DNA from: a virus
Lineage: Duplodnaviria; Caudoviricetes
Strand: one strand, 5' to 3'
IMG/VR virus record: IMGVR_UViG_3300020577_014021
Length of the DNA stretch: 64,000 nt
Numbering within the stretch: position 1 is the first letter of the stretch; each line of letters starts with the position of its first letter. The position numbers and the translations under genes are program-made. This document shows, in pieces, positions 1 through 64,000 of this stretch. Below the pieces are notes generated by a model. That model ran no database searches. It saw only the letters and a list, made by a program, of their open reading frames with translations, and was not told the origin of the DNA.

Positions 1-491
1 ATACGAATAATGCCAGCTGTTTTTAAAACTGATTCAGTATTACGATCATCAACAACTTTCTGAAGCTTTCTTCTTTGATCAACATTTTCATTAATATCGC
101 CCATTAAGGAACGAGTATTTGCAGCATGTTGATCTCTTTTTTGGATTAAAATTTCTTTTTGTTTAGCGTCTGTAGTTTTAGCAATAGCCGCAGCTAAAGC
201 TTCTTGTTCCGAAACAGCATCTTTTAAAAGCTTTGTCTGTTCTTTTAAGGAATTGTTTAGACTTTTTAACTGATCATTAGCTTCTCTTTTTGACAACTTA
301 TCAAAAAATCTACTAGCGTCCTTATCCAAATTCTTTAAAATATTTGTGGTTTTTTTAAATTCATCATTCATCTTCCCAAAAGAAGTTTTTTCTACTTTGG
401 AAAGAGACTTAGAAATTTCATTTAAAGATTTTTGCGCCTGACTTGTATCGAAATTTATTAGGCCTTTAATTGTAATATTTTTATCTGCCAT
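1..491 (-). CDS. probable tape measure protein, N-terminus (runs off window)
   Basis: ATG at 491 after a GGAC-type RBS; open to the window edge; helical/coiled-coil MADKNITIKGLINFDTSQAQKSLNEISK...; lies right after two chaperone-sized ORFs downstream of sheath/tube. Confidence 0.65.
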   Translation of the reverse strand, partial: MADKNITIKGLINFDTSQAQKSLNEISKSLSKVEKTSFGKMNDEFKKTTNILKNLDKDASRFFDKLSKREANDQLKSLNNSLKEQTKLLKDAVSEQEALAAAIAKTTDAKQKEILIQKRDQHAANTRSLMGDINENVDQRRKLQKVVDDRNTESVLKTAGIIR

Positions 492-500
492 TATTTGTCC

Positions 501-905
501 TTAAAATTTCAATTCAATATCAGGTGGAGATGGTTGTTTTGGTTTTTTATTTTGTTCGTCTAATCTTTTTTGTTCTTTCTGAAGTTCCTCATATTCTAAT
601 TGATTGAACCATTCCTCATCTTCTTTTTCCATATCGTGATTGACATTATTTAAGAGATTATGTTTAGCTTTTTTGATTTGCTCATCTGATAAAGAAAAAT
701 AATGATGCTCACGCAAATGTAATAATATATATGCTATATTTAATTTTTCTACTTCTGTAATTGGTATATGAAATGTAATTGAAAATTGTCTATATAAATA
801 TCTCAGATGAGTAGAAAAATCTGGATCGATTCTATTTTTTAAAGCAATTAAATCTGTTTGAGTATATAGCTCTGATATACTTTTAACAAATTCAGAACCC
901 AACAT
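501..905 (-). CDS. putative tail assembly chaperone (second)
   Basis: 134-aa ORF immediately before the putative tape measure; synteny only. Confidence 0.45.
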   Translation of the reverse strand: MLGSEFVKSISELYTQTDLIALKNRIDPDFSTHLRYLYRQFSITFHIPITEVEKLNIAYILLHLREHHYFSLSDEQIKKAKHNLLNNVNHDMEKEDEEWFNQLEYEELQKEQKRLDEQNKKPKQPSPPDIELKF

Positions 906-906
906 A

Positions 907-1302
907 TTAAACTTTTTCTAAATTATTTTTTGCCTTATCGGCTTCAGAAGCAATATTATCACGCCATTTTTTTGCTTCTTCTTGAATTCGTTGATTTAAC
1001 AACAAAGGAATATTAAAATCATAACAATTTTTTAAATTATCACTTTCAGTAAACCAATTAGGAGAACTAACGACATGTGCTTTTAATTGTGCCAAAAGCA
1101 GAGCTGCTCCATATGACTCAGAATCAATTGTCTCATTTTCTTTTGGATGATTTAACAGTTCTCTTTGTTCATTATTTAATGAAATATATTCCATTAAATT
1201 AAGAGCAGGTTTAATTTGAAAAACACCTTGATAAACAGTGCCAGTCAATTCACCTTTGGCTTCAAATGTAAATTTGATTTTTTCGAAAGGATTAATATTC
1301 AT
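907..1302 (-). CDS. putative tail assembly chaperone
   Basis: 131-aa ORF between tube and tape measure; synteny only. Confidence 0.5.
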   Translation of the reverse strand: MNINPFEKIKFTFEAKGELTGTVYQGVFQIKPALNLMEYISLNNEQRELLNHPKENETIDSESYGAALLLAQLKAHVVSSPNWFTESDNLKNCYDFNIPLLLNQRIQEEAKKWRDNIASEADKAKNNLEKV

Positions 1303-1343
1303 ACTTCATAGTATAAGTACAAATATTATAAATGAGAGGAAAA

Positions 1344-2213
1344 TTAAACACCAAGATTTGGTCTAAATACGAAATTAAAAGCTAAATCAATACCACTAAT
1401 ATCAACGCCACCTGTTTCAGGAATTTGGAATTTAAATCCAAAGGTATCACCAGCATAAACCGGCATACCAGGCGAAGCGCGCGACAATCTAAATCCACCT
1501 TCATCTGCACTGATTGCAGCAACAGCAGATACTGCAACAGGATTGGTACGTCCTTGTTTAATTGCTGTAATCACAGTACTACCAGTGACTGCTGTAACCA
1601 AGTATACGCCAACATTAACCAAGTTTGCAGCACGGAAATTTGTTGACGTTTCTCTAATATAAATCAAATCACCAACATTTGGCAAATTAGCAAATGTCGT
1701 TGTAGCTGTCATGGTAATTGTTTTTGTACTAACAGCAATAGCATAAGTATTAGTGGCAGTTACCAATGGAACATCTTCACTTAAAGCTATTGGAGCAAAA
1801 GAATTATTTTCCATGCCGGTAATTAAACTAACAGGTGTACCAACATATCCATTATGTGTGCTGTAAAACACATAAGGAAAAACCAAATAATTTTGAATTG
1901 CGGTAGTTCCAGCAGTCCAAAGATCAAAACTATCATAACAATATACATTGCCTGAAATCACATAACCATCACATGGCGCTTGAAAAATAGGTAACTCACG
2001 AACTACTAAACCGCCAGCATCAGGAGCAGGCATATTCCCAGTCCATGTAAAATATTTATCACGCAAAGCATTTACCATTCCATCGCCAGAGATCATGTCA
2101 CCTAATTTGATATCATCAGCATATTTTCCAGTAAGTTGCGCATAAGATTTTAACGCTGGTTGAGAATCAGCATAAGCATTTAAAGTTTGTTTTTGAAGTA
2201 AAGTCATTGCCAT
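1344..2213 (-). CDS. virion structural/decoration protein
   Basis: Thr/Ala/Val-rich beta composition; PNVGDLIYI..NVGVYLVTAV repeat shared with the sheath insertion. Confidence 0.5.
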   Translation of the reverse strand: MAMTLLQKQTLNAYADSQPALKSYAQLTGKYADDIKLGDMISGDGMVNALRDKYFTWTGNMPAPDAGGLVVRELPIFQAPCDGYVISGNVYCYDSFDLWTAGTTAIQNYLVFPYVFYSTHNGYVGTPVSLITGMENNSFAPIALSEDVPLVTATNTYAIAVSTKTITMTATTTFANLPNVGDLIYIRETSTNFRAANLVNVGVYLVTAVTGSTVITAIKQGRTNPVAVSAVAAISADEGGFRLSRASPGMPVYAGDTFGFKFQIPETGGVDISGIDLAFNFVFRPNLGV

Positions 2214-2251
2214 ATGAAAAAGCTCCTATTAAGTGTATTAGTACCAATAGA

Positions 2252-2686
2252 TTAAGTTTGTGCTTTAGTTTCTTCTTTTTTCTTAAAATTCATATAATCA
2301 ACAATTTTTTGCCAATAATCTAATCCTGTTATGTAATACAAATTTTCTAGATTAGATTTTAGCTCTGTCACAGCAATCAACCCAGCAATTAATCTTACAA
2401 CAGGCACACCAAGCTGAAATACTGTTTCAACCGTATAACTTAACACAACAGCAATTTCGTAAGCTAAAATTTTATTGATTGTTTTCCTGAGTCCAACTGA
2501 TGTGACTTTTTCTTGTTTCTTAATAACTACCCATAAAGCTGTTATAAGATCTGTAACCGCCAAAAACATAATAGCAGTCATCACAGCACGTACAGGGCTA
2601 ATAAAAACAATAAGCCAACCAAACAATTGACTCATGGCAAGAAAAAAATCTTCATATTTGATTGTATGAAACAAATTCTTAACCAT
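2252..2686 (-). CDS. phage holin
   Basis: Several TM segments; D(L)ITA..TSVGLRKTINK..ELKSNLENL pattern typical of phage lysis holins; GGAG RBS supports a start at 2686 rather than 2767. Confidence 0.7.
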   Translation of the reverse strand: MVKNLFHTIKYEDFFLAMSQLFGWLIVFISPVRAVMTAIMFLAVTDLITALWVVIKKQEKVTSVGLRKTINKILAYEIAVVLSYTVETVFQLGVPVVRLIAGLIAVTELKSNLENLYYITGLDYWQKIVDYMNFKKKEETKAQT

Positions 2687-2705
2687 GATATTATTCTCCA
2701 CGTAA

Positions 2706-3452
2706 TTATGTTGCAGTAGCGTTGATTGTTCCACCGGTAGGGGCTCCCACAAGATAAAAAACACCAATCACTGCAGCACTATCCATTTTCAAACCATTTG
2801 TTGCAAAATCCAATACAAAAGAAGAATAAGAAGGCAGTTCCCATTTCTGTACCCCCTTATAAGTAATACCAACATTTGCATCTAAATTATTTATTACTTG
2901 TAGTATTGATCTATCAGCATTAAGCGTTAAAATGGTATTTGCTGTACCTGCTGAGGTTCCAGTCACAGCACCAAAAGCCAAAGAAGCAAACTGTGGATCA
3001 ATTGATACTAAACTTGTAACTGGCGTAGGAACAATAGTAATATTATTGGAAAAATTTCCTTGAGGGTCAACATTCATAACCCTAAAAGCTGCTACTGGTG
3101 CTGTTTCATAAGCACCTAAGGCAACATTGACTTTTTCTGGAAAATCCCTTGTTACCATTATTGTTTTAATAGCAGCTGCATTTGCTGTGGTATAAGCAGA
3201 ACAATTTTGCGTTACATATCCACTTTGATTAGTGATAGGCCATGGGCCAACAGAAAACTGTGTAGTAGACAATACTTCTAAAACTTGTAAAAACAATTTT
3301 GGAGTTGTCGTATTATCACTTAAAGTAAGTGGCTGCCCAACATGTAAACCATTAGTGCTAGCAACAGTCAAAACACCATTTGACCCACCATTAGCAGTTA
3401 AGGTTTTTGCAACTTCAGGATAAATCATTGTATCTCTAATCAAAGAACCCAT
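2706..3452 (-). CDS. virion structural protein
   Basis: Beta-rich Thr/Ala/Val protein inside the tail operon. Confidence 0.45.
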   Translation of the reverse strand: MGSLIRDTMIYPEVAKTLTANGGSNGVLTVASTNGLHVGQPLTLSDNTTTPKLFLQVLEVLSTTQFSVGPWPITNQSGYVTQNCSAYTTANAAAIKTIMVTRDFPEKVNVALGAYETAPVAAFRVMNVDPQGNFSNNITIVPTPVTSLVSIDPQFASLAFGAVTGTSAGTANTILTLNADRSILQVINNLDANVGITYKGVQKWELPSYSSFVLDFATNGLKMDSAAVIGVFYLVGAPTGGTINATAT

Positions 3453-3491
3453 ATGTAGTGCCTAATTCCTTTTGTTAATAGTTATTGAAGA

Positions 3492-3980
3492 TTACTGAAA
3501 TTTAGCTGGATCGCCTGGATCATCAAACAAAACACCCTCTTCAATAGCCTCATCCTGCATAATTATACCCAAGAACGTCGCAGTATAACTATTCGTAGCT
3601 TTGGCACTCATGTCACTAGATAAGCCAGTATTACGACAACGAGTAACACGCATGACAACTTTTTTGGTCTCACGATCTTCAACGTGAATATCGAATTCTA
3701 CGTTTTTAAATAATTCACCAGGAGGTGTAGCAATAGATTTACCGTTTTCTTTATGATATGGGCCTTTGCCAATTACCTTAAAACCAGTAAGTGTTAAAGA
3801 CACGGCTTCATAAGAAGTCAGCACAATTTCTTGTGCTTCAAAACGACCCAATGTATGAATAGCCTCAGCACCATGACTAACAGTAAAACTGATATTTGAT
3901 GCCACTCCAACTAATCTATTGGCCACGTACACTTTAGCACGTGCACCTTGCATTGTTTCTGCAATACCATTAACAGCCAT
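3492..3980 (-). CDS. tail tube protein
   Basis: 162 aa directly downstream of the sheath; GARAKVY..VG..I..LGRFEAQEI pattern typical of tube proteins. Confidence 0.8.
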   Translation of the reverse strand: MAVNGIAETMQGARAKVYVANRLVGVASNISFTVSHGAEAIHTLGRFEAQEIVLTSYEAVSLTLTGFKVIGKGPYHKENGKSIATPPGELFKNVEFDIHVEDRETKKVVMRVTRCRNTGLSSDMSAKATNSYTATFLGIIMQDEAIEEGVLFDDPGDPAKFQ

Positions 3981-4005
3981 GTGATTTATCCTCTTCTAAA
4001 AAAAA

Positions 4006-6873
4006 TTAAGCAGTTTGAGTCACTTGTGAAACGTTCAAGGTAATCGGCACGAAGTTAATTGCATTGGTAATGTACACATTGACATTAACCTTCATCACAG
4101 GTCCAACAATCTGGATGGACGCTGAATCAAACCCGGCCGGTGCACCGTCACTTTGTGTAATCAGTTTATTCTGTAAATACTGATCCATCTTTGCTTTTAG
4201 GAAAACCAAAGCATTTGCCGCAGACAAATCAGAAATAGCCTGACCAACCGCAAAGTTATCAAATGACCGCAAAAGATCCAAAGCCATAAAATCAGCAGTG
4301 TACATAACTTGTAGACTGTTGAAGACAAAGTTATTGTCTTTACCGTAGGTAGTTTGATCACTGACCCAACGGAAACCACCAGTGGGTGGGTTTTCTAAAA
4401 CCAACAGACCAGACAACAAAGCATCTTCAAGCTGCCCATTGTTTCTTGGATTGAAATCATTAAATGGAGTCACTACACCTGAAACGTTGGCATATTTATG
4501 CTCAATTGATTTATACAAACCAATTGATTGCATGGAAGCCGCAATGACAGCGCCATACCAAGGTTGAAATTGTACAATGTTTCCGCTAATACTCACAGCT
4601 TTGATGTCTTGGAAAGTCAAAGCCACCCTAGCTGAAGCTAAATTCTGCGCTTGAGTTTTAACATTAGTAAACGTATTTCGATAAGAAACAACAGCCAATC
4701 TATTCTTTCTCATCTTGATTTGAGACATTGCTAAAACATGACTCTTTGTATATGCATTGATTGCATCAATGGTATACGTAGAAGTCGGATCCGTTAAACC
4801 AGCAGCAATATCCAAAGTGGCATCACGACTAAACAAAGGAACCACAAAATTACAATCAATGTCAGCTAATTTATCAATAGCTGCAATAACAGATGCTCCA
4901 GTGGTACCACCCTTAGCGCCACCACTGAAAAACACAGGTAAAATAGTCGATTCTGGCAAACCAGCTACTGCAGTACTAGCAAACAAAACATTGGGAGATA
5001 AAGCTAATTTAGACTTAAAGTCATATAAATCTTTTTTAAGTTTCAAAGGAAATGCTGTACCAGCAGTCGAAGTAGCAAAATTAAATGTGCCTTGGTCTAA
5101 GATGGTGGGTGACAATTGACCCACTGCAGTCGTACCAACTGCAGCCATATAACCAGTTTGAGAATTAATGTAACCAACCAAATCAGACAATGTTGGATAA
5201 CTTGAGAAATTCAAAGTTAAATTAGCACCAGAACCACCAGTGACAGTAGTCGTTAAAGAAGTTCCAGTTACAACTACCGAAGCTGTTGTGCCAATATAAG
5301 ATAACTTAAGAGCAATCACACCACCAATAGCTGTGTAAGATTCTTGCAAATTATCATTAGAACGACTAATTAAGAAATTGGTTTGATAATCTACACCTTC
5401 TACAATATAGGGTATACCTGCTGTTGAAATCCAAGTAGCTGCAGTAGTAGTAGCCAAGTTATAAAAAACTTGATTAATATTTCTGCCGCCACCACCATCA
5501 GTTACTTCAAAGCCAAGTCTAATACCATCAATCCATGGTCTAAAAACCTGAGCATCATTATTTGGCGTAGCACTGAAGGTTGTAGCCGCAACGTTTGCGG
5601 GTGTACCATTTGAAACACGTGCAGCAACAAAATAAGCGCTACTCGTTACATTATTAACTGTGGTAATCGTATAATACCCAACGTTGGCATTACCACCACC
5701 AGCAACTGCAGATCCAAGAGGAATATAAAAAGTATCACCAACTCTAGGTCCATTAGCGCCCTGAGCAAAAGCCGTAGCGCCAGTCAAATTCAACTGTAAA
5801 TTAGAACCTGAGGCTGTAATCGAAACGCCAGCACTTGCAAGTGCAGCAAAAGAACTACGATTTGTTCCGGACTTATCAGTTACAGTCACAGGACTGTAAA
5901 CTTGCATATCGTTAGTAACCGTAGCACTAAATGCAGTAGCAGCCACACTAACAGGTGCAGTAACCGTAGCATTTACATGATCAGCAACCTTAGTTGCTGT
6001 AATAAATGCAGAAGAAGTTGTATTCGAAACTGCTGTAACGACATACGTACCTAAGTTTGCATTACCTGCACCAGCAAAAGCTGAATTAGCACTAGCACCA
6101 TACAAAGTATTAGCAGGCAAAATTAACAAATCACCAGGAATAGGTGTTGCAGCAAATACAGAACCAGCAGCTAAAGTAAATGTAACTGAGCTACCAGAAG
6201 CAACAGTCGTTAAATTAATTGTTGCCAAACCAGTAAAAGCACTTCTGTTAATACCACCAGTGGCCAATAAAGAACCATTAGTTAAAGTAGTCACTAAAGT
6301 TGTGGGTGACATATTCGCAGTAACAGTCAATGTCGTAACTGCGCTACCACGTAAACGATAATTAAACAAAGCAGAAGTTGCAGCACTAGGAACAGGAATA
6401 TAAGTAAAACTACCAGTTGTTGGAGCAACTGCAGCAGTATAGACTGTATCTTCCCATTTTAAATTACTGCCATTGGCACCAGCCTTGATAGCTGTTAAAG
6501 TTCCATAGTTAAGACCAATGGTGGGAATAATACTTGTTGCAGCAGTACTAGGATTAGTTTTATATAAATAAATTCTAGTTACGCTACCAGGCAAATTAGG
6601 ATCATTGGCAGGTGCCACTGCAGCCTTAAATGCATCAACTAAAGGCCCAGAAGTATATTTGCTAATTACATCACCCATTTGTGCAGGAGTAAAGTAATTC
6701 AGTGTCAAATCTTCTGTGGTATCACTGGTAGCCAAACCTTCATCTGCTTCACCAATCAAAGCCAAAAATCCAGCTACACCAATACCAGAAGCAGGAGTTT
6801 GTACATTGATTCTGGTATATGCACCAGGTATAATTAATGTACCAAAATCTGTGGATGAGTAAGTTAATGCCAT
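4006..6873 (-). CDS. tail sheath protein with large inserted domains
   Basis: N-terminal PGAYTRI..ALIGEA; FSGGAKGGTT; C-terminal sheath domain ending INFVPITLNV; 955 aa. Confidence 0.9.
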   Translation of the reverse strand: MALTYSSTDFGTLIIPGAYTRINVQTPASGIGVAGFLALIGEADEGLATSDTTEDLTLNYFTPAQMGDVISKYTSGPLVDAFKAAVAPANDPNLPGSVTRIYLYKTNPSTAATSIIPTIGLNYGTLTAIKAGANGSNLKWEDTVYTAAVAPTTGSFTYIPVPSAATSALFNYRLRGSAVTTLTVTANMSPTTLVTTLTNGSLLATGGINRSAFTGLATINLTTVASGSSVTFTLAAGSVFAATPIPGDLLILPANTLYGASANSAFAGAGNANLGTYVVTAVSNTTSSAFITATKVADHVNATVTAPVSVAATAFSATVTNDMQVYSPVTVTDKSGTNRSSFAALASAGVSITASGSNLQLNLTGATAFAQGANGPRVGDTFYIPLGSAVAGGGNANVGYYTITTVNNVTSSAYFVAARVSNGTPANVAATTFSATPNNDAQVFRPWIDGIRLGFEVTDGGGGRNINQVFYNLATTTAATWISTAGIPYIVEGVDYQTNFLISRSNDNLQESYTAIGGVIALKLSYIGTTASVVVTGTSLTTTVTGGSGANLTLNFSSYPTLSDLVGYINSQTGYMAAVGTTAVGQLSPTILDQGTFNFATSTAGTAFPLKLKKDLYDFKSKLALSPNVLFASTAVAGLPESTILPVFFSGGAKGGTTGASVIAAIDKLADIDCNFVVPLFSRDATLDIAAGLTDPTSTYTIDAINAYTKSHVLAMSQIKMRKNRLAVVSYRNTFTNVKTQAQNLASARVALTFQDIKAVSISGNIVQFQPWYGAVIAASMQSIGLYKSIEHKYANVSGVVTPFNDFNPRNNGQLEDALLSGLLVLENPPTGGFRWVSDQTTYGKDNNFVFNSLQVMYTADFMALDLLRSFDNFAVGQAISDLSAANALVFLKAKMDQYLQNKLITQSDGAPAGFDSASIQIVGPVMKVNVNVYITNAINFVPITLNVSQVTQTA

Positions 6874-6907
6874 TTATTTAATCCTATAAATAATAAAAAG
6901 ATTAAGT

Positions 6908-7141
6908 TTAAATCCCAAAATGTTTACAACACATTTCCCATTTTGTTGCGTCTTCGAACATCTTCATAGATTTAGCATGCAACACAACAGGTTCTTTCCA
7001 TTTCAAATCAATGTTGTTACGCTTGGCATAATCCATAAAAAATTCATCAAAATTTTTGAAAAAATAAGTAGGTACAACATTTTCTACATTTTGATTAATT
7101 GGTTCTTCTGTCATAATGTCATCTTTTTTCTTAGCAACCAT
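6908..7141 (-). CDS. hypothetical protein
   Basis: 77-aa ORF co-oriented with the operon. Confidence 0.5.
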   Translation of the reverse strand: MVAKKKDDIMTEEPINQNVENVVPTYFFKNFDEFFMDYAKRNNIDLKWKEPVVLHAKSMKMFEDATKWEMCCKHFGI

Positions 7142-7168
7142 TTGTGCTTCCTTTATGTATAAATAAGA

Positions 7169-8107
7169 TTAAGTTTTAATTATTGTGGCATAAATTGTCT
7201 TTGTAGGATCATTTACTTGAACTAAATTTATACCAGATGTAATACCTTCAAAAGATTGAGAAAATTCTTGTACCCATCTACTTTGAACAAGAGCTTCCAA
7301 ATTAATACTTTTCAAATAAATAATGTTTCCACCATGAGCATCATCAATTTCCTGAGAAACTCCAGAAGAAGTAATTGTTGTGATTCCAAAGCTGTTTTGT
7401 TCTAACAACATTCTATTTTTCAATAAAACATATAAAGCAATCGTGTGAAGCCAACTAATTGCTGCTGTTTCACCATTTACACGACATTCAATATTAAAAT
7501 TCTCATTAAAATGAGCAATGCGACGAATAACTTTTAATTTATTGAAATGAGGTCTTACATAAGTCTCAGTAAAATCATCGTGTAGATTAGCTTCAATTCT
7601 AAATTGGCTTTCTGATAAAATTTCAGTAATAGGGTATGATGTATTAGATTTTTTACTTACCAAACTTTGTCCTTTAAAAATTAAAGGATACTCAATAAAA
7701 GTATTTGGTAAAGTAACAATACCCGTAGTTAAATCATAAGATACATTGATTGGCCCAACAATATATCTTGGTTCTGTAATAATATTTCTTTCTTCAATAT
7801 ATTCTTCATCTGGCATATCATAATCACCTAATGCCGCCAGAGGTTTACTTTCTGCTGAAGAAGGATGCGTAATTAATATAGATGGATAGCGTGCTTGGTC
7901 AAAAGACCATTCAAAACCAATTTCAATATAGTTCTGTAAAAACCATGTTTTGGCACGTTCAATTTCTTTTTGGCCATATGCTTTTTCTACTAAGGGCAAA
8001 TTGGCATATTCAAAAAGAAAATCTAAATAAAAGGGATATTTCCTCAATTCAGAAATACCTTCTTTTAGAACATTTAAAATTAAAATATCACTTTGAGGTA
8101 TTGACAC
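7169..8107 (-). CDS. putative tail completion/terminator protein
   Basis: YPSILIT motif; position just upstream of the sheath. Confidence 0.55.
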   Translation of the reverse strand: MSIPQSDILILNVLKEGISELRKYPFYLDFLFEYANLPLVEKAYGQKEIERAKTWFLQNYIEIGFEWSFDQARYPSILITHPSSAESKPLAALGDYDMPDEEYIEERNIITEPRYIVGPINVSYDLTTGIVTLPNTFIEYPLIFKGQSLVSKKSNTSYPITEILSESQFRIEANLHDDFTETYVRPHFNKLKVIRRIAHFNENFNIECRVNGETAAISWLHTIALYVLLKNRMLLEQNSFGITTITSSGVSQEIDDAHGGNIIYLKSINLEALVQSRWVQEFSQSFEGITSGINLVQVNDPTKTIYATIIKT

Positions 8108-8878
8108 TTATACAAGGTTAATTTTCCCTAATTGTTCTGTAACAATTCTTAGATAATTTTCTAATATCCATTGATAAACTTGATCAAAAATCTTGGCACC
8201 TTTTAATTCTGGTACATTCCAACCAGTAGACTGTTTATTTAAAGTCCTAAAAGTCATAATGGTTTTTTGTACTTTGGTGCTTTTTGCAGTTTTTATTTCA
8301 TTTTGATATATAGTTAAATTATTTAAAATACTTTGACCAGTAGCTTTGCTTTTAAATTGGGAAGGCACATTAGTTATAATAGCTGCTGGTGTAATCTTTT
8401 TCACTGTACTGATAACAGGCACACCTTTGGAATTCGTTATAGGTTTAGCCAAACTTATTTTTTCTTGCTTTAAAATTGATTTGATTTCTTTATATATATT
8501 ATATTGCTTATTACTCATTAAGCTTGGAATATTTTTATTATGTTGAAATGGAATAACAACATGATCTTTATTTTTTAGATGAGTCTTTTTCATATTATGA
8601 GCTGCTACGCCTTCTTCAACCCATAATGCTTTTTCTCTTAAAACAATTATATAAGTAGGATTTTTTATATCATTTGATTTTTCTAAAGCTAAATTTTCTA
8701 AATACAAATTTCGAGTAGACCGCAATTTTTCTTGCGCTAAGCGTATAGCTTCACCATAAGCTTGTGTGGCAACTAAATCTAATGCTTGTTTAAAAATATC
8801 ACCAGCATTAGAAATTTTTGCAACTTGTTGTTTAAATTGATCGAAATTTATTTCTAGATTAAAATTATTACCAGCCAT
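8108..8878 (-). CDS. putative neck/tail completion protein
   Basis: LRST..YL..L..WVEEG..VIPFQH..TFRT pattern; synteny. Confidence 0.5.
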   Translation of the reverse strand: MAGNNFNLEINFDQFKQQVAKISNAGDIFKQALDLVATQAYGEAIRLAQEKLRSTRNLYLENLALEKSNDIKNPTYIIVLREKALWVEEGVAAHNMKKTHLKNKDHVVIPFQHNKNIPSLMSNKQYNIYKEIKSILKQEKISLAKPITNSKGVPVISTVKKITPAAIITNVPSQFKSKATGQSILNNLTIYQNEIKTAKSTKVQKTIMTFRTLNKQSTGWNVPELKGAKIFDQVYQWILENYLRIVTEQLGKINLV

Positions 8879-8887
8879 ATACAGCTA

Positions 8888-9247
8888 TTATGGTATATTT
8901 ATATCATCTTTGTTTTCAACAGGTGCAATAATATTAGCAGAATCTGCTGCAATTGCATTATCCATCGCTACTTTTTGATCAGTTTGTAAAATATTATGCT
9001 GTAACAAAGTAGAAGCCAAAGTCATAACAACATTAACAATATCAATAATAGCTTCATAAGCTTTTGGATTGGTTGCCTGCATCATTTCAAATAAAGGCAA
9101 ATAATTTTTAAAATTTCCAACAGCATTTTCAACACTTGAAATCAAATCTTGAAATAAAGCAGGATCCAATTGTTGAGTTTTTTCTTCATTCTGTGCACCT
9201 AATTGAGGTTCAATTGGTTCTTTGTATTCGGTATTTACACTATCCAT
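8888..9247 (-). CDS. hypothetical protein
   Basis: ORF in the structural operon. Confidence 0.5.
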   Translation of the reverse strand: MDSVNTEYKEPIEPQLGAQNEEKTQQLDPALFQDLISSVENAVGNFKNYLPLFEMMQATNPKAYEAIIDIVNVVMTLASTLLQHNILQTDQKVAMDNAIAADSANIIAPVENKDDINIP

Positions 9248-9950
9248 GTGATTCCTCTGTTTGCTTCTGAAAAGCTTTTAGCAACAAAGCAATATTATCT
9301 TTATCCCAACGAGAACCAAATACTACTTTCAAGGTATCATTTTTGTCTTGATAAATATGTAAACTGTTTTTACCTAAAAATTTATAACATATACATAATT
9401 TTTTATGTTCAGGTGTTAACTTAATAATTTCTTGGCAATCAGGACATGCTACTGTATGATGATTTTTTTGTAATTTGATTTCTGAAACATCATGTTTAAA
9501 AAAATGATTATCTACAAGCAAGTTAACAATTCTTTGTAAAGATTTATTAATAGCTTTATCATATTGAATATGATTTTCATCAAATAGATTATGAGCAGCT
9601 AAACACAATGCAATAACACGTGGTAAATCTTGTTCTTGGAATTCTAAAATTTGTTCTGATTTTTCAAGTAAAATACCACTGAATTTATTGTTTACATTTC
9701 TATTGACAGTTAATGTTAATTCAGTAGTAGGAATCTTAAGTGAAATATTATTGCCATTAGGCAATAAATTCAAACTCTTTGATAACCAAAAAGAAACTCC
9801 GCGTGGAATGATTTGTAACTGTTTTAAATAATCATTGATACAATCAGTATTCATATCAGGTAATGCAACTATAGCTTTGCTTAAAGCAACAAAGCCTTTT
9901 GCTCCTACCAATTCACGAATTTTTTGATTATAATTTGCAGTATCTGACAT
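9240..9950 (-). CDS. hypothetical protein with Zn-ribbon
   Basis: CPDC...CIC motif. Confidence 0.5.
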   Translation of the reverse strand: MSDTANYNQKIRELVGAKGFVALSKAIVALPDMNTDCINDYLKQLQIIPRGVSFWLSKSLNLLPNGNNISLKIPTTELTLTVNRNVNNKFSGILLEKSEQILEFQEQDLPRVIALCLAAHNLFDENHIQYDKAINKSLQRIVNLLVDNHFFKHDVSEIKLQKNHHTVACPDCQEIIKLTPEHKKLCICYKFLGKNSLHIYQDKNDTLKVVFGSRWDKDNIALLLKAFQKQTEESHG

Positions 9951-9990
9951 TACAATAGCTCCATTGGATATACTAAGTATAAGTTTTAAT

Positions 9991-10818
9991 TTATTTTATT
10001 GATAAATTCATGCCAGAGCTGGGAGCCAATGCCTCTCTTGGCTCATCATTTTCTTCATTTCGCAACTGATTTAAGTAATAAATTTCTCTTTGTAGCATCA
10101 GCAATTGAGGATATCGAATTTGTTTTTTAGTTCCATCAGCAGGGTCATAAGTATTCACTAAACGAATTTCATGCAAAACAACACCTATATACCAAGATGG
10201 TCTATATAAATAACGAGCAGCATATACACCGCCAGTACCCAGTTCTTGAAAAAATTGTGGTCTGTGTTGGCTGATCCAATGAATATTGCCATTTACAATT
10301 TCAAAATCAGTTCCTTCTACGTACTCTTCACCATTCATTCCTATTACGTATTCAATTTTTACAATAGGAAACATTGGCCTATCAGTGCCAGTGGGAGAAC
10401 AAATCATTTTTTCCCATTTTGGGACTACTATACTCTCATCCACTAAGTCTAAACGATCACTAATACCAAAAAATATTTGGCATTCATTGCCTTTATAAAA
10501 TCTTGGCACATGCAACATAGTAATCGCAGAATCAATAATGCCTTCTGCGCGATAATGTTTCTTAGCAGTATTATTATCAAATACACCTAAAAAACACTTA
10601 CCGCCCTTGTAAAAAAAACCATTGCTGCAATCATGATTTAAATGTGTTGAACGCGGGCTGCCCCGATCATTATCGCCGCCCGTACAAGGAACTGCCTTCC
10701 AATGCTTAAATTCAATCCCATGTGCTTCTACAAAATTATCAAAAGCATTAGCATCAAAAGATACTTGGTCTTGAGAAAAAATTAATGGATCTTCAACGTA
10801 TCCACCACGACTAGCCAT
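9991..10818 (-). CDS. putative head closure/neck protein
   Basis: G..W.KAVPC..CSNGFFY and Y..RP.W patterns resembling large-myovirus neck proteins; synteny. Confidence 0.55.
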   Translation of the reverse strand: MASRGGYVEDPLIFSQDQVSFDANAFDNFVEAHGIEFKHWKAVPCTGGDNDRGSPRSTHLNHDCSNGFFYKGGKCFLGVFDNNTAKKHYRAEGIIDSAITMLHVPRFYKGNECQIFFGISDRLDLVDESIVVPKWEKMICSPTGTDRPMFPIVKIEYVIGMNGEEYVEGTDFEIVNGNIHWISQHRPQFFQELGTGGVYAARYLYRPSWYIGVVLHEIRLVNTYDPADGTKKQIRYPQLLMLQREIYYLNQLRNEENDEPREALAPSSGMNLSIK

Positions 10819-11032
10819 TATTATCTATCCATTTTATATTTTTATATTTTTGCCCAGCAACAAATTTTGCTATGGCCAAATGAGGGCCAGCGCCCAAAAT
10901 TTCACTACCTTTTTTGGTTGGATAAATTAATACCTTAAGCCCACCAAAGGTAACCAATAAATCCACTGGAATATCACCTTCTAAGTATCCAATGGTTTCT
11001 TTTGTTTTTATATATTTTGGAGAAATATCCAT
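10811..11032 (-). CDS. hypothetical protein
   Basis: 73-aa ORF, translationally coupled. Confidence 0.5.
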   Translation of the reverse strand: MDISPKYIKTKETIGYLEGDIPVDLLVTFGGLKVLIYPTKKGSEILGAGPHLAIAKFVAGQKYKNIKWIDNNG

Positions 11033-11034
11033 AA

Positions 11035-11868
11035 TTACACCGTAGACATAAAAACTGAGTTGTAATACATCATTTTTATATTTTTATATAACTCATCACG
11101 TTTTTCTTTTAAATCATCAATTCTTAAAGCATAAATATTAGGACCAGGACTGCCCACTGACTGTTGCATGCCATCCAAACTCAAACTAGAACTTGTCATT
11201 CTAATTAAAGGCCCTAAACGTGACAGAATATCTATAGCTGCCTCAATCCCAATCAAATCATTAAGAATTTCTGGTATTTTATTTTCTGGAAACCCCGTAG
11301 TACATTTGATAGAAAAAAACGCAGGCATAAACCGGGGTTGAACGGTAGATAAAATATAACTACTAAAAGAAGATGTAGCACCGGCAGTATTAAAAATAGT
11401 AGAAGAAAATATATTAGTAGAATAACCTAATGTAATTAAACCTGTTTGAAAATTACCTGTTTCAATTAATTCAGGCGGAAAAATGAAAAATGAATTACCA
11501 CTTGCATCCTCTATGGCCAATTCTTCCACGGACATAATAGGTCTATAAGGCATTTCTAAATGGCAATATGCTTGATATAGGTTTTTATCATATTCCTTAC
11601 GAATTTTTCTTTGTACAGGCGCAATATTAATTTTTATTTTCGTTTCAACCAAATTCATTGCGCGGTCTAATGCACGTTTTAAATCATTATTGTTTAATAC
11701 TTGACCAGTAAGTGGACTTTTAAGTGGTATACCAAACAAATAATCTGTTCGAAAAATTTCTGGTGAAATTAATGGCTCATAACGATTTACGTTAGCACCA
11801 GCATCAATAGCATATAAGGGATATACACATCCCATTGATCTTCTGCTATTGCTGTAGTCTGCACACAT
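11035..11868 (-). CDS. putative head-tail adaptor
   Basis: YLFGIPL..GF...IP..L..LIG..SSSLSLDGMQQS pattern typical of adaptor proteins in large myoviruses. Confidence 0.65.
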   Translation of the reverse strand: MCADYSNSRRSMGCVYPLYAIDAGANVNRYEPLISPEIFRTDYLFGIPLKSPLTGQVLNNNDLKRALDRAMNLVETKIKINIAPVQRKIRKEYDKNLYQAYCHLEMPYRPIMSVEELAIEDASGNSFFIFPPELIETGNFQTGLITLGYSTNIFSSTIFNTAGATSSFSSYILSTVQPRFMPAFFSIKCTTGFPENKIPEILNDLIGIEAAIDILSRLGPLIRMTSSSLSLDGMQQSVGSPGPNIYALRIDDLKEKRDELYKNIKMMYYNSVFMSTV

Positions 11869-11869
11869 A

Positions 11870-12274
11870 TTAACACAAACTCGGGTTTAAGGATTGTAAA
11901 GCAATAGCTCGTGAAATTACACCAGTTTTGGCTACTCCAAGTTCCGTTAATGTAAATGTCAAATTGCCTTGTGCAATTTTATCAGTAGCCAAAATACTAA
12001 ACTGCCAAATACTAGTATCTAGTGGAAAAGGCTGTGTTGCTATCCTGGTTATAACATTGGCACTGTTTATACTTGAAATAGTGATAGTCATAGTAGAACC
12101 AGCTGCAGGCATATACCTCAAACCTTGTTCATCATTGATATCAGATGCTTGTTCTACATCCATGATCTGAAAATATACAGTAGTGGCATTCCCCTCTCTC
12201 AATAAAAGCGTAGTAGCTACTTGCCAGCTATTGACATTTTGCACATTTTTTAGCATTCTACCGCCAAGAAGCAT
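11870..12274 (-). CDS. hypothetical virion protein
   Basis: Beta-rich first gene of the neck operon. Confidence 0.45.
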   Translation of the reverse strand: MLLGGRMLKNVQNVNSWQVATTLLLREGNATTVYFQIMDVEQASDINDEQGLRYMPAAGSTMTITISSINSANVITRIATQPFPLDTSIWQFSILATDKIAQGNLTFTLTELGVAKTGVISRAIALQSLNPSLC

Positions 12275-12346
12275 TGATAAATCCTTAGAAAAATTATAAT
12301 TTTATTATTAAAAGATTAAGTATATTAGTAATATAAGGTTAAATTT

Positions 12347-13048
12347 ATGAAAAACTCGTGGTTTATTATCATCGATGGGTTAGATAAAATTGGAAAAACC
12401 ACTCAAATTGGACTTTTAAAACAACATTTTATTAAACAAAAGAAAAAAATATTTACTACAAGATGTATAGGTGGTCCTGCTGACCCTAATACAATTCCTT
12501 ATATGCAAAAAATTAGAGATATTGTTTTTAATGATCAATTGCCCCCAGAAACAGAAGAAATGTTTTTAGATTTTGCTTCTACCCTAAATCTACGCATGAT
12601 TTATAAATTACAAAAAAAGAAACAATACGATTTTTTAATTCAAGATCGTGGGCCATTAAGTCACGTAAGTTATGGTTTGGCCAAAAAACATAATAGAATT
12701 ACAATTGATACCCTATATAGTCGTACATTAGACTACTTTCAATATTACATTAATAATTATATTAATATTTGTTTAATGCCTGATAAATTTTCATGGTTAG
12801 AAAACAGATTAAAAACAAATAATGTTCATGAAGATAGTTCAAAAAGGCATGATGAACTTGAAAAAATTGCTTTTCAAAAAAAAGTTTACAAGAATATGTT
12901 AAAAGAATTTGAAATTGCTTCTACGAAATATACAAGTGATTTTATTGATATTAATACTAGTCATCTTGTAAAAATATCAGAAAAACAAACTCCTCTTGAA
13001 GTTCATCAAGAGATTTTAAAAATCATTAATGAAAGGATTTCTCAATAA
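12347..13048 (+). CDS. tmk: thymidylate kinase
   Basis: DGLDKIGKTT P-loop; QDR..S..YG motif. Confidence 0.85.
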   Translation: MKNSWFIIIDGLDKIGKTTQIGLLKQHFIKQKKKIFTTRCIGGPADPNTIPYMQKIRDIVFNDQLPPETEEMFLDFASTLNLRMIYKLQKKKQYDFLIQDRGPLSHVSYGLAKKHNRITIDTLYSRTLDYFQYYINNYINICLMPDKFSWLENRLKTNNVHEDSSKRHDELEKIAFQKKVYKNMLKEFEIASTKYTSDFIDINTSHLVKISEKQTPLEVHQEILKIINERISQ

Positions 13049-13593
13049 TGCCGCAATATCATGATGCTGACCTACAAAAACTTAATTCCAGAATTTCTGA
13101 ATTAGAAAATAATATTCAGAAAATTAACAAAAAATTTGAATATGACTTTTTTAATTTAACTCAAGAAGTTAAATATGTGAAACTAAACTCAAATGCAAAA
13201 GAACCTTTCAAAAAACATGATGGTGATGCAGGTTATGATTTGTATGCTTGTTTTACAGAAAAAGATTCTTATGAATTAAAACCTTTAGAACAAATAAAAA
13301 TTCCAACTGGCATTGCTATTTCTCTAAATGAATATACCGTAGGTCTGATTAATGATCGTTCTAGTATGGCGTCAAAACAACTAGTAATAAGTGGTGGTGT
13401 TATTGATGAACCCTACACTGGAGAAATTTCAATTTTACTAATGAATTTATCTAATACACCATATGAAATAAAAAATGGCGATAAAATTGCTCAAATTTTG
13501 ATTCAAGCTATAGTGAAAGTTAATTTTATAGAAGTAAAAGAATTAAAAGCAACTGAAAGAGGCAATAAAGGTTTTGGAAGTACAGGCAAATAG
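13048..13593 (+). CDS. dut: dUTPase
   Basis: AGYDL, RSS, GVID..YTGEI, GDKIAQ and RGNKGFGSTG motifs. Confidence 0.95.
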   Translation: MPQYHDADLQKLNSRISELENNIQKINKKFEYDFFNLTQEVKYVKLNSNAKEPFKKHDGDAGYDLYACFTEKDSYELKPLEQIKIPTGIAISLNEYTVGLINDRSSMASKQLVISGGVIDEPYTGEISILLMNLSNTPYEIKNGDKIAQILIQAIVKVNFIEVKELKATERGNKGFGSTGK

Positions 13594-13606
13594 ATAATCT
13601 TTATAT

Positions 13607-13834
13607 ATGTGTTTTTTGTTTAAAAGAGATTTGTTAAAAAAATTCTATGGCAGATTTGTACATATAACTTTGCAAAATAATCAAGTTTTCTTTGGTTTAT
13701 TAGAAAAAAGTTGTAATCAACAATTATTGTTATGCTATGCTGGATTTTTTAAAACCAATGGAGAATTATTTCAAACTGATGTTTTATATATTAATAACAA
13801 AAAAGAAATTAAACATATATATACTTTAGATTAA
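13607..13834 (+). CDS. Sm/LSm-like small protein
   Basis: L...G+.V.I.L.N...F.G.L....L.L Sm1-like pattern. Confidence 0.45.
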   Translation: MCFLFKRDLLKKFYGRFVHITLQNNQVFFGLLEKSCNQQLLLCYAGFFKTNGELFQTDVLYINNKKEIKHIYTLD

Positions 13835-13837
13835 ATT

Positions 13838-14347
13838 ATGGAAATTCTTGCTACTTCCCCAAATGCTATACATAGCGCCACTGGTTTAGATATCAGAACC
13901 AATAATGAAATGTTAAAAACAGCAGGACAAATATTAAGTGGAACACTTATTTATTGTCATGGACCTACCTTGATTAAACTTGAAAAAAATTATTCTCATG
14001 ATGATTTATGGAGTGAATGGGCAAGAGAAAGTAGACAAAATTATAGATGGTTATGTCAATATTTCAAAACTCTTTGTGCTGTTTTTTTAAAACACAGGAA
14101 AAAAAATCATCAATATGAAAAATTTTATGATGATTTTTATCATAAATATATTCATTTTATTCCTCCTGGATATCAGACTCCTTTTAAAAATAGCACCAAG
14201 TACCAAGACTTACCGACGCATGAAGCATATCAAAGAGCTTTAAAGGATAAATCTGTGTATAATGGGATAAATTTCGAAAATAATGATTTTTTTACAGATG
14301 AAGAATTGCTTTATGTAAACGAAATATATAAAGATTCTCATTTGTAA
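13838..14347 (+). CDS. pyrimidine-dimer glycosylase-like phage protein (divergent)
   Basis: M.I.A.S..A..SA..L..M...QILS..W.RES..NY.WL..LC..R.K.H pattern. Confidence 0.55.
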   Translation: MEILATSPNAIHSATGLDIRTNNEMLKTAGQILSGTLIYCHGPTLIKLEKNYSHDDLWSEWARESRQNYRWLCQYFKTLCAVFLKHRKKNHQYEKFYDDFYHKYIHFIPPGYQTPFKNSTKYQDLPTHEAYQRALKDKSVYNGINFENNDFFTDEELLYVNEIYKDSHL

Positions 14348-14399
14348 ATACAAAAATTTTTGTTGCATAAAATGAAATGTATGGTAAATAAAACTTACC

Positions 14400-15188
14400 A
14401 TGAAATATCGTTTTGATTGTAAAATTTTATCACCAGAAGAAGAAGAAGAAACATTAATTGAATATTATCAAACTAAAAATAAAAAATTAGCTGAAAAATT
14501 ACTTCTCTCTAACTACAAGCTCATTGTACAAACAGCTATGAAATTTCAAAATTATGGCTTGCCATTAGAAGATCTTATACAAGAGGGATGCGTAGGTTTT
14601 TCTTTAGCCTTAGAAAAATTTGATATTAATAGAAAACTTCGTTTAAATACTTATGCTTTATATTGGATTAAAGCTTATATTATGTTTTATATTTATAAAA
14701 ACTTTTTTATATGTCGGTATAATTCAACGCCCACCAATGTAAAACTTTTTTATAAATTTAGGAAACTTAAACAAGAATTTAGTGAATTGGGAAACTTCGA
14801 TATCAGTAATGATGAAGTTTTAGAAAAAATAAGCAAACATTTGAATATTGGAAAAGAGCACGTTGAACAAATCAACAATCTTTTAATGAATAAAGAATCA
14901 TCCAATATTGATTCAAAAAAATCACTTATTGATCCAGAAAATTCACCAGAAGAAAAACTTATTGAAAAAAACAAATATGAATACATAATGAAAAAATTTC
15001 AAGACTTAAAATTAAATGATACAAAAAAAACTGTTTTTATGAAATATTTTATAAATCCCAAACAAGAAACTTTTGAGACACTTGGCAAGGAACTGAATTT
15101 ATCCAAAACAAAAACACGACAAATTTATAATAATATTGTCAAACAAATTTCTAAAATAAACCATAAAGAAAATCTGGCTTTGCAATAA
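14400..15188 (+). CDS. RNA polymerase sigma factor, RpoH/sigma32-like
   Basis: LS.EEE; EDLIQEG..G...A..KFD...RL.TYA.YWIKA region 2; KLFYK RpoH-box-like segment; region 4 HTH. Confidence 0.85.
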   Translation: MKYRFDCKILSPEEEEETLIEYYQTKNKKLAEKLLLSNYKLIVQTAMKFQNYGLPLEDLIQEGCVGFSLALEKFDINRKLRLNTYALYWIKAYIMFYIYKNFFICRYNSTPTNVKLFYKFRKLKQEFSELGNFDISNDEVLEKISKHLNIGKEHVEQINNLLMNKESSNIDSKKSLIDPENSPEEKLIEKNKYEYIMKKFQDLKLNDTKKTVFMKYFINPKQETFETLGKELNLSKTKTRQIYNNIVKQISKINHKENLALQ

Positions 15189-15191
15189 AGG

Positions 15192-15428
15192 ATGTATATG
15201 AAATATTTAATCAAAATTACTTTTAACGTTTTAATTGATCAAAAACATCAAACAGTAGAGCATTATTGCTCTTCTTATATAAATGATGATAATGAACTTA
15301 AATTATTTGACGACAACAAACAAATTTTGTGCTGTTTCAAAAAATCACATTTGCTTAATGTTGAAATTGAAGATTTAAATCCTAATGAACCTGAGTCCAC
15401 ACCAAAGAAAAAGAAAAAAGCCGCTTAA
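15192..15428 (+). CDS. hypothetical protein
   Basis: 78-aa ORF with RBS. Confidence 0.5.
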   Translation: MYMKYLIKITFNVLIDQKHQTVEHYCSSYINDDNELKLFDDNKQILCCFKKSHLLNVEIEDLNPNEPESTPKKKKKAA

Positions 15429-15880
15429 TTATTACCGTTTAATTTCCTCAATTGTTTAACCAAAATAGTTACTTGATTTAAAACATAATTAATATCTTTA
15501 TACTGCCCATATTTTTGTGAGCCAAAAGAAGATAAATCCTCGTTTTCAAACCAATGTTTTTTATCAGGTATTTTATCCCAAAAGCCACAACAATGAAATC
15601 CTATCCACCATAACTTTGCTTCTTTTTTATTAAACAATGGATTAATGTGACTCACATAATTAATACCATGATGCACTTTCACATTATCAAAGCATTCCTG
15701 ATGACGTTCAAACAGAGGATGTTCTTTATCAACAGCACTATACCCACTATAAGTTTTTGTACCCTCATCTTTTAATATGATGCATAGATATTTATCGATG
15801 TTATAATACAAAAAAGAGGGGCCGACATCATATTTTTTAAAATTATCAGGATCATAAATAAAGTACAAATTATTCTTCAT
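15425..15880 (-). CDS. conserved phage hypothetical (VHGGLTY-like family)
   Basis: HPLF..VHHGINY..WWIGFHC..Y+D..YV pattern. Confidence 0.5.
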   Translation of the reverse strand: MKNNLYFIYDPDNFKKYDVGPSFLYYNIDKYLCIILKDEGTKTYSGYSAVDKEHPLFERHQECFDNVKVHHGINYVSHINPLFNKKEAKLWWIGFHCCGFWDKIPDKKHWFENEDLSSFGSQKYGQYKDINYVLNQVTILVKQLRKLNGNN

Positions 15881-15887
15881 AAAAATT

Positions 15888-16667
15888 ATGCCAAAAATAA
15901 CTGATATTACTTCATACTTTATATATTGTTCCCAAAAACAAAATCATTTTTTAAATGTCAATAAACTACAATTTTTTTTGTACTATAGTCAGATGTATCA
16001 CTTAGCTTATAACCAATCCCTGTTATTCAATGAGCCTATTATTACACAGCAAAATGGTGTCATAATAGAACCTGTTTTTTATGACTATTTACAATATCGT
16101 TACAAGTCTATAGACATACAAAAAAACTATCCAACACTCAATCCCAAAACCGAAAAGATTCTTTCTTTGGTTAATAATATATATACACATTTTGATTCAT
16201 TTGAATTAGAAAAGTACATTAAGTCCGAACTCCCTTTTATAGAAGCTTACGCTACTAATAATCCTATTGATGTTAAAAAGTATAAATCCTATTACCGCAC
16301 AAACGCTTTAACTTCACCTGAGAAAGAGCAGTTAAAACAAACTATCCTTAAACATCATGAACATGCTTTGTCATCTTACAATAAAAACCCGCAAGAACTC
16401 TTACCATTATTTAACCTGCTCGATTTCATCGAGCAACTACCATTAAATATCCTCGTGCCTCAATACCATCACGCTGATCATTGGCATAAACCGCATCTTC
16501 ATTTTAATGTGCACCATGATATATTAGATATATACTTTACACTTGATAGAATCTATTACAAAGGATTAATAAGTTTCAAACAAATTAATAACTCGCACAA
16601 ATGGAAAAAGTCCATACCAAAGAAACTTTTAAACTTACTTACCCATTATCCTTTTTCGCAAGATTAA
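15888..16667 (+). CDS. Panacea (DUF4065/SocA-like) domain protein
   Basis: KLQ..LYY.Q..HLA....LF.EPI....G....VF and E.P motif in the N-terminal half; extra C-terminal domain. Confidence 0.65.
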   Translation: MPKITDITSYFIYCSQKQNHFLNVNKLQFFLYYSQMYHLAYNQSLLFNEPIITQQNGVIIEPVFYDYLQYRYKSIDIQKNYPTLNPKTEKILSLVNNIYTHFDSFELEKYIKSELPFIEAYATNNPIDVKKYKSYYRTNALTSPEKEQLKQTILKHHEHALSSYNKNPQELLPLFNLLDFIEQLPLNILVPQYHHADHWHKPHLHFNVHHDILDIYFTLDRIYYKGLISFKQINNSHKWKKSIPKKLLNLLTHYPFSQD

Positions 16668-18194
16668 AGCCATGCCAATTATATTACCAAAAATAAACTC
16701 GATTGGAAACGAAGCACCAGTGTTATTGCAAGAATGTACAGGAGAATTGTTGCTTGGAGTTGGTTTACTGTCTCCTGTATCTGGCTGCTCAACCTTAATA
16801 CACATCCTGGCTGTAGTATCACAAGTATAACCTGAAAAACACTGTACCTGCGCGCGGCAACCGCCCTGTGTCAATGGAACGCACTTCTGCTGCTCAGCAT
16901 TACAATAAGCATTTAAAGAGCATCCTGAATCATCAGTACACTTAATGTAAGACGGATCGTAATCTTGACACTTATGCTCTAAATTACAAATCTGACCAGT
17001 TTTGCAATCAGTATTAACTGTACATTCTGGTTTTTTTAACTCACATTTGTTTACACTGGTATTGCATACATATTCAGATGTAGACCAAGAATATTTACAA
17101 TCCGAATCTTGAGTGCATTCAGGTGGCCGAGGAACACACTTATTGGTATTTGTATCACACATATTTCCTAGCGTACACGTGCTGTCATTGATGCACTCAG
17201 CACATGCACCTTGTTCTGTGCATACATCCTTTTCATTTGCGCACGGACTACAAGTCGTACCGCACATTTTATTGCTCCGACATACAACTTTTGTATCTTG
17301 ACATAATCCACTTATGCACTGAAAACCTTGATTACAATCTTTAGTTTCATCACACATCTGACATGAAGTGCCATCATATCCATCAATGGTATTGAATAAT
17401 AACCATTTATTCAAAATTGACATTTTATATGGGTTGCCTTTGTCATCCAAATATTTATTATTTTCAAGGTCACTAATATTAATATTGGTATAACCAAAAC
17501 TAAAACCTGCATTGGTAGGGCTACCACTCAATGCACTCAATTCTATTAGAGCATTATCATTATTTTGATAATAAATAATTTCAAAAGGATATAAGCCCTC
17601 ACCTTCAAACTGGACTTGCCGAGTTACTTTATTAAACGGAGATTTATAATCTATATATAAAACAGGCTTACCGGCAATCAAAAGCAGCCCGCCATCATTT
17701 GCATTTAAACCAATAGTTTCAGTGAAGCCTGAAAAAACATTCAAGTATCCTCTAAAGTGAGTGATTACCTTTCTTCCATCAAAAGGTGTTTTTGTATAAT
17801 CCAAATAATCATAACTATCACTAAAATCACCTCTTGATGTTGTGTCAAATAAAAAACTTTGCATGTCCAATGTTCTACGAATACTATAAAGTTCATTGCT
17901 ATTTTTAAAAACATTACCTTTTATAGTAACAGCACCATTTAAACCATTATTTGATAATATGTAGGCATCTAAGGGTGTTTGTAAGTCAACTGAAGAATCA
18001 AATTTATGACTCCTGGAACATAACCCTGAATTGTAGTAATAATAAGGACGCGAAGGAGCTGCTCTTTCCGTTTGTTTAACCACTACTAAATCATTATAAT
18101 TTATGGTTTCTAGTGTCTTTTCATCAAAAGGCAATGGACTTGACATTAAACTTATAGGAAATAATAATACTAAGGCACAAATTATATTTATCAT
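16635..18194 (-). CDS. traA: TraA-like cell-surface protein (PA14-like domain, Cys-rich repeats, MYXO-CTERM-like tail)
   Basis: Signal peptide from 18194 (GGAG RBS); FRGYLNV..GL.ANDG..GLYPFEIIY..ALIELS; CGTTCSPC followed by tandem Cys repeats; C-terminal SC + hydrophobic helix + RKR. Confidence 0.75.
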   Translation of the reverse strand: MINIICALVLLFPISLMSSPLPFDEKTLETINYNDLVVVKQTERAAPSRPYYYYNSGLCSRSHKFDSSVDLQTPLDAYILSNNGLNGAVTIKGNVFKNSNELYSIRRTLDMQSFLFDTTSRGDFSDSYDYLDYTKTPFDGRKVITHFRGYLNVFSGFTETIGLNANDGGLLLIAGKPVLYIDYKSPFNKVTRQVQFEGEGLYPFEIIYYQNNDNALIELSALSGSPTNAGFSFGYTNINISDLENNKYLDDKGNPYKMSILNKWLLFNTIDGYDGTSCQMCDETKDCNQGFQCISGLCQDTKVVCRSNKMCGTTCSPCANEKDVCTEQGACAECINDSTCTLGNMCDTNTNKCVPRPPECTQDSDCKYSWSTSEYVCNTSVNKCELKKPECTVNTDCKTGQICNLEHKCQDYDPSYIKCTDDSGCSLNAYCNAEQQKCVPLTQGGCRAQVQCFSGYTCDTTARMCIKVEQPDTGDSKPTPSNNSPVHSCNNTGASFPIEFIFGNIIGMALILRKRIMGK

Positions 18195-18361
18195 AAATTT
18201 TCTCCAAGGTAAATTCAGCAAAATTTCATCAATTACGATTTTAATAATCTAAAAAAAAAATATTGTCAAATATTTTACAAAAAAATAAAAATTAGATTTT
18301 ATATGTCTTAAATTGATTATAATACTTTTATTATAAATAACACTTATTTATTGTTTAAATA

Positions 18362-18868
18362 CTATATGATTGATGAAGAAAGAAATGAATTGGTTGGCAA
18401 AATTGGCTCAGAAATTTGTTTAAAACAAACTAGAAGACGATAATCTTTAAAAAAATTATTCAAATAAAAATCAGCTCTTGCCAAACAACTTGTAAAAAAA
18501 GCATGGGAAACAGTAAGATTATTGATTTCTTTCCAATTTTTCTCACCCTTTTTTAAATCAGAAATCATATAGAGCTGATGATTTATATAATCATTTTGGT
18601 TAAAATCTAACTCATATTTTTCTTTTAGATCTGCAATAAGCATATTATCAAATTCCATTTCAGGATGTACAGTGACAGGAATACGATTTAATCTTAAAAG
18701 AAAATTATAAAAAAATTCATCTAAATTAGTACAAACTCTATTTTCAATAGTCAAATCTGGAGTGATTTTTTTTATTTTAGAAATAAAAGCAGGCACAATT
18801 ACAGGAATAGCCCATACATGTTGCTCTGTTAAAACCTGCTCAACCACTTTAATCTGTACTTTTAGCAT
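18362..18868 (-). CDS. hypothetical protein
   Basis: 168-aa ORF coupled to the HU gene. Confidence 0.5.
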   Translation of the reverse strand: MLKVQIKVVEQVLTEQHVWAIPVIVPAFISKIKKITPDLTIENRVCTNLDEFFYNFLLRLNRIPVTVHPEMEFDNMLIADLKEKYELDFNQNDYINHQLYMISDLKKGEKNWKEINNLTVSHAFFTSCLARADFYLNNFFKDYRLLVCFKQISEPILPTNSFLSSSII

Positions 18869-19274
18869 TCTTTTTACGCCTTTTTAATCTAAATTCTTGT
18901 TTGTTTTTTTGTAGTTCTTTATACGCTACTTGAAGTTTAGGTTGCATATTTAATAATTCTTGTTTAAAGAATGGAGAAAGAGTGAACCTTAAAGTAATTA
19001 TTTCAGGATACGATTCCATTGACCCATGTTCACCATCCCGTATAGTATATTTTTCAATTTTTGGTCTTTTCTTTAAAGAAAAAGTACCAAATCTATATAC
19101 CTTTACTCTTTTACCTTCAAATAAAGCTTCTCGAATATTATTCCAAATAGAATCATAAAAAAATTCTATTTGCTCATTGGTTAAAACCAAATTATCGTAC
19201 TTTAAAGAACGCATCAAATCTGCTTTATTGTAGTCAAATGGATTATGTGGACGTTCTTTGAAATCTATGTACAT
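18849..19274 (-). CDS. HU/IHF-family DNA-binding protein
   Basis: I.EAL..G..V...FGTFS.K.R...F..S..FK motif. Confidence 0.8.
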   Translation of the reverse strand: MYIDFKERPHNPFDYNKADLMRSLKYDNLVLTNEQIEFFYDSIWNNIREALFEGKRVKVYRFGTFSLKKRPKIEKYTIRDGEHGSMESYPEIITLRFTLSPFFKQELLNMQPKLQVAYKELQKNKQEFRLKRRKKNAKSTD

Positions 19275-19279
19275 AAATT

Positions 19280-19663
19280 TTATTTTTCAGTTAAAAAGGG
19301 AATTAAAGTTTTTACAATAGATGAATATAAATAATCTTTAGATTGCTGAACTCTTGGTAATTCATTATATGGAACCATGCAAGGATGTTCTTTTTTATCT
19401 ATATCTTTAACAGGTCCATAGATCCATCCATCTTGTTCTTTATATTTTAACCACGATTTGTGTGAATCTTCAGGTATAGCTTGTGGGTTTTTAATATGAT
19501 ATTTAACACCTTCAATGGCAGATTGTTTTTGCCATTCTGGAGCCATATCCCATAATGATTGAGAAAAATCTAACTGAGTTTCACACAAAGCCCGATTGGC
19601 TTCATGACAAATTTTAGCAATGTCTTCAATTTTCATTTCATTTCCTATTTTTCTTATAAACAA
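19280..19663 (-). CDS. RyR-domain phage protein
   Basis: H.SW...K..DGW.YGP.KD...K.HPCMVPY.ELP..Q..KD motif. Confidence 0.85.
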   Translation of the reverse strand: MFIRKIGNEMKIEDIAKICHEANRALCETQLDFSQSLWDMAPEWQKQSAIEGVKYHIKNPQAIPEDSHKSWLKYKEQDGWIYGPVKDIDKKEHPCMVPYNELPRVQQSKDYLYSSIVKTLIPFLTEK

Positions 19664-19931
19664 CTAAACGATTGTCTAAAGAATCTGGAACCAGTGAATA
19701 TGATTCTTCAGCAATTTCATGATTATCTTTTTGAGTAAAATATTTAGCCACTTGTTTTAACTCATCTACAGCACCTTGACACGTAATCTCTGTTCTTACT
19801 TCATCTAAGAAATTAAATTTAATAGAACATTTCTCAGGATTACAACCAATTTCCTTAAGTAGATTATTTTCCAAATCTTTAATTTTAACAAATCTTACTT
19901 TATCGTCTTTATCAAAATCATTTTCATTCAT
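19638..19931 (-). CDS. hypothetical protein
   Basis: ORF with RBS. Confidence 0.5.
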   Translation of the reverse strand: MNENDFDKDDKVRFVKIKDLENNLLKEIGCNPEKCSIKFNFLDEVRTEITCQGAVDELKQVAKYFTQKDNHEIAEESYSLVPDSLDNRLVVYKKNRK

Positions 19932-19946
19932 AATATACCCTCTTTC

Positions 19947-20243
19947 TCAATTAAAAACTGTCGCTATAACAGTATAAATATCTCCAAGCACACTGTGTAT
20001 TGATAAAATGGCCATTTTATTATCATCAATATTAATTTTAATTGTTGGCTCAAGAATAGACCATTTCATCTGAGTGGCTTTAAGCATAATAAAATCATCT
20101 GTGGAGTCAAAATGAATCTTAATGATTTTGTCCTTATCATCACACAATTTCAAAAATGCCACATAATGGTCATTAAAATTTTCTTCTGGGTGAATAGAAC
20201 AATTACTTTCTTGCACATGATAAACAAAAACTTCTTCTGACAT
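19947..20243 (-). CDS. hypothetical protein
   Basis: ORF behind TTGACA promoter (~20306) and AAGGAG RBS. Confidence 0.55.
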   Translation of the reverse strand: MSEEVFVYHVQESNCSIHPEENFNDHYVAFLKLCDDKDKIIKIHFDSTDDFIMLKATQMKWSILEPTIKINIDDNKMAILSIHSVLGDIYTVIATVFN

Positions 20244-20314
20244 AATTTATCTCCTTATTCATTTCAGCGTTATAAAACACATAACTAAAAAAACAAAACA
20301 TGTCAATATTAAAA

Positions 20315-20665
20315 CTAATTTTCTTTTTCTTCCCATTTTTCACATTGCAAACATGTAATACCTTCAGAACGCCAAAAATCCACAACACGTTGTCTATCTT
20401 CTATAGCAAGACTAGGATTCCCATATTTATTACGTATGTAATTTAACATATCACGTTTAACTTCAACATCATTTCGTCTATCTTCTGATTTACGCATGAG
20501 CAGTTCAATATAATAAACCTCATGCCTATCTAACCATTCAATGGTTTCTTTTTTACAAATATCATTTCTACCACTACAAATAATTACAGTATCATGTTTA
20601 AAAAGACGATTCAAATAAATCATTTCATTCTTTGGCTTATCTAACAAAACACAAGAATGAAATTT
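20315..20665 (-). pseudogene. 5'-truncated polynucleotide kinase/phosphatase (HAD phosphatase domain)
   Basis: SGR..T.EWL..LLMR..D.R.D..VK..EDR..VV..WR..G..CLQ motifs are present but the N-terminal DxD is missing; the frame meets a stop at the junction with IS DNA. Confidence 0.75.
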
Positions 20666-20667
20666 AA

Positions 20668-20910
20668 GTGTTGGACCTTATTAAAGAAGGCGAAACGCTA
20701 TCTTCCGATGAGATACAAAAAAGGGTAAAAGATGCAGGTATAGATGTGGAAGAGACAACTGTTACTGCTACCTTATCCACTTTAGTGAATACTAAAAAAG
20801 TTCTAACAAAACCTGATAGAGGAATTTTCCATCGGCCTGTTATTAATTCAGACGTGACAGTCGATAATGATGAGAATATATTTACAATAAAGGAGAATCA
20901 AGATGATTAA
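20668..20910 (+). pseudogene. winged-HTH protein, N-terminally truncated
   Basis: Aligns to the C-terminal half of 25406-25804 (EGET.S..EI..R...LS.L...RG.FHRP). Confidence 0.7.
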
Positions 20911-21009
20911 AATTAAAAGAAGAATTGCATTGCGCCAAACCAGCAGAAGAATATAGCGCAGAATAGGAATCGGATTGACCTTGAGCTGCGCTACAACATA
21001 AATAAAATA

Positions 21010-21050
21010 CCACACTTGCGCTTAACTTTGCAGGGAAAACGCAAGTGTGG
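21010..21050. repeat. 11-bp perfect inverted repeat (hairpin)
   Basis: CCACACTTGCG ... CGCAAGTGTGG. Confidence 0.7.
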
Positions 21051-21074
21051 AAAGTCCAGTCATAAAAATAAAAA

Positions 21075-21142
21075 GGGGCGTGGTTAGGTGCCGGCGTTGA
21101 ACTTGAGACTCTACTCCAGGGTTTCGATACCCCTACGCTCCA
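21075..21142 (+). ncRNA. tRNA-like / tmRNA tRNA-domain-like small RNA
   Basis: Acceptor stem GGGGCGT/ACGCTCC-A with G3:U70; T arm with TTCGATA loop; no D stem. Confidence 0.45.
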
Positions 21143-21158
21143 TATTTTATTTTTCTAG

Positions 21159-21187
21159 ATTATACTTCAACATTTAACAAGTGTCAA
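21159..21187 (-). promoter_or_regulatory. consensus sigma70 promoter divergent from the transposase
   Basis: TTGACA-N17-TATAAT perfect match. Confidence 0.7.
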
Positions 21188-21282
21188 TTAAATTAGTTAA
21201 CATTCGTTATATTGAATCAAAAAACAATATAAAAATTATAGGATAATGATAGTTGATATCAAATGCTATCATGATAAGTAGC

Positions 21283-22029
21283 ATGGCAAATGTATTAAAT
21301 ACTGATAAGCAAATCTTAATTATTCATTTATTGGTTGAAGGTGTGAGCACTCGAGCTATTGAACGGATAACAGGTGTTCATCACGATACTGTTATAAAGT
21401 TAGGTCTAAGAATAGGTCAGCAATGCCATTTAATGCTCGACAAAAAAATGATGAATATTGAAAGCAACAAAATTCAGGTTGATGAGATTTGGGGCTTTAT
21501 CAAAAAGAAGCAAAAGAACGTTAATCCTAATGAAGAAAAAGTTGGAGACGCGTGGACATTTGTAGCAATGGACGCTGAATCTAAATTAGTACCTTGTTTT
21601 AGGGTTGGTAAACGCGATGCTGAGACAGCAAACGCATTCATTGGTGATTTAGCAGCCCGTTTGAAAAACCGTGTTCAAATTTCCAGTGATGGTCTTAAGG
21701 CCTATATTGAGGCTGTTGAAAAAGCTTTTGGTACTGAAGTAGACTATGCTCAAACTGTCAAAACGCATCCTGCTTCTAAAAAATCATTAACAGAAACTTC
21801 GCCCGATATTGCTGAGCAGAACAATAAAGAAACTAAAATAGAAAAAGCTATTATTATTGGTAATCCTGTTTTTGGTGATATTTCAACGTCTTTAATTGAA
21901 CGGCAAAATTTAACAATGCGAATGCATTCTAGGCGTTTGACTCGACTAACAAATGCCTTTAGTAAAAAACTTGAGAACTTTGAGGCCGCTATGGCTCTTC
22001 ACTTCGCTTATTATAATTTTGTAAGAATT
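21283..22029 (+). pseudogene. IS1-family transposase, 5' part (interrupted)
   Basis: DEIWGF..SDG..ERQNLTMRM..RRLTRLTNAFSKK motifs; reading frame broken by the inserted element at 22030. Confidence 0.9.
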
Positions 22030-22079
22030 GGTCATGTCCTAATTTGAACATATATAATATTTGACAAGTCCACATTTTT

Positions 22080-22763
22080 ATGCATGTATCGCTGAAGGCA
22101 GGTAATCTTGATCTTTATCGATCAACTTCCAATTCTCAAATTCTTAATCTATACTATAATATGACATTACAAGGAAATGCATCACCCGCTCAATTGCTCG
22201 CAGAAGTTGATAAGATTGATGAAGATCCTAATTGCAAAGATAAAGATAAAATAGATGACGGAAAAGCGTCTTTTGTATTTGAAGAAATTAAAGAACGCTT
22301 AAAAAGTATCCTTGAATCTTCAGATACTATTGACAAAAAGATCCATAATTTCATCCTTTTAAAAGTAGCAATAATAGGATTGTTTACAGGTGCTTTATTC
22401 AAGCCAATTCCTAATAGCGCAAGCATAATGCCAGAGATGAACGAGCTTAATATAAGTATCATTGTGTTTATTGGAATATTAACGGTTGGTTTAATACAAT
22501 TGGTCTTGGCTCTTTCCCCTAAAAAATATTTTGTAACAGGAAGCTCTCCGCAAGAAATCTACAAAAAATCCATTTTAGAAAAAAATCTTAAAGCTATTAA
22601 AATATCTCTTGGAGCATCTTATCAAGAAAGAATAGATTTGGCTGAAGAAAATCAAAGATATAAAGTCAAAAAACTCAAATTTTCACTATATGTATTAATA
22701 ATTGATTTCGTGTTTCTGGCTTTGTCTCCACTTTTATTTTTTCTTAAGAGTCGATTTTTCTAG
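22080..22763 (+). CDS. membrane protein (about 3 TM), element cargo
   Basis: Three hydrophobic segments. Confidence 0.6.
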   Translation: MHVSLKAGNLDLYRSTSNSQILNLYYNMTLQGNASPAQLLAEVDKIDEDPNCKDKDKIDDGKASFVFEEIKERLKSILESSDTIDKKIHNFILLKVAIIGLFTGALFKPIPNSASIMPEMNELNISIIVFIGILTVGLIQLVLALSPKKYFVTGSSPQEIYKKSILEKNLKAIKISLGASYQERIDLAEENQRYKVKKLKFSLYVLIIDFVFLALSPLLFFLKSRFF

Positions 22764-22916
22764 ATGAGAGATATTTTCTATAACTTTATAATTAGATCCC
22801 ACTTGTGCCAACGTGTTAGGGTCTAGTTCCTGAAGTTTTTCGATTATGAAATCCAATTTATTATTGATTTGCTCTTGAAAATCTTTATTTCCTTTTTCTT
22901 TACAAGAGTCGCTCAT
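22734..22916 (-). CDS. small hypothetical protein
   Basis: 60-aa ORF. Confidence 0.3.
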   Translation of the reverse strand: MSDSCKEKGNKDFQEQINNKLDFIIEKLQELDPNTLAQVGSNYKVIENISHLEKSTLKKK

Positions 22917-22969
22917 AAGTTAAGTCAGAATATCGTTCATTAGTTTTTCTGTAAAGACAAAAAATCAAA

Positions 22970-23578
22970 TTATTTCTCTGCTGCAATCTGTGCCTGACAC
23001 TCCCTGATAACTCTTTCCTTGCCGAGGTTCTGTTTGATGATGTTGCAAATGTTGACCACATGTTGTTTTCTTTCATCGTAATCATACCATTTATCCAACT
23101 TGTGTTTTTCATTGGCACTACTGCCATACAAGGTTCTAGCAAATTCAACTTGCATATCTTTCGGGGAAGTTCCTGTATAAGTAATGACTTGGCGCGCTAT
23201 CCATGAATCGCGCCACCAATTAGATTTTTTTAACAAGGAAAAATATTGGTCACCTAAATGACATACTCCTACAGCTTCGTACTCCATCACATTTTTAAAG
23301 GCTTTTTTCATGTAAGAAGCCATTTTGTTCTGCATGGCTTGGATGAATTTGTCTTCATTGGCATTTTTTCCAGGGTTCCCGATTTTTATAGTAATCCTGT
23401 CGATATCTTCACAATTGCCGGCGTCATACGCAAATACATCAACAATTCCTTGAATGTCTTTTGTCCATAATGGATCTGCATTAATTATATTTACATAAGA
23501 AGCGTAATCTATTTCTTTTTCTTCAGCAAACAGCTGAAATGCCAAAGTTAAATTTAAAACAAAGATCACCTTTCTCAT
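22970..23578 (-). CDS. secreted protein, element core
   Basis: Signal peptide MRKVIFVLNLTLAFQLFAEEKE; homolog of 27356-27967. Confidence 0.7.
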   Translation of the reverse strand: MRKVIFVLNLTLAFQLFAEEKEIDYASYVNIINADPLWTKDIQGIVDVFAYDAGNCEDIDRITIKIGNPGKNANEDKFIQAMQNKMASYMKKAFKNVMEYEAVGVCHLGDQYFSLLKKSNWWRDSWIARQVITYTGTSPKDMQVEFARTLYGSSANEKHKLDKWYDYDERKQHVVNICNIIKQNLGKERVIRECQAQIAAEK

Positions 23579-23699
23579 TATATATCTCCTTTTTGGGTTT
23601 AAATGGAGGTCTTAGTAGCAAGTTATGCGGCCGATTACAACAAAGGGGTCAAATTGGAGGTTTAATTAATAGGTGATTTTCTTGAAGTCATAACACTTC

Positions 23700-23978
23700 A
23701 TGAAACCATCAGCTAAACGTTTTGCTCAACAACTCCAATGTTTGGCTGCCAATATTAAAAGGCTGCGAAAAAAATCTAACTTAACCCAGATGCAATTGGC
23801 TGAAGTGGTTGATATTGAATTAAAATACCTTCAAAAACTGGAGTCTGGCAGAAAAAACCCAAGTATAGCCATTGTCTTAGCTATAGCTGAGGCCTTTAAA
23901 GTAGACTTGGGTGAACTATTTCTAGATATACCACTGGTTAAGCAAAAAACTGGTAGACCTAAAAAATTAACTCTTTGA
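23700..23978 (+). CDS. XRE-family HTH regulator
   Basis: NIK.LR...LTQ.QLAE...YLQKLESG..NPS. Confidence 0.9.
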   Translation: MKPSAKRFAQQLQCLAANIKRLRKKSNLTQMQLAEVVDIELKYLQKLESGRKNPSIAIVLAIAEAFKVDLGELFLDIPLVKQKTGRPKKLTL

Positions 23979-24257
23979 TTTATCTTTATTTTGACTTACA
24001 ATAGCAGCTTGAACTGCCCTTAAGGGGCTATTAATAGGTGGGATATCTAAGACAGTTACAAACTGTTGATCACCTTCATCATCTATATACTGCCAAGCAT
24101 AACATTTATTTGTTTTAGGGTGGTCAATTAATGTAAAAACCTCTACTTTACCTTCCCAGACAGTTTGGCCTTTGAAAGTTTCTTTGACTGTTACAGTTTT
24201 TAAATAGGTAGCTTTGCAATGATGAAGCTCTTCAATGATTTCTTTAATTTCATCCAC
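23967..24257 (-). CDS. conserved IS1-associated hypothetical protein
   Basis: H.C..T...V.E.F.GQ.VWEG.VEVF.L..HPK..CYAW..VL..PP..S...AV; homolog of 26672-26962. Confidence 0.7.
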   Translation of the reverse strand: MDEIKEIIEELHHCKATYLKTVTVKETFKGQTVWEGKVEVFTLIDHPKTNKCYAWQYIDDEGDQQFVTVLDIPPINSPLRAVQAAIVSQNKDKSKS

Positions 24258-24272
24258 AACAGCTATTTTATA

Positions 24273-25103
24273 TCATAATTCTAACAAATCTCCAATTTCC
24301 CATAAACGATCTGTAATCCCAGCCTCCATAGCAGGGGTCACTCGTAAAGTATAATGTATATTTACAAAATTATAACAGGCAAAATATAAACCAATGGACG
24401 CTTCAAAATTCTCATACTTTTTGCTGAAGCCATTGGTCTTACGCGTTAAACGCCTATTGTTTATGCGCATCGTCAGGTTTTGACGTTCAATCAAAGAAGT
24501 CGAAATGTCTTTCTCAATAGGGTTGCCAATGACAATCGTCTTTTCAACGTTAACTTTTTTATCGTCCTGTTTTTCGACTCCGGCTTCTAAAGCATCAACA
24601 CCTTTTTTCTTCTTGGCATAGGTTTTAACAACTTGCGCATACTCTACTTCTTCGCCAAATCCATTTTCAACAGCTTCAATATATGCAGGAAGCCCGTCAC
24701 TGGAAAGTTGTACTCGGCTCGTTAAACGGCCTACCAAGTCGGCAATAAAAGCGTTAGCATTTTCTCCATCTCGTTTGCCAATTCTATAGCAGGGTACCAG
24801 CTTAGTCTCCGGATCCATGGCCACAAACGTCCAAACACTGCCGACTTTTTCTTCGCCCGGTTTAACGTTTTTCTCTTTTTTCTTAACAAAACCCCAAATC
24901 TCATCGACTTGAATTTTATTGCTTTTGATGTTTTTCATGGTCTTATCGAGCATTTGCTGGCATTTTTGACCAACCTTGACCCCTAATCGCATAATGGTAT
25001 CACGATGAATATGTAGTGTTCCTTCAATAGCGCGAATACTTGCGCCCTTAGCTAATAAATGGATAACTTTGATTTGTTTATCTTTATTTAAAACATAGAC
25101 CAT
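24273..25103 (-). CDS. IS1-family DDE transposase (intact)
   Basis: DEIWGF, SDG, ERQNLTMR and TPAMEAG motifs; start 25103 by alignment with the other copy. Confidence 0.92.
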   Translation of the reverse strand: MVYVLNKDKQIKVIHLLAKGASIRAIEGTLHIHRDTIMRLGVKVGQKCQQMLDKTMKNIKSNKIQVDEIWGFVKKKEKNVKPGEEKVGSVWTFVAMDPETKLVPCYRIGKRDGENANAFIADLVGRLTSRVQLSSDGLPAYIEAVENGFGEEVEYAQVVKTYAKKKKGVDALEAGVEKQDDKKVNVEKTIVIGNPIEKDISTSLIERQNLTMRINNRRLTRKTNGFSKKYENFEASIGLYFACYNFVNIHYTLRVTPAMEAGITDRLWEIGDLLEL

Positions 25104-25203
25104 AATAGTTATTATGATAGATGAACAATTACCTATCATTCTTTTCTTGCTATAATTTTGATGTAATTCTACCGTTTAGTGAAAGAAATATTCACTAATG
25201 GGG

Positions 25204-25232
25204 TTGACAAGGGGATGTAATGAGGATATAAA
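25204..25232 (+). promoter_or_regulatory. sigma70 promoter divergent from the transposase
   Basis: TTGACA-N17-TATAAA; same relative position as 21159-21187. Confidence 0.6.
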
Positions 25233-25405
25233 AAATGCCGGATCTACCAATATGCCTCTGCCACGATTTATATTGGGATTTCTAATGCGCTTAATAACTT
25301 GAAGTGCTCCGGCGGTAAAAATCAAGGCGCACAGGTTATTGTTTGCATCCTCATTGAATAAGTTATTATTTTATTTCTTATCATAGTCATCGTGATTCTC
25401 CTTTT

Positions 25406-25804
25406 TTAAATTTGTTCCTTAGTATCAACCACTTGCTCAGAACTCAATGGTCGATGAAAAAGACCTCGGCCAGCCTTTTGAATAGCTCCTTTATTTCTAA
25501 ACAGAGAGGATAAAGCTGAGATAATCACTCCTTTTTCAAGTTCTAAACCTTTAACTTTTGCTCTACTTTCAATCTCTGCCAGAGAAATAGTTTCTCCTTC
25601 TTGTATGAGCTCTAAAATTTCATTTTGTATGCTTCCTGTGCGTTTTTTAAAATTATCTCTGTTATGAGAAGAAATATAATCTGTGTTTTTTTTATGTCCG
25701 GAAGAATCATTGGATTCATAAGCCAGCAAAGCTGCTCTCACTTTCTTTAGCTCTGCTTCAAGTTCCATTTCAGTTTGCTTCAGTAAATCATGAATGTTTT
25801 TCAT
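25406..25804 (-). CDS. coiled-coil + winged-HTH protein
   Basis: N-terminal heptads; C-terminal wHTH ending GRGLFHRP. Confidence 0.7.
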   Translation of the reverse strand: MKNIHDLLKQTEMELEAELKKVRAALLAYESNDSSGHKKNTDYISSHNRDNFKKRTGSIQNEILELIQEGETISLAEIESRAKVKGLELEKGVIISALSSLFRNKGAIQKAGRGLFHRPLSSEQVVDTKEQI

Positions 25805-26006
25805 ATTATGAGAGATTGTATATTTTATCTGTAATTTTAAATCAAGATGTTTTCATGAAAATTACATTTTATCTATGATTTTACGGCAACACTGCGAGAT
25901 CTATGTTGATTATTGCGTGCTGGTGATATATATTGATGAGTATTCCATGTGGAGGAGATCTATCAAACTTAAAGGCCTTAAGATTGATACTCATTAAAGG
26001 AACCTA

Positions 26007-26336
26007 ATGTACAAGAAAATTTTTATCGATGCGATATTTAATAAGAAGCTGATTGAGCTATCGTTTTTTTCAAAAGAAGATGGATGCGTTATCACACGCA
26101 AATGCGCGCCCATGGATTTTGGACAAAGCAGAAGATTTAAAGACAATATTGAACGCTATCACGTATGGGACTATTTCCCTGACGGAGGAAGAAAACCTCA
26201 TCCAATTCTTATTGAGCCTGAAAACGTTAAATCAATGAAAATTCTAGACCAATTATTTGATCCAAAAGATTTCGTTACCTGGAATTTAAATATAAATCCT
26301 TGGCACGTGCGTAGAGATTGGGGTCAATATTCATAA
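26007..26336 (+). CDS. WYL-like domain protein
   Basis: AI..K..I.L.F....R.C.P..FG..Y..WD..I..M.IL...F pattern. Confidence 0.55.
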   Translation: MYKKIFIDAIFNKKLIELSFFSKEDGCVITRKCAPMDFGQSRRFKDNIERYHVWDYFPDGGRKPHPILIEPENVKSMKILDQLFDPKDFVTWNLNINPWHVRRDWGQYS

Positions 26337-26487
26337 TTTTGTCATATAACCACGATGCCTGCTCGTATGATAATTCAATACTGTCTTCAGGTTCTGGGTT
26401 GGGGCCACCAAAAGAAAGTAACCATGCCACTCTGTCTTTAAGGTGGACTTCAACCAATATCGGAGGAGAAACTAATGTGTTTTTCAT
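26275..26487 (-). CDS. small hypothetical protein, homolog of phage gene 53367-53612
   Basis: Shared PP..W.LSFGG..P..D.IEL...Q..W..DKI. Confidence 0.6.
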   Translation of the reverse strand: MKNTLVSPPILVEVHLKDRVAWLLSFGGPNPEPEDSIELSYEQASWLYDKIMNIDPNLYARAKDLYLNSR

Positions 26488-26569
26488 GCATATATTATAA
26501 GTTGCAATGCATAAAAAATAAACCTGTCAAGCGTTTTTTATAGTTAAATTAGGACATGACCTAAGAATT

Positions 26570-26665
26570 CATATGTCCTTACGCGTTACACCAGCCATGG
26601 AAGCAGGTTTAACAAACCATGTGTGGAAAGTTGTAGATTTAATAGAACATTATGATAAAACATAA
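26570..26665 (+). pseudogene. IS1-family transposase, displaced 3' end
   Basis: HMSLRVTPAMEAGLTNHVWKVVDLIEHYDKT* continues the 21283 frame once the insert and one TSD copy are removed. Confidence 0.9.
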
Positions 26666-26671
26666 AATGTA

Positions 26672-26962
26672 ATGGATCATCTTAAAGAAATAGTTAAAAA
26701 ACTTCATCATTGTGAATCAACATACTTAAAATCTGTTCTAGTAAAAGAAGTCTTTCAAAATCAAATAGTTTGGGAAGGACAAGTTGAAGTATTTTCATTA
26801 ATTAATCACCCTAAAACAGATAAATGTTATGTTTGGGAGTATATTGATGACGAAGGCGATCAACAATTTGTAACAGTTTTAGGGATTCCGCCCGTAGATT
26901 CCGCCCAAAAAGCAGTTCAAGTGGCTATTGCTAATCAATTTAAGAATAAATTAAAGGCTTAA
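26672..26962 (+). CDS. conserved IS1-associated hypothetical protein
   Basis: Close homolog of 23967-24257. Confidence 0.7.
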   Translation: MDHLKEIVKKLHHCESTYLKSVLVKEVFQNQIVWEGQVEVFSLINHPKTDKCYVWEYIDDEGDQQFVTVLGIPPVDSAQKAVQVAIANQFKNKLKA

Positions 26963-27234
26963 CTGTTTTTCTTAGGCCTGCCCCTCTTCTGTCTTATAAG
27001 TGGAATATCAACGAATAAATCGTCTAATTTTATTTTAAAATAATCTGCTACTGCCAACGCAACAGCTATGCTTGGATTTACTTGCCCTGATTCTAGCTTC
27101 TGTAAGTATTTGAATTCTATATCAACTTTTTCAGACAACTGCATTTGAGTAAGTTTAGCTTCTAATCTCAGTTTCCTTATATTGGCTGATAGTAATTTCA
27201 AATGTTGAGAATAACGGCTGGCAGAAGGTTTCAT
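26959..27234 (-). CDS. XRE-family HTH regulator
   Basis: Close homolog of 23700-23978. Confidence 0.9.
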   Translation of the reverse strand: MKPSASRYSQHLKLLSANIRKLRLEAKLTQMQLSEKVDIEFKYLQKLESGQVNPSIAVALAVADYFKIKLDDLFVDIPLIRQKRGRPKKNS

Positions 27235-27355
27235 TAAGCATGATCAGTCTTAAAGAATCCGATCACAAATAAAACCTCGAATTCGGTCCATTACATTGAA
27301 ATCGACTGAAAGCTTTGCTAGTCAGTATAAAATTGGACCTATTTGGAGGCTTTTA

Positions 27356-27967
27356 ATGAAAAAAATAATATTTATTTTAAATTTAATTTTGGTATTTCAG
27401 CTTTTTGCTGAGGAAAAAGAAGAAGATTATTCAAAATATCTAGAATTTATAAAATCAGATTTTGATTGGGAAGGAGTTAACAGATTTTCAGATATATTTG
27501 AATACGAATTCAATAAATGTAATAGAATGCTGCGAATTACTTATCTCGTTAAGTATCGTTTTGACGTAAAAGATGAACAAGCTTTAGTAAATAAACTTCA
27601 AGAATTTCATCAGAAAACAACTAAACAAATGGCAATTGATCATTATAAAAATTCTCCTTCCGGAGAATTAGTAGGGCAATGTTTAGTTGATAATGAAAAA
27701 TTCTTTCTACATAAAATTAGCGGAAATACAGCTGTTAAATGGAAAATTTTTCAGTGGATTGCATATCATTCGACTGATCCTGCCAATTTTACAATATTTC
27801 AATCTAGTGTCCAATTTCCTTGGGGAAAACAAAAATTAGAAATTAATCAGATGAGAAACTACGCAGAAAGAGGCGAACAAGCCAAAATCATCTGTAAAAA
27901 AACAAGTAGGGCTCTTGATTTAGAAGATATTATTCAAATTTGTCGCCGACAACTTAATGCAAATTAA
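27356..27967 (+). CDS. secreted protein, element core
   Basis: GGAGG RBS; signal peptide MKKIIFILNLILVFQLFAEEKE; Cys spacing conserved with 22970-23578. Confidence 0.7.
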   Translation: MKKIIFILNLILVFQLFAEEKEEDYSKYLEFIKSDFDWEGVNRFSDIFEYEFNKCNRMLRITYLVKYRFDVKDEQALVNKLQEFHQKTTKQMAIDHYKNSPSGELVGQCLVDNEKFFLHKISGNTAVKWKIFQWIAYHSTDPANFTIFQSSVQFPWGKQKLEINQMRNYAERGEQAKIICKKTSRALDLEDIIQICRRQLNAN

Positions 27968-27995
27968 TAGATGGAAGAGGGATATTTAAACATTC

Positions 27996-30644
27996 CTATG
28001 AAGACAGAGTGCTTAAATCGCTGACCTTAGAGACTTGTTTATATATAATATCTTTAAAATTCTTAAAATGTTCTTTGCCACATTTGATTTTCATTTTTTC
28101 ACTACTTCTTAACTCTTGATCTTCTCCTTTGGTCTCAGCGACAAAGTATATTTTCCTTTCTCCTTTAAATACTAATGCCCAATCAGGATTATAATTACCT
28201 ATAGGCGTTTCAATTTTAAACCAAAAAGGAAGCTTAAAATAAAATTCAATATTCTCACTGCTTTCACAGTCTTTGGCAAAATTGCTTTCTACTCTTGAAT
28301 CAAGAGGAATGTAATTTTCATAAATGGTTTTTTCCGGCGCATTTATAGTATGCGTAAATTGATCAAGGTATATTTCTAATTCGTTATCCTCAAACAGTTT
28401 CATCTCATATATTTTGTCGCCAATTTTTTCATATTTAATGCCATCAATCATCAATTCGTATAATACTGATTTAATGGCACCCGCAGCATTATCCAAAAAC
28501 AATTGTGGATTCAAAAGCAATTCATTTATTCTGCCTGACTTTTTTAATATTTTTAAAATCGTACTTCTCGTCAATTCCGTTTTATTTTGAATGTACGAAA
28601 GGACATCTGGTACTTCAAACTTAAAATTATAATTGTCATTCCCATTGTTGCTTATTAATTGTCCGTCAATACCTTCATCGGTTATTAACATTTTTTTCTT
28701 TGTTGATTTGATAACGGGCTTTGTTGTCTCTGGCATTTCTCTTAATGACTTAGCCGCAGAAGCAATAAGCTCATCTGTTTTATATTCTACACTATATTGA
28801 GTGTGAAATTTTATCTTGTTCCAAATTTCAAGAAATTTAGGATCAGCTTCAAACCCTTTTCGTAAGTTAACTTTTTTTCTTTTATCTTTGTCTTTTATTC
28901 TGCCTGAAAATTGCACACCGCAATCCTGTTCAATTTCCTGTTGCAGTGTCTTAGCAAAATCTTCATATCGTTCATTGGCAATTACAGTTAGTTTATTTAT
29001 ATTCCGGTCAAAGATTCGCTGACCTGACTGATTTACAGCTAATCGCAAACCTCGGCCAATTTCTTGTCTTTTTTTAATTTCAGATTTGGTTTCATTTAAA
29101 GTACATATTTGGAACACATTGGGATTGTCCCAACCTTCACGCAGGGCTGAATGGCTGAATATGAAACGCAATGGTGTATTTAGATCAAGTAACTTTTCTT
29201 TTTCTTGCATGATAAGTTTATATGTATCATCATCCAATAGCGTTTCACCCCCTGTATCCTTTACTCTACCTTTGTTGTCTTGCGAGAAATAGCCGTTATG
29301 CACTTCTTCTTTGGTGTGAGGATTTAAGCCGCTAAATATGGGCTTTTCTAATTCCTGTTTGTAGATTTCTTCAAACCATTGCGCAAATTTCCCTTTTGTA
29401 GAATTACCATTTGCATCGTATTCTCTGTAATTTTTTACTTTGTCGATAAAAAACAAGGAAAGCACTTTAATGCCTTTTTCTTTATATGCTTTCTCTTTTT
29501 TAAGATGCTCTTCTACAGTTTTACGAATCATGAATTTCATTAATTCATCATTCATTCCGCCTTGTGATTCACCGACCTTAAGGACAATGCCATTAGATAG
29601 TTCTATTTGTTCATTTCCAAAATCAATTTCATATACTTTCAAACCGTCATATTTCGGATGTTGCTCAGATAAAATAAACAAATCTAGATTTTTTTTGTTT
29701 ACCTGTACTGACTTTCGCTTAACTCCCTCTGGTGTATTTACATCAATCTTTATCTTGGCTTTAATGTTGTTTCCAGTTCTGGTTATTGCTTCTAGTTCAA
29801 TAAAAGAAGAATTGAGATTGTTTTCACTGACTACAGAGTCAACTTCTATTTGTTTTACCAATCCTAAATCATAGGCACTAACAGGATTTAATGAATACAT
29901 TAAGTTGTATAGGTTGGTATGGGTTGCAGAATAACGCAAAGTACAAAGCGGATTTAGGTTTTGAATCGCCTTTTTTCGGATATCGGTTTCCATGTTTTGC
30001 GGTTCATCCACAATTACAATAGGATTACAGCTTTGAATAAATTCAATCGGTTTTTTACCTGTTAATTTATCATTTGCCTTGTTGATAACATTTTCATCTT
30101 TAGCAAAAGCATCAATATTGATTACTAAGATTTGTATTGCATTGCTGCCAGAAAATCCCCTAATACTGGAAATTTTTTTACTGTCATATATTTCAAAATT
30201 AATGGCCGTTTTGTCATATAAAGATTGAAAATGCTCGTGCGTAATTTGTAGATTTTTCAATACGCCTTCTCTAATAGCTACAGATGGAACTACGATGACA
30301 AACTTCTTAAATCCATAAAGTTTTTGCAACTCATAAATTGTTCTAAGATATACGTAGGTTTTGCCTGTGCCGGTTTCCATTTCCACCGAAAAATTCATGC
30401 CATGAAATTCATTGTTATCTGTTTTTATTTTATTGTGTTGTTGAATTATTTGTATGTTTGCCCAAATCTGTTCTTCGGACAAAGCAAGCTTATTTCCCAA
30501 ACCATTTTCAGAAAGAAGAGATCCGTATGAAGTCATTGAAAATTCAAAATCACCGCCTTTTAAAGGCTGTCCTTCAAATATATCAGTGATAGATTTTATC
30601 GCTTCTATCTGGTAATCTTGGTTGCTGTCGAAGTGTAGTTTCAT
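27996..30644 (-). CDS. res: type III restriction endonuclease Res subunit
   Basis: METGTGKT, DEPQ, YSATH, SALREGWDNPNVFQIC, QEIGRGLR; C-terminal YNPDWA..ETK nuclease. Confidence 0.95.
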   Translation of the reverse strand: MKLHFDSNQDYQIEAIKSITDIFEGQPLKGGDFEFSMTSYGSLLSENGLGNKLALSEEQIWANIQIIQQHNKIKTDNNEFHGMNFSVEMETGTGKTYVYLRTIYELQKLYGFKKFVIVVPSVAIREGVLKNLQITHEHFQSLYDKTAINFEIYDSKKISSIRGFSGSNAIQILVINIDAFAKDENVINKANDKLTGKKPIEFIQSCNPIVIVDEPQNMETDIRKKAIQNLNPLCTLRYSATHTNLYNLMYSLNPVSAYDLGLVKQIEVDSVVSENNLNSSFIELEAITRTGNNIKAKIKIDVNTPEGVKRKSVQVNKKNLDLFILSEQHPKYDGLKVYEIDFGNEQIELSNGIVLKVGESQGGMNDELMKFMIRKTVEEHLKKEKAYKEKGIKVLSLFFIDKVKNYREYDANGNSTKGKFAQWFEEIYKQELEKPIFSGLNPHTKEEVHNGYFSQDNKGRVKDTGGETLLDDDTYKLIMQEKEKLLDLNTPLRFIFSHSALREGWDNPNVFQICTLNETKSEIKKRQEIGRGLRLAVNQSGQRIFDRNINKLTVIANERYEDFAKTLQQEIEQDCGVQFSGRIKDKDKRKKVNLRKGFEADPKFLEIWNKIKFHTQYSVEYKTDELIASAAKSLREMPETTKPVIKSTKKKMLITDEGIDGQLISNNGNDNYNFKFEVPDVLSYIQNKTELTRSTILKILKKSGRINELLLNPQLFLDNAAGAIKSVLYELMIDGIKYEKIGDKIYEMKLFEDNELEIYLDQFTHTINAPEKTIYENYIPLDSRVESNFAKDCESSENIEFYFKLPFWFKIETPIGNYNPDWALVFKGERKIYFVAETKGEDQELRSSEKMKIKCGKEHFKNFKDIIYKQVSKVSDLSTLSS

Positions 30645-32582
30645 TTATATTGTTTTAAAATCAATTTCTGCACGTTTCATCTGTAATACTATATTTGTTT
30701 TAAGCTGATCATCACCCGCAAAAAGGTTGTCTAGAATTATTACTTTCCGAGGTTTGGATTCAATAATTTCATTGATAATAGACTGACTTATTTTTTCTAA
30801 ACTAATTATCAGTTCATTATTAACAGAATAAAAATGGTTTTTCTTCTCTACTTTATCTGTCAGTTGATAACCAGCCTTAATCATTAGTTCATAAAGAATG
30901 TTTTTTTCTTGAGCCCCTTTATTCAATGGGTTTGGAAAAGCATCTAATTGTTGCAATAAGTTTTCCTCACTAATTTCATTGCTTTTCCAAATTTTAAAAT
31001 TTGATGAAGAAAGCTTGAATACTTTGAATCCTAAATCAAGGTTATCATTGTTAAATAAATTAGGATTTTCGCCTTTTTCTTTTTTTATCTTATTAATTAC
31101 TTTTCTGATACGATCTTTGCCAATTTCTGCAATCGTTGTGTATCCTGCTTTGAGCGCCTCGCTGCTTTCATCACAAATTTCAGGAAGTTGTACTAAAATG
31201 AATTTTATTTTTTTTGACCCTGTTATTACACCTTGATTATTTAGTTCTAAAACTGCCTGACCTAAAGTTCCTGAACCACTAAAAAAGTCGAGAGCGATAA
31301 ATTCGTCTCCATCGTTCATTGAAAGAAGGTATTTTATAAGAGGGAGAGGTTTAGGATAATCAAAATGTATGTTTTCTTTTTTAAGATTTGCACTTGTAGT
31401 TTGTGTATTCCCAAGGTTAGTTATGACAGAAACAACATGACTTTGGTTTTCTTTTCTCTTTTTAATTATCTCTAAAGAACCTATTTTAGATAAAAGGAAA
31501 GTTGTTTCTTGTCCTTTGCCGTCAAGGATAGGTTTGAAATTATTATTTATAAATTCAAGAGCTAAATCTTTAGAACTCCATCCACTTTCTATAACAGTTT
31601 CGTTAACCAGTTTGAAGTTCTCTACTAAAGCATTATTCAAATAATGAGGCCAAACATTGTCTCGTTTATCAATTATTCCTTTTTCAAAATCAGTAGGAAA
31701 TCCAATTGGTAAAACAATTTCACTAACAGGATTCGCCGGACCATTTTTGACGACTGTATTTTTAATTTGTTCATTGTGTAGTTTACTGTTTGAATTTATA
31801 TTCGGATCTATAACCGGGGGATGAGGAAATAAGTCCAAATTTTTACAATAGGCAAATATATATTCATGACAATTTTTAATTTTTGCTTGATTGTCAAAAT
31901 TTCCATCTGTGCGCCAAATAAAATTAGCTAAAAAATTCTCCTCTCCAAAAATTTCATTCATTATTAACCGGAGGTTATGAACTTCATTGTCATCTATATG
32001 AACAAAAATTACACCATCATCACGTAATAAGGTTTTTGCTAAAAACAACCGAGGATACATCATGCTTAACCAATTGCTATGATAATACCCACTGTCTTTG
32101 CTGTTCTTTCTGAACATTCCTTCTTTCATTAAATGACCTTCTTCGTCTTTATCTCCTACTCGTTTTTCATAATCACTTTTATTTTCTTTGAAATTATCAG
32201 GATAAATAAAATTGTCGTTACCGGTGTTGTATGGCGGATCAATAATTATACACTTTATTTTTCCATGATAAGATTTCTGTAAAATCTTTAATACTTCGAG
32301 ATTTTCGCCTTCAATAAAAACGTTTTGCGAAGTGTCAAAATTAATAGATTCTTCAGGTACGGGTTTTAATGTAGCCGTTGTAGGAATTTGCAGGTTTTTA
32401 AATGCATCTGATTTTCCTGCCCAATTTAAAACATATCTCTCATTGGAAAAATTAATATTATCGCTAAAAACAGCCTTAAACTTTTCCATATCAATTTTGT
32501 CTTCAGAAAAAACATTTGGAAAAAGCTGCTTTAATTTTTCAATATTATCTTGTAATATATGTAGAGGTTTTCCATCCATCAT
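30645..32582 (-). CDS. mod: type III DNA methyltransferase Mod subunit
   Basis: LNWAGK, IEGENLEVLK, DPPY, WLSMMYPRL, DFFSGSGT. Confidence 0.95.
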   Translation of the reverse strand: MMDGKPLHILQDNIEKLKQLFPNVFSEDKIDMEKFKAVFSDNINFSNERYVLNWAGKSDAFKNLQIPTTATLKPVPEESINFDTSQNVFIEGENLEVLKILQKSYHGKIKCIIIDPPYNTGNDNFIYPDNFKENKSDYEKRVGDKDEEGHLMKEGMFRKNSKDSGYYHSNWLSMMYPRLFLAKTLLRDDGVIFVHIDDNEVHNLRLIMNEIFGEENFLANFIWRTDGNFDNQAKIKNCHEYIFAYCKNLDLFPHPPVIDPNINSNSKLHNEQIKNTVVKNGPANPVSEIVLPIGFPTDFEKGIIDKRDNVWPHYLNNALVENFKLVNETVIESGWSSKDLALEFINNNFKPILDGKGQETTFLLSKIGSLEIIKKRKENQSHVVSVITNLGNTQTTSANLKKENIHFDYPKPLPLIKYLLSMNDGDEFIALDFFSGSGTLGQAVLELNNQGVITGSKKIKFILVQLPEICDESSEALKAGYTTIAEIGKDRIRKVINKIKKEKGENPNLFNNDNLDLGFKVFKLSSSNFKIWKSNEISEENLLQQLDAFPNPLNKGAQEKNILYELMIKAGYQLTDKVEKKNHFYSVNNELIISLEKISQSIINEIIESKPRKVIILDNLFAGDDQLKTNIVLQMKRAEIDFKTI

Positions 32583-32829
32583 TCGCTCATCTTTTTTGCT
32601 AAATTCAACATATCGAACTTTCTTATTTGTTTGCTGTGCGCAAATAAAAGTTATATCTGATTTTGTCTACATTGATACTGATAATAAAATATAGTTTAGG
32701 CGTTCTTCTTTTTAGAGCACCTAAAAATAAATCTTTGTTCATTATTTATGAGATTAAGACTTAAAGAAATAATTATTATTTTTTGTCAATGACTGTGAGT
32801 CGATTAAAATTTGAAATTAGCCCATTACC

Positions 32830-32886
32830 GGAATAATTGTCAGTCTTACAAAGTACAACCAATAATACCCATCGTTCATTTTGCAT
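32830..32886 (-). pseudogene. phage gene truncated by the outer element
   Basis: AAGG RBS and ATG at 32886 (MQNERWVLLVVLCKTDNYS) runs into the IR at 32829. Confidence 0.45.
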
Positions 32887-32914
32887 TTAATTTACCTTTA
32901 TTTATTTTAAATTA

Positions 32915-33559
32915 TTACGCATTAGCCTGACGATGATTTAACTCATATTCATATTGCAAAAAACGCAAAACTCCAACATAATAACCGCTATAAATTTTTG
33001 CTTTATGCAATTCACATGATTGAACACGATTTTTCACTTCTTCTTTAAAATCCCAAGAAATGTATTCTGGCATCCATAAATCCTGTCTACTTTTAGCTTG
33101 ATCCATCATGGTTAAAGTACCTAATGCATTAATAAATGCACTATCTTTTTCATCACAACCAGTATGCGCAATTGCTGTACTATGCACAATTTCAAAAAAT
33201 CTATTATATTGCTTTTCTTTTTTACCTTCTAATTCTTTAACAATTTCTTTAAACTCTTCTTCTTTTCCATAATTAGCACACAGGAATATAAGCTTATCCA
33301 GAGTTGGAATTAACAATTTATAGTCTTGAATACAATATTGATGCTTTAAATGATTTAATAAATCAAAAGAAAACTTCTGTTTTGCAAATTTTAAAGCTTC
33401 TCTAATATTAACCATATTGGTCAAATACTTATATAACATTTGACGTTGTTCTATGGTTTCTAAATTATTAAGCAGTCTCAAATCTTGAAACCACTTCGGA
33501 ATTATATCACTAATAAACTTTGAAAGATTAATTTGCTCTTTTATTTCTTGATCAGTCAT
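32915..33559 (-). CDS. hypothetical protein
   Basis: 214-aa ORF with GGAG RBS. Confidence 0.6.
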   Translation of the reverse strand: MTDQEIKEQINLSKFISDIIPKWFQDLRLLNNLETIEQRQMLYKYLTNMVNIREALKFAKQKFSFDLLNHLKHQYCIQDYKLLIPTLDKLIFLCANYGKEEEFKEIVKELEGKKEKQYNRFFEIVHSTAIAHTGCDEKDSAFINALGTLTMMDQAKSRQDLWMPEYISWDFKEEVKNRVQSCELHKAKIYSGYYVGVLRFLQYEYELNHRQANA

Positions 33560-33709
33560 AAATCTCCAAATTAGGCCTACGATAAAGTGGGTTTTCTAAT
33601 ACAAAAAATCCTATTGGCCATGTAGATTTATCCTTAGTGATAAATCTATTCCAATCATTTGAACTATGCATTGTTTTTATTTCTCTGAGTTAAAATTTCA
33701 AACATATTA

Positions 33710-33949
33710 TTAATTTACCCTTGACATCTCAAAAAAATCAAAGGGGTCAATTTCTATCCATTCAACATCATTAGCAATCAATGTTGCCTCAGCATCATTT
33801 AAATTCGTCATCTTAATTCTAATGTCATGCCCATAATCAAAATAGCCACTATTATAACATGCAAACTTCCACCTGTGTGGAGAATCACCATAACGTCTCA
33901 CTAAATACCAACTACCATCCTTAAGCTCATCTCTAATTAAATTCATCAT
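33710..33949 (-). CDS. hypothetical protein (IRDEL..EWI paralog family)
   Basis: GAGGAG RBS; similar to 40358 and 47396. Confidence 0.55.
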   Translation of the reverse strand: MMNLIRDELKDGSWYLVRRYGDSPHRWKFACYNSGYFDYGHDIRIKMTNLNDAEATLIANDVEWIEIDPFDFFEMSRVN

Positions 33950-33990
33950 TATAATCTCCTCAATTTAAATTAACAAACATATTGATATAA

Positions 33991-34353
33991 TTACCAATTA
34001 CGATACAAAAGCACAACTAAAACCCATAACAATAAGAAAGACTGCAAACCCAGTATAACCCAAACTATGGTAAACATCTTGTTGTTCTTTTTATTTTGTC
34101 TTTCTAATTCACTATTAATCACACCTTTATCACAAGACAAAGGTCCAGTATAGAAATTCATAAAGTTTTTCTGATCAAGTACTGTTTTTATTTGATCAAC
34201 TTTATTTTCAATAGCATTCAAATCATTTTTAAAATTATTACCATCAAAAATAGGAATGCAACTAAACATACCATTCAAATCAACTACCCTAATAGCATTT
34301 TGAGGCTGTTCTTCGTAAGAAACTGATTTTGTATCGTCTTCATTATTTTCCAT
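33991..34353 (-). CDS. hypothetical protein with C-terminal TM
   Basis: AGGAG RBS before MENNED; hydrophobic tail. Confidence 0.55.
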   Translation of the reverse strand: MENNEDDTKSVSYEEQPQNAIRVVDLNGMFSCIPIFDGNNFKNDLNAIENKVDQIKTVLDQKNFMNFYTGPLSCDKGVINSELERQNKKNNKMFTIVWVILGLQSFLLLWVLVVLLYRNW

Positions 34354-34464
34354 AAATCTCCTTCTAACACATGTCAATACTAAAAATCAACCACTTTACC
34401 CCAAAAAGAAGCGAAAATCCCGGGGTTTTTTCAATTTTACCCCTATTTTTACCAACTAAAACAG

Positions 34465-34653
34465 CTAAGTGCTTGATTTATAACGAAACACATAAAAAAG
34501 AAGCACTTTTCCCCTATAGAAGTAAGTGAGTATACCCCCATTTATAAAATGTGAAACAAATCAATATAACCTAAATACTTGATTTATATAACAAAACACA
34601 TTTTAGATGAAACGAAACACAAAAATGAACGGTTTACCCCCTATACAAGTAAT
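34465..34653. repeat. degenerate direct repeat in the strand-switch region
   Basis: Two copies of CTAA.T.CTTGATTTATA..AACGAAACACA..TTT.CCCCTATA.AAGTAA. Confidence 0.55.
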
Positions 34654-34661
34654 GCTTTAGA

Positions 34662-34925
34662 CTAATGAAACACAACTTCACCCAATAAATGGTCAGCTAA
34701 TGATTCACCAACTAACCTAATTGCTACCAAATCATCATAATTATATTCTTGCTTAACCAATAACGTCTGCTTTATCTGCAAAATGCTCCCAATAACCCCT
34801 ACCATAATACCCTTTTGAGATTCTAATGGCAAAATATCTATCAAAGACTCACTAGACATCACTATTTCATCAATATATGCCAATAAACCATCAAGTCGCG
34901 GACCACTATCTACCTTAACCACCAT
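34662..34925 (-). CDS. hypothetical protein
   Basis: GGAGGAG RBS. Confidence 0.55.
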   Translation of the reverse strand: MVVKVDSGPRLDGLLAYIDEIVMSSESLIDILPLESQKGIMVGVIGSILQIKQTLLVKQEYNYDDLVAIRLVGESLADHLLGEVVFH

Positions 34926-35685
34926 AAATTATCTCCTCCAATAGGGTGCTCATATTACCACAGTCTACCATTACCCCCTATATCAAGCAATTATAAAATA
35001 GTCAAATGTATTATAAATATTTTAACATCTATAAAACTATAGGAAATAGGGTATAAAAAAAGTCGAAAACGCATATAACGGCAAATGCGAGGTTTTAAAC
35101 GTATAGTCAAGGGTTTGGCATAGGTAATAGGCAGATAATGGATAAGACAAGCTAATAATGCGTTTAAATAGGTAAATTTGGTACATGTAGAATTGAAAAA
35201 TCTTTTGTGCGGGGTATGATTAGGTAGTAGGTAGCCAAAAATTTAAAAAATTCACTGTAAAAAGTTGGGGGCGGGTTACTGGTACTCTTCTTGCTTGACA
35301 TGTCATTATGTAAAATACACGTTACAGAGGGCTTGCCGAACGTAACGAAATGGTGATTTGCTAGCTCCAATTTTCCCCTTTTTAACACTCCCTCTACCAA
35401 ATACATGTACCTACGCCTATCTAAACGTCCGTTTAAGACTACTTATTTAAATCTTACATATCCCTATACCCTAGTTAAAATTACCTATTAAATGACTATA
35501 TATGCAATAACGATACTTCACTACATATACTTACACCATTATCCTATGAGCCTGTAATGGCATTAAACGTTATAGTGTGTATAAGGCATTGTGAATTAAA
35601 TAATTATTTTCATTTTAATCATTACGTATGTTTGACAATTAGATAACAAACATTGTATAAATGATTTTGCATAAGGAGGAATCTG

Positions 35686-36729
35686 ATGAGTTTACAGGTT
35701 TTGTTGTATGATATTGGGAATGCCGAATATTCTTTAGATCACTTATTAGAAGATATAGTAGAGAGTATTAAAGAAACAGATGCAAAAATCATTGAGCTGC
35801 AGAAGTTAAAAAAAGAGCTGAAAGAAAAGGCTACTAACGTTTATAATCAAAGAAAACTAGTCATTGCTTTTCATGAAAATATACAGCAATATATAACAAA
35901 TAAACAAGATTATTTTGCGGAGCATTTGGAAATTTATGAAGATGAAAAAACAGAAACCTTAAAGCCTGAATGGTACCGTTACAATTGTGTAGAAAAAGAA
36001 TGGCCAGAATTTTTTGAAAATGAATATATCATTAAAAACCCTGATAATTTTGATCCTGAAGTAGTAGAAGAAGTTAAGCAAGAAATATTAGAAGCTGAAA
36101 TAAAAACAAAGGAAACTTCAGAACAAAAACAAGTAATAATTGAAGAAGATACCAAAATATCTGAAAAATCAACTGAGCAAATTGAAAATGCTATTCCTGA
36201 AGAATTACCTAAGATTGAAATAAAGATACCAAATAAACAACCTGTTGACTTTGTATATTTCCATGAAAAAAGTGGTGCGCACAAAGTTTTTGAATTAGTA
36301 GCCCTTAATGAAGTATTATCTTTTGGTGATATTCTAGAACGTGTTTCGGCTAAATATGATTGGATTACTAAAAAACAAATTGATAATGCATTAGTAGCTT
36401 TAGTTAAAAACAAAATATTTGAAAAACTTGAATATAATAAATATAAAAAAGTTTATATTGGTGAAAAATTACCTAGTACTAAATTTAATATAATGAAAGA
36501 AATACGCCGAGTAATTAGCACTTTTACAGGGGCTTTTAAACCAATAGACGTCTTAAACGGCTTAACACATTTTGAAACGTCTACAAAAGCCAATAAAATG
36601 CGTGAAGAATTACGTTACCAAGTTAAACAGGGGAAATTATTATGCCACCGTGAAAAAAGTGGTACTGTTTTTTATACGCCTGTAGGACATAGCTTTCCAA
36701 ATGTAATTAAATTTCCACAAGCAGCTTAA
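35686..36729 (+). CDS. coiled-coil + winged-HTH protein
   Basis: First gene after the 35632 promoter; N-terminal heptads, acidic linker, two wHTH-like segments. Confidence 0.55.
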   Translation: MSLQVLLYDIGNAEYSLDHLLEDIVESIKETDAKIIELQKLKKELKEKATNVYNQRKLVIAFHENIQQYITNKQDYFAEHLEIYEDEKTETLKPEWYRYNCVEKEWPEFFENEYIIKNPDNFDPEVVEEVKQEILEAEIKTKETSEQKQVIIEEDTKISEKSTEQIENAIPEELPKIEIKIPNKQPVDFVYFHEKSGAHKVFELVALNEVLSFGDILERVSAKYDWITKKQIDNALVALVKNKIFEKLEYNKYKKVYIGEKLPSTKFNIMKEIRRVISTFTGAFKPIDVLNGLTHFETSTKANKMREELRYQVKQGKLLCHREKSGTVFYTPVGHSFPNVIKFPQAA

Positions 36730-36873
36730 CAAAACTATCAAGGAATAAAATTAATTTATAAATACAATAATTGGTTTCTTCATATTAGGATTAATGTTAC
36801 TACTCATTTACATTTTAAGGGACTGGTATCATTTTAAACAAAAAGTAATTAAATCTTAAAGGATAAGAACAAC

Positions 36874-37299
36874 ATGCTAGGCGAATGGATAAAACAATGC
36901 ATAGCTGATTCTGAAAAACAAAAATATATGTCTTTTAAAGATATTTGTGCTTTATTAAGCAAATTTAAAAACCTACAAAAAGGCTGGTATGATGGTTTGC
37001 AAGGTGAACCTATATTAAATACCTTTATTGATTGTGTACATAAATTCCTTTATAACTTAGCTTATGAAACACCAATAGGTAAAATATTTATTTACCCTAT
37101 GCTTAATGGTGGTATAAGGGCTGAATTTGATTGGCATGGTTGGTGTATTTCAATTGAATTTTATGACATTACAAAACCAGCCTATTTACATGCTAGTACC
37201 TTAGGTAATGATAAACCAAAACAATTTATTATCCCTGATTGGTATGTTTACCCTGAATTCTTTGGGGTAACTGAATTTTTATGGGCTATTGCAACTTAA
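36874..37299 (+). CDS. hypothetical protein (W.G..G.PI / P...G.I..EW family)
   Basis: Similar to 43571-43960. Confidence 0.55.
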   Translation: MLGEWIKQCIADSEKQKYMSFKDICALLSKFKNLQKGWYDGLQGEPILNTFIDCVHKFLYNLAYETPIGKIFIYPMLNGGIRAEFDWHGWCISIEFYDITKPAYLHASTLGNDKPKQFIIPDWYVYPEFFGVTEFLWAIAT

Positions 37300-39544
37300 A
37301 AATAAATTTACTTTTTTAGTTGACATCTTTTTGTTTTATGGTAGTATTGATTCATAAGTTGTCATTGATGAACACCAAATGCTGAAAGAAAATTATGCAT
37401 CCAAACAATTATAAAACTCTTCGCGGTTTAACAAAAGCTACTGAAAATATTTTAAAAATAAAAAAAGATAATCCTTTGGCTAAAATTCCAGGAATGAGCA
37501 TAGGATTGTGGTTAATTAATGCAAAATATCACGCTAAAACACATTTCAACGCTGAAAATACTATTAACGATTTAATTAAAAAATACGCAATAACTAAAAT
37601 AGGCGATTTATTAGCAATTGGGGAATCTGCCCTTTCTTCTCCTTTTGAAAACATTGATAGAGAATATATCGAGGGAGATAATATTCCTGGGGTTGGTATT
37701 ATACAAGAAATATACGGGGAACAATACAGAATTAATAATCAATGGTATCATAAACGTTGTTTTGGAAAATAAATAGCTTACCAGATTTTTGTTTTATGGT
37801 ATTTTTTATTTATAAGTTGGTAGCAAGAAGTAAAAAACAAACGTTGAAATGGATAAGGAAATTAGAAAATGAATACCAAACAACAAATAAAAATTGGCCA
37901 AATATGGGAAGAAAACGATCCACGTTTTAAAAGAAACGTAGCAGTAATAGATATTGATTTTATAGATCAAAATGTTTTTGTTCAAACCATCAGTAATGCT
38001 GGTTATAATCATAGAAAAGAATGGGTATCATTGCCAGTCGGAAAGAAAAGTCGTAACAATATTTCTCGTTTTGTTAAGCATTACACATTAGTCCAAAAAT
38101 AAATATTATGCCTATTATTCTACCAATTATTCTACCAATACAAGACAATCATCCCATGAATCCAGTTGAAGCCGTTTTATTGCTATTGATGATATTTGCT
38201 TTTATATTTATACATATAAGCGATATTTATGAAAATAAATTTACTCAACTTATTGGATATATAGGTTGGTTATTTATATACATTCTTATAGGTATTTGTA
38301 TTTTAACTCCTATTGTAATTATATTAAATAGCTTTGGAATACATCCATAAACATGAACCTAAAAGACTTAGAACAACAACTAGCCTACATTCGTTCTTTA
38401 GGGGCTACAGACGATGCTGAAATTATGTTTGGCCCTGATCACCGTGTAGCTGAAAATAAAATAGAAGTTGTTTTCTTTCCAGCTAGAGATAGACATGAAT
38501 ACAAACGCGATAAAAATTGCAAGAATTTAGTGGCTTTTTTATACAATAAAAATGGTAGCATTCATTCTTAAAAAAATAAAAACATAAAGAAAAAATATAT
38601 AATAGCCTTGACATCTTGTTATAATTCGTTAGAATACATTTATAACGCTGAAACAAATACTGGAAATAATATGCACAATTATAAGATTATAGATAAACAC
38701 TTTTTAAATCAAAACACTACTAAAGATGAATGGACAGACATCACAGCAGATTCTGTTGATGGTGCTGCAGGAAAATACATACATAATTTTTATCAATTTA
38801 AGCCAAAAGATGGAGAAATTATTACTTTGCAAATCATAGATCAAAATAACCAAACTTACGAAGTTAATTTAACTGCTAAGCATACCATTAATTATTTATT
38901 TCATACAAAAAGAATTAAATGAAAAAGGAAAGATATAAATTTTTATGATTTTTACTATATTAATGGCATTGTTAATATTTTTCTTTGCATGGGATGTGTT
39001 TTGGTTTGTTAAATGGTATAAATTACAAATCAAACATATGGAAAATGAAAAAAACAATAAATTAATTCAAAATAACAGCTCACTTGAATCAATTCCAATT
39101 GAAGAATTGCCTTTAATTCAAGTGAAATATCAAGATTATAATTCTGAAGAAACAATTACATGTGACATATATAATGAAAATGATTTAGAAAACTGTTTAA
39201 CTACATTATGTAACAATTACAAAAAATGTTCTTATGAAGAATTGTTTGAATCAAATATGAAAACTGTGGCTAATTGTTTGTTGAATTCAATAGAACAAAC
39301 AACTCCTAATATTTTACATGATGGCATGAATAACCATATTTTTTTACGTGCAAATAAACTTAAACAAATTGCAAATTATTTAAAAGACAAACTTCAAAAT
39401 CAAAATTTCGCTTATTTAAATGATTTACCAGAAGTAAAACAATAAATTAACGCAGAAAGCCCAGTTTTAAAAAAATAGGATTAAGTAAAGAAAGAAGAAT
39501 ACAAGAAGTATTAAGCGCTGAAAACATAGGAGATAATACATAAT

Positions 39545-39916
39545 ATGCGAATTAAAACTAAAATGCCAAGGGATATCAGCCAACTTGCTAAACGAGTGGT
39601 AGATATTTCTACAAGCGAAAATCCAAGAGATAATATTGTTGATATTTATCTTAAAACTTTAAAGAAACTCTTAGAGGCTTTTAAACTTATAAAAGAAATG
39701 AATGAAAAAGAGCGAGCGATATTTACAAATGTAATAGATTTAATAAATATACAAAAGGAAACTGATGATATTTTAAAAACCCTTACAAAATATCGACTCA
39801 TTTTCCAAGATCAGCTTGAAACCGGTTTTACTATGGAAGATTTTAAAAAACTCATTAGAATTGCCGCTGAGCCCGAATCAACCTTTAAACAAGTTAAACC
39901 AAAGAAGAAAAAATGA
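39545..39916 (+). CDS. protein with PRD..QLAK.VVDI.T N-terminus
   Basis: MPRDISQLAKRVVDISTSE resembles the small proteins commonly found beside IS1-type transposases. Confidence 0.5.
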   Translation: MRIKTKMPRDISQLAKRVVDISTSENPRDNIVDIYLKTLKKLLEAFKLIKEMNEKERAIFTNVIDLINIQKETDDILKTLTKYRLIFQDQLETGFTMEDFKKLIRIAAEPESTFKQVKPKKKK

Positions 39917-42900
39917 AAATGGATGTTAACAAATTAGATTCGTCGATGCTTTTTATTTTAAAAAAGCATCGTGGCTTAGAAATAGAAGATATAGAGAAAA
40001 TACAAACACCCGAAGAACTTTTTGATATTTGGTGTGAATGGGGCGAACTTTTAGGTAGCGGTTTTGGCCCAAGAATTACCTTTAAAAGATGCAAGAGCTA
40101 TTGCAAGAGGATAATCATGAATACTTCAGAAGAATATGCCGTTTATGATTGGTATGGTGGATCTAGAGTTATTCAAGCTAATAGTTTTAAAAAAGCCGTA
40201 GAAGAATGGGATAAATTAGGCATATGTAGAGATGAGAATGATGATTTTGATGAAGTCAGCCTAACTCTCATCAATTCAAAAAAAGAAGAAAAACATTTTA
40301 GATTATTTAGATACAAAGAAAAAACTGAAATTTATATGCTTTTAGAAGGCGAACAAAATGATTAGAGATGAACTTATAATAGGCCAAAAATACATCGTAA
40401 GAGATGAGTGCTGGACTAAAGGCGAAATAAAAAGAACATTAGGTATCGCGACTTGTAGTGATTATAGTGCTAAAAATAATATTGTCCAATTTGTTTTTGA
40501 AAGCATACCGGGTCAAAGAGAAATCAGTATGCGAATAATAACATCAAATATTTCCATGGAATGGATTAAATTTGATGAGACGCAATTTTTTAATAGAGAA
40601 GACAAAGGATGAATATGAGTAATGCTGAAATAAAAATGCTGAAAAATTTACAAAACCAAATTAAAGACCTTGTTGAAATTCAAGAACGTATTGAGCAAAT
40701 TCCTGTGGTGTCTGCTACAGAACCTGAAATTAAAAGGCTACAGGCTTTATATGCCGAAAGAAAGCTGAGAGTCTCTGCTAATGAAAATGTTTTTTGGTTT
40801 CGCTATCCACTTTACAAACCAGATTTAGATTATGCTTTAGATGGAACATTTCTCATTTATAATGGGGCACGTATTGGCGGCGTTAAAACAGAGCATTATA
40901 AAGGGCATCCCAATCCAGGGTTCCATGATGATAAACATGTGCTTTATTGGCGTCCAAAACCTGCTTATCCAGTATAGTTTTTAAAAATTAAAATACATAA
41001 CATATATAAAATTATGAAATTTATTATTAAGACTGAATTGGGAGAAGAGAATAAAATTCCCAAAGAAGCTCAAGTAACCGATGTAATATTGTATGATATA
41101 AGATATTTAACTAAAGCACAATGTAACGAAAAATATTTAAAATGGGGCAATCAATGGAAAGACCATGACGAAAAACACGAAGTTATATCAGACAAAGGCA
41201 TAATACGCCGAATACTAGGCACAAAAAAAGAATATGTACTTGAAATCAACACATTGGAAGAAATGATTAAATTGGCTAATGATTATGATGATTTAACCAT
41301 TAGTTCAAGCAATCTATATGAACAATATCCAGTGCTTTACATTGATTATGACTTTAGCCCTTGTTAAAATATATGAAAAATAAAAAAACTATAGATAATA
41401 AACCCATTACAAGAGAAATTATTATAAAATTACAATTCAATTGGGATGATTATTCTGATGTTTGTGATGAACTTATGCTTGAAGATGGTTTAAGCTTAAA
41501 AGAAGGCATAGAATACGAAATTTTACCACCAGTTAAAAAATAATTGTTTTTATTATTGACATCTTTTTAATTTGTGTTATTATCAATTCATAAGTTGATG
41601 GATGAATAATTCAAACATCACTTAATAACGCTGAAATAAGAGAGAAAAAGATGGAATCATTAACTGTTTTTTGCCATTATCTAAATAGAGAAATTGAAAT
41701 TTCTGAATCAAAATTAAATGAAGCAAGTAAATCTTTCAATAAAGACGCTTTTTCATTTTTTCAAGATTCTATTAATTTGATGGAATATGCTGCTAAATTA
41801 AAAGTATGCACAAGAATTTCACAAGTGTTACAGCATGAATCTGTTAATAATGATCTAAACAAAATATATGATTTTTGTTTGCAAGAAACACTAAGGTTAG
41901 CAAAATGGCCTTCCCGTTCTACTTCGCCTACTCAAAATTTAATGCATCAATTAGAAACAGCATCCATTGCAGAGGCTACAGATGAATTAAAAAAAATTAT
42001 TAAGGAACTAATATGAGAAAAGACCACAGAGAAACGTTTAAAATTGATGAAGAATCTTTTAATAAATGGCGCAATGAACATTGGATCAAGTATGCTTCAA
42101 CCAAAAATAGGCATAATTCACTTCAATTCTATGTTAATTTAAATAATACTTATAAAATTGAATGTGACCATGTAATCTGCCATATGAGCAATAATTTTGA
42201 TAAAGCAAAAGAAGAGTGGAACCAGCTTTTAGAGGAATAAAAATGATAACACTTTTAAATGCCTCTTCTATGACTGTTTGCACGAAATGTAAAACAGAAG
42301 TTGAAGAAAAATTACCAATTCAAAATGATGGTTCTGTAATTATAACTTTCAAACCAAAAAATTTTTTATGTAAAAAATGTATTGAACAAGAGATTAAAAA
42401 AAATAATTTATCTTCATTGCTTTTAACAATAATATTATTTTTATTTCTATTGTTATCAATTTATAAAATAATGACTATGAATTAAGGACATTAAAATGTT
42501 AAAAACTAAAAAATTTAAAAAAGAATTTTTACAAGATATTCTTTTTGGTAATCCTACACCATCCTATGTTGACCATAAAATTGTTAGAACTACAGATTGG
42601 TCTATTGTATATAGCATGGTCTTTAGATATAATGATAATTATTATCAAATTGAATATTCTTGCGGTGCTACTGAATTACAAAATCATACGCCTTTTGAAT
42701 ATGCTCCAAACAATATTGAATGCACACACGTAGAACAAAAAGAGGTTATTGTTAAACAATGGGTACCAATTTAATTATGAGCACAGCAACTATAGAATAC
42801 ACTGATGTTGAAGAAGTGATTTGGGCTGATGAAAAACATATTTTAAATATTAAGCTAGAAAAAAGCACAACTAGTGAAATGACGAATATCACAATTAATG

Positions 42901-43570
42901 ATAAACTCATTTTAAGTTTGGCTACTCCAAATATGCGCAAATTAATAGAAAACTTATGCAATTTACTTTATTGTGATGCTGATTTAAGTAAATTTAGTAA
43001 GGCTTAAAAATATGGAAATAGAATTTTTCAAAAAAGATGTGGCTTGTGTTAAATTAACTATTACGCCTACCAGAATTCATGTCAAGGTCCCATTAGACAT
43101 AGATATTGATACACAACGTTATATTAATTTTGTAAATTATGTATACGATATTTGCACCAAAGAACAACCTATCAGTTTTTCTCTAAGGAGTAAAATAAGT
43201 TTATTACATGATAAATTAAGGGTACAATTACAAGGCAACAATGGGAAAACTTATTTCGATGTAATAGAAGTCTAGGATCTAAAATGACAGAAGAGCAAAT
43301 AAAATTAATGATTGACTCAATTAAGTGCCAACAACCGATTTGTGACCCTTATCCTGAGTTATATGGATGGTTAGGCCATCCTAAATGGGATAAAGAAAAA
43401 CATAACCCATGGCGGTGTTATCGTGATGGGTACAATCAAGCTTATAAAGAAATTACTAAGTATTTTCAAAATAAATATGCTGTCAAGGGAATTCATGTTG
43501 ATGTACCACCAGAATTTGAAAAAACTTTTCAAGAAAATTTCTGGGATTTATTGGCTTAAGGTTTTTTATT

Positions 43571-43960
43571 ATGTTATCACAAAAGCACCAGTACAAACTT
43601 AAAACTGAAATACTTGCTTTAGCCAAAGACCATATGGTTGAAGACTGGGATAGTGATGGGGCTTTACCTATATCATTAGACGTACTTTATTACGCCTATG
43701 AAGCAGTTAATTTATTACCATCTTGTATTATTTTACCAAGCATTACACCAGAAATTGACGGAACAATTAGTTTTGATTGGAATGAAGGAAAAGGGCATTT
43801 ATTGAGTTGTGGTATCATAGATGACAATAAAGTAGTTTTTGTTGGAATATTAGATGGTAAAAAAATAGATTTTATCACTTATAATTCAACAGATTTAGCT
43901 AAAGAATTTAGAACTATTTTATTAGAACATTTTATGGAGCCTAATTATGTCGTGGATTGA
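43571..43960 (+). CDS. hypothetical protein (WD..GA.PI family)
   Basis: DWDSDGALPIS..P.I.P..DG.I.FDW. Confidence 0.55.
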   Translation: MLSQKHQYKLKTEILALAKDHMVEDWDSDGALPISLDVLYYAYEAVNLLPSCIILPSITPEIDGTISFDWNEGKGHLLSCGIIDDNKVVFVGILDGKKIDFITYNSTDLAKEFRTILLEHFMEPNYVVD

Positions 43961-44474
43961 TTATTATAAAGAACAACCCGCCTTGTATCCGTACAATAAT
44001 GATTCTAAAAATCCTGATTCACTTTATCGCAGTGATGAAGTAATTGTAAGTTATCAATATAATAAAAAATGGTTGGTTACTACAAGTTTTATTTTAAAAT
44101 ATCCTAATGTAAGCTATTTGTCATGGGTCAATCCTGATATACAAAATAATGTTTTTTGGCAATATAAACCTGAAATTCCTTTAAATGAAATTTTAAATAA
44201 TCAGCCAAAAATATCAGGATGGCATTGGGGTTCAGAACAATTACCAAAATTATTTTCTCATGATACAAAAAAAGATCCCAATGGAAAAATTTATGGTTTC
44301 AAAAGCAAAATCGTTATAACGGTTTGTAAACATGAAGATAAATATTTTACACGAGGCAACATGCTAATGACAACTCGTGACAATGACGAGCCTCAATGGA
44401 TATATTTTGAAAAAAATGATATTATTCTTTGGCAACCTTTACCTGAACCAATGAAAGCACAAAATCATGTTTGA
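43947..44474 (+). CDS. DUF551-like protein
   Basis: W....EQ(L)P ... WQ.(L/K)PE.P occurring twice. Confidence 0.5.
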   Translation: MSWIDYYKEQPALYPYNNDSKNPDSLYRSDEVIVSYQYNKKWLVTTSFILKYPNVSYLSWVNPDIQNNVFWQYKPEIPLNEILNNQPKISGWHWGSEQLPKLFSHDTKKDPNGKIYGFKSKIVITVCKHEDKYFTRGNMLMTTRDNDEPQWIYFEKNDIILWQPLPEPMKAQNHV

Positions 44475-45084
44475 AATTATTGAAGCCTTAGAAAAACTAG
44501 GGCAAACTCTTTATTCTGCAATAGGATATTCTCAAAAAAAACCTATAGACTTGCGTGTAGACACAACAATTTATAACAAACTTCTAACATATTTTCATAA
44601 CAATAAAAAACAAGTTCGTATCAATTGGAGTCCATTAAGTCCTAATATGTTGGTTATCAAAACTTTATTCGGCATCTTTATTATACACAAAGAACAAAGC
44701 GTAATCATTACAGAAAAAGGAGAATATAATTGTTGCTATACTTGTGATAATAGTGGCAATAAATGTGAAAAACAACCATCAGAAGACAGTTTAGATGCGT
44801 TTAAATATTTATGTGGAAATCTTCCTATGTCTATAAATCAAATGAAATATGAAGATGGTTTTACTTTAGGTTCCCCTCCAAATTCAATTCAAGTACAGAA
44901 AAACTGTGTTTCGTGTTTATCTGGTCAAGAAGGCGGTAGGTGTGAATGTCCAACATTAATAGAAGGCGAAATACATCCAAGCGATTATAAAGCACATGGT
45001 CTTTGTCCAAAGTGTGGTCACCGTGGTGAGTTTATAGCCATGGCTCTTTGTTGTCCAACCCATGGTATGTTTGGAGGCTGTTAA
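44467..45084 (+). CDS. Cys-rich hypothetical protein with C-terminal Zn ribbon
   Basis: CPKCGHRGEFIAMALCCPTHG. Confidence 0.6.
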   Translation: MFEIIEALEKLGQTLYSAIGYSQKKPIDLRVDTTIYNKLLTYFHNNKKQVRINWSPLSPNMLVIKTLFGIFIIHKEQSVIITEKGEYNCCYTCDNSGNKCEKQPSEDSLDAFKYLCGNLPMSINQMKYEDGFTLGSPPNSIQVQKNCVSCLSGQEGGRCECPTLIEGEIHPSDYKAHGLCPKCGHRGEFIAMALCCPTHGMFGGC

Positions 45085-45335
45085 GATGGGAGGACGCGCT
45101 CTTAAATTCAAAATACTACATGATGGAGATGAACAAGAATTTTATGCATATGGTATGATCCATGCTGCTGAGAAGTGGGCAGAATGGTTTAATGAGCAAG
45201 AAAATTATTGTTTTGATTCTGACGAAGATTATTATGAAGAAATTGAAATAATTGCGCCTGATGGTGAGCGGAAAAAATTTAAAGTTAGTGCTTATATCAC
45301 AATAAATTATCGTGTTAAGGAAATAAAATAAGTTT

Positions 45336-45416
45336 GGGCTGGTAGCTTAATGATATTACGGTAGAGCGCGGGGCTAATCACCTCGTATGATGTGGGTTCG
45401 AATCCCGCCCAGTCCA
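45336..45416 (+). tRNA. tRNA-Ile(AAT), atypical
   Basis: Full cloverleaf; anticodon loop CT-AAT-CA; 15-nt D loop; GGTTCGAATCC T arm. Confidence 0.7.
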
Positions 45417-46280
45417 TTTTAGTTTTTTTAAAATTATTTATGAAAAAAATATTTGAAACTCCACATGGTATTATTTACGCAAAACGTACTTCTGGTGGTG
45501 GCTTACAATATTTTGATGATACATGTGGTATAATAGCATCTATTATAGATATGACCGTGGTTAATCGACAACATTTAAAAATGATTCTTGATAATCATGC
45601 CGAAATAGAAACATATTTTGATAGATTACCAGACGTATAGCAGTTTACTTTAAACGCTGAAATTAATGGAGAGATAAAAATGACTGTTGAAATCGTTCGT
45701 AAGCCTACCATTGGTGTAAAATTATCTATTGGACCAACTTATATCACCTTAAAAGTACCTGATGATTGGATAATTAATGAAACCAGGTATATTGCTTTTG
45801 CTAAATATGCTGCTGAAATGTGTGATAGACGTTTCACAATACACGGCACAATCTATTACGAGAATAGACGCTTACAAGTAATTTTAAGACACAGAAAAAA
45901 AGCAAATTTTGCTTATTTAATTAAAGAACTAAATCCAAATAACGTCCAAATCAACAAAAATGTTTAGGAATATTCTATGCAAGAAATTAAATTAGTGTGT
46001 TGGCATTGCGATGTAGAAAAAAATATTAATGTTGAATGGTTACCTGAATCAGCAATAGAATTAGCTGGATTAGCAGTAAAAAATGATATGGTAGCTATGA
46101 TGGACGATAGATATCGCAGAGTACTCATATTTTGTAATCGTGAACATGCTGATAAACAACTCTTAAAAAATGGATTTTATCCAAAAAAAGCTAGAAAAGA
46201 AAAAGTTTTATAGTTGACATGTCATAAAATTATGGTAAGATTTGATTTCAATGAACGCGATAATTTAAAGGAGATATTTT

Positions 46281-46721
46281 ATGACTCAAGTATTAAAAGC
46301 TGGTAAATATTTAATAGGTGACCCATGTTATTTTTATGATAGACAACATTGGTCTGAGTTTTGTGATAGAATCAATATAAATCCTCATGAAAATTATGGT
46401 TCATTTATTAAAGATCAAAACGATAATCAATTTTGGTATATGTCTACCGCAAATGGTGATGGCGCATATCCATTATATAAAAATGACATAGAAATAGCAG
46501 AATTAGGCGTTGACTCAGGTTTATTGGCTATTATACCTTTAGAAATAGCACAACAATGGCCAAATTATGAAAATAATAAAAAATTTGGCCATATAATTAA
46601 AATTGAAAAAGATTGCGAAATTATAAATCGCAATGGCAATGCGTATTTTGCAGATTATGAACTCATATCTGAAGATGATGATGATGTTTCAGATAATGAT
46701 GAATGGCCAGAGGAAGATTGA
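46281..46721 (+). CDS. conserved phage protein (IGDPCY family)
   Basis: Y.IGDPCY..TA.GDG.Y..VDSG...IIP. Confidence 0.65.
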   Translation: MTQVLKAGKYLIGDPCYFYDRQHWSEFCDRININPHENYGSFIKDQNDNQFWYMSTANGDGAYPLYKNDIEIAELGVDSGLLAIIPLEIAQQWPNYENNKKFGHIIKIEKDCEIINRNGNAYFADYELISEDDDDVSDNDEWPEED

Positions 46722-46724
46722 TTT

Positions 46725-47048
46725 ATGAGCCTAGATTTAGATTTATACTGCAAACACTGCAATCAATCCGTTAAATCTTTTAACATCACGCATAATCTTA
46801 ATAAAATGGCCATGGAAGTTGGTATGTATGAAGCCATGTGGCGACCAGAGGAATTAAACTATAATAAAATAATCATCAAAGAAAAACTTAAAAATGGTAT
46901 TATGCAACTTTTAGATAATCCAGTTAAATTTAAAAAAATGAATCCGGAAAACGGTTGGGGTACATATGAAGGATTATTAAAAGTTGCTACAGGATATCTT
47001 GAAGCCTTAAATGAACATCCTGAATGTGAGATAAGGGCAGACAGGTAA
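46725..47048 (+). CDS. conserved phage protein (NITHNL family)
   Basis: MSLD..NITHNL.KMA..NP.NGWG.YEG. Confidence 0.65.
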   Translation: MSLDLDLYCKHCNQSVKSFNITHNLNKMAMEVGMYEAMWRPEELNYNKIIIKEKLKNGIMQLLDNPVKFKKMNPENGWGTYEGLLKVATGYLEALNEHPECEIRADR

Positions 47049-47054
47049 CTTTGC

Positions 47055-47127
47055 GCTAGTGTAGCTCAATTGGTAGAGCACCGGTTTTGTAAACCGGTGG
47101 TTGTAGGTTCAAGTCCTATCACTAGCT
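47055..47127 (+). tRNA. tRNA-Thr(TGT)
   Basis: Canonical cloverleaf; loop TT-TGT-AA. Confidence 0.95.
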
Positions 47128-48062
47128 TTAGGAGCAATTTATGAGCATGAATTTAGAATGCGATCAATGTGACTTAATACAAACACCTACACAAGTAACT
47201 TATGAATGCTTTTTTGGTAAAACACAACCATGGAAAAAGAAATTAACTAATGAACAAATTAGAGATAATTACATTGCTTGGATAAAAGAAGTTTATAAAA
47301 ATGACAGTAAAGAAAATAAAGAATGGTTAGGAAGTCACATTAATAGACTTATGAATGTAAAAAGACCTCGTTTTCACATTGTATAAAGGAATAAAATGGC
47401 TAAACCATTAATTAAACCACCTATTCAAGAACTTCTCGTAGAGGGGCACAACTATTTGCTAAAAATTACCGGTGTTCGTGATGAATGGGTCAAACATTCT
47501 GTGGTTACCTACCGTGTTAGTTACCATGTCACTGGTAAGCCAGATAAACGATTTGATATGCAACAAAATGATATACGTCTAAATATTGAAAATCTTTTAG
47601 CTGATCCAACTATTAAAAAAGTTGAATGGATTAGAATTAACAATAAAATATTTTTTGACCAAGTTAAAGATTTATGTGTAAAAAGCAAAAAAGACAATAA
47701 TCATGCCATTCTCACCTCATAAAAAAACAAAAAATTAACTGTATCACATTCTATTTCTAAAAAATCTCACCATTATAACTAGAATAACATGTTTTATCTT
47801 TAATTAAAAAACATGGCACACAAAAAAACTCATGGTAAATTTTATGCATGAAAACTGTGGGCCAATACAAAAACATGATAATTGGTTTAAAAAACAATCA
47901 GCTTTACCATAAAACAAAAGAGCAAGAAAAATGGACTATTATCATACCTTGGATACCAGCAAATCAAGATAATGAATCTTTAGTGTATCATTATATTTTG
48001 TTCCGTGAAATAATAGACATTAATCTGTCTAACAAACTCATATAATAATACTGGAGGCTACT

Positions 48063-48365
48063 ATGTTATCTAAAAAAGAATTGGTTATGCTGTGTTTTTT
48101 TGATGTATTGCAATCACTTATGCTTTGTGCTGTTTTATCCAAACTATGGCAATGGTTCTTTGTTCCTACCTTTGGACTACCATTCATTTCTATTCCTGTG
48201 TTCTTTGGTATACGTTTATTTACCATTATACTTTTAGGTAAAAAATTTAATAGACTTGAAAGTAACGAAATTAAATTTCAAAAGGAAATAGAAATCATTG
48301 GCTCTAACATCTGTAGATACACTCTAATGATTTTTTTAGGAAGAGTTGCTTTTGCTTTAAGCTAA
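48063..48365 (+). CDS. membrane protein
   Basis: LW.WF.VP.FGLP.I pattern; hydrophobic. Confidence 0.55.
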   Translation: MLSKKELVMLCFFDVLQSLMLCAVLSKLWQWFFVPTFGLPFISIPVFFGIRLFTIILLGKKFNRLESNEIKFQKEIEIIGSNICRYTLMIFLGRVAFALS

Positions 48366-48653
48366 TAAATCTTCTTGACATTATAATCTTATAAGTGTTA
48401 TAATATTTATAAGATGTTTAAACGATGAATAAGGAGATAATTTATGCATGAAAACGATACCACAAAACGTACAGAAACCATTAAACACTTATCAGTTAGA
48501 TTGCGTACTATTATTAGTCTTATTGACCAATTAGAAGAAACTGATATAATGGAAGTAGTAAATTTCTATTGCCAATTTTGCGGAAAAAAAGTAATGAGTA
48601 ATCGTTGCATTCACAATGAATCTGAAATATAAATATTTTATCTTACGTAGTTA

Positions 48654-48881
48654 TTGACGACTCTATATAGTTCAATTAATTCTTTAGAAATAATCTTTAT
48701 GAATATGGACATTACAGATTCCACATTTTCTTTTTCAGAATATTGTAAAGAAGAGCCGAAACAAAAAGATGAAAAAGAAAATGTGAAGATCCCTGAAGGT
48801 TGTCCTAAATGTGGTGATAGAGGTGAATTCATTCGTATGGCTTTATGTTGTCCAAGACATGGAATGTTTGCAGGTTGTTAG
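48654..48881 (+). CDS. Zn-ribbon protein
   Basis: CPKCGDRGEFIRMALCCPRHG; true start may be internal. Confidence 0.55.
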   Translation: MTTLYSSINSLEIIFMNMDITDSTFSFSEYCKEEPKQKDEKENVKIPEGCPKCGDRGEFIRMALCCPRHGMFAGC

Positions 48882-49205
48882 ATTTTTACAGCTGAAATAA
48901 GAAAGGATAAATATTATGTTAGATAAATTATTAAATTGGGAAGAATGGGATGAAGTGGGACCATGGGGTATGCAATTATATAAAGCAACCCTGAAACAAG
49001 ACATAGGTCCATTCAAAGCAGAAGAAAAATTTCATTTGGTTTATTTTGATTTTGAAGGCGGATTATTGCAATTTTTTAAAAATGAAGGCGATGAAGACGG
49101 TCCCATTGTAAATCTAAAACTTGTCGAAGAAAAATAACATTGGTACCTTGACATCATATAACATCTATAATAGATAAAAGTCATATAAAACAAAAAGAGG
49201 GTTTT

Positions 49206-49748
49206 ATGGAACTTACATTATTATCATCTGATGTTTCAAATAATCAACTTCCTATTTACTTTATTCCACCAAATTGGTACAAAAACCTTTGTAATAATTT
49301 ACTACAAAATTTATATTTAAAAGACCAAGAATACTTTGATGAACAGCTTGAAAATATAAATTTGTTTGCAGTAGATTTTGATACCACTAAGAAAGAATTT
49401 ATTGTTCATATTTTAATTAGCCTAAGAAATACATTAAATCCATATAAACAAGAAAATATTGTAAGCCTCTTGGAATATGCCATTTTTTTATTTGCTACTA
49501 ATAGACCAAAAGACAGTTTAAGAAATTTGTGTCAAAAACATTATCATGCTAAAAACAATAATGATATTGACAACATCACCATATTTAGCATTTTATCGAC
49601 CATCATGTTGCTAATTGAAGACAAAATATTTTCCGCAATTATGTGTTCATTAAGTGCGTATGTCTGCCAATTTCCATCAGAAGAAAAACATGTCTATAAT
49701 GTTTTTGCTACAAAGCTGTTAAACCTTATTGAGAAAAACGAAAGATAA
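49206..49748 (+). CDS. hypothetical protein
   Basis: GAGG RBS; promoter at 49148. Confidence 0.55.
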   Translation: MELTLLSSDVSNNQLPIYFIPPNWYKNLCNNLLQNLYLKDQEYFDEQLENINLFAVDFDTTKKEFIVHILISLRNTLNPYKQENIVSLLEYAIFLFATNRPKDSLRNLCQKHYHAKNNNDIDNITIFSILSTIMLLIEDKIFSAIMCSLSAYVCQFPSEEKHVYNVFATKLLNLIEKNER

Positions 49749-49759
49749 AAGGAGGAGTT

Positions 49760-50023
49760 ATGTTAAATGCATGTATGAATAGTATGGTCAATTTAGATTT
49801 TTTTGCAAATATTGTTAAAAGCAGTAAAACTATGGAAGAAGCATTTAAATATGTTTCTCAAATTAAAGACGTACCATCTGAGATTGCTTGGAAATTTAAA
49901 GAAAAATATGACCCTACTAATATTTTATCGCCACGTTTAGCTTTTATGCGTTTTTATAAAGATGTTAAAAAGAATTCTTATGGAGTTGAAGTACCATATA
50001 GCATTGAAGATATTGATGATTAA
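49760..50023 (+). CDS. hypothetical protein
   Basis: AGGAGG RBS. Confidence 0.55.
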   Translation: MLNACMNSMVNLDFFANIVKSSKTMEEAFKYVSQIKDVPSEIAWKFKEKYDPTNILSPRLAFMRFYKDVKKNSYGVEVPYSIEDIDD

Positions 50024-50025
50024 TT

Positions 50026-50652
50026 TTATAATCTCAATTTCACTAACAAATTATGCAACATTTCTTGATCAATTGATTCTGGCAAATCACTTTTATCAAA
50101 TTTTACCTTAATTTCCTGAACAAAATTTTCTGCAACTTTCAATATCTCATCAAAATTTTCTACTCCATTTCTAATATCTAACAAATGTTTTCTCATTCCG
50201 CCTACATACGTATTAATTTCACGATTCGTAACAATATCGTTTGCTGAATATAATAAACGATAAACGTGCATCAAATTTTTGGTATTTTTATTATTCTTAG
50301 CTTTTTCTAATTGATGGTAAACATATCCCACAAAAGAATTTTTACAAGCTTTAGTTAAAAAATCTATACGATATCGCTTAAGCTCCTCAAAAGCATCGCT
50401 GGTCTGGACAACCATATTATCAGGCAACCAAAGCATTTCTAAGATCGTTGGATTAGATTTCCCAATGAGTTCTATAAACTTTCTAAGCTCATAATAAACT
50501 TCATCCTTAGAAACATCAATGCGTTCTTTATATTTAAAACCCAGTATATCCTCTAACGGTTGTTGATACACACCTTTTATATCAATATCTGATTCTTCAG
50601 TGTTTAAACCATATGCCGTACTACCCACAATACCTTTAAAAATAATGTTCAT
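50026..50652 (-). CDS. DNA polymerase beta-superfamily nucleotidyltransferase (YcgL/RlaP-like)
   Basis: GS.AYG....SDID.KGV; ELRKF..L..K.NP.ILE; K.L.H..RLL. Confidence 0.85.
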   Translation of the reverse strand: MNIIFKGIVGSTAYGLNTEESDIDIKGVYQQPLEDILGFKYKERIDVSKDEVYYELRKFIELIGKSNPTILEMLWLPDNMVVQTSDAFEELKRYRIDFLTKACKNSFVGYVYHQLEKAKNNKNTKNLMHVYRLLYSANDIVTNREINTYVGGMRKHLLDIRNGVENFDEILKVAENFVQEIKVKFDKSDLPESIDQEMLHNLLVKLRL

Positions 50653-50739
50653 AAACTTAATCTCACATGTAAGACATTTGAATACATAAACTTACCTACC
50701 ATTTAATCTTAAATACAACAAAATAAAACGGGGGCAGCA

Positions 50740-51528
50740 ATGACTAACATTATAGTTATTGACAAGAATAATCCTAATTTCCCAAAAGAACTTACAGATC
50801 CATTAAACAATACAGAACCTATACCATTTCCTGTTCCACCCAGATCGGAAGAACCTAGGGTGTTTGTGTTGTCTATTGGAGTCAATAATTCCAATCCTGA
50901 GGCACCACTTTATTATGCTGATAAAGATGCCCAAGATTTTTCTGACAATATCATCAAAAAATATCCAAAGCAACAGATACACAGTTTGGTATTGAAAAAT
51001 GCACAAGCTAACAATAGAAGCATACAAGCTGCCTTTAGATGGTTAGAAGAATCCACCAATAAAAGAGATGAAGTATTTGTGCTTTTTTCTGGCCATGGTG
51101 TTGTTGATTATCGTACTCAACGTTATTATTATTTATCTTATGAACCATTAGGCCGTGTTACGAATCAAAATTTAATTTCTGATGTATGGATTGGTAATTT
51201 AATTAGCCATATCTCAGGCAATTTAAAACTCTTTTTAGACACCTGTTATAGCAATAACTTTAATGATTATTTATTTGTACATATACCTATAATGAGAGCT
51301 AAGAATTTTTCTTCATTTGCATCATCTTTATCCTGGTATCCTTCTTATGAAGACATGAGAACAAAGAACGGTTATTTCACAGCAACTTTATTAGAAGTTC
51401 TAAACGATACTTTGCAAATAAAAGAAAATGGCCTTGACATTTCTCAGAAAATATCTTTTCGTTTAAGCCAAATAATGCCCATATCAAGTCATGGCTTACA
51501 ACAATCAAGTTCACTACACTATTTTTAA
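50740..51528 (+). CDS. caspase-family (peptidase C14) protease
   Basis: IGVN..L.YA..DA; catalytic FSGHG and LDTCYS; NG.FT..LLE.L. Confidence 0.88.
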   Translation: MTNIIVIDKNNPNFPKELTDPLNNTEPIPFPVPPRSEEPRVFVLSIGVNNSNPEAPLYYADKDAQDFSDNIIKKYPKQQIHSLVLKNAQANNRSIQAAFRWLEESTNKRDEVFVLFSGHGVVDYRTQRYYYLSYEPLGRVTNQNLISDVWIGNLISHISGNLKLFLDTCYSNNFNDYLFVHIPIMRAKNFSSFASSLSWYPSYEDMRTKNGYFTATLLEVLNDTLQIKENGLDISQKISFRLSQIMPISSHGLQQSSSLHYF

Positions 51529-51638
51529 TTGAGGATATTAAAACATGATATGCTTAAATAACTGCATATATATTTTTTTTTAAAATGTTATAATAGTCTT
51601 GCATCATTATTTTTATTTTGCTAGGTATTGATAAGTTT

Positions 51639-51711
51639 TCCGGCTTAGCTCAGTTGGCAGAGCAAGTGACTGTTAATCACTGGGTCGCAGGTTCGAGTCC
51701 TGCAGCCGGAG
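51639..51711 (+). tRNA. tRNA-Asn(GTT)
   Basis: Canonical cloverleaf; loop CT-GTT-AA. Confidence 0.95.
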
Positions 51712-51747
51712 TTGCTGTAAAAAACAGAGATATTAATAGGAGAAAAT

Positions 51748-52125
51748 ATGGATATTGTGAACCCAGATGAAATACTTGCTTTAGCCACTAATCAAAAAAA
51801 ACAATGTGAAGAAAGATTAATTGAGTTAAAACAAAAAGTAGAAATTTTACAAAATCAAATCGAATTATATGATTCTGTGATTGCTACGTTTAACAAAAAC
51901 AATAAATATCCCCGAGGTTTTTTGTTAAATTCAATTTTACAACGTTTAAAGCCCAACGAAGTATTCAGTCGCATAGACCTTGAAAAAAGATTGACAGATG
52001 ATAATATCAATATTAAAAAACAAACATTGAATAATTACATATACCAATTATCTTTAAATAATGTTATAAAAAAACAGGGGAATGGAAAATTTAGATTCAT
52101 AGGTAAAAGTGAGATCAAAGAATGA
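51748..52125 (+). CDS. coiled-coil + winged-HTH protein
   Basis: Same architecture as 25406-25804. Confidence 0.55.
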   Translation: MDIVNPDEILALATNQKKQCEERLIELKQKVEILQNQIELYDSVIATFNKNNKYPRGFLLNSILQRLKPNEVFSRIDLEKRLTDDNINIKKQTLNNYIYQLSLNNVIKKQGNGKFRFIGKSEIKE

Positions 52126-52334
52126 AAGCCTTATTATTAAGTAGTTTATTGTTAATTAGCTGTGGTAATGAAAAATACCAGTTAACAAAAACAAAAATCC
52201 ACGTAGTTTGTTTTGACGGTGATGAGGTGGTTTATGATGATTGGGCAGATAATATTGTAAAAAAAGGACCAACTTGGATCATTACCAATGATTCTTTGAT
52301 GGTTAGTCTTAAAGGTGAATGCATAAAAAAATGA
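52122..52334 (+). CDS. putative lipoprotein
   Basis: MKALLLSSLLLISC lipobox-like signal. Confidence 0.5.
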   Translation: MKALLLSSLLLISCGNEKYQLTKTKIHVVCFDGDEVVYDDWADNIVKKGPTWIITNDSLMVSLKGECIKK

Positions 52335-52561
52335 CAATTACTGGTACTTATCACTATATCACATTCAAAAACGCAGCTGAGATTTTAGATATTTCAAAAA
52401 AACAGTTATTGACATTTTTAAAAAATGGTGATTTAAAAGAAAACCATGGTTACATTGAATTACGTGAATTATCAGCTTTCAAAGTAAAATTAAATTTTGA
52501 TAGAGAAAAAGTTTTAGATGAATTAGTTGAGATATCACAAAAATTAAGATTATACGAATAA
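52319..52561 (+). CDS. excisionase-like HTH protein
   Basis: T...AAEILDIS...L...L..G.L. Confidence 0.55.
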   Translation: MHKKMTITGTYHYITFKNAAEILDISKKQLLTFLKNGDLKENHGYIELRELSAFKVKLNFDREKVLDELVEISQKLRLYE

Positions 52562-52566
52562 ATCAA

Positions 52567-52649
52567 GGACAGATGGGTGAACGGTTAAACCAGCAGACTG
52601 TAAATCTGCCCCCCTTACGGGGTTGCAAGTTCGAATCTTGCTCTGTCCA
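52567..52649 (+). tRNA. tRNA-Tyr(GTA)
   Basis: Cloverleaf with long variable arm; loop CT-GTA-AA. Confidence 0.93.
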
Positions 52650-52655
52650 TATTAA

Positions 52656-52730
52656 GCTAGAGTAGCCCAATTGGTAGGAGGCGCCAGTCTTAGAAGCTGG
52701 GCAGTGTGGGTTCGAATCCCTCCTCTAGCA
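52656..52730 (+). tRNA. tRNA-Leu(TAG), short variable arm
   Basis: Cloverleaf; loop CT-TAG-AA; 5-nt variable loop. Confidence 0.88.
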
Positions 52731-52899
52731 TATGAAAAAACAAGTATATACTGTAGTCTATCTCAATGATAATGGTGACTTGCGTTATGGAGAGTTTGAT
52801 TCAATTGCGGAATCTCGTAATTTCATTGAAGAAAAAATTGACAATTTGAAAGCTGTTATTATTAAGGGTGAATTTTTCGAAGATCATACTTAAAGTTAA

Positions 52900-53033
52900 G
52901 CCGCTGCGCTGTGGTGGGAACACAGAGCACTAGCCTTACTAACGGGAGCTGTGAGTTGTTGAGGTGGCCACCAAAACAACATGTCCAGATGAGGCACGAC
53001 AATCACAATCAGGTTCGAATCCTGACAGCGGCA
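52900..53033 (+). ncRNA. 134-nt tRNA-like RNA with extra arms
   Basis: Perfect acceptor stem GCCGCTG/CAGCGGC-A; T arm TCAGG-TTCGAAT-CCTGA; four internal hairpins. Confidence 0.7.
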
Positions 53034-53046
53034 TGAAAGGAAAAAC

Positions 53047-53331
53047 GTGAAAACAAAATCTAATTATTTATGTTATTTTAAAGAAGAATTAGATGAAATA
53101 GGACCACCTGAAAAATGGAAAGAAAAAGATTTTGAGTTAATTTCAGCTTATAGTTATGACGACGCTGCAGCTCAATTTGTAAATGGATTAGAAAAGTGGA
53201 CAGAGCCTTTAGAAGATGGAGAATCAACAGAAATTATAATAATTAAAAAAATTACAGATAAACCACGATGTTTTCGTGTTGAATCTTCGGTTTCTATTGA
53301 ATATGACTTTGAAGAAATTAAAAACGATTAG
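53047..53331 (+). CDS. hypothetical protein (A.s..AA paralog family)
   Basis: Similar to 38671, 45087 and the C-terminus of 39913. Confidence 0.55.
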   Translation: MKTKSNYLCYFKEELDEIGPPEKWKEKDFELISAYSYDDAAAQFVNGLEKWTEPLEDGESTEIIIIKKITDKPRCFRVESSVSIEYDFEEIKND

Positions 53332-53366
53332 CTAGAAAAAATAATTGAGCCGCCTAAGGAGAAGTT

Positions 53367-53612
53367 ATGATCAATAAAGAATATATAGAGAAAAAATTAA
53401 CGATGCCTCCTGTTGTATGTGAACAAATAGATGATGATGGAGCCAAGTGGTTTTTATCATTTGGTGGACATGATCCATTAGAAGACGAATGCATTGAATT
53501 AACAGAAAAACAATGTTTTTGGATTAAAGACAAAATAGAAAAAATGGATCTCAATTATTATGTTTTAGCTGCTGAAAAACAAAAAAGATTGCAACTTTTT
53601 CCTGAAAAATAA
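53367..53612 (+). CDS. hypothetical protein (LSFGG family)
   Basis: AAGGAG RBS; homolog of 26275-26487. Confidence 0.6.
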   Translation: MINKEYIEKKLTMPPVVCEQIDDDGAKWFLSFGGHDPLEDECIELTEKQCFWIKDKIEKMDLNYYVLAAEKQKRLQLFPEK

Positions 53613-53621
53613 AACAAATAC

Positions 53622-53695
53622 GGGTGATTAACTCAGATGGATAGAGTGTGGATCTTCTAAGTCCAAAGTCGGTGGTTCGAATCCACCATCACCCA
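53622..53695 (+). tRNA. tRNA-Arg(TCT)
   Basis: Canonical cloverleaf; loop CT-TCT-AA. Confidence 0.95.
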
Positions 53696-53696
53696 T

Positions 53697-53724
53697 ATGT
53701 ATCCGACATCAATGTCGGATACAT
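53697..53724. repeat. 13-bp perfect palindrome after tRNA-Arg
   Basis: ATGTATCCGACAT-CA-ATGTCGGATACAT. Confidence 0.65.
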
Positions 53725-53730
53725 GATTAC

Positions 53731-54240
53731 TTGAATATGAGAACATATCAACAACATTGGTTAAAACATGGCATTGCCAAAGATATGCGTCTCAATGCTT
53801 TACGACAAGGAACATATAATGGTTCACCAACAATTGAAAACCAAAGATTGATTAAAAAATGTACTGCACGTCATCTTATAACAGGTACAACACTTGTTTT
53901 TACATATGATGAAGGTATGCATTCATGTGGTTGGTGGAAAAATCCAGATTATGAACGTTGTTATCATTTATCATTAAGTTTTTTTGATCCTATTACTTTA
54001 GCCAATGTACCACACAATAAAAAAATTGCTAAAGAATGGTTAGATGCTTTTTATGGCAATGATTGTAATTATATATGGGCAGAACCACCATATAGCAATG
54101 CAGGAAAAGAAAAAGACATCTGGCATTATCGTTTGTTTTGTGATATAAACTGGAAACCTATTTTACCAAGAAAAGAAGTTTATTCTACTGAATTTACGCC
54201 AAATAGTTGGATATCATTTAGTGAAATAAATTTTGAATAA
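53731..54240 (+). CDS. hypothetical protein
   Basis: Trp/His/Cys-rich; HSCGWWKNPDYERCYHLSLSF. Confidence 0.55.
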   Translation: MNMRTYQQHWLKHGIAKDMRLNALRQGTYNGSPTIENQRLIKKCTARHLITGTTLVFTYDEGMHSCGWWKNPDYERCYHLSLSFFDPITLANVPHNKKIAKEWLDAFYGNDCNYIWAEPPYSNAGKEKDIWHYRLFCDINWKPILPRKEVYSTEFTPNSWISFSEINFE

Positions 54241-54438
54241 TAATGTATGAAATTTTTAGGATTACGTATTTATACTGAACAAGAATATAAAAAGAAAGGG
54301 ACTTATATACTTGACACACACGATTAAATCCATTAATGTTAAATCCTGGAGATAAAATAAAAATGGAAAATTGCAGAGGCAAGAATGCAAGCAAATGCTA
54401 CAGTAGCCTTGGAAGGCAAGTTTTAGTAATCATATACA

Positions 54439-54993
54439 ATGCATATCAAACATTTTGTTAACCTCACTAATGGCTTAGAATTTATTCATCAACTACCACA
54501 CTACGAATTTATCAGAATCCAGTCATCCACCATAGAACAAAAAAACTGGTTTAAATTATTTAGCGATCTTGACAATAATTTTTTAATGAATCTTGTGATT
54601 GGCAATAAGTGCATTGTATATGATTGCGGCACCAATAGAAAAATGTCAAAAACTATTTATCTTGGGGTGCCCATGATCAATTATGTGTTATCAAAGTTTT
54701 TTGATTTAGAACTTCCACCAGCTATTCGTTATTCTCGCACAGGTTTAGAACAATTTAATGAAACAACTTTTTATAATTCTATATACGATAATTTGTTTAA
54801 TCATAATTGTCGTAATGAAAAATTGAGTTTAAAACATAAACTAAAATACTATAAAAAATTCATCAATTGCACAAAAATCAAACTCACTGGTATTTCTGTA
54901 GCTACCACACATGATGGTGACTACGCATATTATTCAAATCTACTCAACCAACATAACAAAAATAATCAAACTTTAACCATCCAACTTGTATAA
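54439..54993 (+). CDS. conserved phage hypothetical protein
   Basis: NLTNGLE..RIQS..EQK.W..CIVYD.G..T.HDGDY. Confidence 0.6.
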   Translation: MHIKHFVNLTNGLEFIHQLPHYEFIRIQSSTIEQKNWFKLFSDLDNNFLMNLVIGNKCIVYDCGTNRKMSKTIYLGVPMINYVLSKFFDLELPPAIRYSRTGLEQFNETTFYNSIYDNLFNHNCRNEKLSLKHKLKYYKKFINCTKIKLTGISVATTHDGDYAYYSNLLNQHNKNNQTLTIQLV

Positions 54994-55001
54994 TATTACA
55001 A

Positions 55002-55478
55002 ATGGATTCAGTACATTTTAAATCAGAATCTGATGAATGGGAAACCCCACAAGATTTTTTTGATAAATTAAATCAAATCTTTAATTTTAAAATTGATGCA
55101 GCAGCTACTTTACAAAATTCCAAATGTCAACAAAGATATGAAGATGGTTTAAAACAATTATGGGAATATTCAACTTTTTGCAATCCACCCTATAGTCAAC
55201 TATCACAATGGGTTGATCATGCCATAAAAAGCTCATTACAAACCAATGAACCAATTGTAATGTTAATACCTGCTAGGACTGATACTAAAGCATTTCAGAA
55301 AATAGCTCAATATGGTTCTATTTTGTTTATTAAAGGCCGCTTAAAATTTAGAAACCCACTAAAATCAACCATTAATCCAGCACCTTTCCCCTCAGCTTTA
55401 ATCTTTTTAAACACTGATAACTACAAAAACCAAATTAAAACATATTTAGAACCTCTTGGATTCCTTTTATCTAAATAA
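55002..55478 (+). CDS. phage DNA N6-adenine methyltransferase (Dam-like)
   Basis: W.TPQ.FF..L..F.IDAAA..NPPYS..LIPARTDT..GRLKF..APFPS. Confidence 0.92.
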   Translation: MDSVHFKSESDEWETPQDFFDKLNQIFNFKIDAAATLQNSKCQQRYEDGLKQLWEYSTFCNPPYSQLSQWVDHAIKSSLQTNEPIVMLIPARTDTKAFQKIAQYGSILFIKGRLKFRNPLKSTINPAPFPSALIFLNTDNYKNQIKTYLEPLGFLLSK

Positions 55479-55574
55479 CTTATAATATTTAAAATACTTA
55501 TAAATGTTATTGACTCTATAAACTTTATAAGTTATATAAGATTTATAAGATGTTTAAAAAAAACAAGGAACTCT

Positions 55575-55952
55575 ATGTCTACCAAAGCTACGTTAACCAT
55601 AATTGATAATATAAATGATTTAGCTATTCATCTTTACACAGAAAAAAGAGGAACACCTACAGAAATTGCTGATGATTTAGATACTATTATAAGCAATATT
55701 AACCCAGTGGGAGCAGAACGCTCATTAGGAGAAAAATTATTAAGACATTTTTCTGATTATGAGCTTATCGATTTAAAATATGTAAAACTTGAGATGGATG
55801 CTGAATTTCACTACAATATCATACTCAGAGATAATGCAGATGAATGCAAAATGATTGTTGAAGTGCCATATTATATGAAGCACTACAATATATTGTCTGT
55901 TGATAAGTTGTTTGATTTTATAAAGAAGTACAGCTCACGCCCTATTGCGTGA
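55575..55952 (+). CDS. hypothetical protein
   Basis: ORF behind the 55510 promoter. Confidence 0.55.
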   Translation: MSTKATLTIIDNINDLAIHLYTEKRGTPTEIADDLDTIISNINPVGAERSLGEKLLRHFSDYELIDLKYVKLEMDAEFHYNIILRDNADECKMIVEVPYYMKHYNILSVDKLFDFIKKYSSRPIA

Positions 55953-55957
55953 GCTGT
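55930..55957 (+). terminator. GC-rich hairpin at gene end (possible terminator)
   Basis: ACAGCTCACGC/GCGTGAGCTGT 11-bp stem; no U tract. Confidence 0.4.
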
Positions 55958-56053
55958 CACCCAGGAGTTACACAAAAAAATTATGTAATTATAGAACTAC
56001 TATAATATATCCATAAAAAAAGCAACAACTATTTTAAAACTAAAGATAAAAAT

Positions 56054-56467
56054 ATGACCAAAAACAATAAAAATTCTTATGAAAATGCCTTAAATCAATT
56101 AGAACAGTTTCTAAAAGATGAACCTATAAAAATCTTTAATGAAAAACTCATTACATTGGCAGCTAAAGAAATCTTAAGTCTATACAAGGCAGAAAAATGG
56201 CAATGTAAAAACATCCAAGAAATTAGAGACCATGCCATAAAAAACCATGTTTTAGAAAGTTGGATTAACCGGTTGACATGGGAAAATAAATTTATCATAC
56301 TAGCTTTTAATTCAAAGAATTCTACAGTGGAAGCTAACTTCAATAAAATGAACAAAGATATTTTAGGTGAAATATGTAGACATTATTTGATTATCGAAGC
56401 CTGTGAAATCATTATGAAAAACTTTATAAGGTCTACAAAAACCAAAAAAAATAAAGGAGAAAAATGA
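56054..56467 (+). CDS. hypothetical protein
   Basis: 137-aa ORF. Confidence 0.5.
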   Translation: MTKNNKNSYENALNQLEQFLKDEPIKIFNEKLITLAAKEILSLYKAEKWQCKNIQEIRDHAIKNHVLESWINRLTWENKFIILAFNSKNSTVEANFNKMNKDILGEICRHYLIIEACEIIMKNFIRSTKTKKNKGEK

Positions 56468-56641
56468 CAAAGGAAACCAATTTATACGAAAATCTCTTCT
56501 GTGGAAGCTTCTTATTTGTGTGGTTATTTTATTTCTTCTTATAATTAGAATTGACTTTTATTTAAAAAAGTGGCAATACATATAATGTATAAAATGCTTT
56601 TTTAATGAAAAGTACATATTACTATTATAACGGAGATAAAA

Positions 56642-56890
56642 ATGTTAGAGTTAAATGATGAAATAGTTGTAGTTGCTAAACTTCAAGCCAGAAATGACAA
56701 ATTTGGCAACCCAAGAAGTGCTTATTTAGTAAACACTTATGAAGGCGAAACAGTAAAAATATACGAAGATACCAAAGAAGGTATGAAGCAGCTAAAGGAA
56801 TTGTTACCAGATTTTGTAAAACCTACTTTTACTATTAGGGTAGAACTAAGGGAATTGAAAATACATTTAGATCAAGGAAAGTATTTATAA
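56642..56890 (+). CDS. hypothetical protein
   Basis: GGAG RBS; ND..GNPR motif. Confidence 0.55.
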   Translation: MLELNDEIVVVAKLQARNDKFGNPRSAYLVNTYEGETVKIYEDTKEGMKQLKELLPDFVKPTFTIRVELRELKIHLDQGKYL

Positions 56891-58205
56891 AGGATTTATG
56901 AAAGACAGAACTCGTGAAAACTTAAGCTTTGCTGAACAATTAAAATTAGCCCTGAGCGGCTTAAATAATGATAAAAAACAGCAAACAGTAAATAAAAACC
57001 AAAAACAACTTAATCTTAAACAAGTAGAAGTTGTTAAAATATCTGCACAAAAATCACATTAGCATACATTTCATGCAAATTTTTTATCTCATTCAAGAAT
57101 TAAACCTCACTGAACAAAAAACAAAATACATTCAAGCTTGCACTTCATTTAATGAAGCACAAATTATTTTGTTTTCTTGTGAATCCCAAAAACCTGATAA
57201 TTTAAATTATCACTACAAAATCATCCCCTTCTCTGCCCCTAACTCCAAAGTTATACATAATCTATTTAACTATTCATGTAGTTAAATAATTGATATATAC
57301 TTATTTCTTATAATATTTTTATTTTTTTAAAGTAAAATAGTGGAAAAGTGTTTTTTTTTATGTTAAATGCGTCTTATGAAAATACACTATATTCTACTAA
57401 TATTTCTTTTGGTATTTTTAGTAGTTCAAATTAAACCGGTCAATAGAATATTAAAAAAAATGATCAGTCTAATCATTTTTCTAATATTGCAATTGACGAT
57501 GTACTTCTTAAATATACTTCAAAAAATACTACACAAACTTAATGACAAATAAGACATTTTAATTGTTTTAATCAAAATTTCATCTTCATTCATTATTCAT
57601 CTTATAACACACAAAAAATTATAGTGCAAATATAAGTTAAAAAAACTATAATATTTATTTAACTTATAAATGATATTTATTGATATAGTTTATTCCCACT
57701 CGTACCTACACTTTTTTAAAAAAACATAAAAATTGCTTCATAAAATATTATGTTTTGATAAAATTTTAATGATTTTGTTAATAAACTCATCAATTCAACA
57801 AAGTAATTAATAAATTAAATCATATACTTAATTGATTTACATACAAAAATACAATAAAAAACATCGAAAAAAATAGCGTGCGCACTTGACTAAAATCAAT
57901 AATCTGTTACTATGTATTTATAGTTGATGAAAACAAGTAAAGAAGAAGTAAGATAATATGCTGAAATGTAGTTGCTAAGAAGAAAGGAGAAACGCATGAG
58001 TTCGATTAATTTAATTAACATTTTATATTAAACATCATGCGACCACATATGTTATTTTTATATATATGGAGCATGATGATATGAAATGTTAATCGGCCGC
58101 TGAAAAATTGCTGAAAATAATAAGCTGAAAAAAATTTGAGAAGACCGTAAAGATGAGATAAAATTTTATTAAACCTTAAAACAAAAAATTAAACTGGAGA
58201 GAAAA

Positions 58206-59456
58206 ATGGAAGCTGAAATGATGGAAATGACCACTGAAGTACAAAATGTTGAAATGAAGCCGCACAAGCCAAAGCGTCACTACATGTCTAAAAAGGCACG
58301 TAAAGAAGCTGTTATTGTTACTGAACCTGAATCAGAAAATTTTGATGAATTAGAAGTCAATGACTATGACATTTCATCAATTCCCAATGATTTTAACGTC
58401 AGTACAATTTTCAACCAGATTGAAAGGGGAATTTTAAAGATTCCTCCTTTTCAAAGAAATTATGTGTGGGATATCAAACGTGCAAGTAAATTGATTGAAT
58501 CAATTTTAAGAGGTTTGCCAATCCCTCAAATTTTCTTGTATGAAACAGATAATAAAGAATTGCTGATCTTGGATGGTCAGCAACGTCTGATGTCCATTTA
58601 CTACTTTATGAAAATGCACTTTCCCGTCAAAGAAAGACGTGCAGAATTAAAGTCTCAATGGAGTACAGGTCATGTTTCAGAAAATGTTTTAACAGATAAG
58701 CAATATTTTAAGGATTTTAAGCTTAAATTGCCAGACACAGCTTTAAATAAACGTAATAAGTATAAAAACTTAACTTACGCCACTTTAAGCGAAGCTGACA
58801 AACAAGAATTTGATTTGCGCACCATTCGTTGTGTTATTATCAAAAAGGATAAACCCAATACAGATGATTCTTGTGTTTTTGAAATTTTCCACCGTTTAAA
58901 TTCAGGTGGTGTTAATTTGCATCCACAAGAAATCAGGATGAGTTTATATTACTCCAAATTCTATGAAATTTTAACTGATTTGAATAATTTACCAGAATGG
59001 CGTAAAATTCTGGGTTCAGATCATCCAGAATTTCATACAAAAGACATTGAAACTATTTTGCGCGGATTTGCCTTTTTAGAATTTGGTGAAAAATATACGC
59101 CATCTTTAATTAAGTTTTTGAATAATTACAGTAAAAAGTCTCAAGCCAACACGACTGATGAAAATAATTATCTCAGAAACCTGTTTCTATCATTTCTACA
59201 AGCTTGTAAGCACTTGCCTGAAGAGATTTTTGTTAGAAATGATAAATTTAATTTGACCTTGTTTGAGTCTGTATTTGTGGCTACTTGTTCTGAACCATTT
59301 ACCAAGAAGACTATTGTGACTAAAGAGTTGAAAAGTCATGATATTCAGAAGTTGGCCAATGATCCAGAATTTATTGAAACCACACAGAAAAACACCACTT
59401 CCTCCGTCAATGTTCGTAAGCGCCTCACTCGGGCAAATGAAATTTTAAATTCCTAA
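58206..59456 (+). CDS. DUF262 (GmrS/ParB-like) domain protein
   Basis: P.FQRNYVW..SKLIESI..GLPIP; DGQQRL; IF.RLNSGG..L..QEIR. Confidence 0.9.
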   Translation: MEAEMMEMTTEVQNVEMKPHKPKRHYMSKKARKEAVIVTEPESENFDELEVNDYDISSIPNDFNVSTIFNQIERGILKIPPFQRNYVWDIKRASKLIESILRGLPIPQIFLYETDNKELLILDGQQRLMSIYYFMKMHFPVKERRAELKSQWSTGHVSENVLTDKQYFKDFKLKLPDTALNKRNKYKNLTYATLSEADKQEFDLRTIRCVIIKKDKPNTDDSCVFEIFHRLNSGGVNLHPQEIRMSLYYSKFYEILTDLNNLPEWRKILGSDHPEFHTKDIETILRGFAFLEFGEKYTPSLIKFLNNYSKKSQANTTDENNYLRNLFLSFLQACKHLPEEIFVRNDKFNLTLFESVFVATCSEPFTKKTIVTKELKSHDIQKLANDPEFIETTQKNTTSSVNVRKRLTRANEILNS

Positions 59457-59597
59457 AGCCTATTGACTTAGAGTTACACATCTTATAAGACTTTTTAAAG
59501 CTGTTCAAAACAAAAAGGAGATTGATGTGAAACCCAGGTCATGTTCGTCTATATTTTTTAAAATATTGCAGTACAAACTTTTAAATGAGGGTCAATA

Positions 59598-60698
59598 ATG
59601 CAATTACCAGAATGCTACACATTATCACGCCAATGGGATTATGAAGTTAGTGCAAAATTCAATGATTTTAATGTTTTCTTGACAAGGTTAAGGGAGATGA
59701 ATTACAACATTAACGGTTCAAATTTAATCCAACTTGAGCAAATCATGCAACAGTGCAAGATTTTATCTGATCAAGCATTAAAAAATATAAAATCTGAAAA
59801 AATAAAAAAAGAAGAGACCCCGCCTAGCCAACCTCTTCACCAAGAAGATACCTTCGAAAAAGATAACTAGCTTTAAATTTAATCTATTTATAATAACAAT
59901 AGATTATTTAAAAAAACCTGTTATGATTGTTTATCAAATTGACTACGTCATCAACAAAAATTTTATAAGACAAATTATTAAGTATTACGCTAAAATGAAA
60001 GTTCCTTATAAAATTTTCATAAATATAAATTCATTTAATATAGGCTTTAACAAAAACAAAAAAACCTTAGATGAAGCTTTAAATTATTGTTTTGAGACCC
60101 TCAATAAAGCTCATAATCCAAATTTTTGGGTAAAGCCTTCTTACATGAAAATGTTCAAACTGCCAGATTCTGATGAAACTAAATATACCTAATGTTTATA
60201 CTAAGTTAAAGAGCATTATGTATGAAAAAACAAACTCCTTATTTATATTTCTTCGTGGAAAAACTTGTAAAAGACCGCTGGTATTCTTGCGACACATGGG
60301 AAGAAGATCCTTACTATTTAGGATGCTTTCAGGTACCTGAAAAATTTTCTTTTTATAAAGAACAAAATCCTATTTTTATTGATTTATTGACTGGCATTAA
60401 TAGTGATATAGGTCCACTAAAACCATTAGCAGGCTTACCAGGATGGCCTAGTACTCCCATCAAACTAATCATAGAATACGAAAAAATGCGTGGCGGTGGC
60501 TTCTCACGATATCATACTTATTATTCAGTTAGTGAACTCACACATTTATTTGAAACCAAAAAATACAGTCGCCCACTATCTGATATTATTAAAAAAGCTT
60601 CAGGTAATTTTTGTAAAGATGTTTTACCAAAATTAAAGAAAATAAAAATGCAAAAAGAAGTGTCTGACGTGCGAGTAATTGTATGGTTTGATAGCTAA
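59598..60698 (+). CDS. three hypothetical ORFs (59598, 59923, 60222)
   Basis: Co-oriented ORFs; 60222 ends DVRVIVWFDS, a common phage-protein ending. Confidence 0.5.
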
Positions 60699-60707
60699 AT
60701 TTATTGC

Positions 60708-61396
60708 TTATTTGGTATTTTCTGTCTTACAGAAAGTATCTATTGCCTGCCATGTCCTTGTATCTGTAATCTGGCCATTATCCTTCATCTGCTTTACAGA
60801 AGCACAAAATTCATCAATGGGCGCCCTATTAAACCCGGTATTTTCGTCTAAGCATATTTCAGTACCAGATTTCATTTTCCCCACTTCCCTTTCTAAATTT
60901 AAATGAGCATTAGTATTATTGGCTTTAAACATTAAATTCATAGACTGAGTAAAATAATGTTTCCATTCAATACAAGTAATTTTGCTTAAAAACCCACCAC
61001 AAGACATATGTTCCTTTCTAAAATTTACAGGATTTCTTTAAAATAAAGAATTCCACTGCCAACCATTTCATGAAAACTAAAATTATTAAAAGTTTCACTG
61101 TCAATCGTCAATCGACTACCAAAGTTTTCAAAATAATCATCAAACCATCCTACTGCACGGTGAACATCTATCACATCAAAAATAAATTTACTTTTTTCTT
61201 CAGTCTTTTTCTCATGCTCTACTTTAACTAATTCAACTATAAAACACGTCAATGAACGTGATTCAATATGTTCATATTTAAATGGCAATGTAAAATCTGT
61301 ATATACATAATATTTTCTATTTAATTGTAATTTATTTTCCTCATATAATTGTAACATTCCAATAATTGAACTAACGTGATAATAATTATTTGACAT
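60708..61396 (-). CDS. two hypothetical ORFs (60708-61007, 61025-61396)
   Basis: ORFs with AAGG RBSs. Confidence 0.45.
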
Positions 61397-61454
61397 AATT
61401 AACCTTTTTATAATATAGTAAAGCACCAGCTGAAAATATTAGGAGATAATAATC

Positions 61455-62443
61455 ATGGTAGAATTAATTTTTGAAAATGAATCATTTAAAATTTTCTTAA
61501 TGTATAAGAATCTTTCTTACAAAATAGAATCACTTTGCTATCTAATATGTCCAAAATATCTCAATGTTCCTATAGTTAATTTCAAGTACCTTGCTAAATT
61601 ACACCAATCATTACTTGACATAGGTGCTGTACCCCTTAACAACTTAGACCCAAGTTTCTTTGATCAAGAATCACTGGAAAAACATGTAAGCATAAGTAAG
61701 AATAAATTTCAATACCTACTACCCATTATTAATTGGAAAAATTTAAAAAAAGTAAGTATTAATGCTTACCAAGATTTTGTAGATTTAAATATAAATTTCA
61801 AAAAAGAAGAAAAAGTGTCGCAGGATTGTCTGGTGAACTTGTTAAATAATTTAAATGATGATATTTATTTGTTTAACGTATGAAGTTGAACTACCATATT
61901 GAACCTACGCCAGAAGAAATCACCACTATAGTCAAACAAGAAATAGTAAAACATGGTAAAAGACCAGATTTTGACAATTTCTTGTTAATATTTAAAAAAA
62001 AACAATATAGCCTTTTTCCTTATTTTAAGCATATTAAAGATTACCTAAGAACTTATGAATTAGATAAAAATCTAATTTTGCAATTCATGTTTAAATTAGA
62101 AATAGCAGAAAACATGCTTTTAGAAGGTGCTACCTTAAAGGAAATTAGACAACAAACTGAAATTCCTGATGAATTGTTGTTTTTAATTATTAAAAAATAT
62201 CATAAAAAAATACCCAAAGAAGTTTGGGAAATGAAATTAATGCATTATAGGTTAATGCAAGTTACACACAATATACACAATTTTTATAAAAACATTTTAG
62301 AAAAATACACACCAATAGACAAAAAAGAGTTTATAGAGAATTTTTACCATACTATAATAGACATGGGCATGTTAGATGAAGGGGATGTGCCATATTCTGA
62401 GTTGTATACTTATATATTAGGAACTTCAGATGAATCTTTCTAA
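61455..62443 (+). CDS. two hypothetical ORFs (61455, 61880)
   Basis: Coupled ORFs upstream of GMP reductase. Confidence 0.5.
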
Positions 62444-63404
62444 AAAAAAATCTTTGAATTTTAATGATGTCAATCTCTTATCTGTCAAACCAAGTATTGT
62501 CAAAAGCAGAGAAGAAATTGACTGTCCTGCCAATAGAATTATTGTAGCTCCCATGTCTGCCATTATGGGTCCTCTATTTATTAAAAGAGCTGTGCAATTA
62601 AACTTAAGTGTACCAATTCACCGTTTTAATACCGTCAAAGAACAACAAATATTGTTAGATGAAGCTTTAGACCAAAAAACTTTATTTAACTCATCTTCAA
62701 TTTTATGGCTATGTGTAGGATTACATGACTATAAAGAAAGAATTGAAGGGAATTTAGACATTCTTCACAGTTACAACGTTGGTGTGTTATTGGATGTGGC
62801 CAATGGTTTTCACACAGAAGTTGAAAAATGTATAAATAAAATAAAAGCATACAATATAGAAAATTTATTTACAGGTAACATCCATACTTTTAGTGGTTGG
62901 CAATTTTTAGAAAACCTGGAAAGCAAATTTATACGTGTTGGTATAGGCAATGGTGCTGCGTGTTTAACTACCAATAATACAGGGATTGGGCGTGGCCAAT
63001 TAACCATTATTGATGAAATTTACTATGATAATGGTTATAAAACAGCTTATATCGTAAGCGATGGTGGCATTAAAGAGCCTGGAGATGCTTGCAAGGCTTT
63101 CGCAAGTGGTGCTGATTATATCATGGTTGGTTCCATGTTTTCTTATGCTGCAGAAGCTGAATGTAACCTGAATGGCCAAGGAGTGTTTTACGGTGGTGCT
63201 AGTAAATATGCCAAAGAAAAAATGGGTCTTAATCAAAAAAATATTGAAGGGACTGGACTAACCATTGATAAATCTAAAATTCAACCATTAGACAAAATTG
63301 TAGAGAATCTTTTAGATGGTATTAAAAGCTGCATTTCTTATTGTGGATATACTAAATTAGATGATTTTATTGGTAATGGGATGTTTGAATTAAAACAAAG
63401 ATAA
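62430..63404 (+). CDS. guaC: GMP reductase (IMPDH/GMPR family, no CBS domains)
   Basis: APM, DVANG, VGIG.GAAC.T..TG.G, SDGGIK.PGD.CKAF..GAD.IMVGSMF, FYG.AS, EG; 324 aa. Confidence 0.8.
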   Translation: MNLSKKKSLNFNDVNLLSVKPSIVKSREEIDCPANRIIVAPMSAIMGPLFIKRAVQLNLSVPIHRFNTVKEQQILLDEALDQKTLFNSSSILWLCVGLHDYKERIEGNLDILHSYNVGVLLDVANGFHTEVEKCINKIKAYNIENLFTGNIHTFSGWQFLENLESKFIRVGIGNGAACLTTNNTGIGRGQLTIIDEIYYDNGYKTAYIVSDGGIKEPGDACKAFASGADYIMVGSMFSYAAEAECNLNGQGVFYGGASKYAKEKMGLNQKNIEGTGLTIDKSKIQPLDKIVENLLDGIKSCISYCGYTKLDDFIGNGMFELKQR

Positions 63405-63417
63405 AATTTATATTACC

Positions 63418-63591
63418 TTAAGATTCAATTTCTTTTAGTCCAATATTAACGTTATACTTTTTCTTAAATTCTAGTTGTTCTTTTCTAAGCTTTACTATGC
63501 TCTTAAAGATTTCATTCAAACAGTCTGCATAAATTTGAGTTGCATCTTCCCATATCTTTTCTAACTTTTCGGTTTTTTGTTCGTTTTCCAT
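63418..63591 (-). CDS. small hypothetical protein (57 aa)
   Basis: MENEQKTEKLEKIWED..., read by hand. Confidence 0.4.
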   Translation of the reverse strand: MENEQKTEKLEKIWEDATQIYADCLNEIFKSIVKLRKEQLEFKKKYNVNIGLKEIES

Positions 63592-63615
63592 AACTATATT
63601 ATAATTAATTTAAAT

Positions 63616-63658
63616 AAAAAAAGACCTGCTCGTAAGTTTACGATTAAGAAAACAGGTC
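63616..63658 (-). terminator. rho-independent terminator after the capsid gene
   Basis: GACCTG/CAGGTC stem with inner TCGTAA/TTACGA, followed by a T run on the - strand. Confidence 0.55.
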
Positions 63659-63689
63659 AAATTGTATTTGATAAAGTAAGGAGGGAAAA

Positions 63690-64000
63690 TTAACCAGTGA
63701 TTTCGCCAAGCAGGACGCTTGTACGCGGAAGTTTCGCAGCAACGCAACCAAAGGTGTAATAGATTTTACGCAACGAAGTATCAATCGTAGCAGCGTTAAG
63801 CGATTCAAACGGTACCAACATATGTTTTTCCAAACCAAGTTTGTCAAGCAAGAAACCTGTCGAAGCTCCAGGAACCTTGTTATTCAAGTCAACAAACACA
63901 GTCGTGGCCAAACCAGAATTCGCCACACGGCCAATGAACTTCATATTGACTTTAGAAGTAGCACCAACTGTACCAACCGAACGATACACATTAAACCAAC
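63690..64000 (-). CDS. probable major capsid protein, C-terminus (begins outside window)
   Basis: YRS..IGRVA..F.D.N..PG..F..L.P...A......FG..A...P pattern resembling large-myovirus capsid C-termini; higher GC than flanks; strong terminator. Confidence 0.6.
   Translation of the reverse strand, partial: WFNVYRSVGTVGATSKVNMKFIGRVANSGLATTVFVDLNNKVPGASTGFLLDKLGLEKHMLVPFESLNAATIDTSLRKIYYTFGCVAAKLPRTSVLLGEITG

Follow-up and report, generated by a model that had tools for sequence, protein, structure and literature searches.

Evidence for a diverged, stand-alone TraA-family gene in an AT-rich freshwater phage, a distant relative of Myxococcus phage Mx1

TraA and TraB have been reported from myxobacterial chromosomes only, where they set who is kin (PMC6372800), and the presence of a TraA-like gene in viral DNA raises the question of what such a protein is and what it might do for a phage. 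The gene lies in a stretch of 64,000 nucleotides (the window), which forms part of a 148-kb contig from a freshwater, contractile-tailed, AT-rich (31% GC) phage. A preliminary description of this locus, made from the sequence alone, read the gene as a phage-supplied recognition allele of TraA and knew of no described phage traA; our literature search likewise found no published example. In our view the best overall explanation, to which we assign a probability of roughly 0.55, is that the gene encodes a phage TraA-family adhesin or recognition protein shown on the surface of the infected cell. An open frame extends over positions 16635-18221 of the minus strand, and the ATG at 18194, preceded at 7 nt by the Shine-Dalgarno sequence GGAGA, yields a 519-residue product with exactly the coordinates that had been proposed. 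The features are as follows.

16635-18194, minus strand: complete coding sequence of the phage TraA-family protein (P0001), 519 residues plus stop, from the open frame and an identical database protein
18138-18194, minus strand: predicted Sec-type signal peptide, residues 1 to about 19, with hydrophobic N-terminus MINIICALVLLFPISLMSS and a helix modelled at residues 2-15
17370-18113, minus strand: predicted head, residues 28 to 275 approximately, a PA14 beta-sandwich of the TraA-N type (HMM, pLDDT, Foldseek and hhalign)
16794-17363, minus strand: Cys-rich stalk, residues 278-467, about seven four-Cys hairpin modules, from the regular Cys spacing
16734-16793, minus strand: P/T/S-rich, predicted disordered linker, residues 468 to about 487-497, with pLDDT below 50 at 475-497
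16638-16733, minus strand: tripartite sorting-type tail, residues 488-519, consisting of Cys489, a hydrophobic helix and RKR
18195-18361, minus strand: AT-rich upstream spacer with the Shine-Dalgarno sequence and sigma-70-like hexamers (TTTAAA-18-TATAAT at 18359-18330)
18362-18868, minus strand: conserved upstream neighbour of 168 residues, with homologues in loci L001, L007 and L010

The AF2 model (pLDDT 85.9 overall and above 95 in the head) predicts an exported "lollipop" in which a signal peptide precedes a PA14 head, a stiff disulfide stalk, a flexible linker and a Cys-helix-basic tail. The signal peptide of this protein was recognised by visual inspection and from the helix modelled at the N-terminus, and its type is conserved across seven phage homologues. 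All of the motifs quoted in the preliminary description (HFRGYLNV, GLYPFEIIY, ALIELS, CGTTCSPC and a Cys-hydrophobic-RKR tail) are present, and its six to seven Cys-rich repeats and P/T/S linker correspond to the seven or so modules and the disordered segment listed above. Thirty-one regularly spaced cysteines fall between residues 278 and 465 and, together with C59 in the head, give an even total of 32 in the ectodomain; every one of these positions, and the tail cysteine, is kept in six further phage homologues, for which the linker is the least conserved stretch. The stalk gives weak matches to TIGR04201 (Cys-rich repeat; 18.9 bits, under the cut-off of 25), Dumpy DPY and DUF7107. At the C-terminus (HSCNN...LILRKRIMGK), all seven phage proteins combine a [GS]-C-[NS] motif with a hydrophobic segment and basic terminal residues, Cys489 being invariant and a helix being predicted at residues 498-516; no other tail of this kind occurs within the window. 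This layout agrees with described tripartite Cys-containing sorting signals (10.1101/2023.06.07.544157, PMC11980579). The MYXO-CTERM model TIGR03901, which according to Haft misses lineage-specific forms (10.1101/2023.06.07.544157), finds no match in this tail or in those of four other phage proteins, even with E-values up to 10 allowed.

Sequence comparisons indicate that the gene very probably belongs to the TraA family, as opposed to being a generic PA14 or EGF protein, and on this point the preliminary description was correct. Aligning the phage clade with 20 cellular TraA-N proteins using hhalign gives a probability of 100% and an E-value of 2e-58 over 387 columns running from signal peptide to stalk. 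An exhaustive HMMER search returned 77 matches, and those tested are all of the TraA family (the TraA model was matched by 40/40 of them and TraA_Nterm by 33, with seven TraA-TraB fusions); moreover, the "TraA" cluster is the top match in the ESM-Atlas by features (score 0.96, 202/256) and also by shape. A precomputed match to PF27866 (Myxo_TraA_N) exists for the protein, which also matches NF033759 (TraA) with 40.5 bits and an E-value of 1.4e-10 over model positions 14-445 of 666, and TIGR04566 (TraA_Nterm) with an E-value of 5e-7. The PA14 model PF07691 is matched at 18.6 bits, under its cut-off of 24, while the predicted fold matches solved PA14 domains with a probability of 1.0. A sequence search of the PDB gave nothing significant.

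Judged from its sequence, however, the protein is not a TraA ortholog. Its TraA score is about 40 bits where the cut-off is 750, it has neither the SCNCCP motif nor a counterpart to the last third of the model, its tail escapes the MYXO-CTERM model, and no traB was seen in the window or in a related 135-kb phage. A CC dipeptide is absent throughout the sequence, and the AF2 model shows no second globular head, the stalk stopping at residue 467 where the disordered linker begins. The TraA_Nterm score (29.6 bits) similarly falls short of its cut-off of 80, and the nearest cellular relatives are just 25-31% identical. The idea of a phage recognition allele of TraA is not sustained by these results, and of the TraA architecture that had been proposed the signal peptide, PA14 head, Cys stalk and Cys-helix-basic tail are borne out but the C-terminal third is not. 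The protein instead belongs to the myxobacterial TraA-N family as a shortened form that stands alone and has diverged strongly. Its parts follow the order of those in Myxococcus xanthus TraA (NF033759; PMC3325183, PMC6372800, PMC12045341), namely type I signal peptide, PA14-like variable head, Cys-rich stalk and Cys-helix-basic tail, and homology to TraA is detectable from head to stalk. With 519 residues it is smaller than the M. xanthus precursor, which extends to about residue 687 and has Cys686-687 in its C-terminal tag (PMC11980579), and unlike that protein it is encoded by AT-rich phage DNA and lacks a second head, SCNCCP, an adjacent traB and a TIGR03901 match. The TraA-N proteins of Myxococcota-like bacteria (PF27866/TIGR04566; P0008, P0010, P0051, P0009), which occur both alone and fused to TraB, are the best HMMER matches and align end to end with the phage protein. 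Their stand-alone forms (about 370-550 residues) share its layout of head, short stalk and Cys-tag. Sampled cellular genes lie on contigs of 57-73% GC (L008, L009, L041, L042), and most cellular members are GC-rich by residue make-up; some, at least, have TraB adjacent or fused, and their functions are putative.

Phylogenetic analysis places the phage copies in a single clade (support 99/97), with P0051 in its sister group. The dN/dS ratio is about 0.18 in head and stalk alike, showing purifying selection; the gene was acquired once, by the ancestor of the phage clade, and has been kept since under such selection. The "variable N-terminal region" of the preliminary description holds in a relative sense only: pairwise identity among phage copies is 27-31% at residues 73-144 versus 51-57% in the PA14 core. 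Neither dN/dS nor the variants within 90% clusters, which retain every Cys, reveal diversification focused on the head; substitutions within these clusters are spread evenly, and so the allele diversification that characterises TraA is not apparent.

We consider a host-surface adhesin or recognition protein, produced during infection, to be the most likely role. Export is suggested by the signal peptide, the 32 ectodomain cysteines and the conserved Cys-TM-basic tail taken together. The protein would be secreted during infection and oxidised in the periplasm, a host route for sorting Cys-tagged proteins (of the myxosortase type, with type II secretion) would process it at the tail cysteine, and the product would then be displayed on the infected cell, where its head could contact other cells. 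Because the tail is unmatched by the MYXO-CTERM model, processing by a host sortase is an assumption of this scheme. The outcome would be an adhesive or recognition identity specified by the phage. Surface display on infected cells is the part that we regard as reasonably probable; a role in cell-cell adhesion or recognition is possible, at slightly under even odds, and direct control of outer-membrane exchange is rather unlikely. A TraA-family head-and-stalk protein under selection in a virus implies that, beyond metabolism or defence, phages of social bacteria interfere with contact between cells. In addition, the phage protein provides a minimal, naturally TraB-less form of the receptor that would be useful for dissecting the function of head and stalk alone.

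The question of TraB bears directly on outer-membrane exchange. As the preliminary description had noted for this window, tblastn finds no TraB in these 64 kb of the 148-kb contig, nor in related phage loci, and a related 135-kb phage record (84% complete) contains no match to NF033763 (TraB) and no CPBP/Rce1-like protease. The phage protein might nevertheless pair with or titrate host TraB or TraA and thereby rewire or block kin-restricted exchange, for example by shielding infected cells from the SitA toxins that kin deliver or by spreading surface receptors. This modulator reading draws on membership in the TraA family, on TraA-like/TraB pairs that similar metagenomes contain in bacteria of 40-47% GC, on TraB-like fragments just downstream of P0051 in the sister group, and on the 1:1 action of TraA and TraB in M. 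xanthus (PMC12045341). We regard it as unlikely, given that the TraA match ends at model position 445 and that both SCNCCP and the second head are missing, the C-terminal part that these form being modelled on top of the TraB barrel in M. xanthus (PMC12045341). Near-identical heads are also needed for TraA recognition (PMC6372800), and the closest cellular head is about 31% identical; with no cellular protein closer than this, there is no candidate partner allele. Against the adhesin reading that we prefer, M. xanthus TraA alone is no adhesin and requires TraB (PMC12045341). Since the phage has no TraB of its own and its protein has no C-terminal part of the kind placed on TraB, an adhesin or blocker is likelier than a complete membrane-fusion device. 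A phage-encoded "greenbeard", in which a phage-specific homotypic receptor recruits host TraB and drives or jams outer-membrane fusion with neighbours, is quite unlikely in our estimation. If it were true, the phage would control with whom the infected cell shares membrane, receptors and kin toxins, and a sister phage, through its second copy in tandem, would have two specificities.

The fold of the head raises a different possibility, that of a lectin-type tether binding a host glycan (exopolysaccharide or LPS) in a calcium-dependent manner, so that infected cells stick to neighbours or biofilm matrix and progeny stay near new hosts. The best structural matches in Foldseek are the sugar-binding PA14 adhesins Epa6A, the MpIBP PA14 domain and Flo5, at E-values of about 1e-8, and these Candida, yeast and Marinomonas adhesins likewise have their head at the tip of a stalk on the cell surface, albeit with 9-15% identity to the phage head and with other stalk and anchoring chemistry. 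The Asp-Asp motif position, which we take from Flo5 and Epa1 to be the calcium site of PA14 lectins, is DD in four of the seven phage homologues. The phage clade does not conserve this calcium/sugar position, however, which is ND in the window protein and ST or DT in two homologues and lies outside the nearly invariant columns of the family. Canonical TraA heads, moreover, bind protein and not sugar (PMC3820747, PMC6626042). The tether is thus also an unlikely reading.

Preferring, as before, an adhesin or recognition protein, we have considered roles that do not involve contact between cells. Phages commonly encode receptor-blocking envelope proteins, T5 Llp being an example, and the predicted export and membrane anchoring of the protein might allow it to cover or sequester an envelope structure used for adsorption by phages of this clade. 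The gene lies in an accessory region and has its own upstream spacer, in which promoter-like sites are no commoner than in shuffled sequence and are suggestive at most. Superinfection exclusion of this kind is very unlikely in our judgement, a head-on-stalk protein of 519 residues being far larger than known exclusion lipoproteins. The 168-residue upstream ORF, for which we found no Pfam or Atlas match, has a homologue directly upstream of the TraA-like gene in L007 and another preceding a tandem TraA-like pair in L001; in L006 a 176-residue ORF without detected similarity occupies its position.

Yet another idea is a virion-associated carbohydrate-binding protein (fibre or capsid decoration) of the kind found among many phage PA14 proteins; the BFVD matches of the present protein are phage PA14 proteins, and the virion module is about 4 kb away. 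Assembly of virions in the cytoplasm is at odds with a protein that has a signal peptide, a membrane helix at its C-terminus and 16 predicted disulfides, the nearby genes (HU-like protein, RyR-domain protein, sigma factor and dUTPase) are non-structural, and Mx1 has no counterpart, which makes this idea scarcely credible. An assembly chimera or bacterial contamination, for which the GC content of the gene (34.7%, slightly above the window mean of 31%) might be cited, is effectively refuted by the conserved phage context across independent assemblies of different samples (JGI, ENA, Logan and IMG/VR), in which the gene has the same phage neighbours on either side, and by a scan of GTDB species genomes that found no close copy in bacteria.

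The contig is that of a real phage, distantly related to Myxococcus phage Mx1 (OR576727; PMC10720576), its closest cultured relative, and the earlier reading of the locus as phage DNA, neither chimeric nor chromosomal, was well founded. Over its full length the tail sheath shares 40% identity with its Mx1 counterpart. The two phages have 10-11 collinear virion genes, with sheath, tube-region, baseplate-region and capsid-fragment genes 25-41% identical and in the same order. The window also contains five tRNAs, a sigma factor and PHROG matches. Both phages have many tRNAs; Mx1 differs in lacking a TraA-family gene and in GC content (55% in a sampled 43-kb stretch versus 31% in the window). At least five independent assemblies have the TraA-like gene at this one syntenic position. 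Scanning IMG/VR with the phage-clade alignment gave one locus only, and scanning with the broad family alignment gave nothing, the pattern used being one that would miss even the known phage copy; tblastn against 50,697 phage records gave no match. In the GTDB scan, which showed no prophage and no host allele, only two distant matches were seen, in a Deltaproteobacteria MAG and an Eisenbacteria MAG.

The host is probably a myxobacterium-like diderm, a possible type being suggested by the TraA-like/TraB pairs of 40-47% GC bacteria noted above, and the finding provides a host clue for uncultured AT-rich phages that are represented by contigs of about 135-150 kb from rivers and wastewater. When a TraB of 40% GC was compared with 401 genomes of one phylum, identity reached 38% at most, and the ten loci that matched best were all of 65-73% GC; the sample included one unpublished genome (G199), on which no claim is based. 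The phage tRNAs read AGA and ACA, codons that the phage uses heavily.

The minus-strand frame from 18221 to 16635 is open in the window, and GGAGA lies 7 bases before an ATG at 18194. Translation from this ATG gives 519 residues, the exact sequence of database entry P0001, whose source contig is 148,284 bp long; the coordinates 16635-18194 given in the preliminary description match exactly, and all of the motifs that it quoted are found in the protein. An AT-rich spacer of 167 bases lies upstream of the gene; its promoter-like hexamers do not exceed the frequency seen when the sequence is shuffled.

15888-16667, plus strand: 259-aa ORF, weakly matching the SocA/Panacea antitoxin domain, that converges on the TraA-like gene and overlaps its 3' end by 33 nt
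16635-18194, minus strand: TraA-like gene (P0001)
18362-18868, minus strand: conserved 168-aa ORF
18849-19663, minus strand: HU-like DNA-binding protein and RyR-domain protein, just upstream of the 168-aa ORF and the TraA-like gene
27996-32582 and 24273-25139, minus strand: complete type III restriction-modification pair (Res with endonuclease domain, and Mod)
47055-53695, plus strand: five scattered tRNA genes (Thr-UGU, Asn-GUU, Tyr-GUA, Leu-UAG, Arg-UCU)
58206-59456, plus strand: GmrSD-family (DUF262-type) restriction endonuclease homologue
63693-63998, minus strand: gene whose product shares 41% identity with the C-terminal end of the major capsid protein of Mx1; the window ends inside this gene

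In NCBIfam, P0001 matches TraA at E 1.4e-10 and TraA_Nterm at E 5e-7 but scores far short of either cut-off, and Pfam gives only a weak PA14 match; precomputed assignments from a newer Pfam place the protein in PF27866 (Myxo_TraA_N). Among 1.84 billion representatives, an exhaustive HMMER search picked out 77 proteins, and all 40 of those examined match the TraA model (33 also match TraA_Nterm, and seven are TraA-TraB fusions of about 1,000 residues). When the profile of the seven phage proteins is compared with that of 20 cellular proteins, the probability is 100% (E 2e-58), and the 387 aligned columns extend from the signal peptide through the whole stalk. Moreover, the top ESM Atlas cluster for P0001, a 229-member "TraA" cluster from Myxococcota, ranks first by sequence features (0.96, 202/256) and also by shape. 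The similarity is TraA-specific, as had been proposed, because the best matches are not generic PA14/EGF proteins.

P0001 is not, however, a TraA ortholog. Its match to the 666-position TraA model is limited to positions 14-445, and the proteins nearest to it (25-31% identity) are short TraA-N forms that either stand alone or are fused to TraB. P0001 contains no Cys-Cys dipeptide and so lacks the SCNCCP motif that has been called invariant in TraA (PMC12045341); this motif is found in none of the 77 HMMER proteins. The head, the Cys-rich stalk and the Cys-helix-RKR tail of the preliminary description are present, but the AlphaFold2 model has no second globular head, and the tails of P0001 and four relatives give no match to the MYXO-CTERM model TIGR03901 even at E<=10. 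Haft (10.1101/2023.06.07.544157) points out that lineage-specific sorting tags are missed by TIGR03901.

A hydrophobic N-terminus of signal-peptide type precedes the head (approximately residues 28-275), which is followed by about seven four-Cys modules (residues 278-465, 31 Cys), a P/T/S-rich linker, and a tail composed of Cys489, a hydrophobic helix and RKR. With the single head cysteine, C59, the total is 32, an even number. The AlphaFold2 model, built on 40 relatives, has a mean pLDDT of 85.9 (>95 in the head) and depicts the stalk as a chain of small hairpins, residues 475-497 as disordered and residues 498-516 as a helix. The overall shape is a lollipop, whereas M. xanthus TraA has been described as a dumbbell (PMC12045341). 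In fold, the head resembles the PA14 domains of the adhesins Epa, Flo and MpIBP. All seven phage proteins end in [GS]-C-[NS], a hydrophobic stretch and basic residues; P0001 is the sole protein in the window with such a tail.

In a maximum-likelihood tree of 40 head domains, the seven phage proteins form one branch (support 99/97), the sister of which under midpoint rooting is a small GC-rich bacterial group. TraB-like fragments lie directly downstream of one member of that group (P0051), and one sister phage carries two tandem copies.

L001:4965-6341 and L001:6420-7982: tandem TraA-family genes of a sister phage, also present in L002, L003 and L005
L041:7666-9566: uncalled gap with TraB-like barrel and OmpA fragments downstream of P0051, probably a traB disrupted by indel errors of long-read sequencing
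L017:608-4543: gene for a 748-aa protein (weak PA14 core, long Cys-rich stalk, GGCSS-TM-KK tail), immediately followed by a clear TraB homologue, on a 115-kb bacterial contig of 40% GC

The tandem products are P0007 (458 aa, with a shorter stalk), which is the basal branch of the phage clade, and P0002 (520 aa). For two phage alleles that are 86% identical, dN/dS is 0.16 for the head, 0.19 for the stalk and approximately 0.18 overall; variants within 90% clusters differ at evenly scattered sites, with no changes of stalk or tail cysteines. The low dN/dS and the retained cysteines indicate that the gene is functional and under constraint. Neither data set shows any sign of head-focused diversification; among more distant phage copies, head residues 73-144 are the least conserved folded part. 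Selection in the phage lineage has kept an exported, disulfide-rich, tail-anchored architecture of the TraA-N type.

The DNA that carries the gene belongs to a phage and is not chimeric at this locus. Besides a tail sheath and a sigma factor, the window holds the five tRNA genes, the type III pair and the GmrSD-like gene. Compared with 50,697 phage records, the sheath has a single strong match, in Myxococcus phage Mx1 (40% identity over the full length, E 1e-159). Ten to eleven virion genes are collinear with those of Mx1 at 25-41% identity; Mx1 itself has no TraA-family gene. Contigs assembled from several JGI, ENA and Logan samples, as well as a 135-kb contig in IMG/VR, all have the TraA-like gene at one and the same site between two blocks. 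The first block contains an ORF of 168-176 aa together with HU-like and RyR-domain genes, the second the sigma factor, dUTPase, dTMP kinase and virion genes. This conserved position and the Mx1-like virion genes effectively rule out the chimeric or chromosomal locus considered at the outset. The HU-like and RyR-domain genes have homologues in the sister-phage locus L001, and an HU-like gene also lies upstream in L007; a counterpart of the 259-aa ORF is absent at the same position in sister phages. Phage DNA is present in riverine metagenome runs, and word matching finds small shares of the phage's words in wastewater runs as well. The type III pair adjoins an IS1-type transposase gene.

By analogy with the MYXO-CTERM route (PMC11980579), P0001 would be exported by Sec, its tail cysteine might be lipidated and cleaved by a host myxosortase-type enzyme, and type II secretion would then deliver it to the surface, from which the stalk would hold out the head. 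No TraB is found in the window, as first noted, or in related phage loci, and searches of the 135-kb relative yielded no TraB and no protease of the CPBP/Rce1 type. Because TraA in M. xanthus depends on TraB even for adhesin activity (PMC12045341) and recognition requires near-identical heads (PMC6372800), the TraB-less, truncated and highly diverged P0001 would more likely serve as a self-contained adhesin or blocker than as a full fusion device. Our literature search found no published description of a phage traA, in agreement with the earlier claim, and this stand-alone, "A-only" TraA-family form in an Mx1-like phage would be a distinct variant.

No close copy of the gene is found in bacterial species genomes. 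Some bacterial contigs, of 40% and 47% GC, carry a TraA-like gene paired with TraB; on the 40% contig, L017, the pair is a low-GC operon resembling traAB in which the head region is unusual and much larger (TraB homologue, NF033763 E 1.5e-103). AGA and ACA, which are read by the phage tRNA-Arg(UCU) and tRNA-Thr(UGU), are among its most used Arg and Thr codons, a slight hint that would fit a host of higher GC, as with Mx1 (55% GC in a sampled 43-kb stretch; host approximately 69%).
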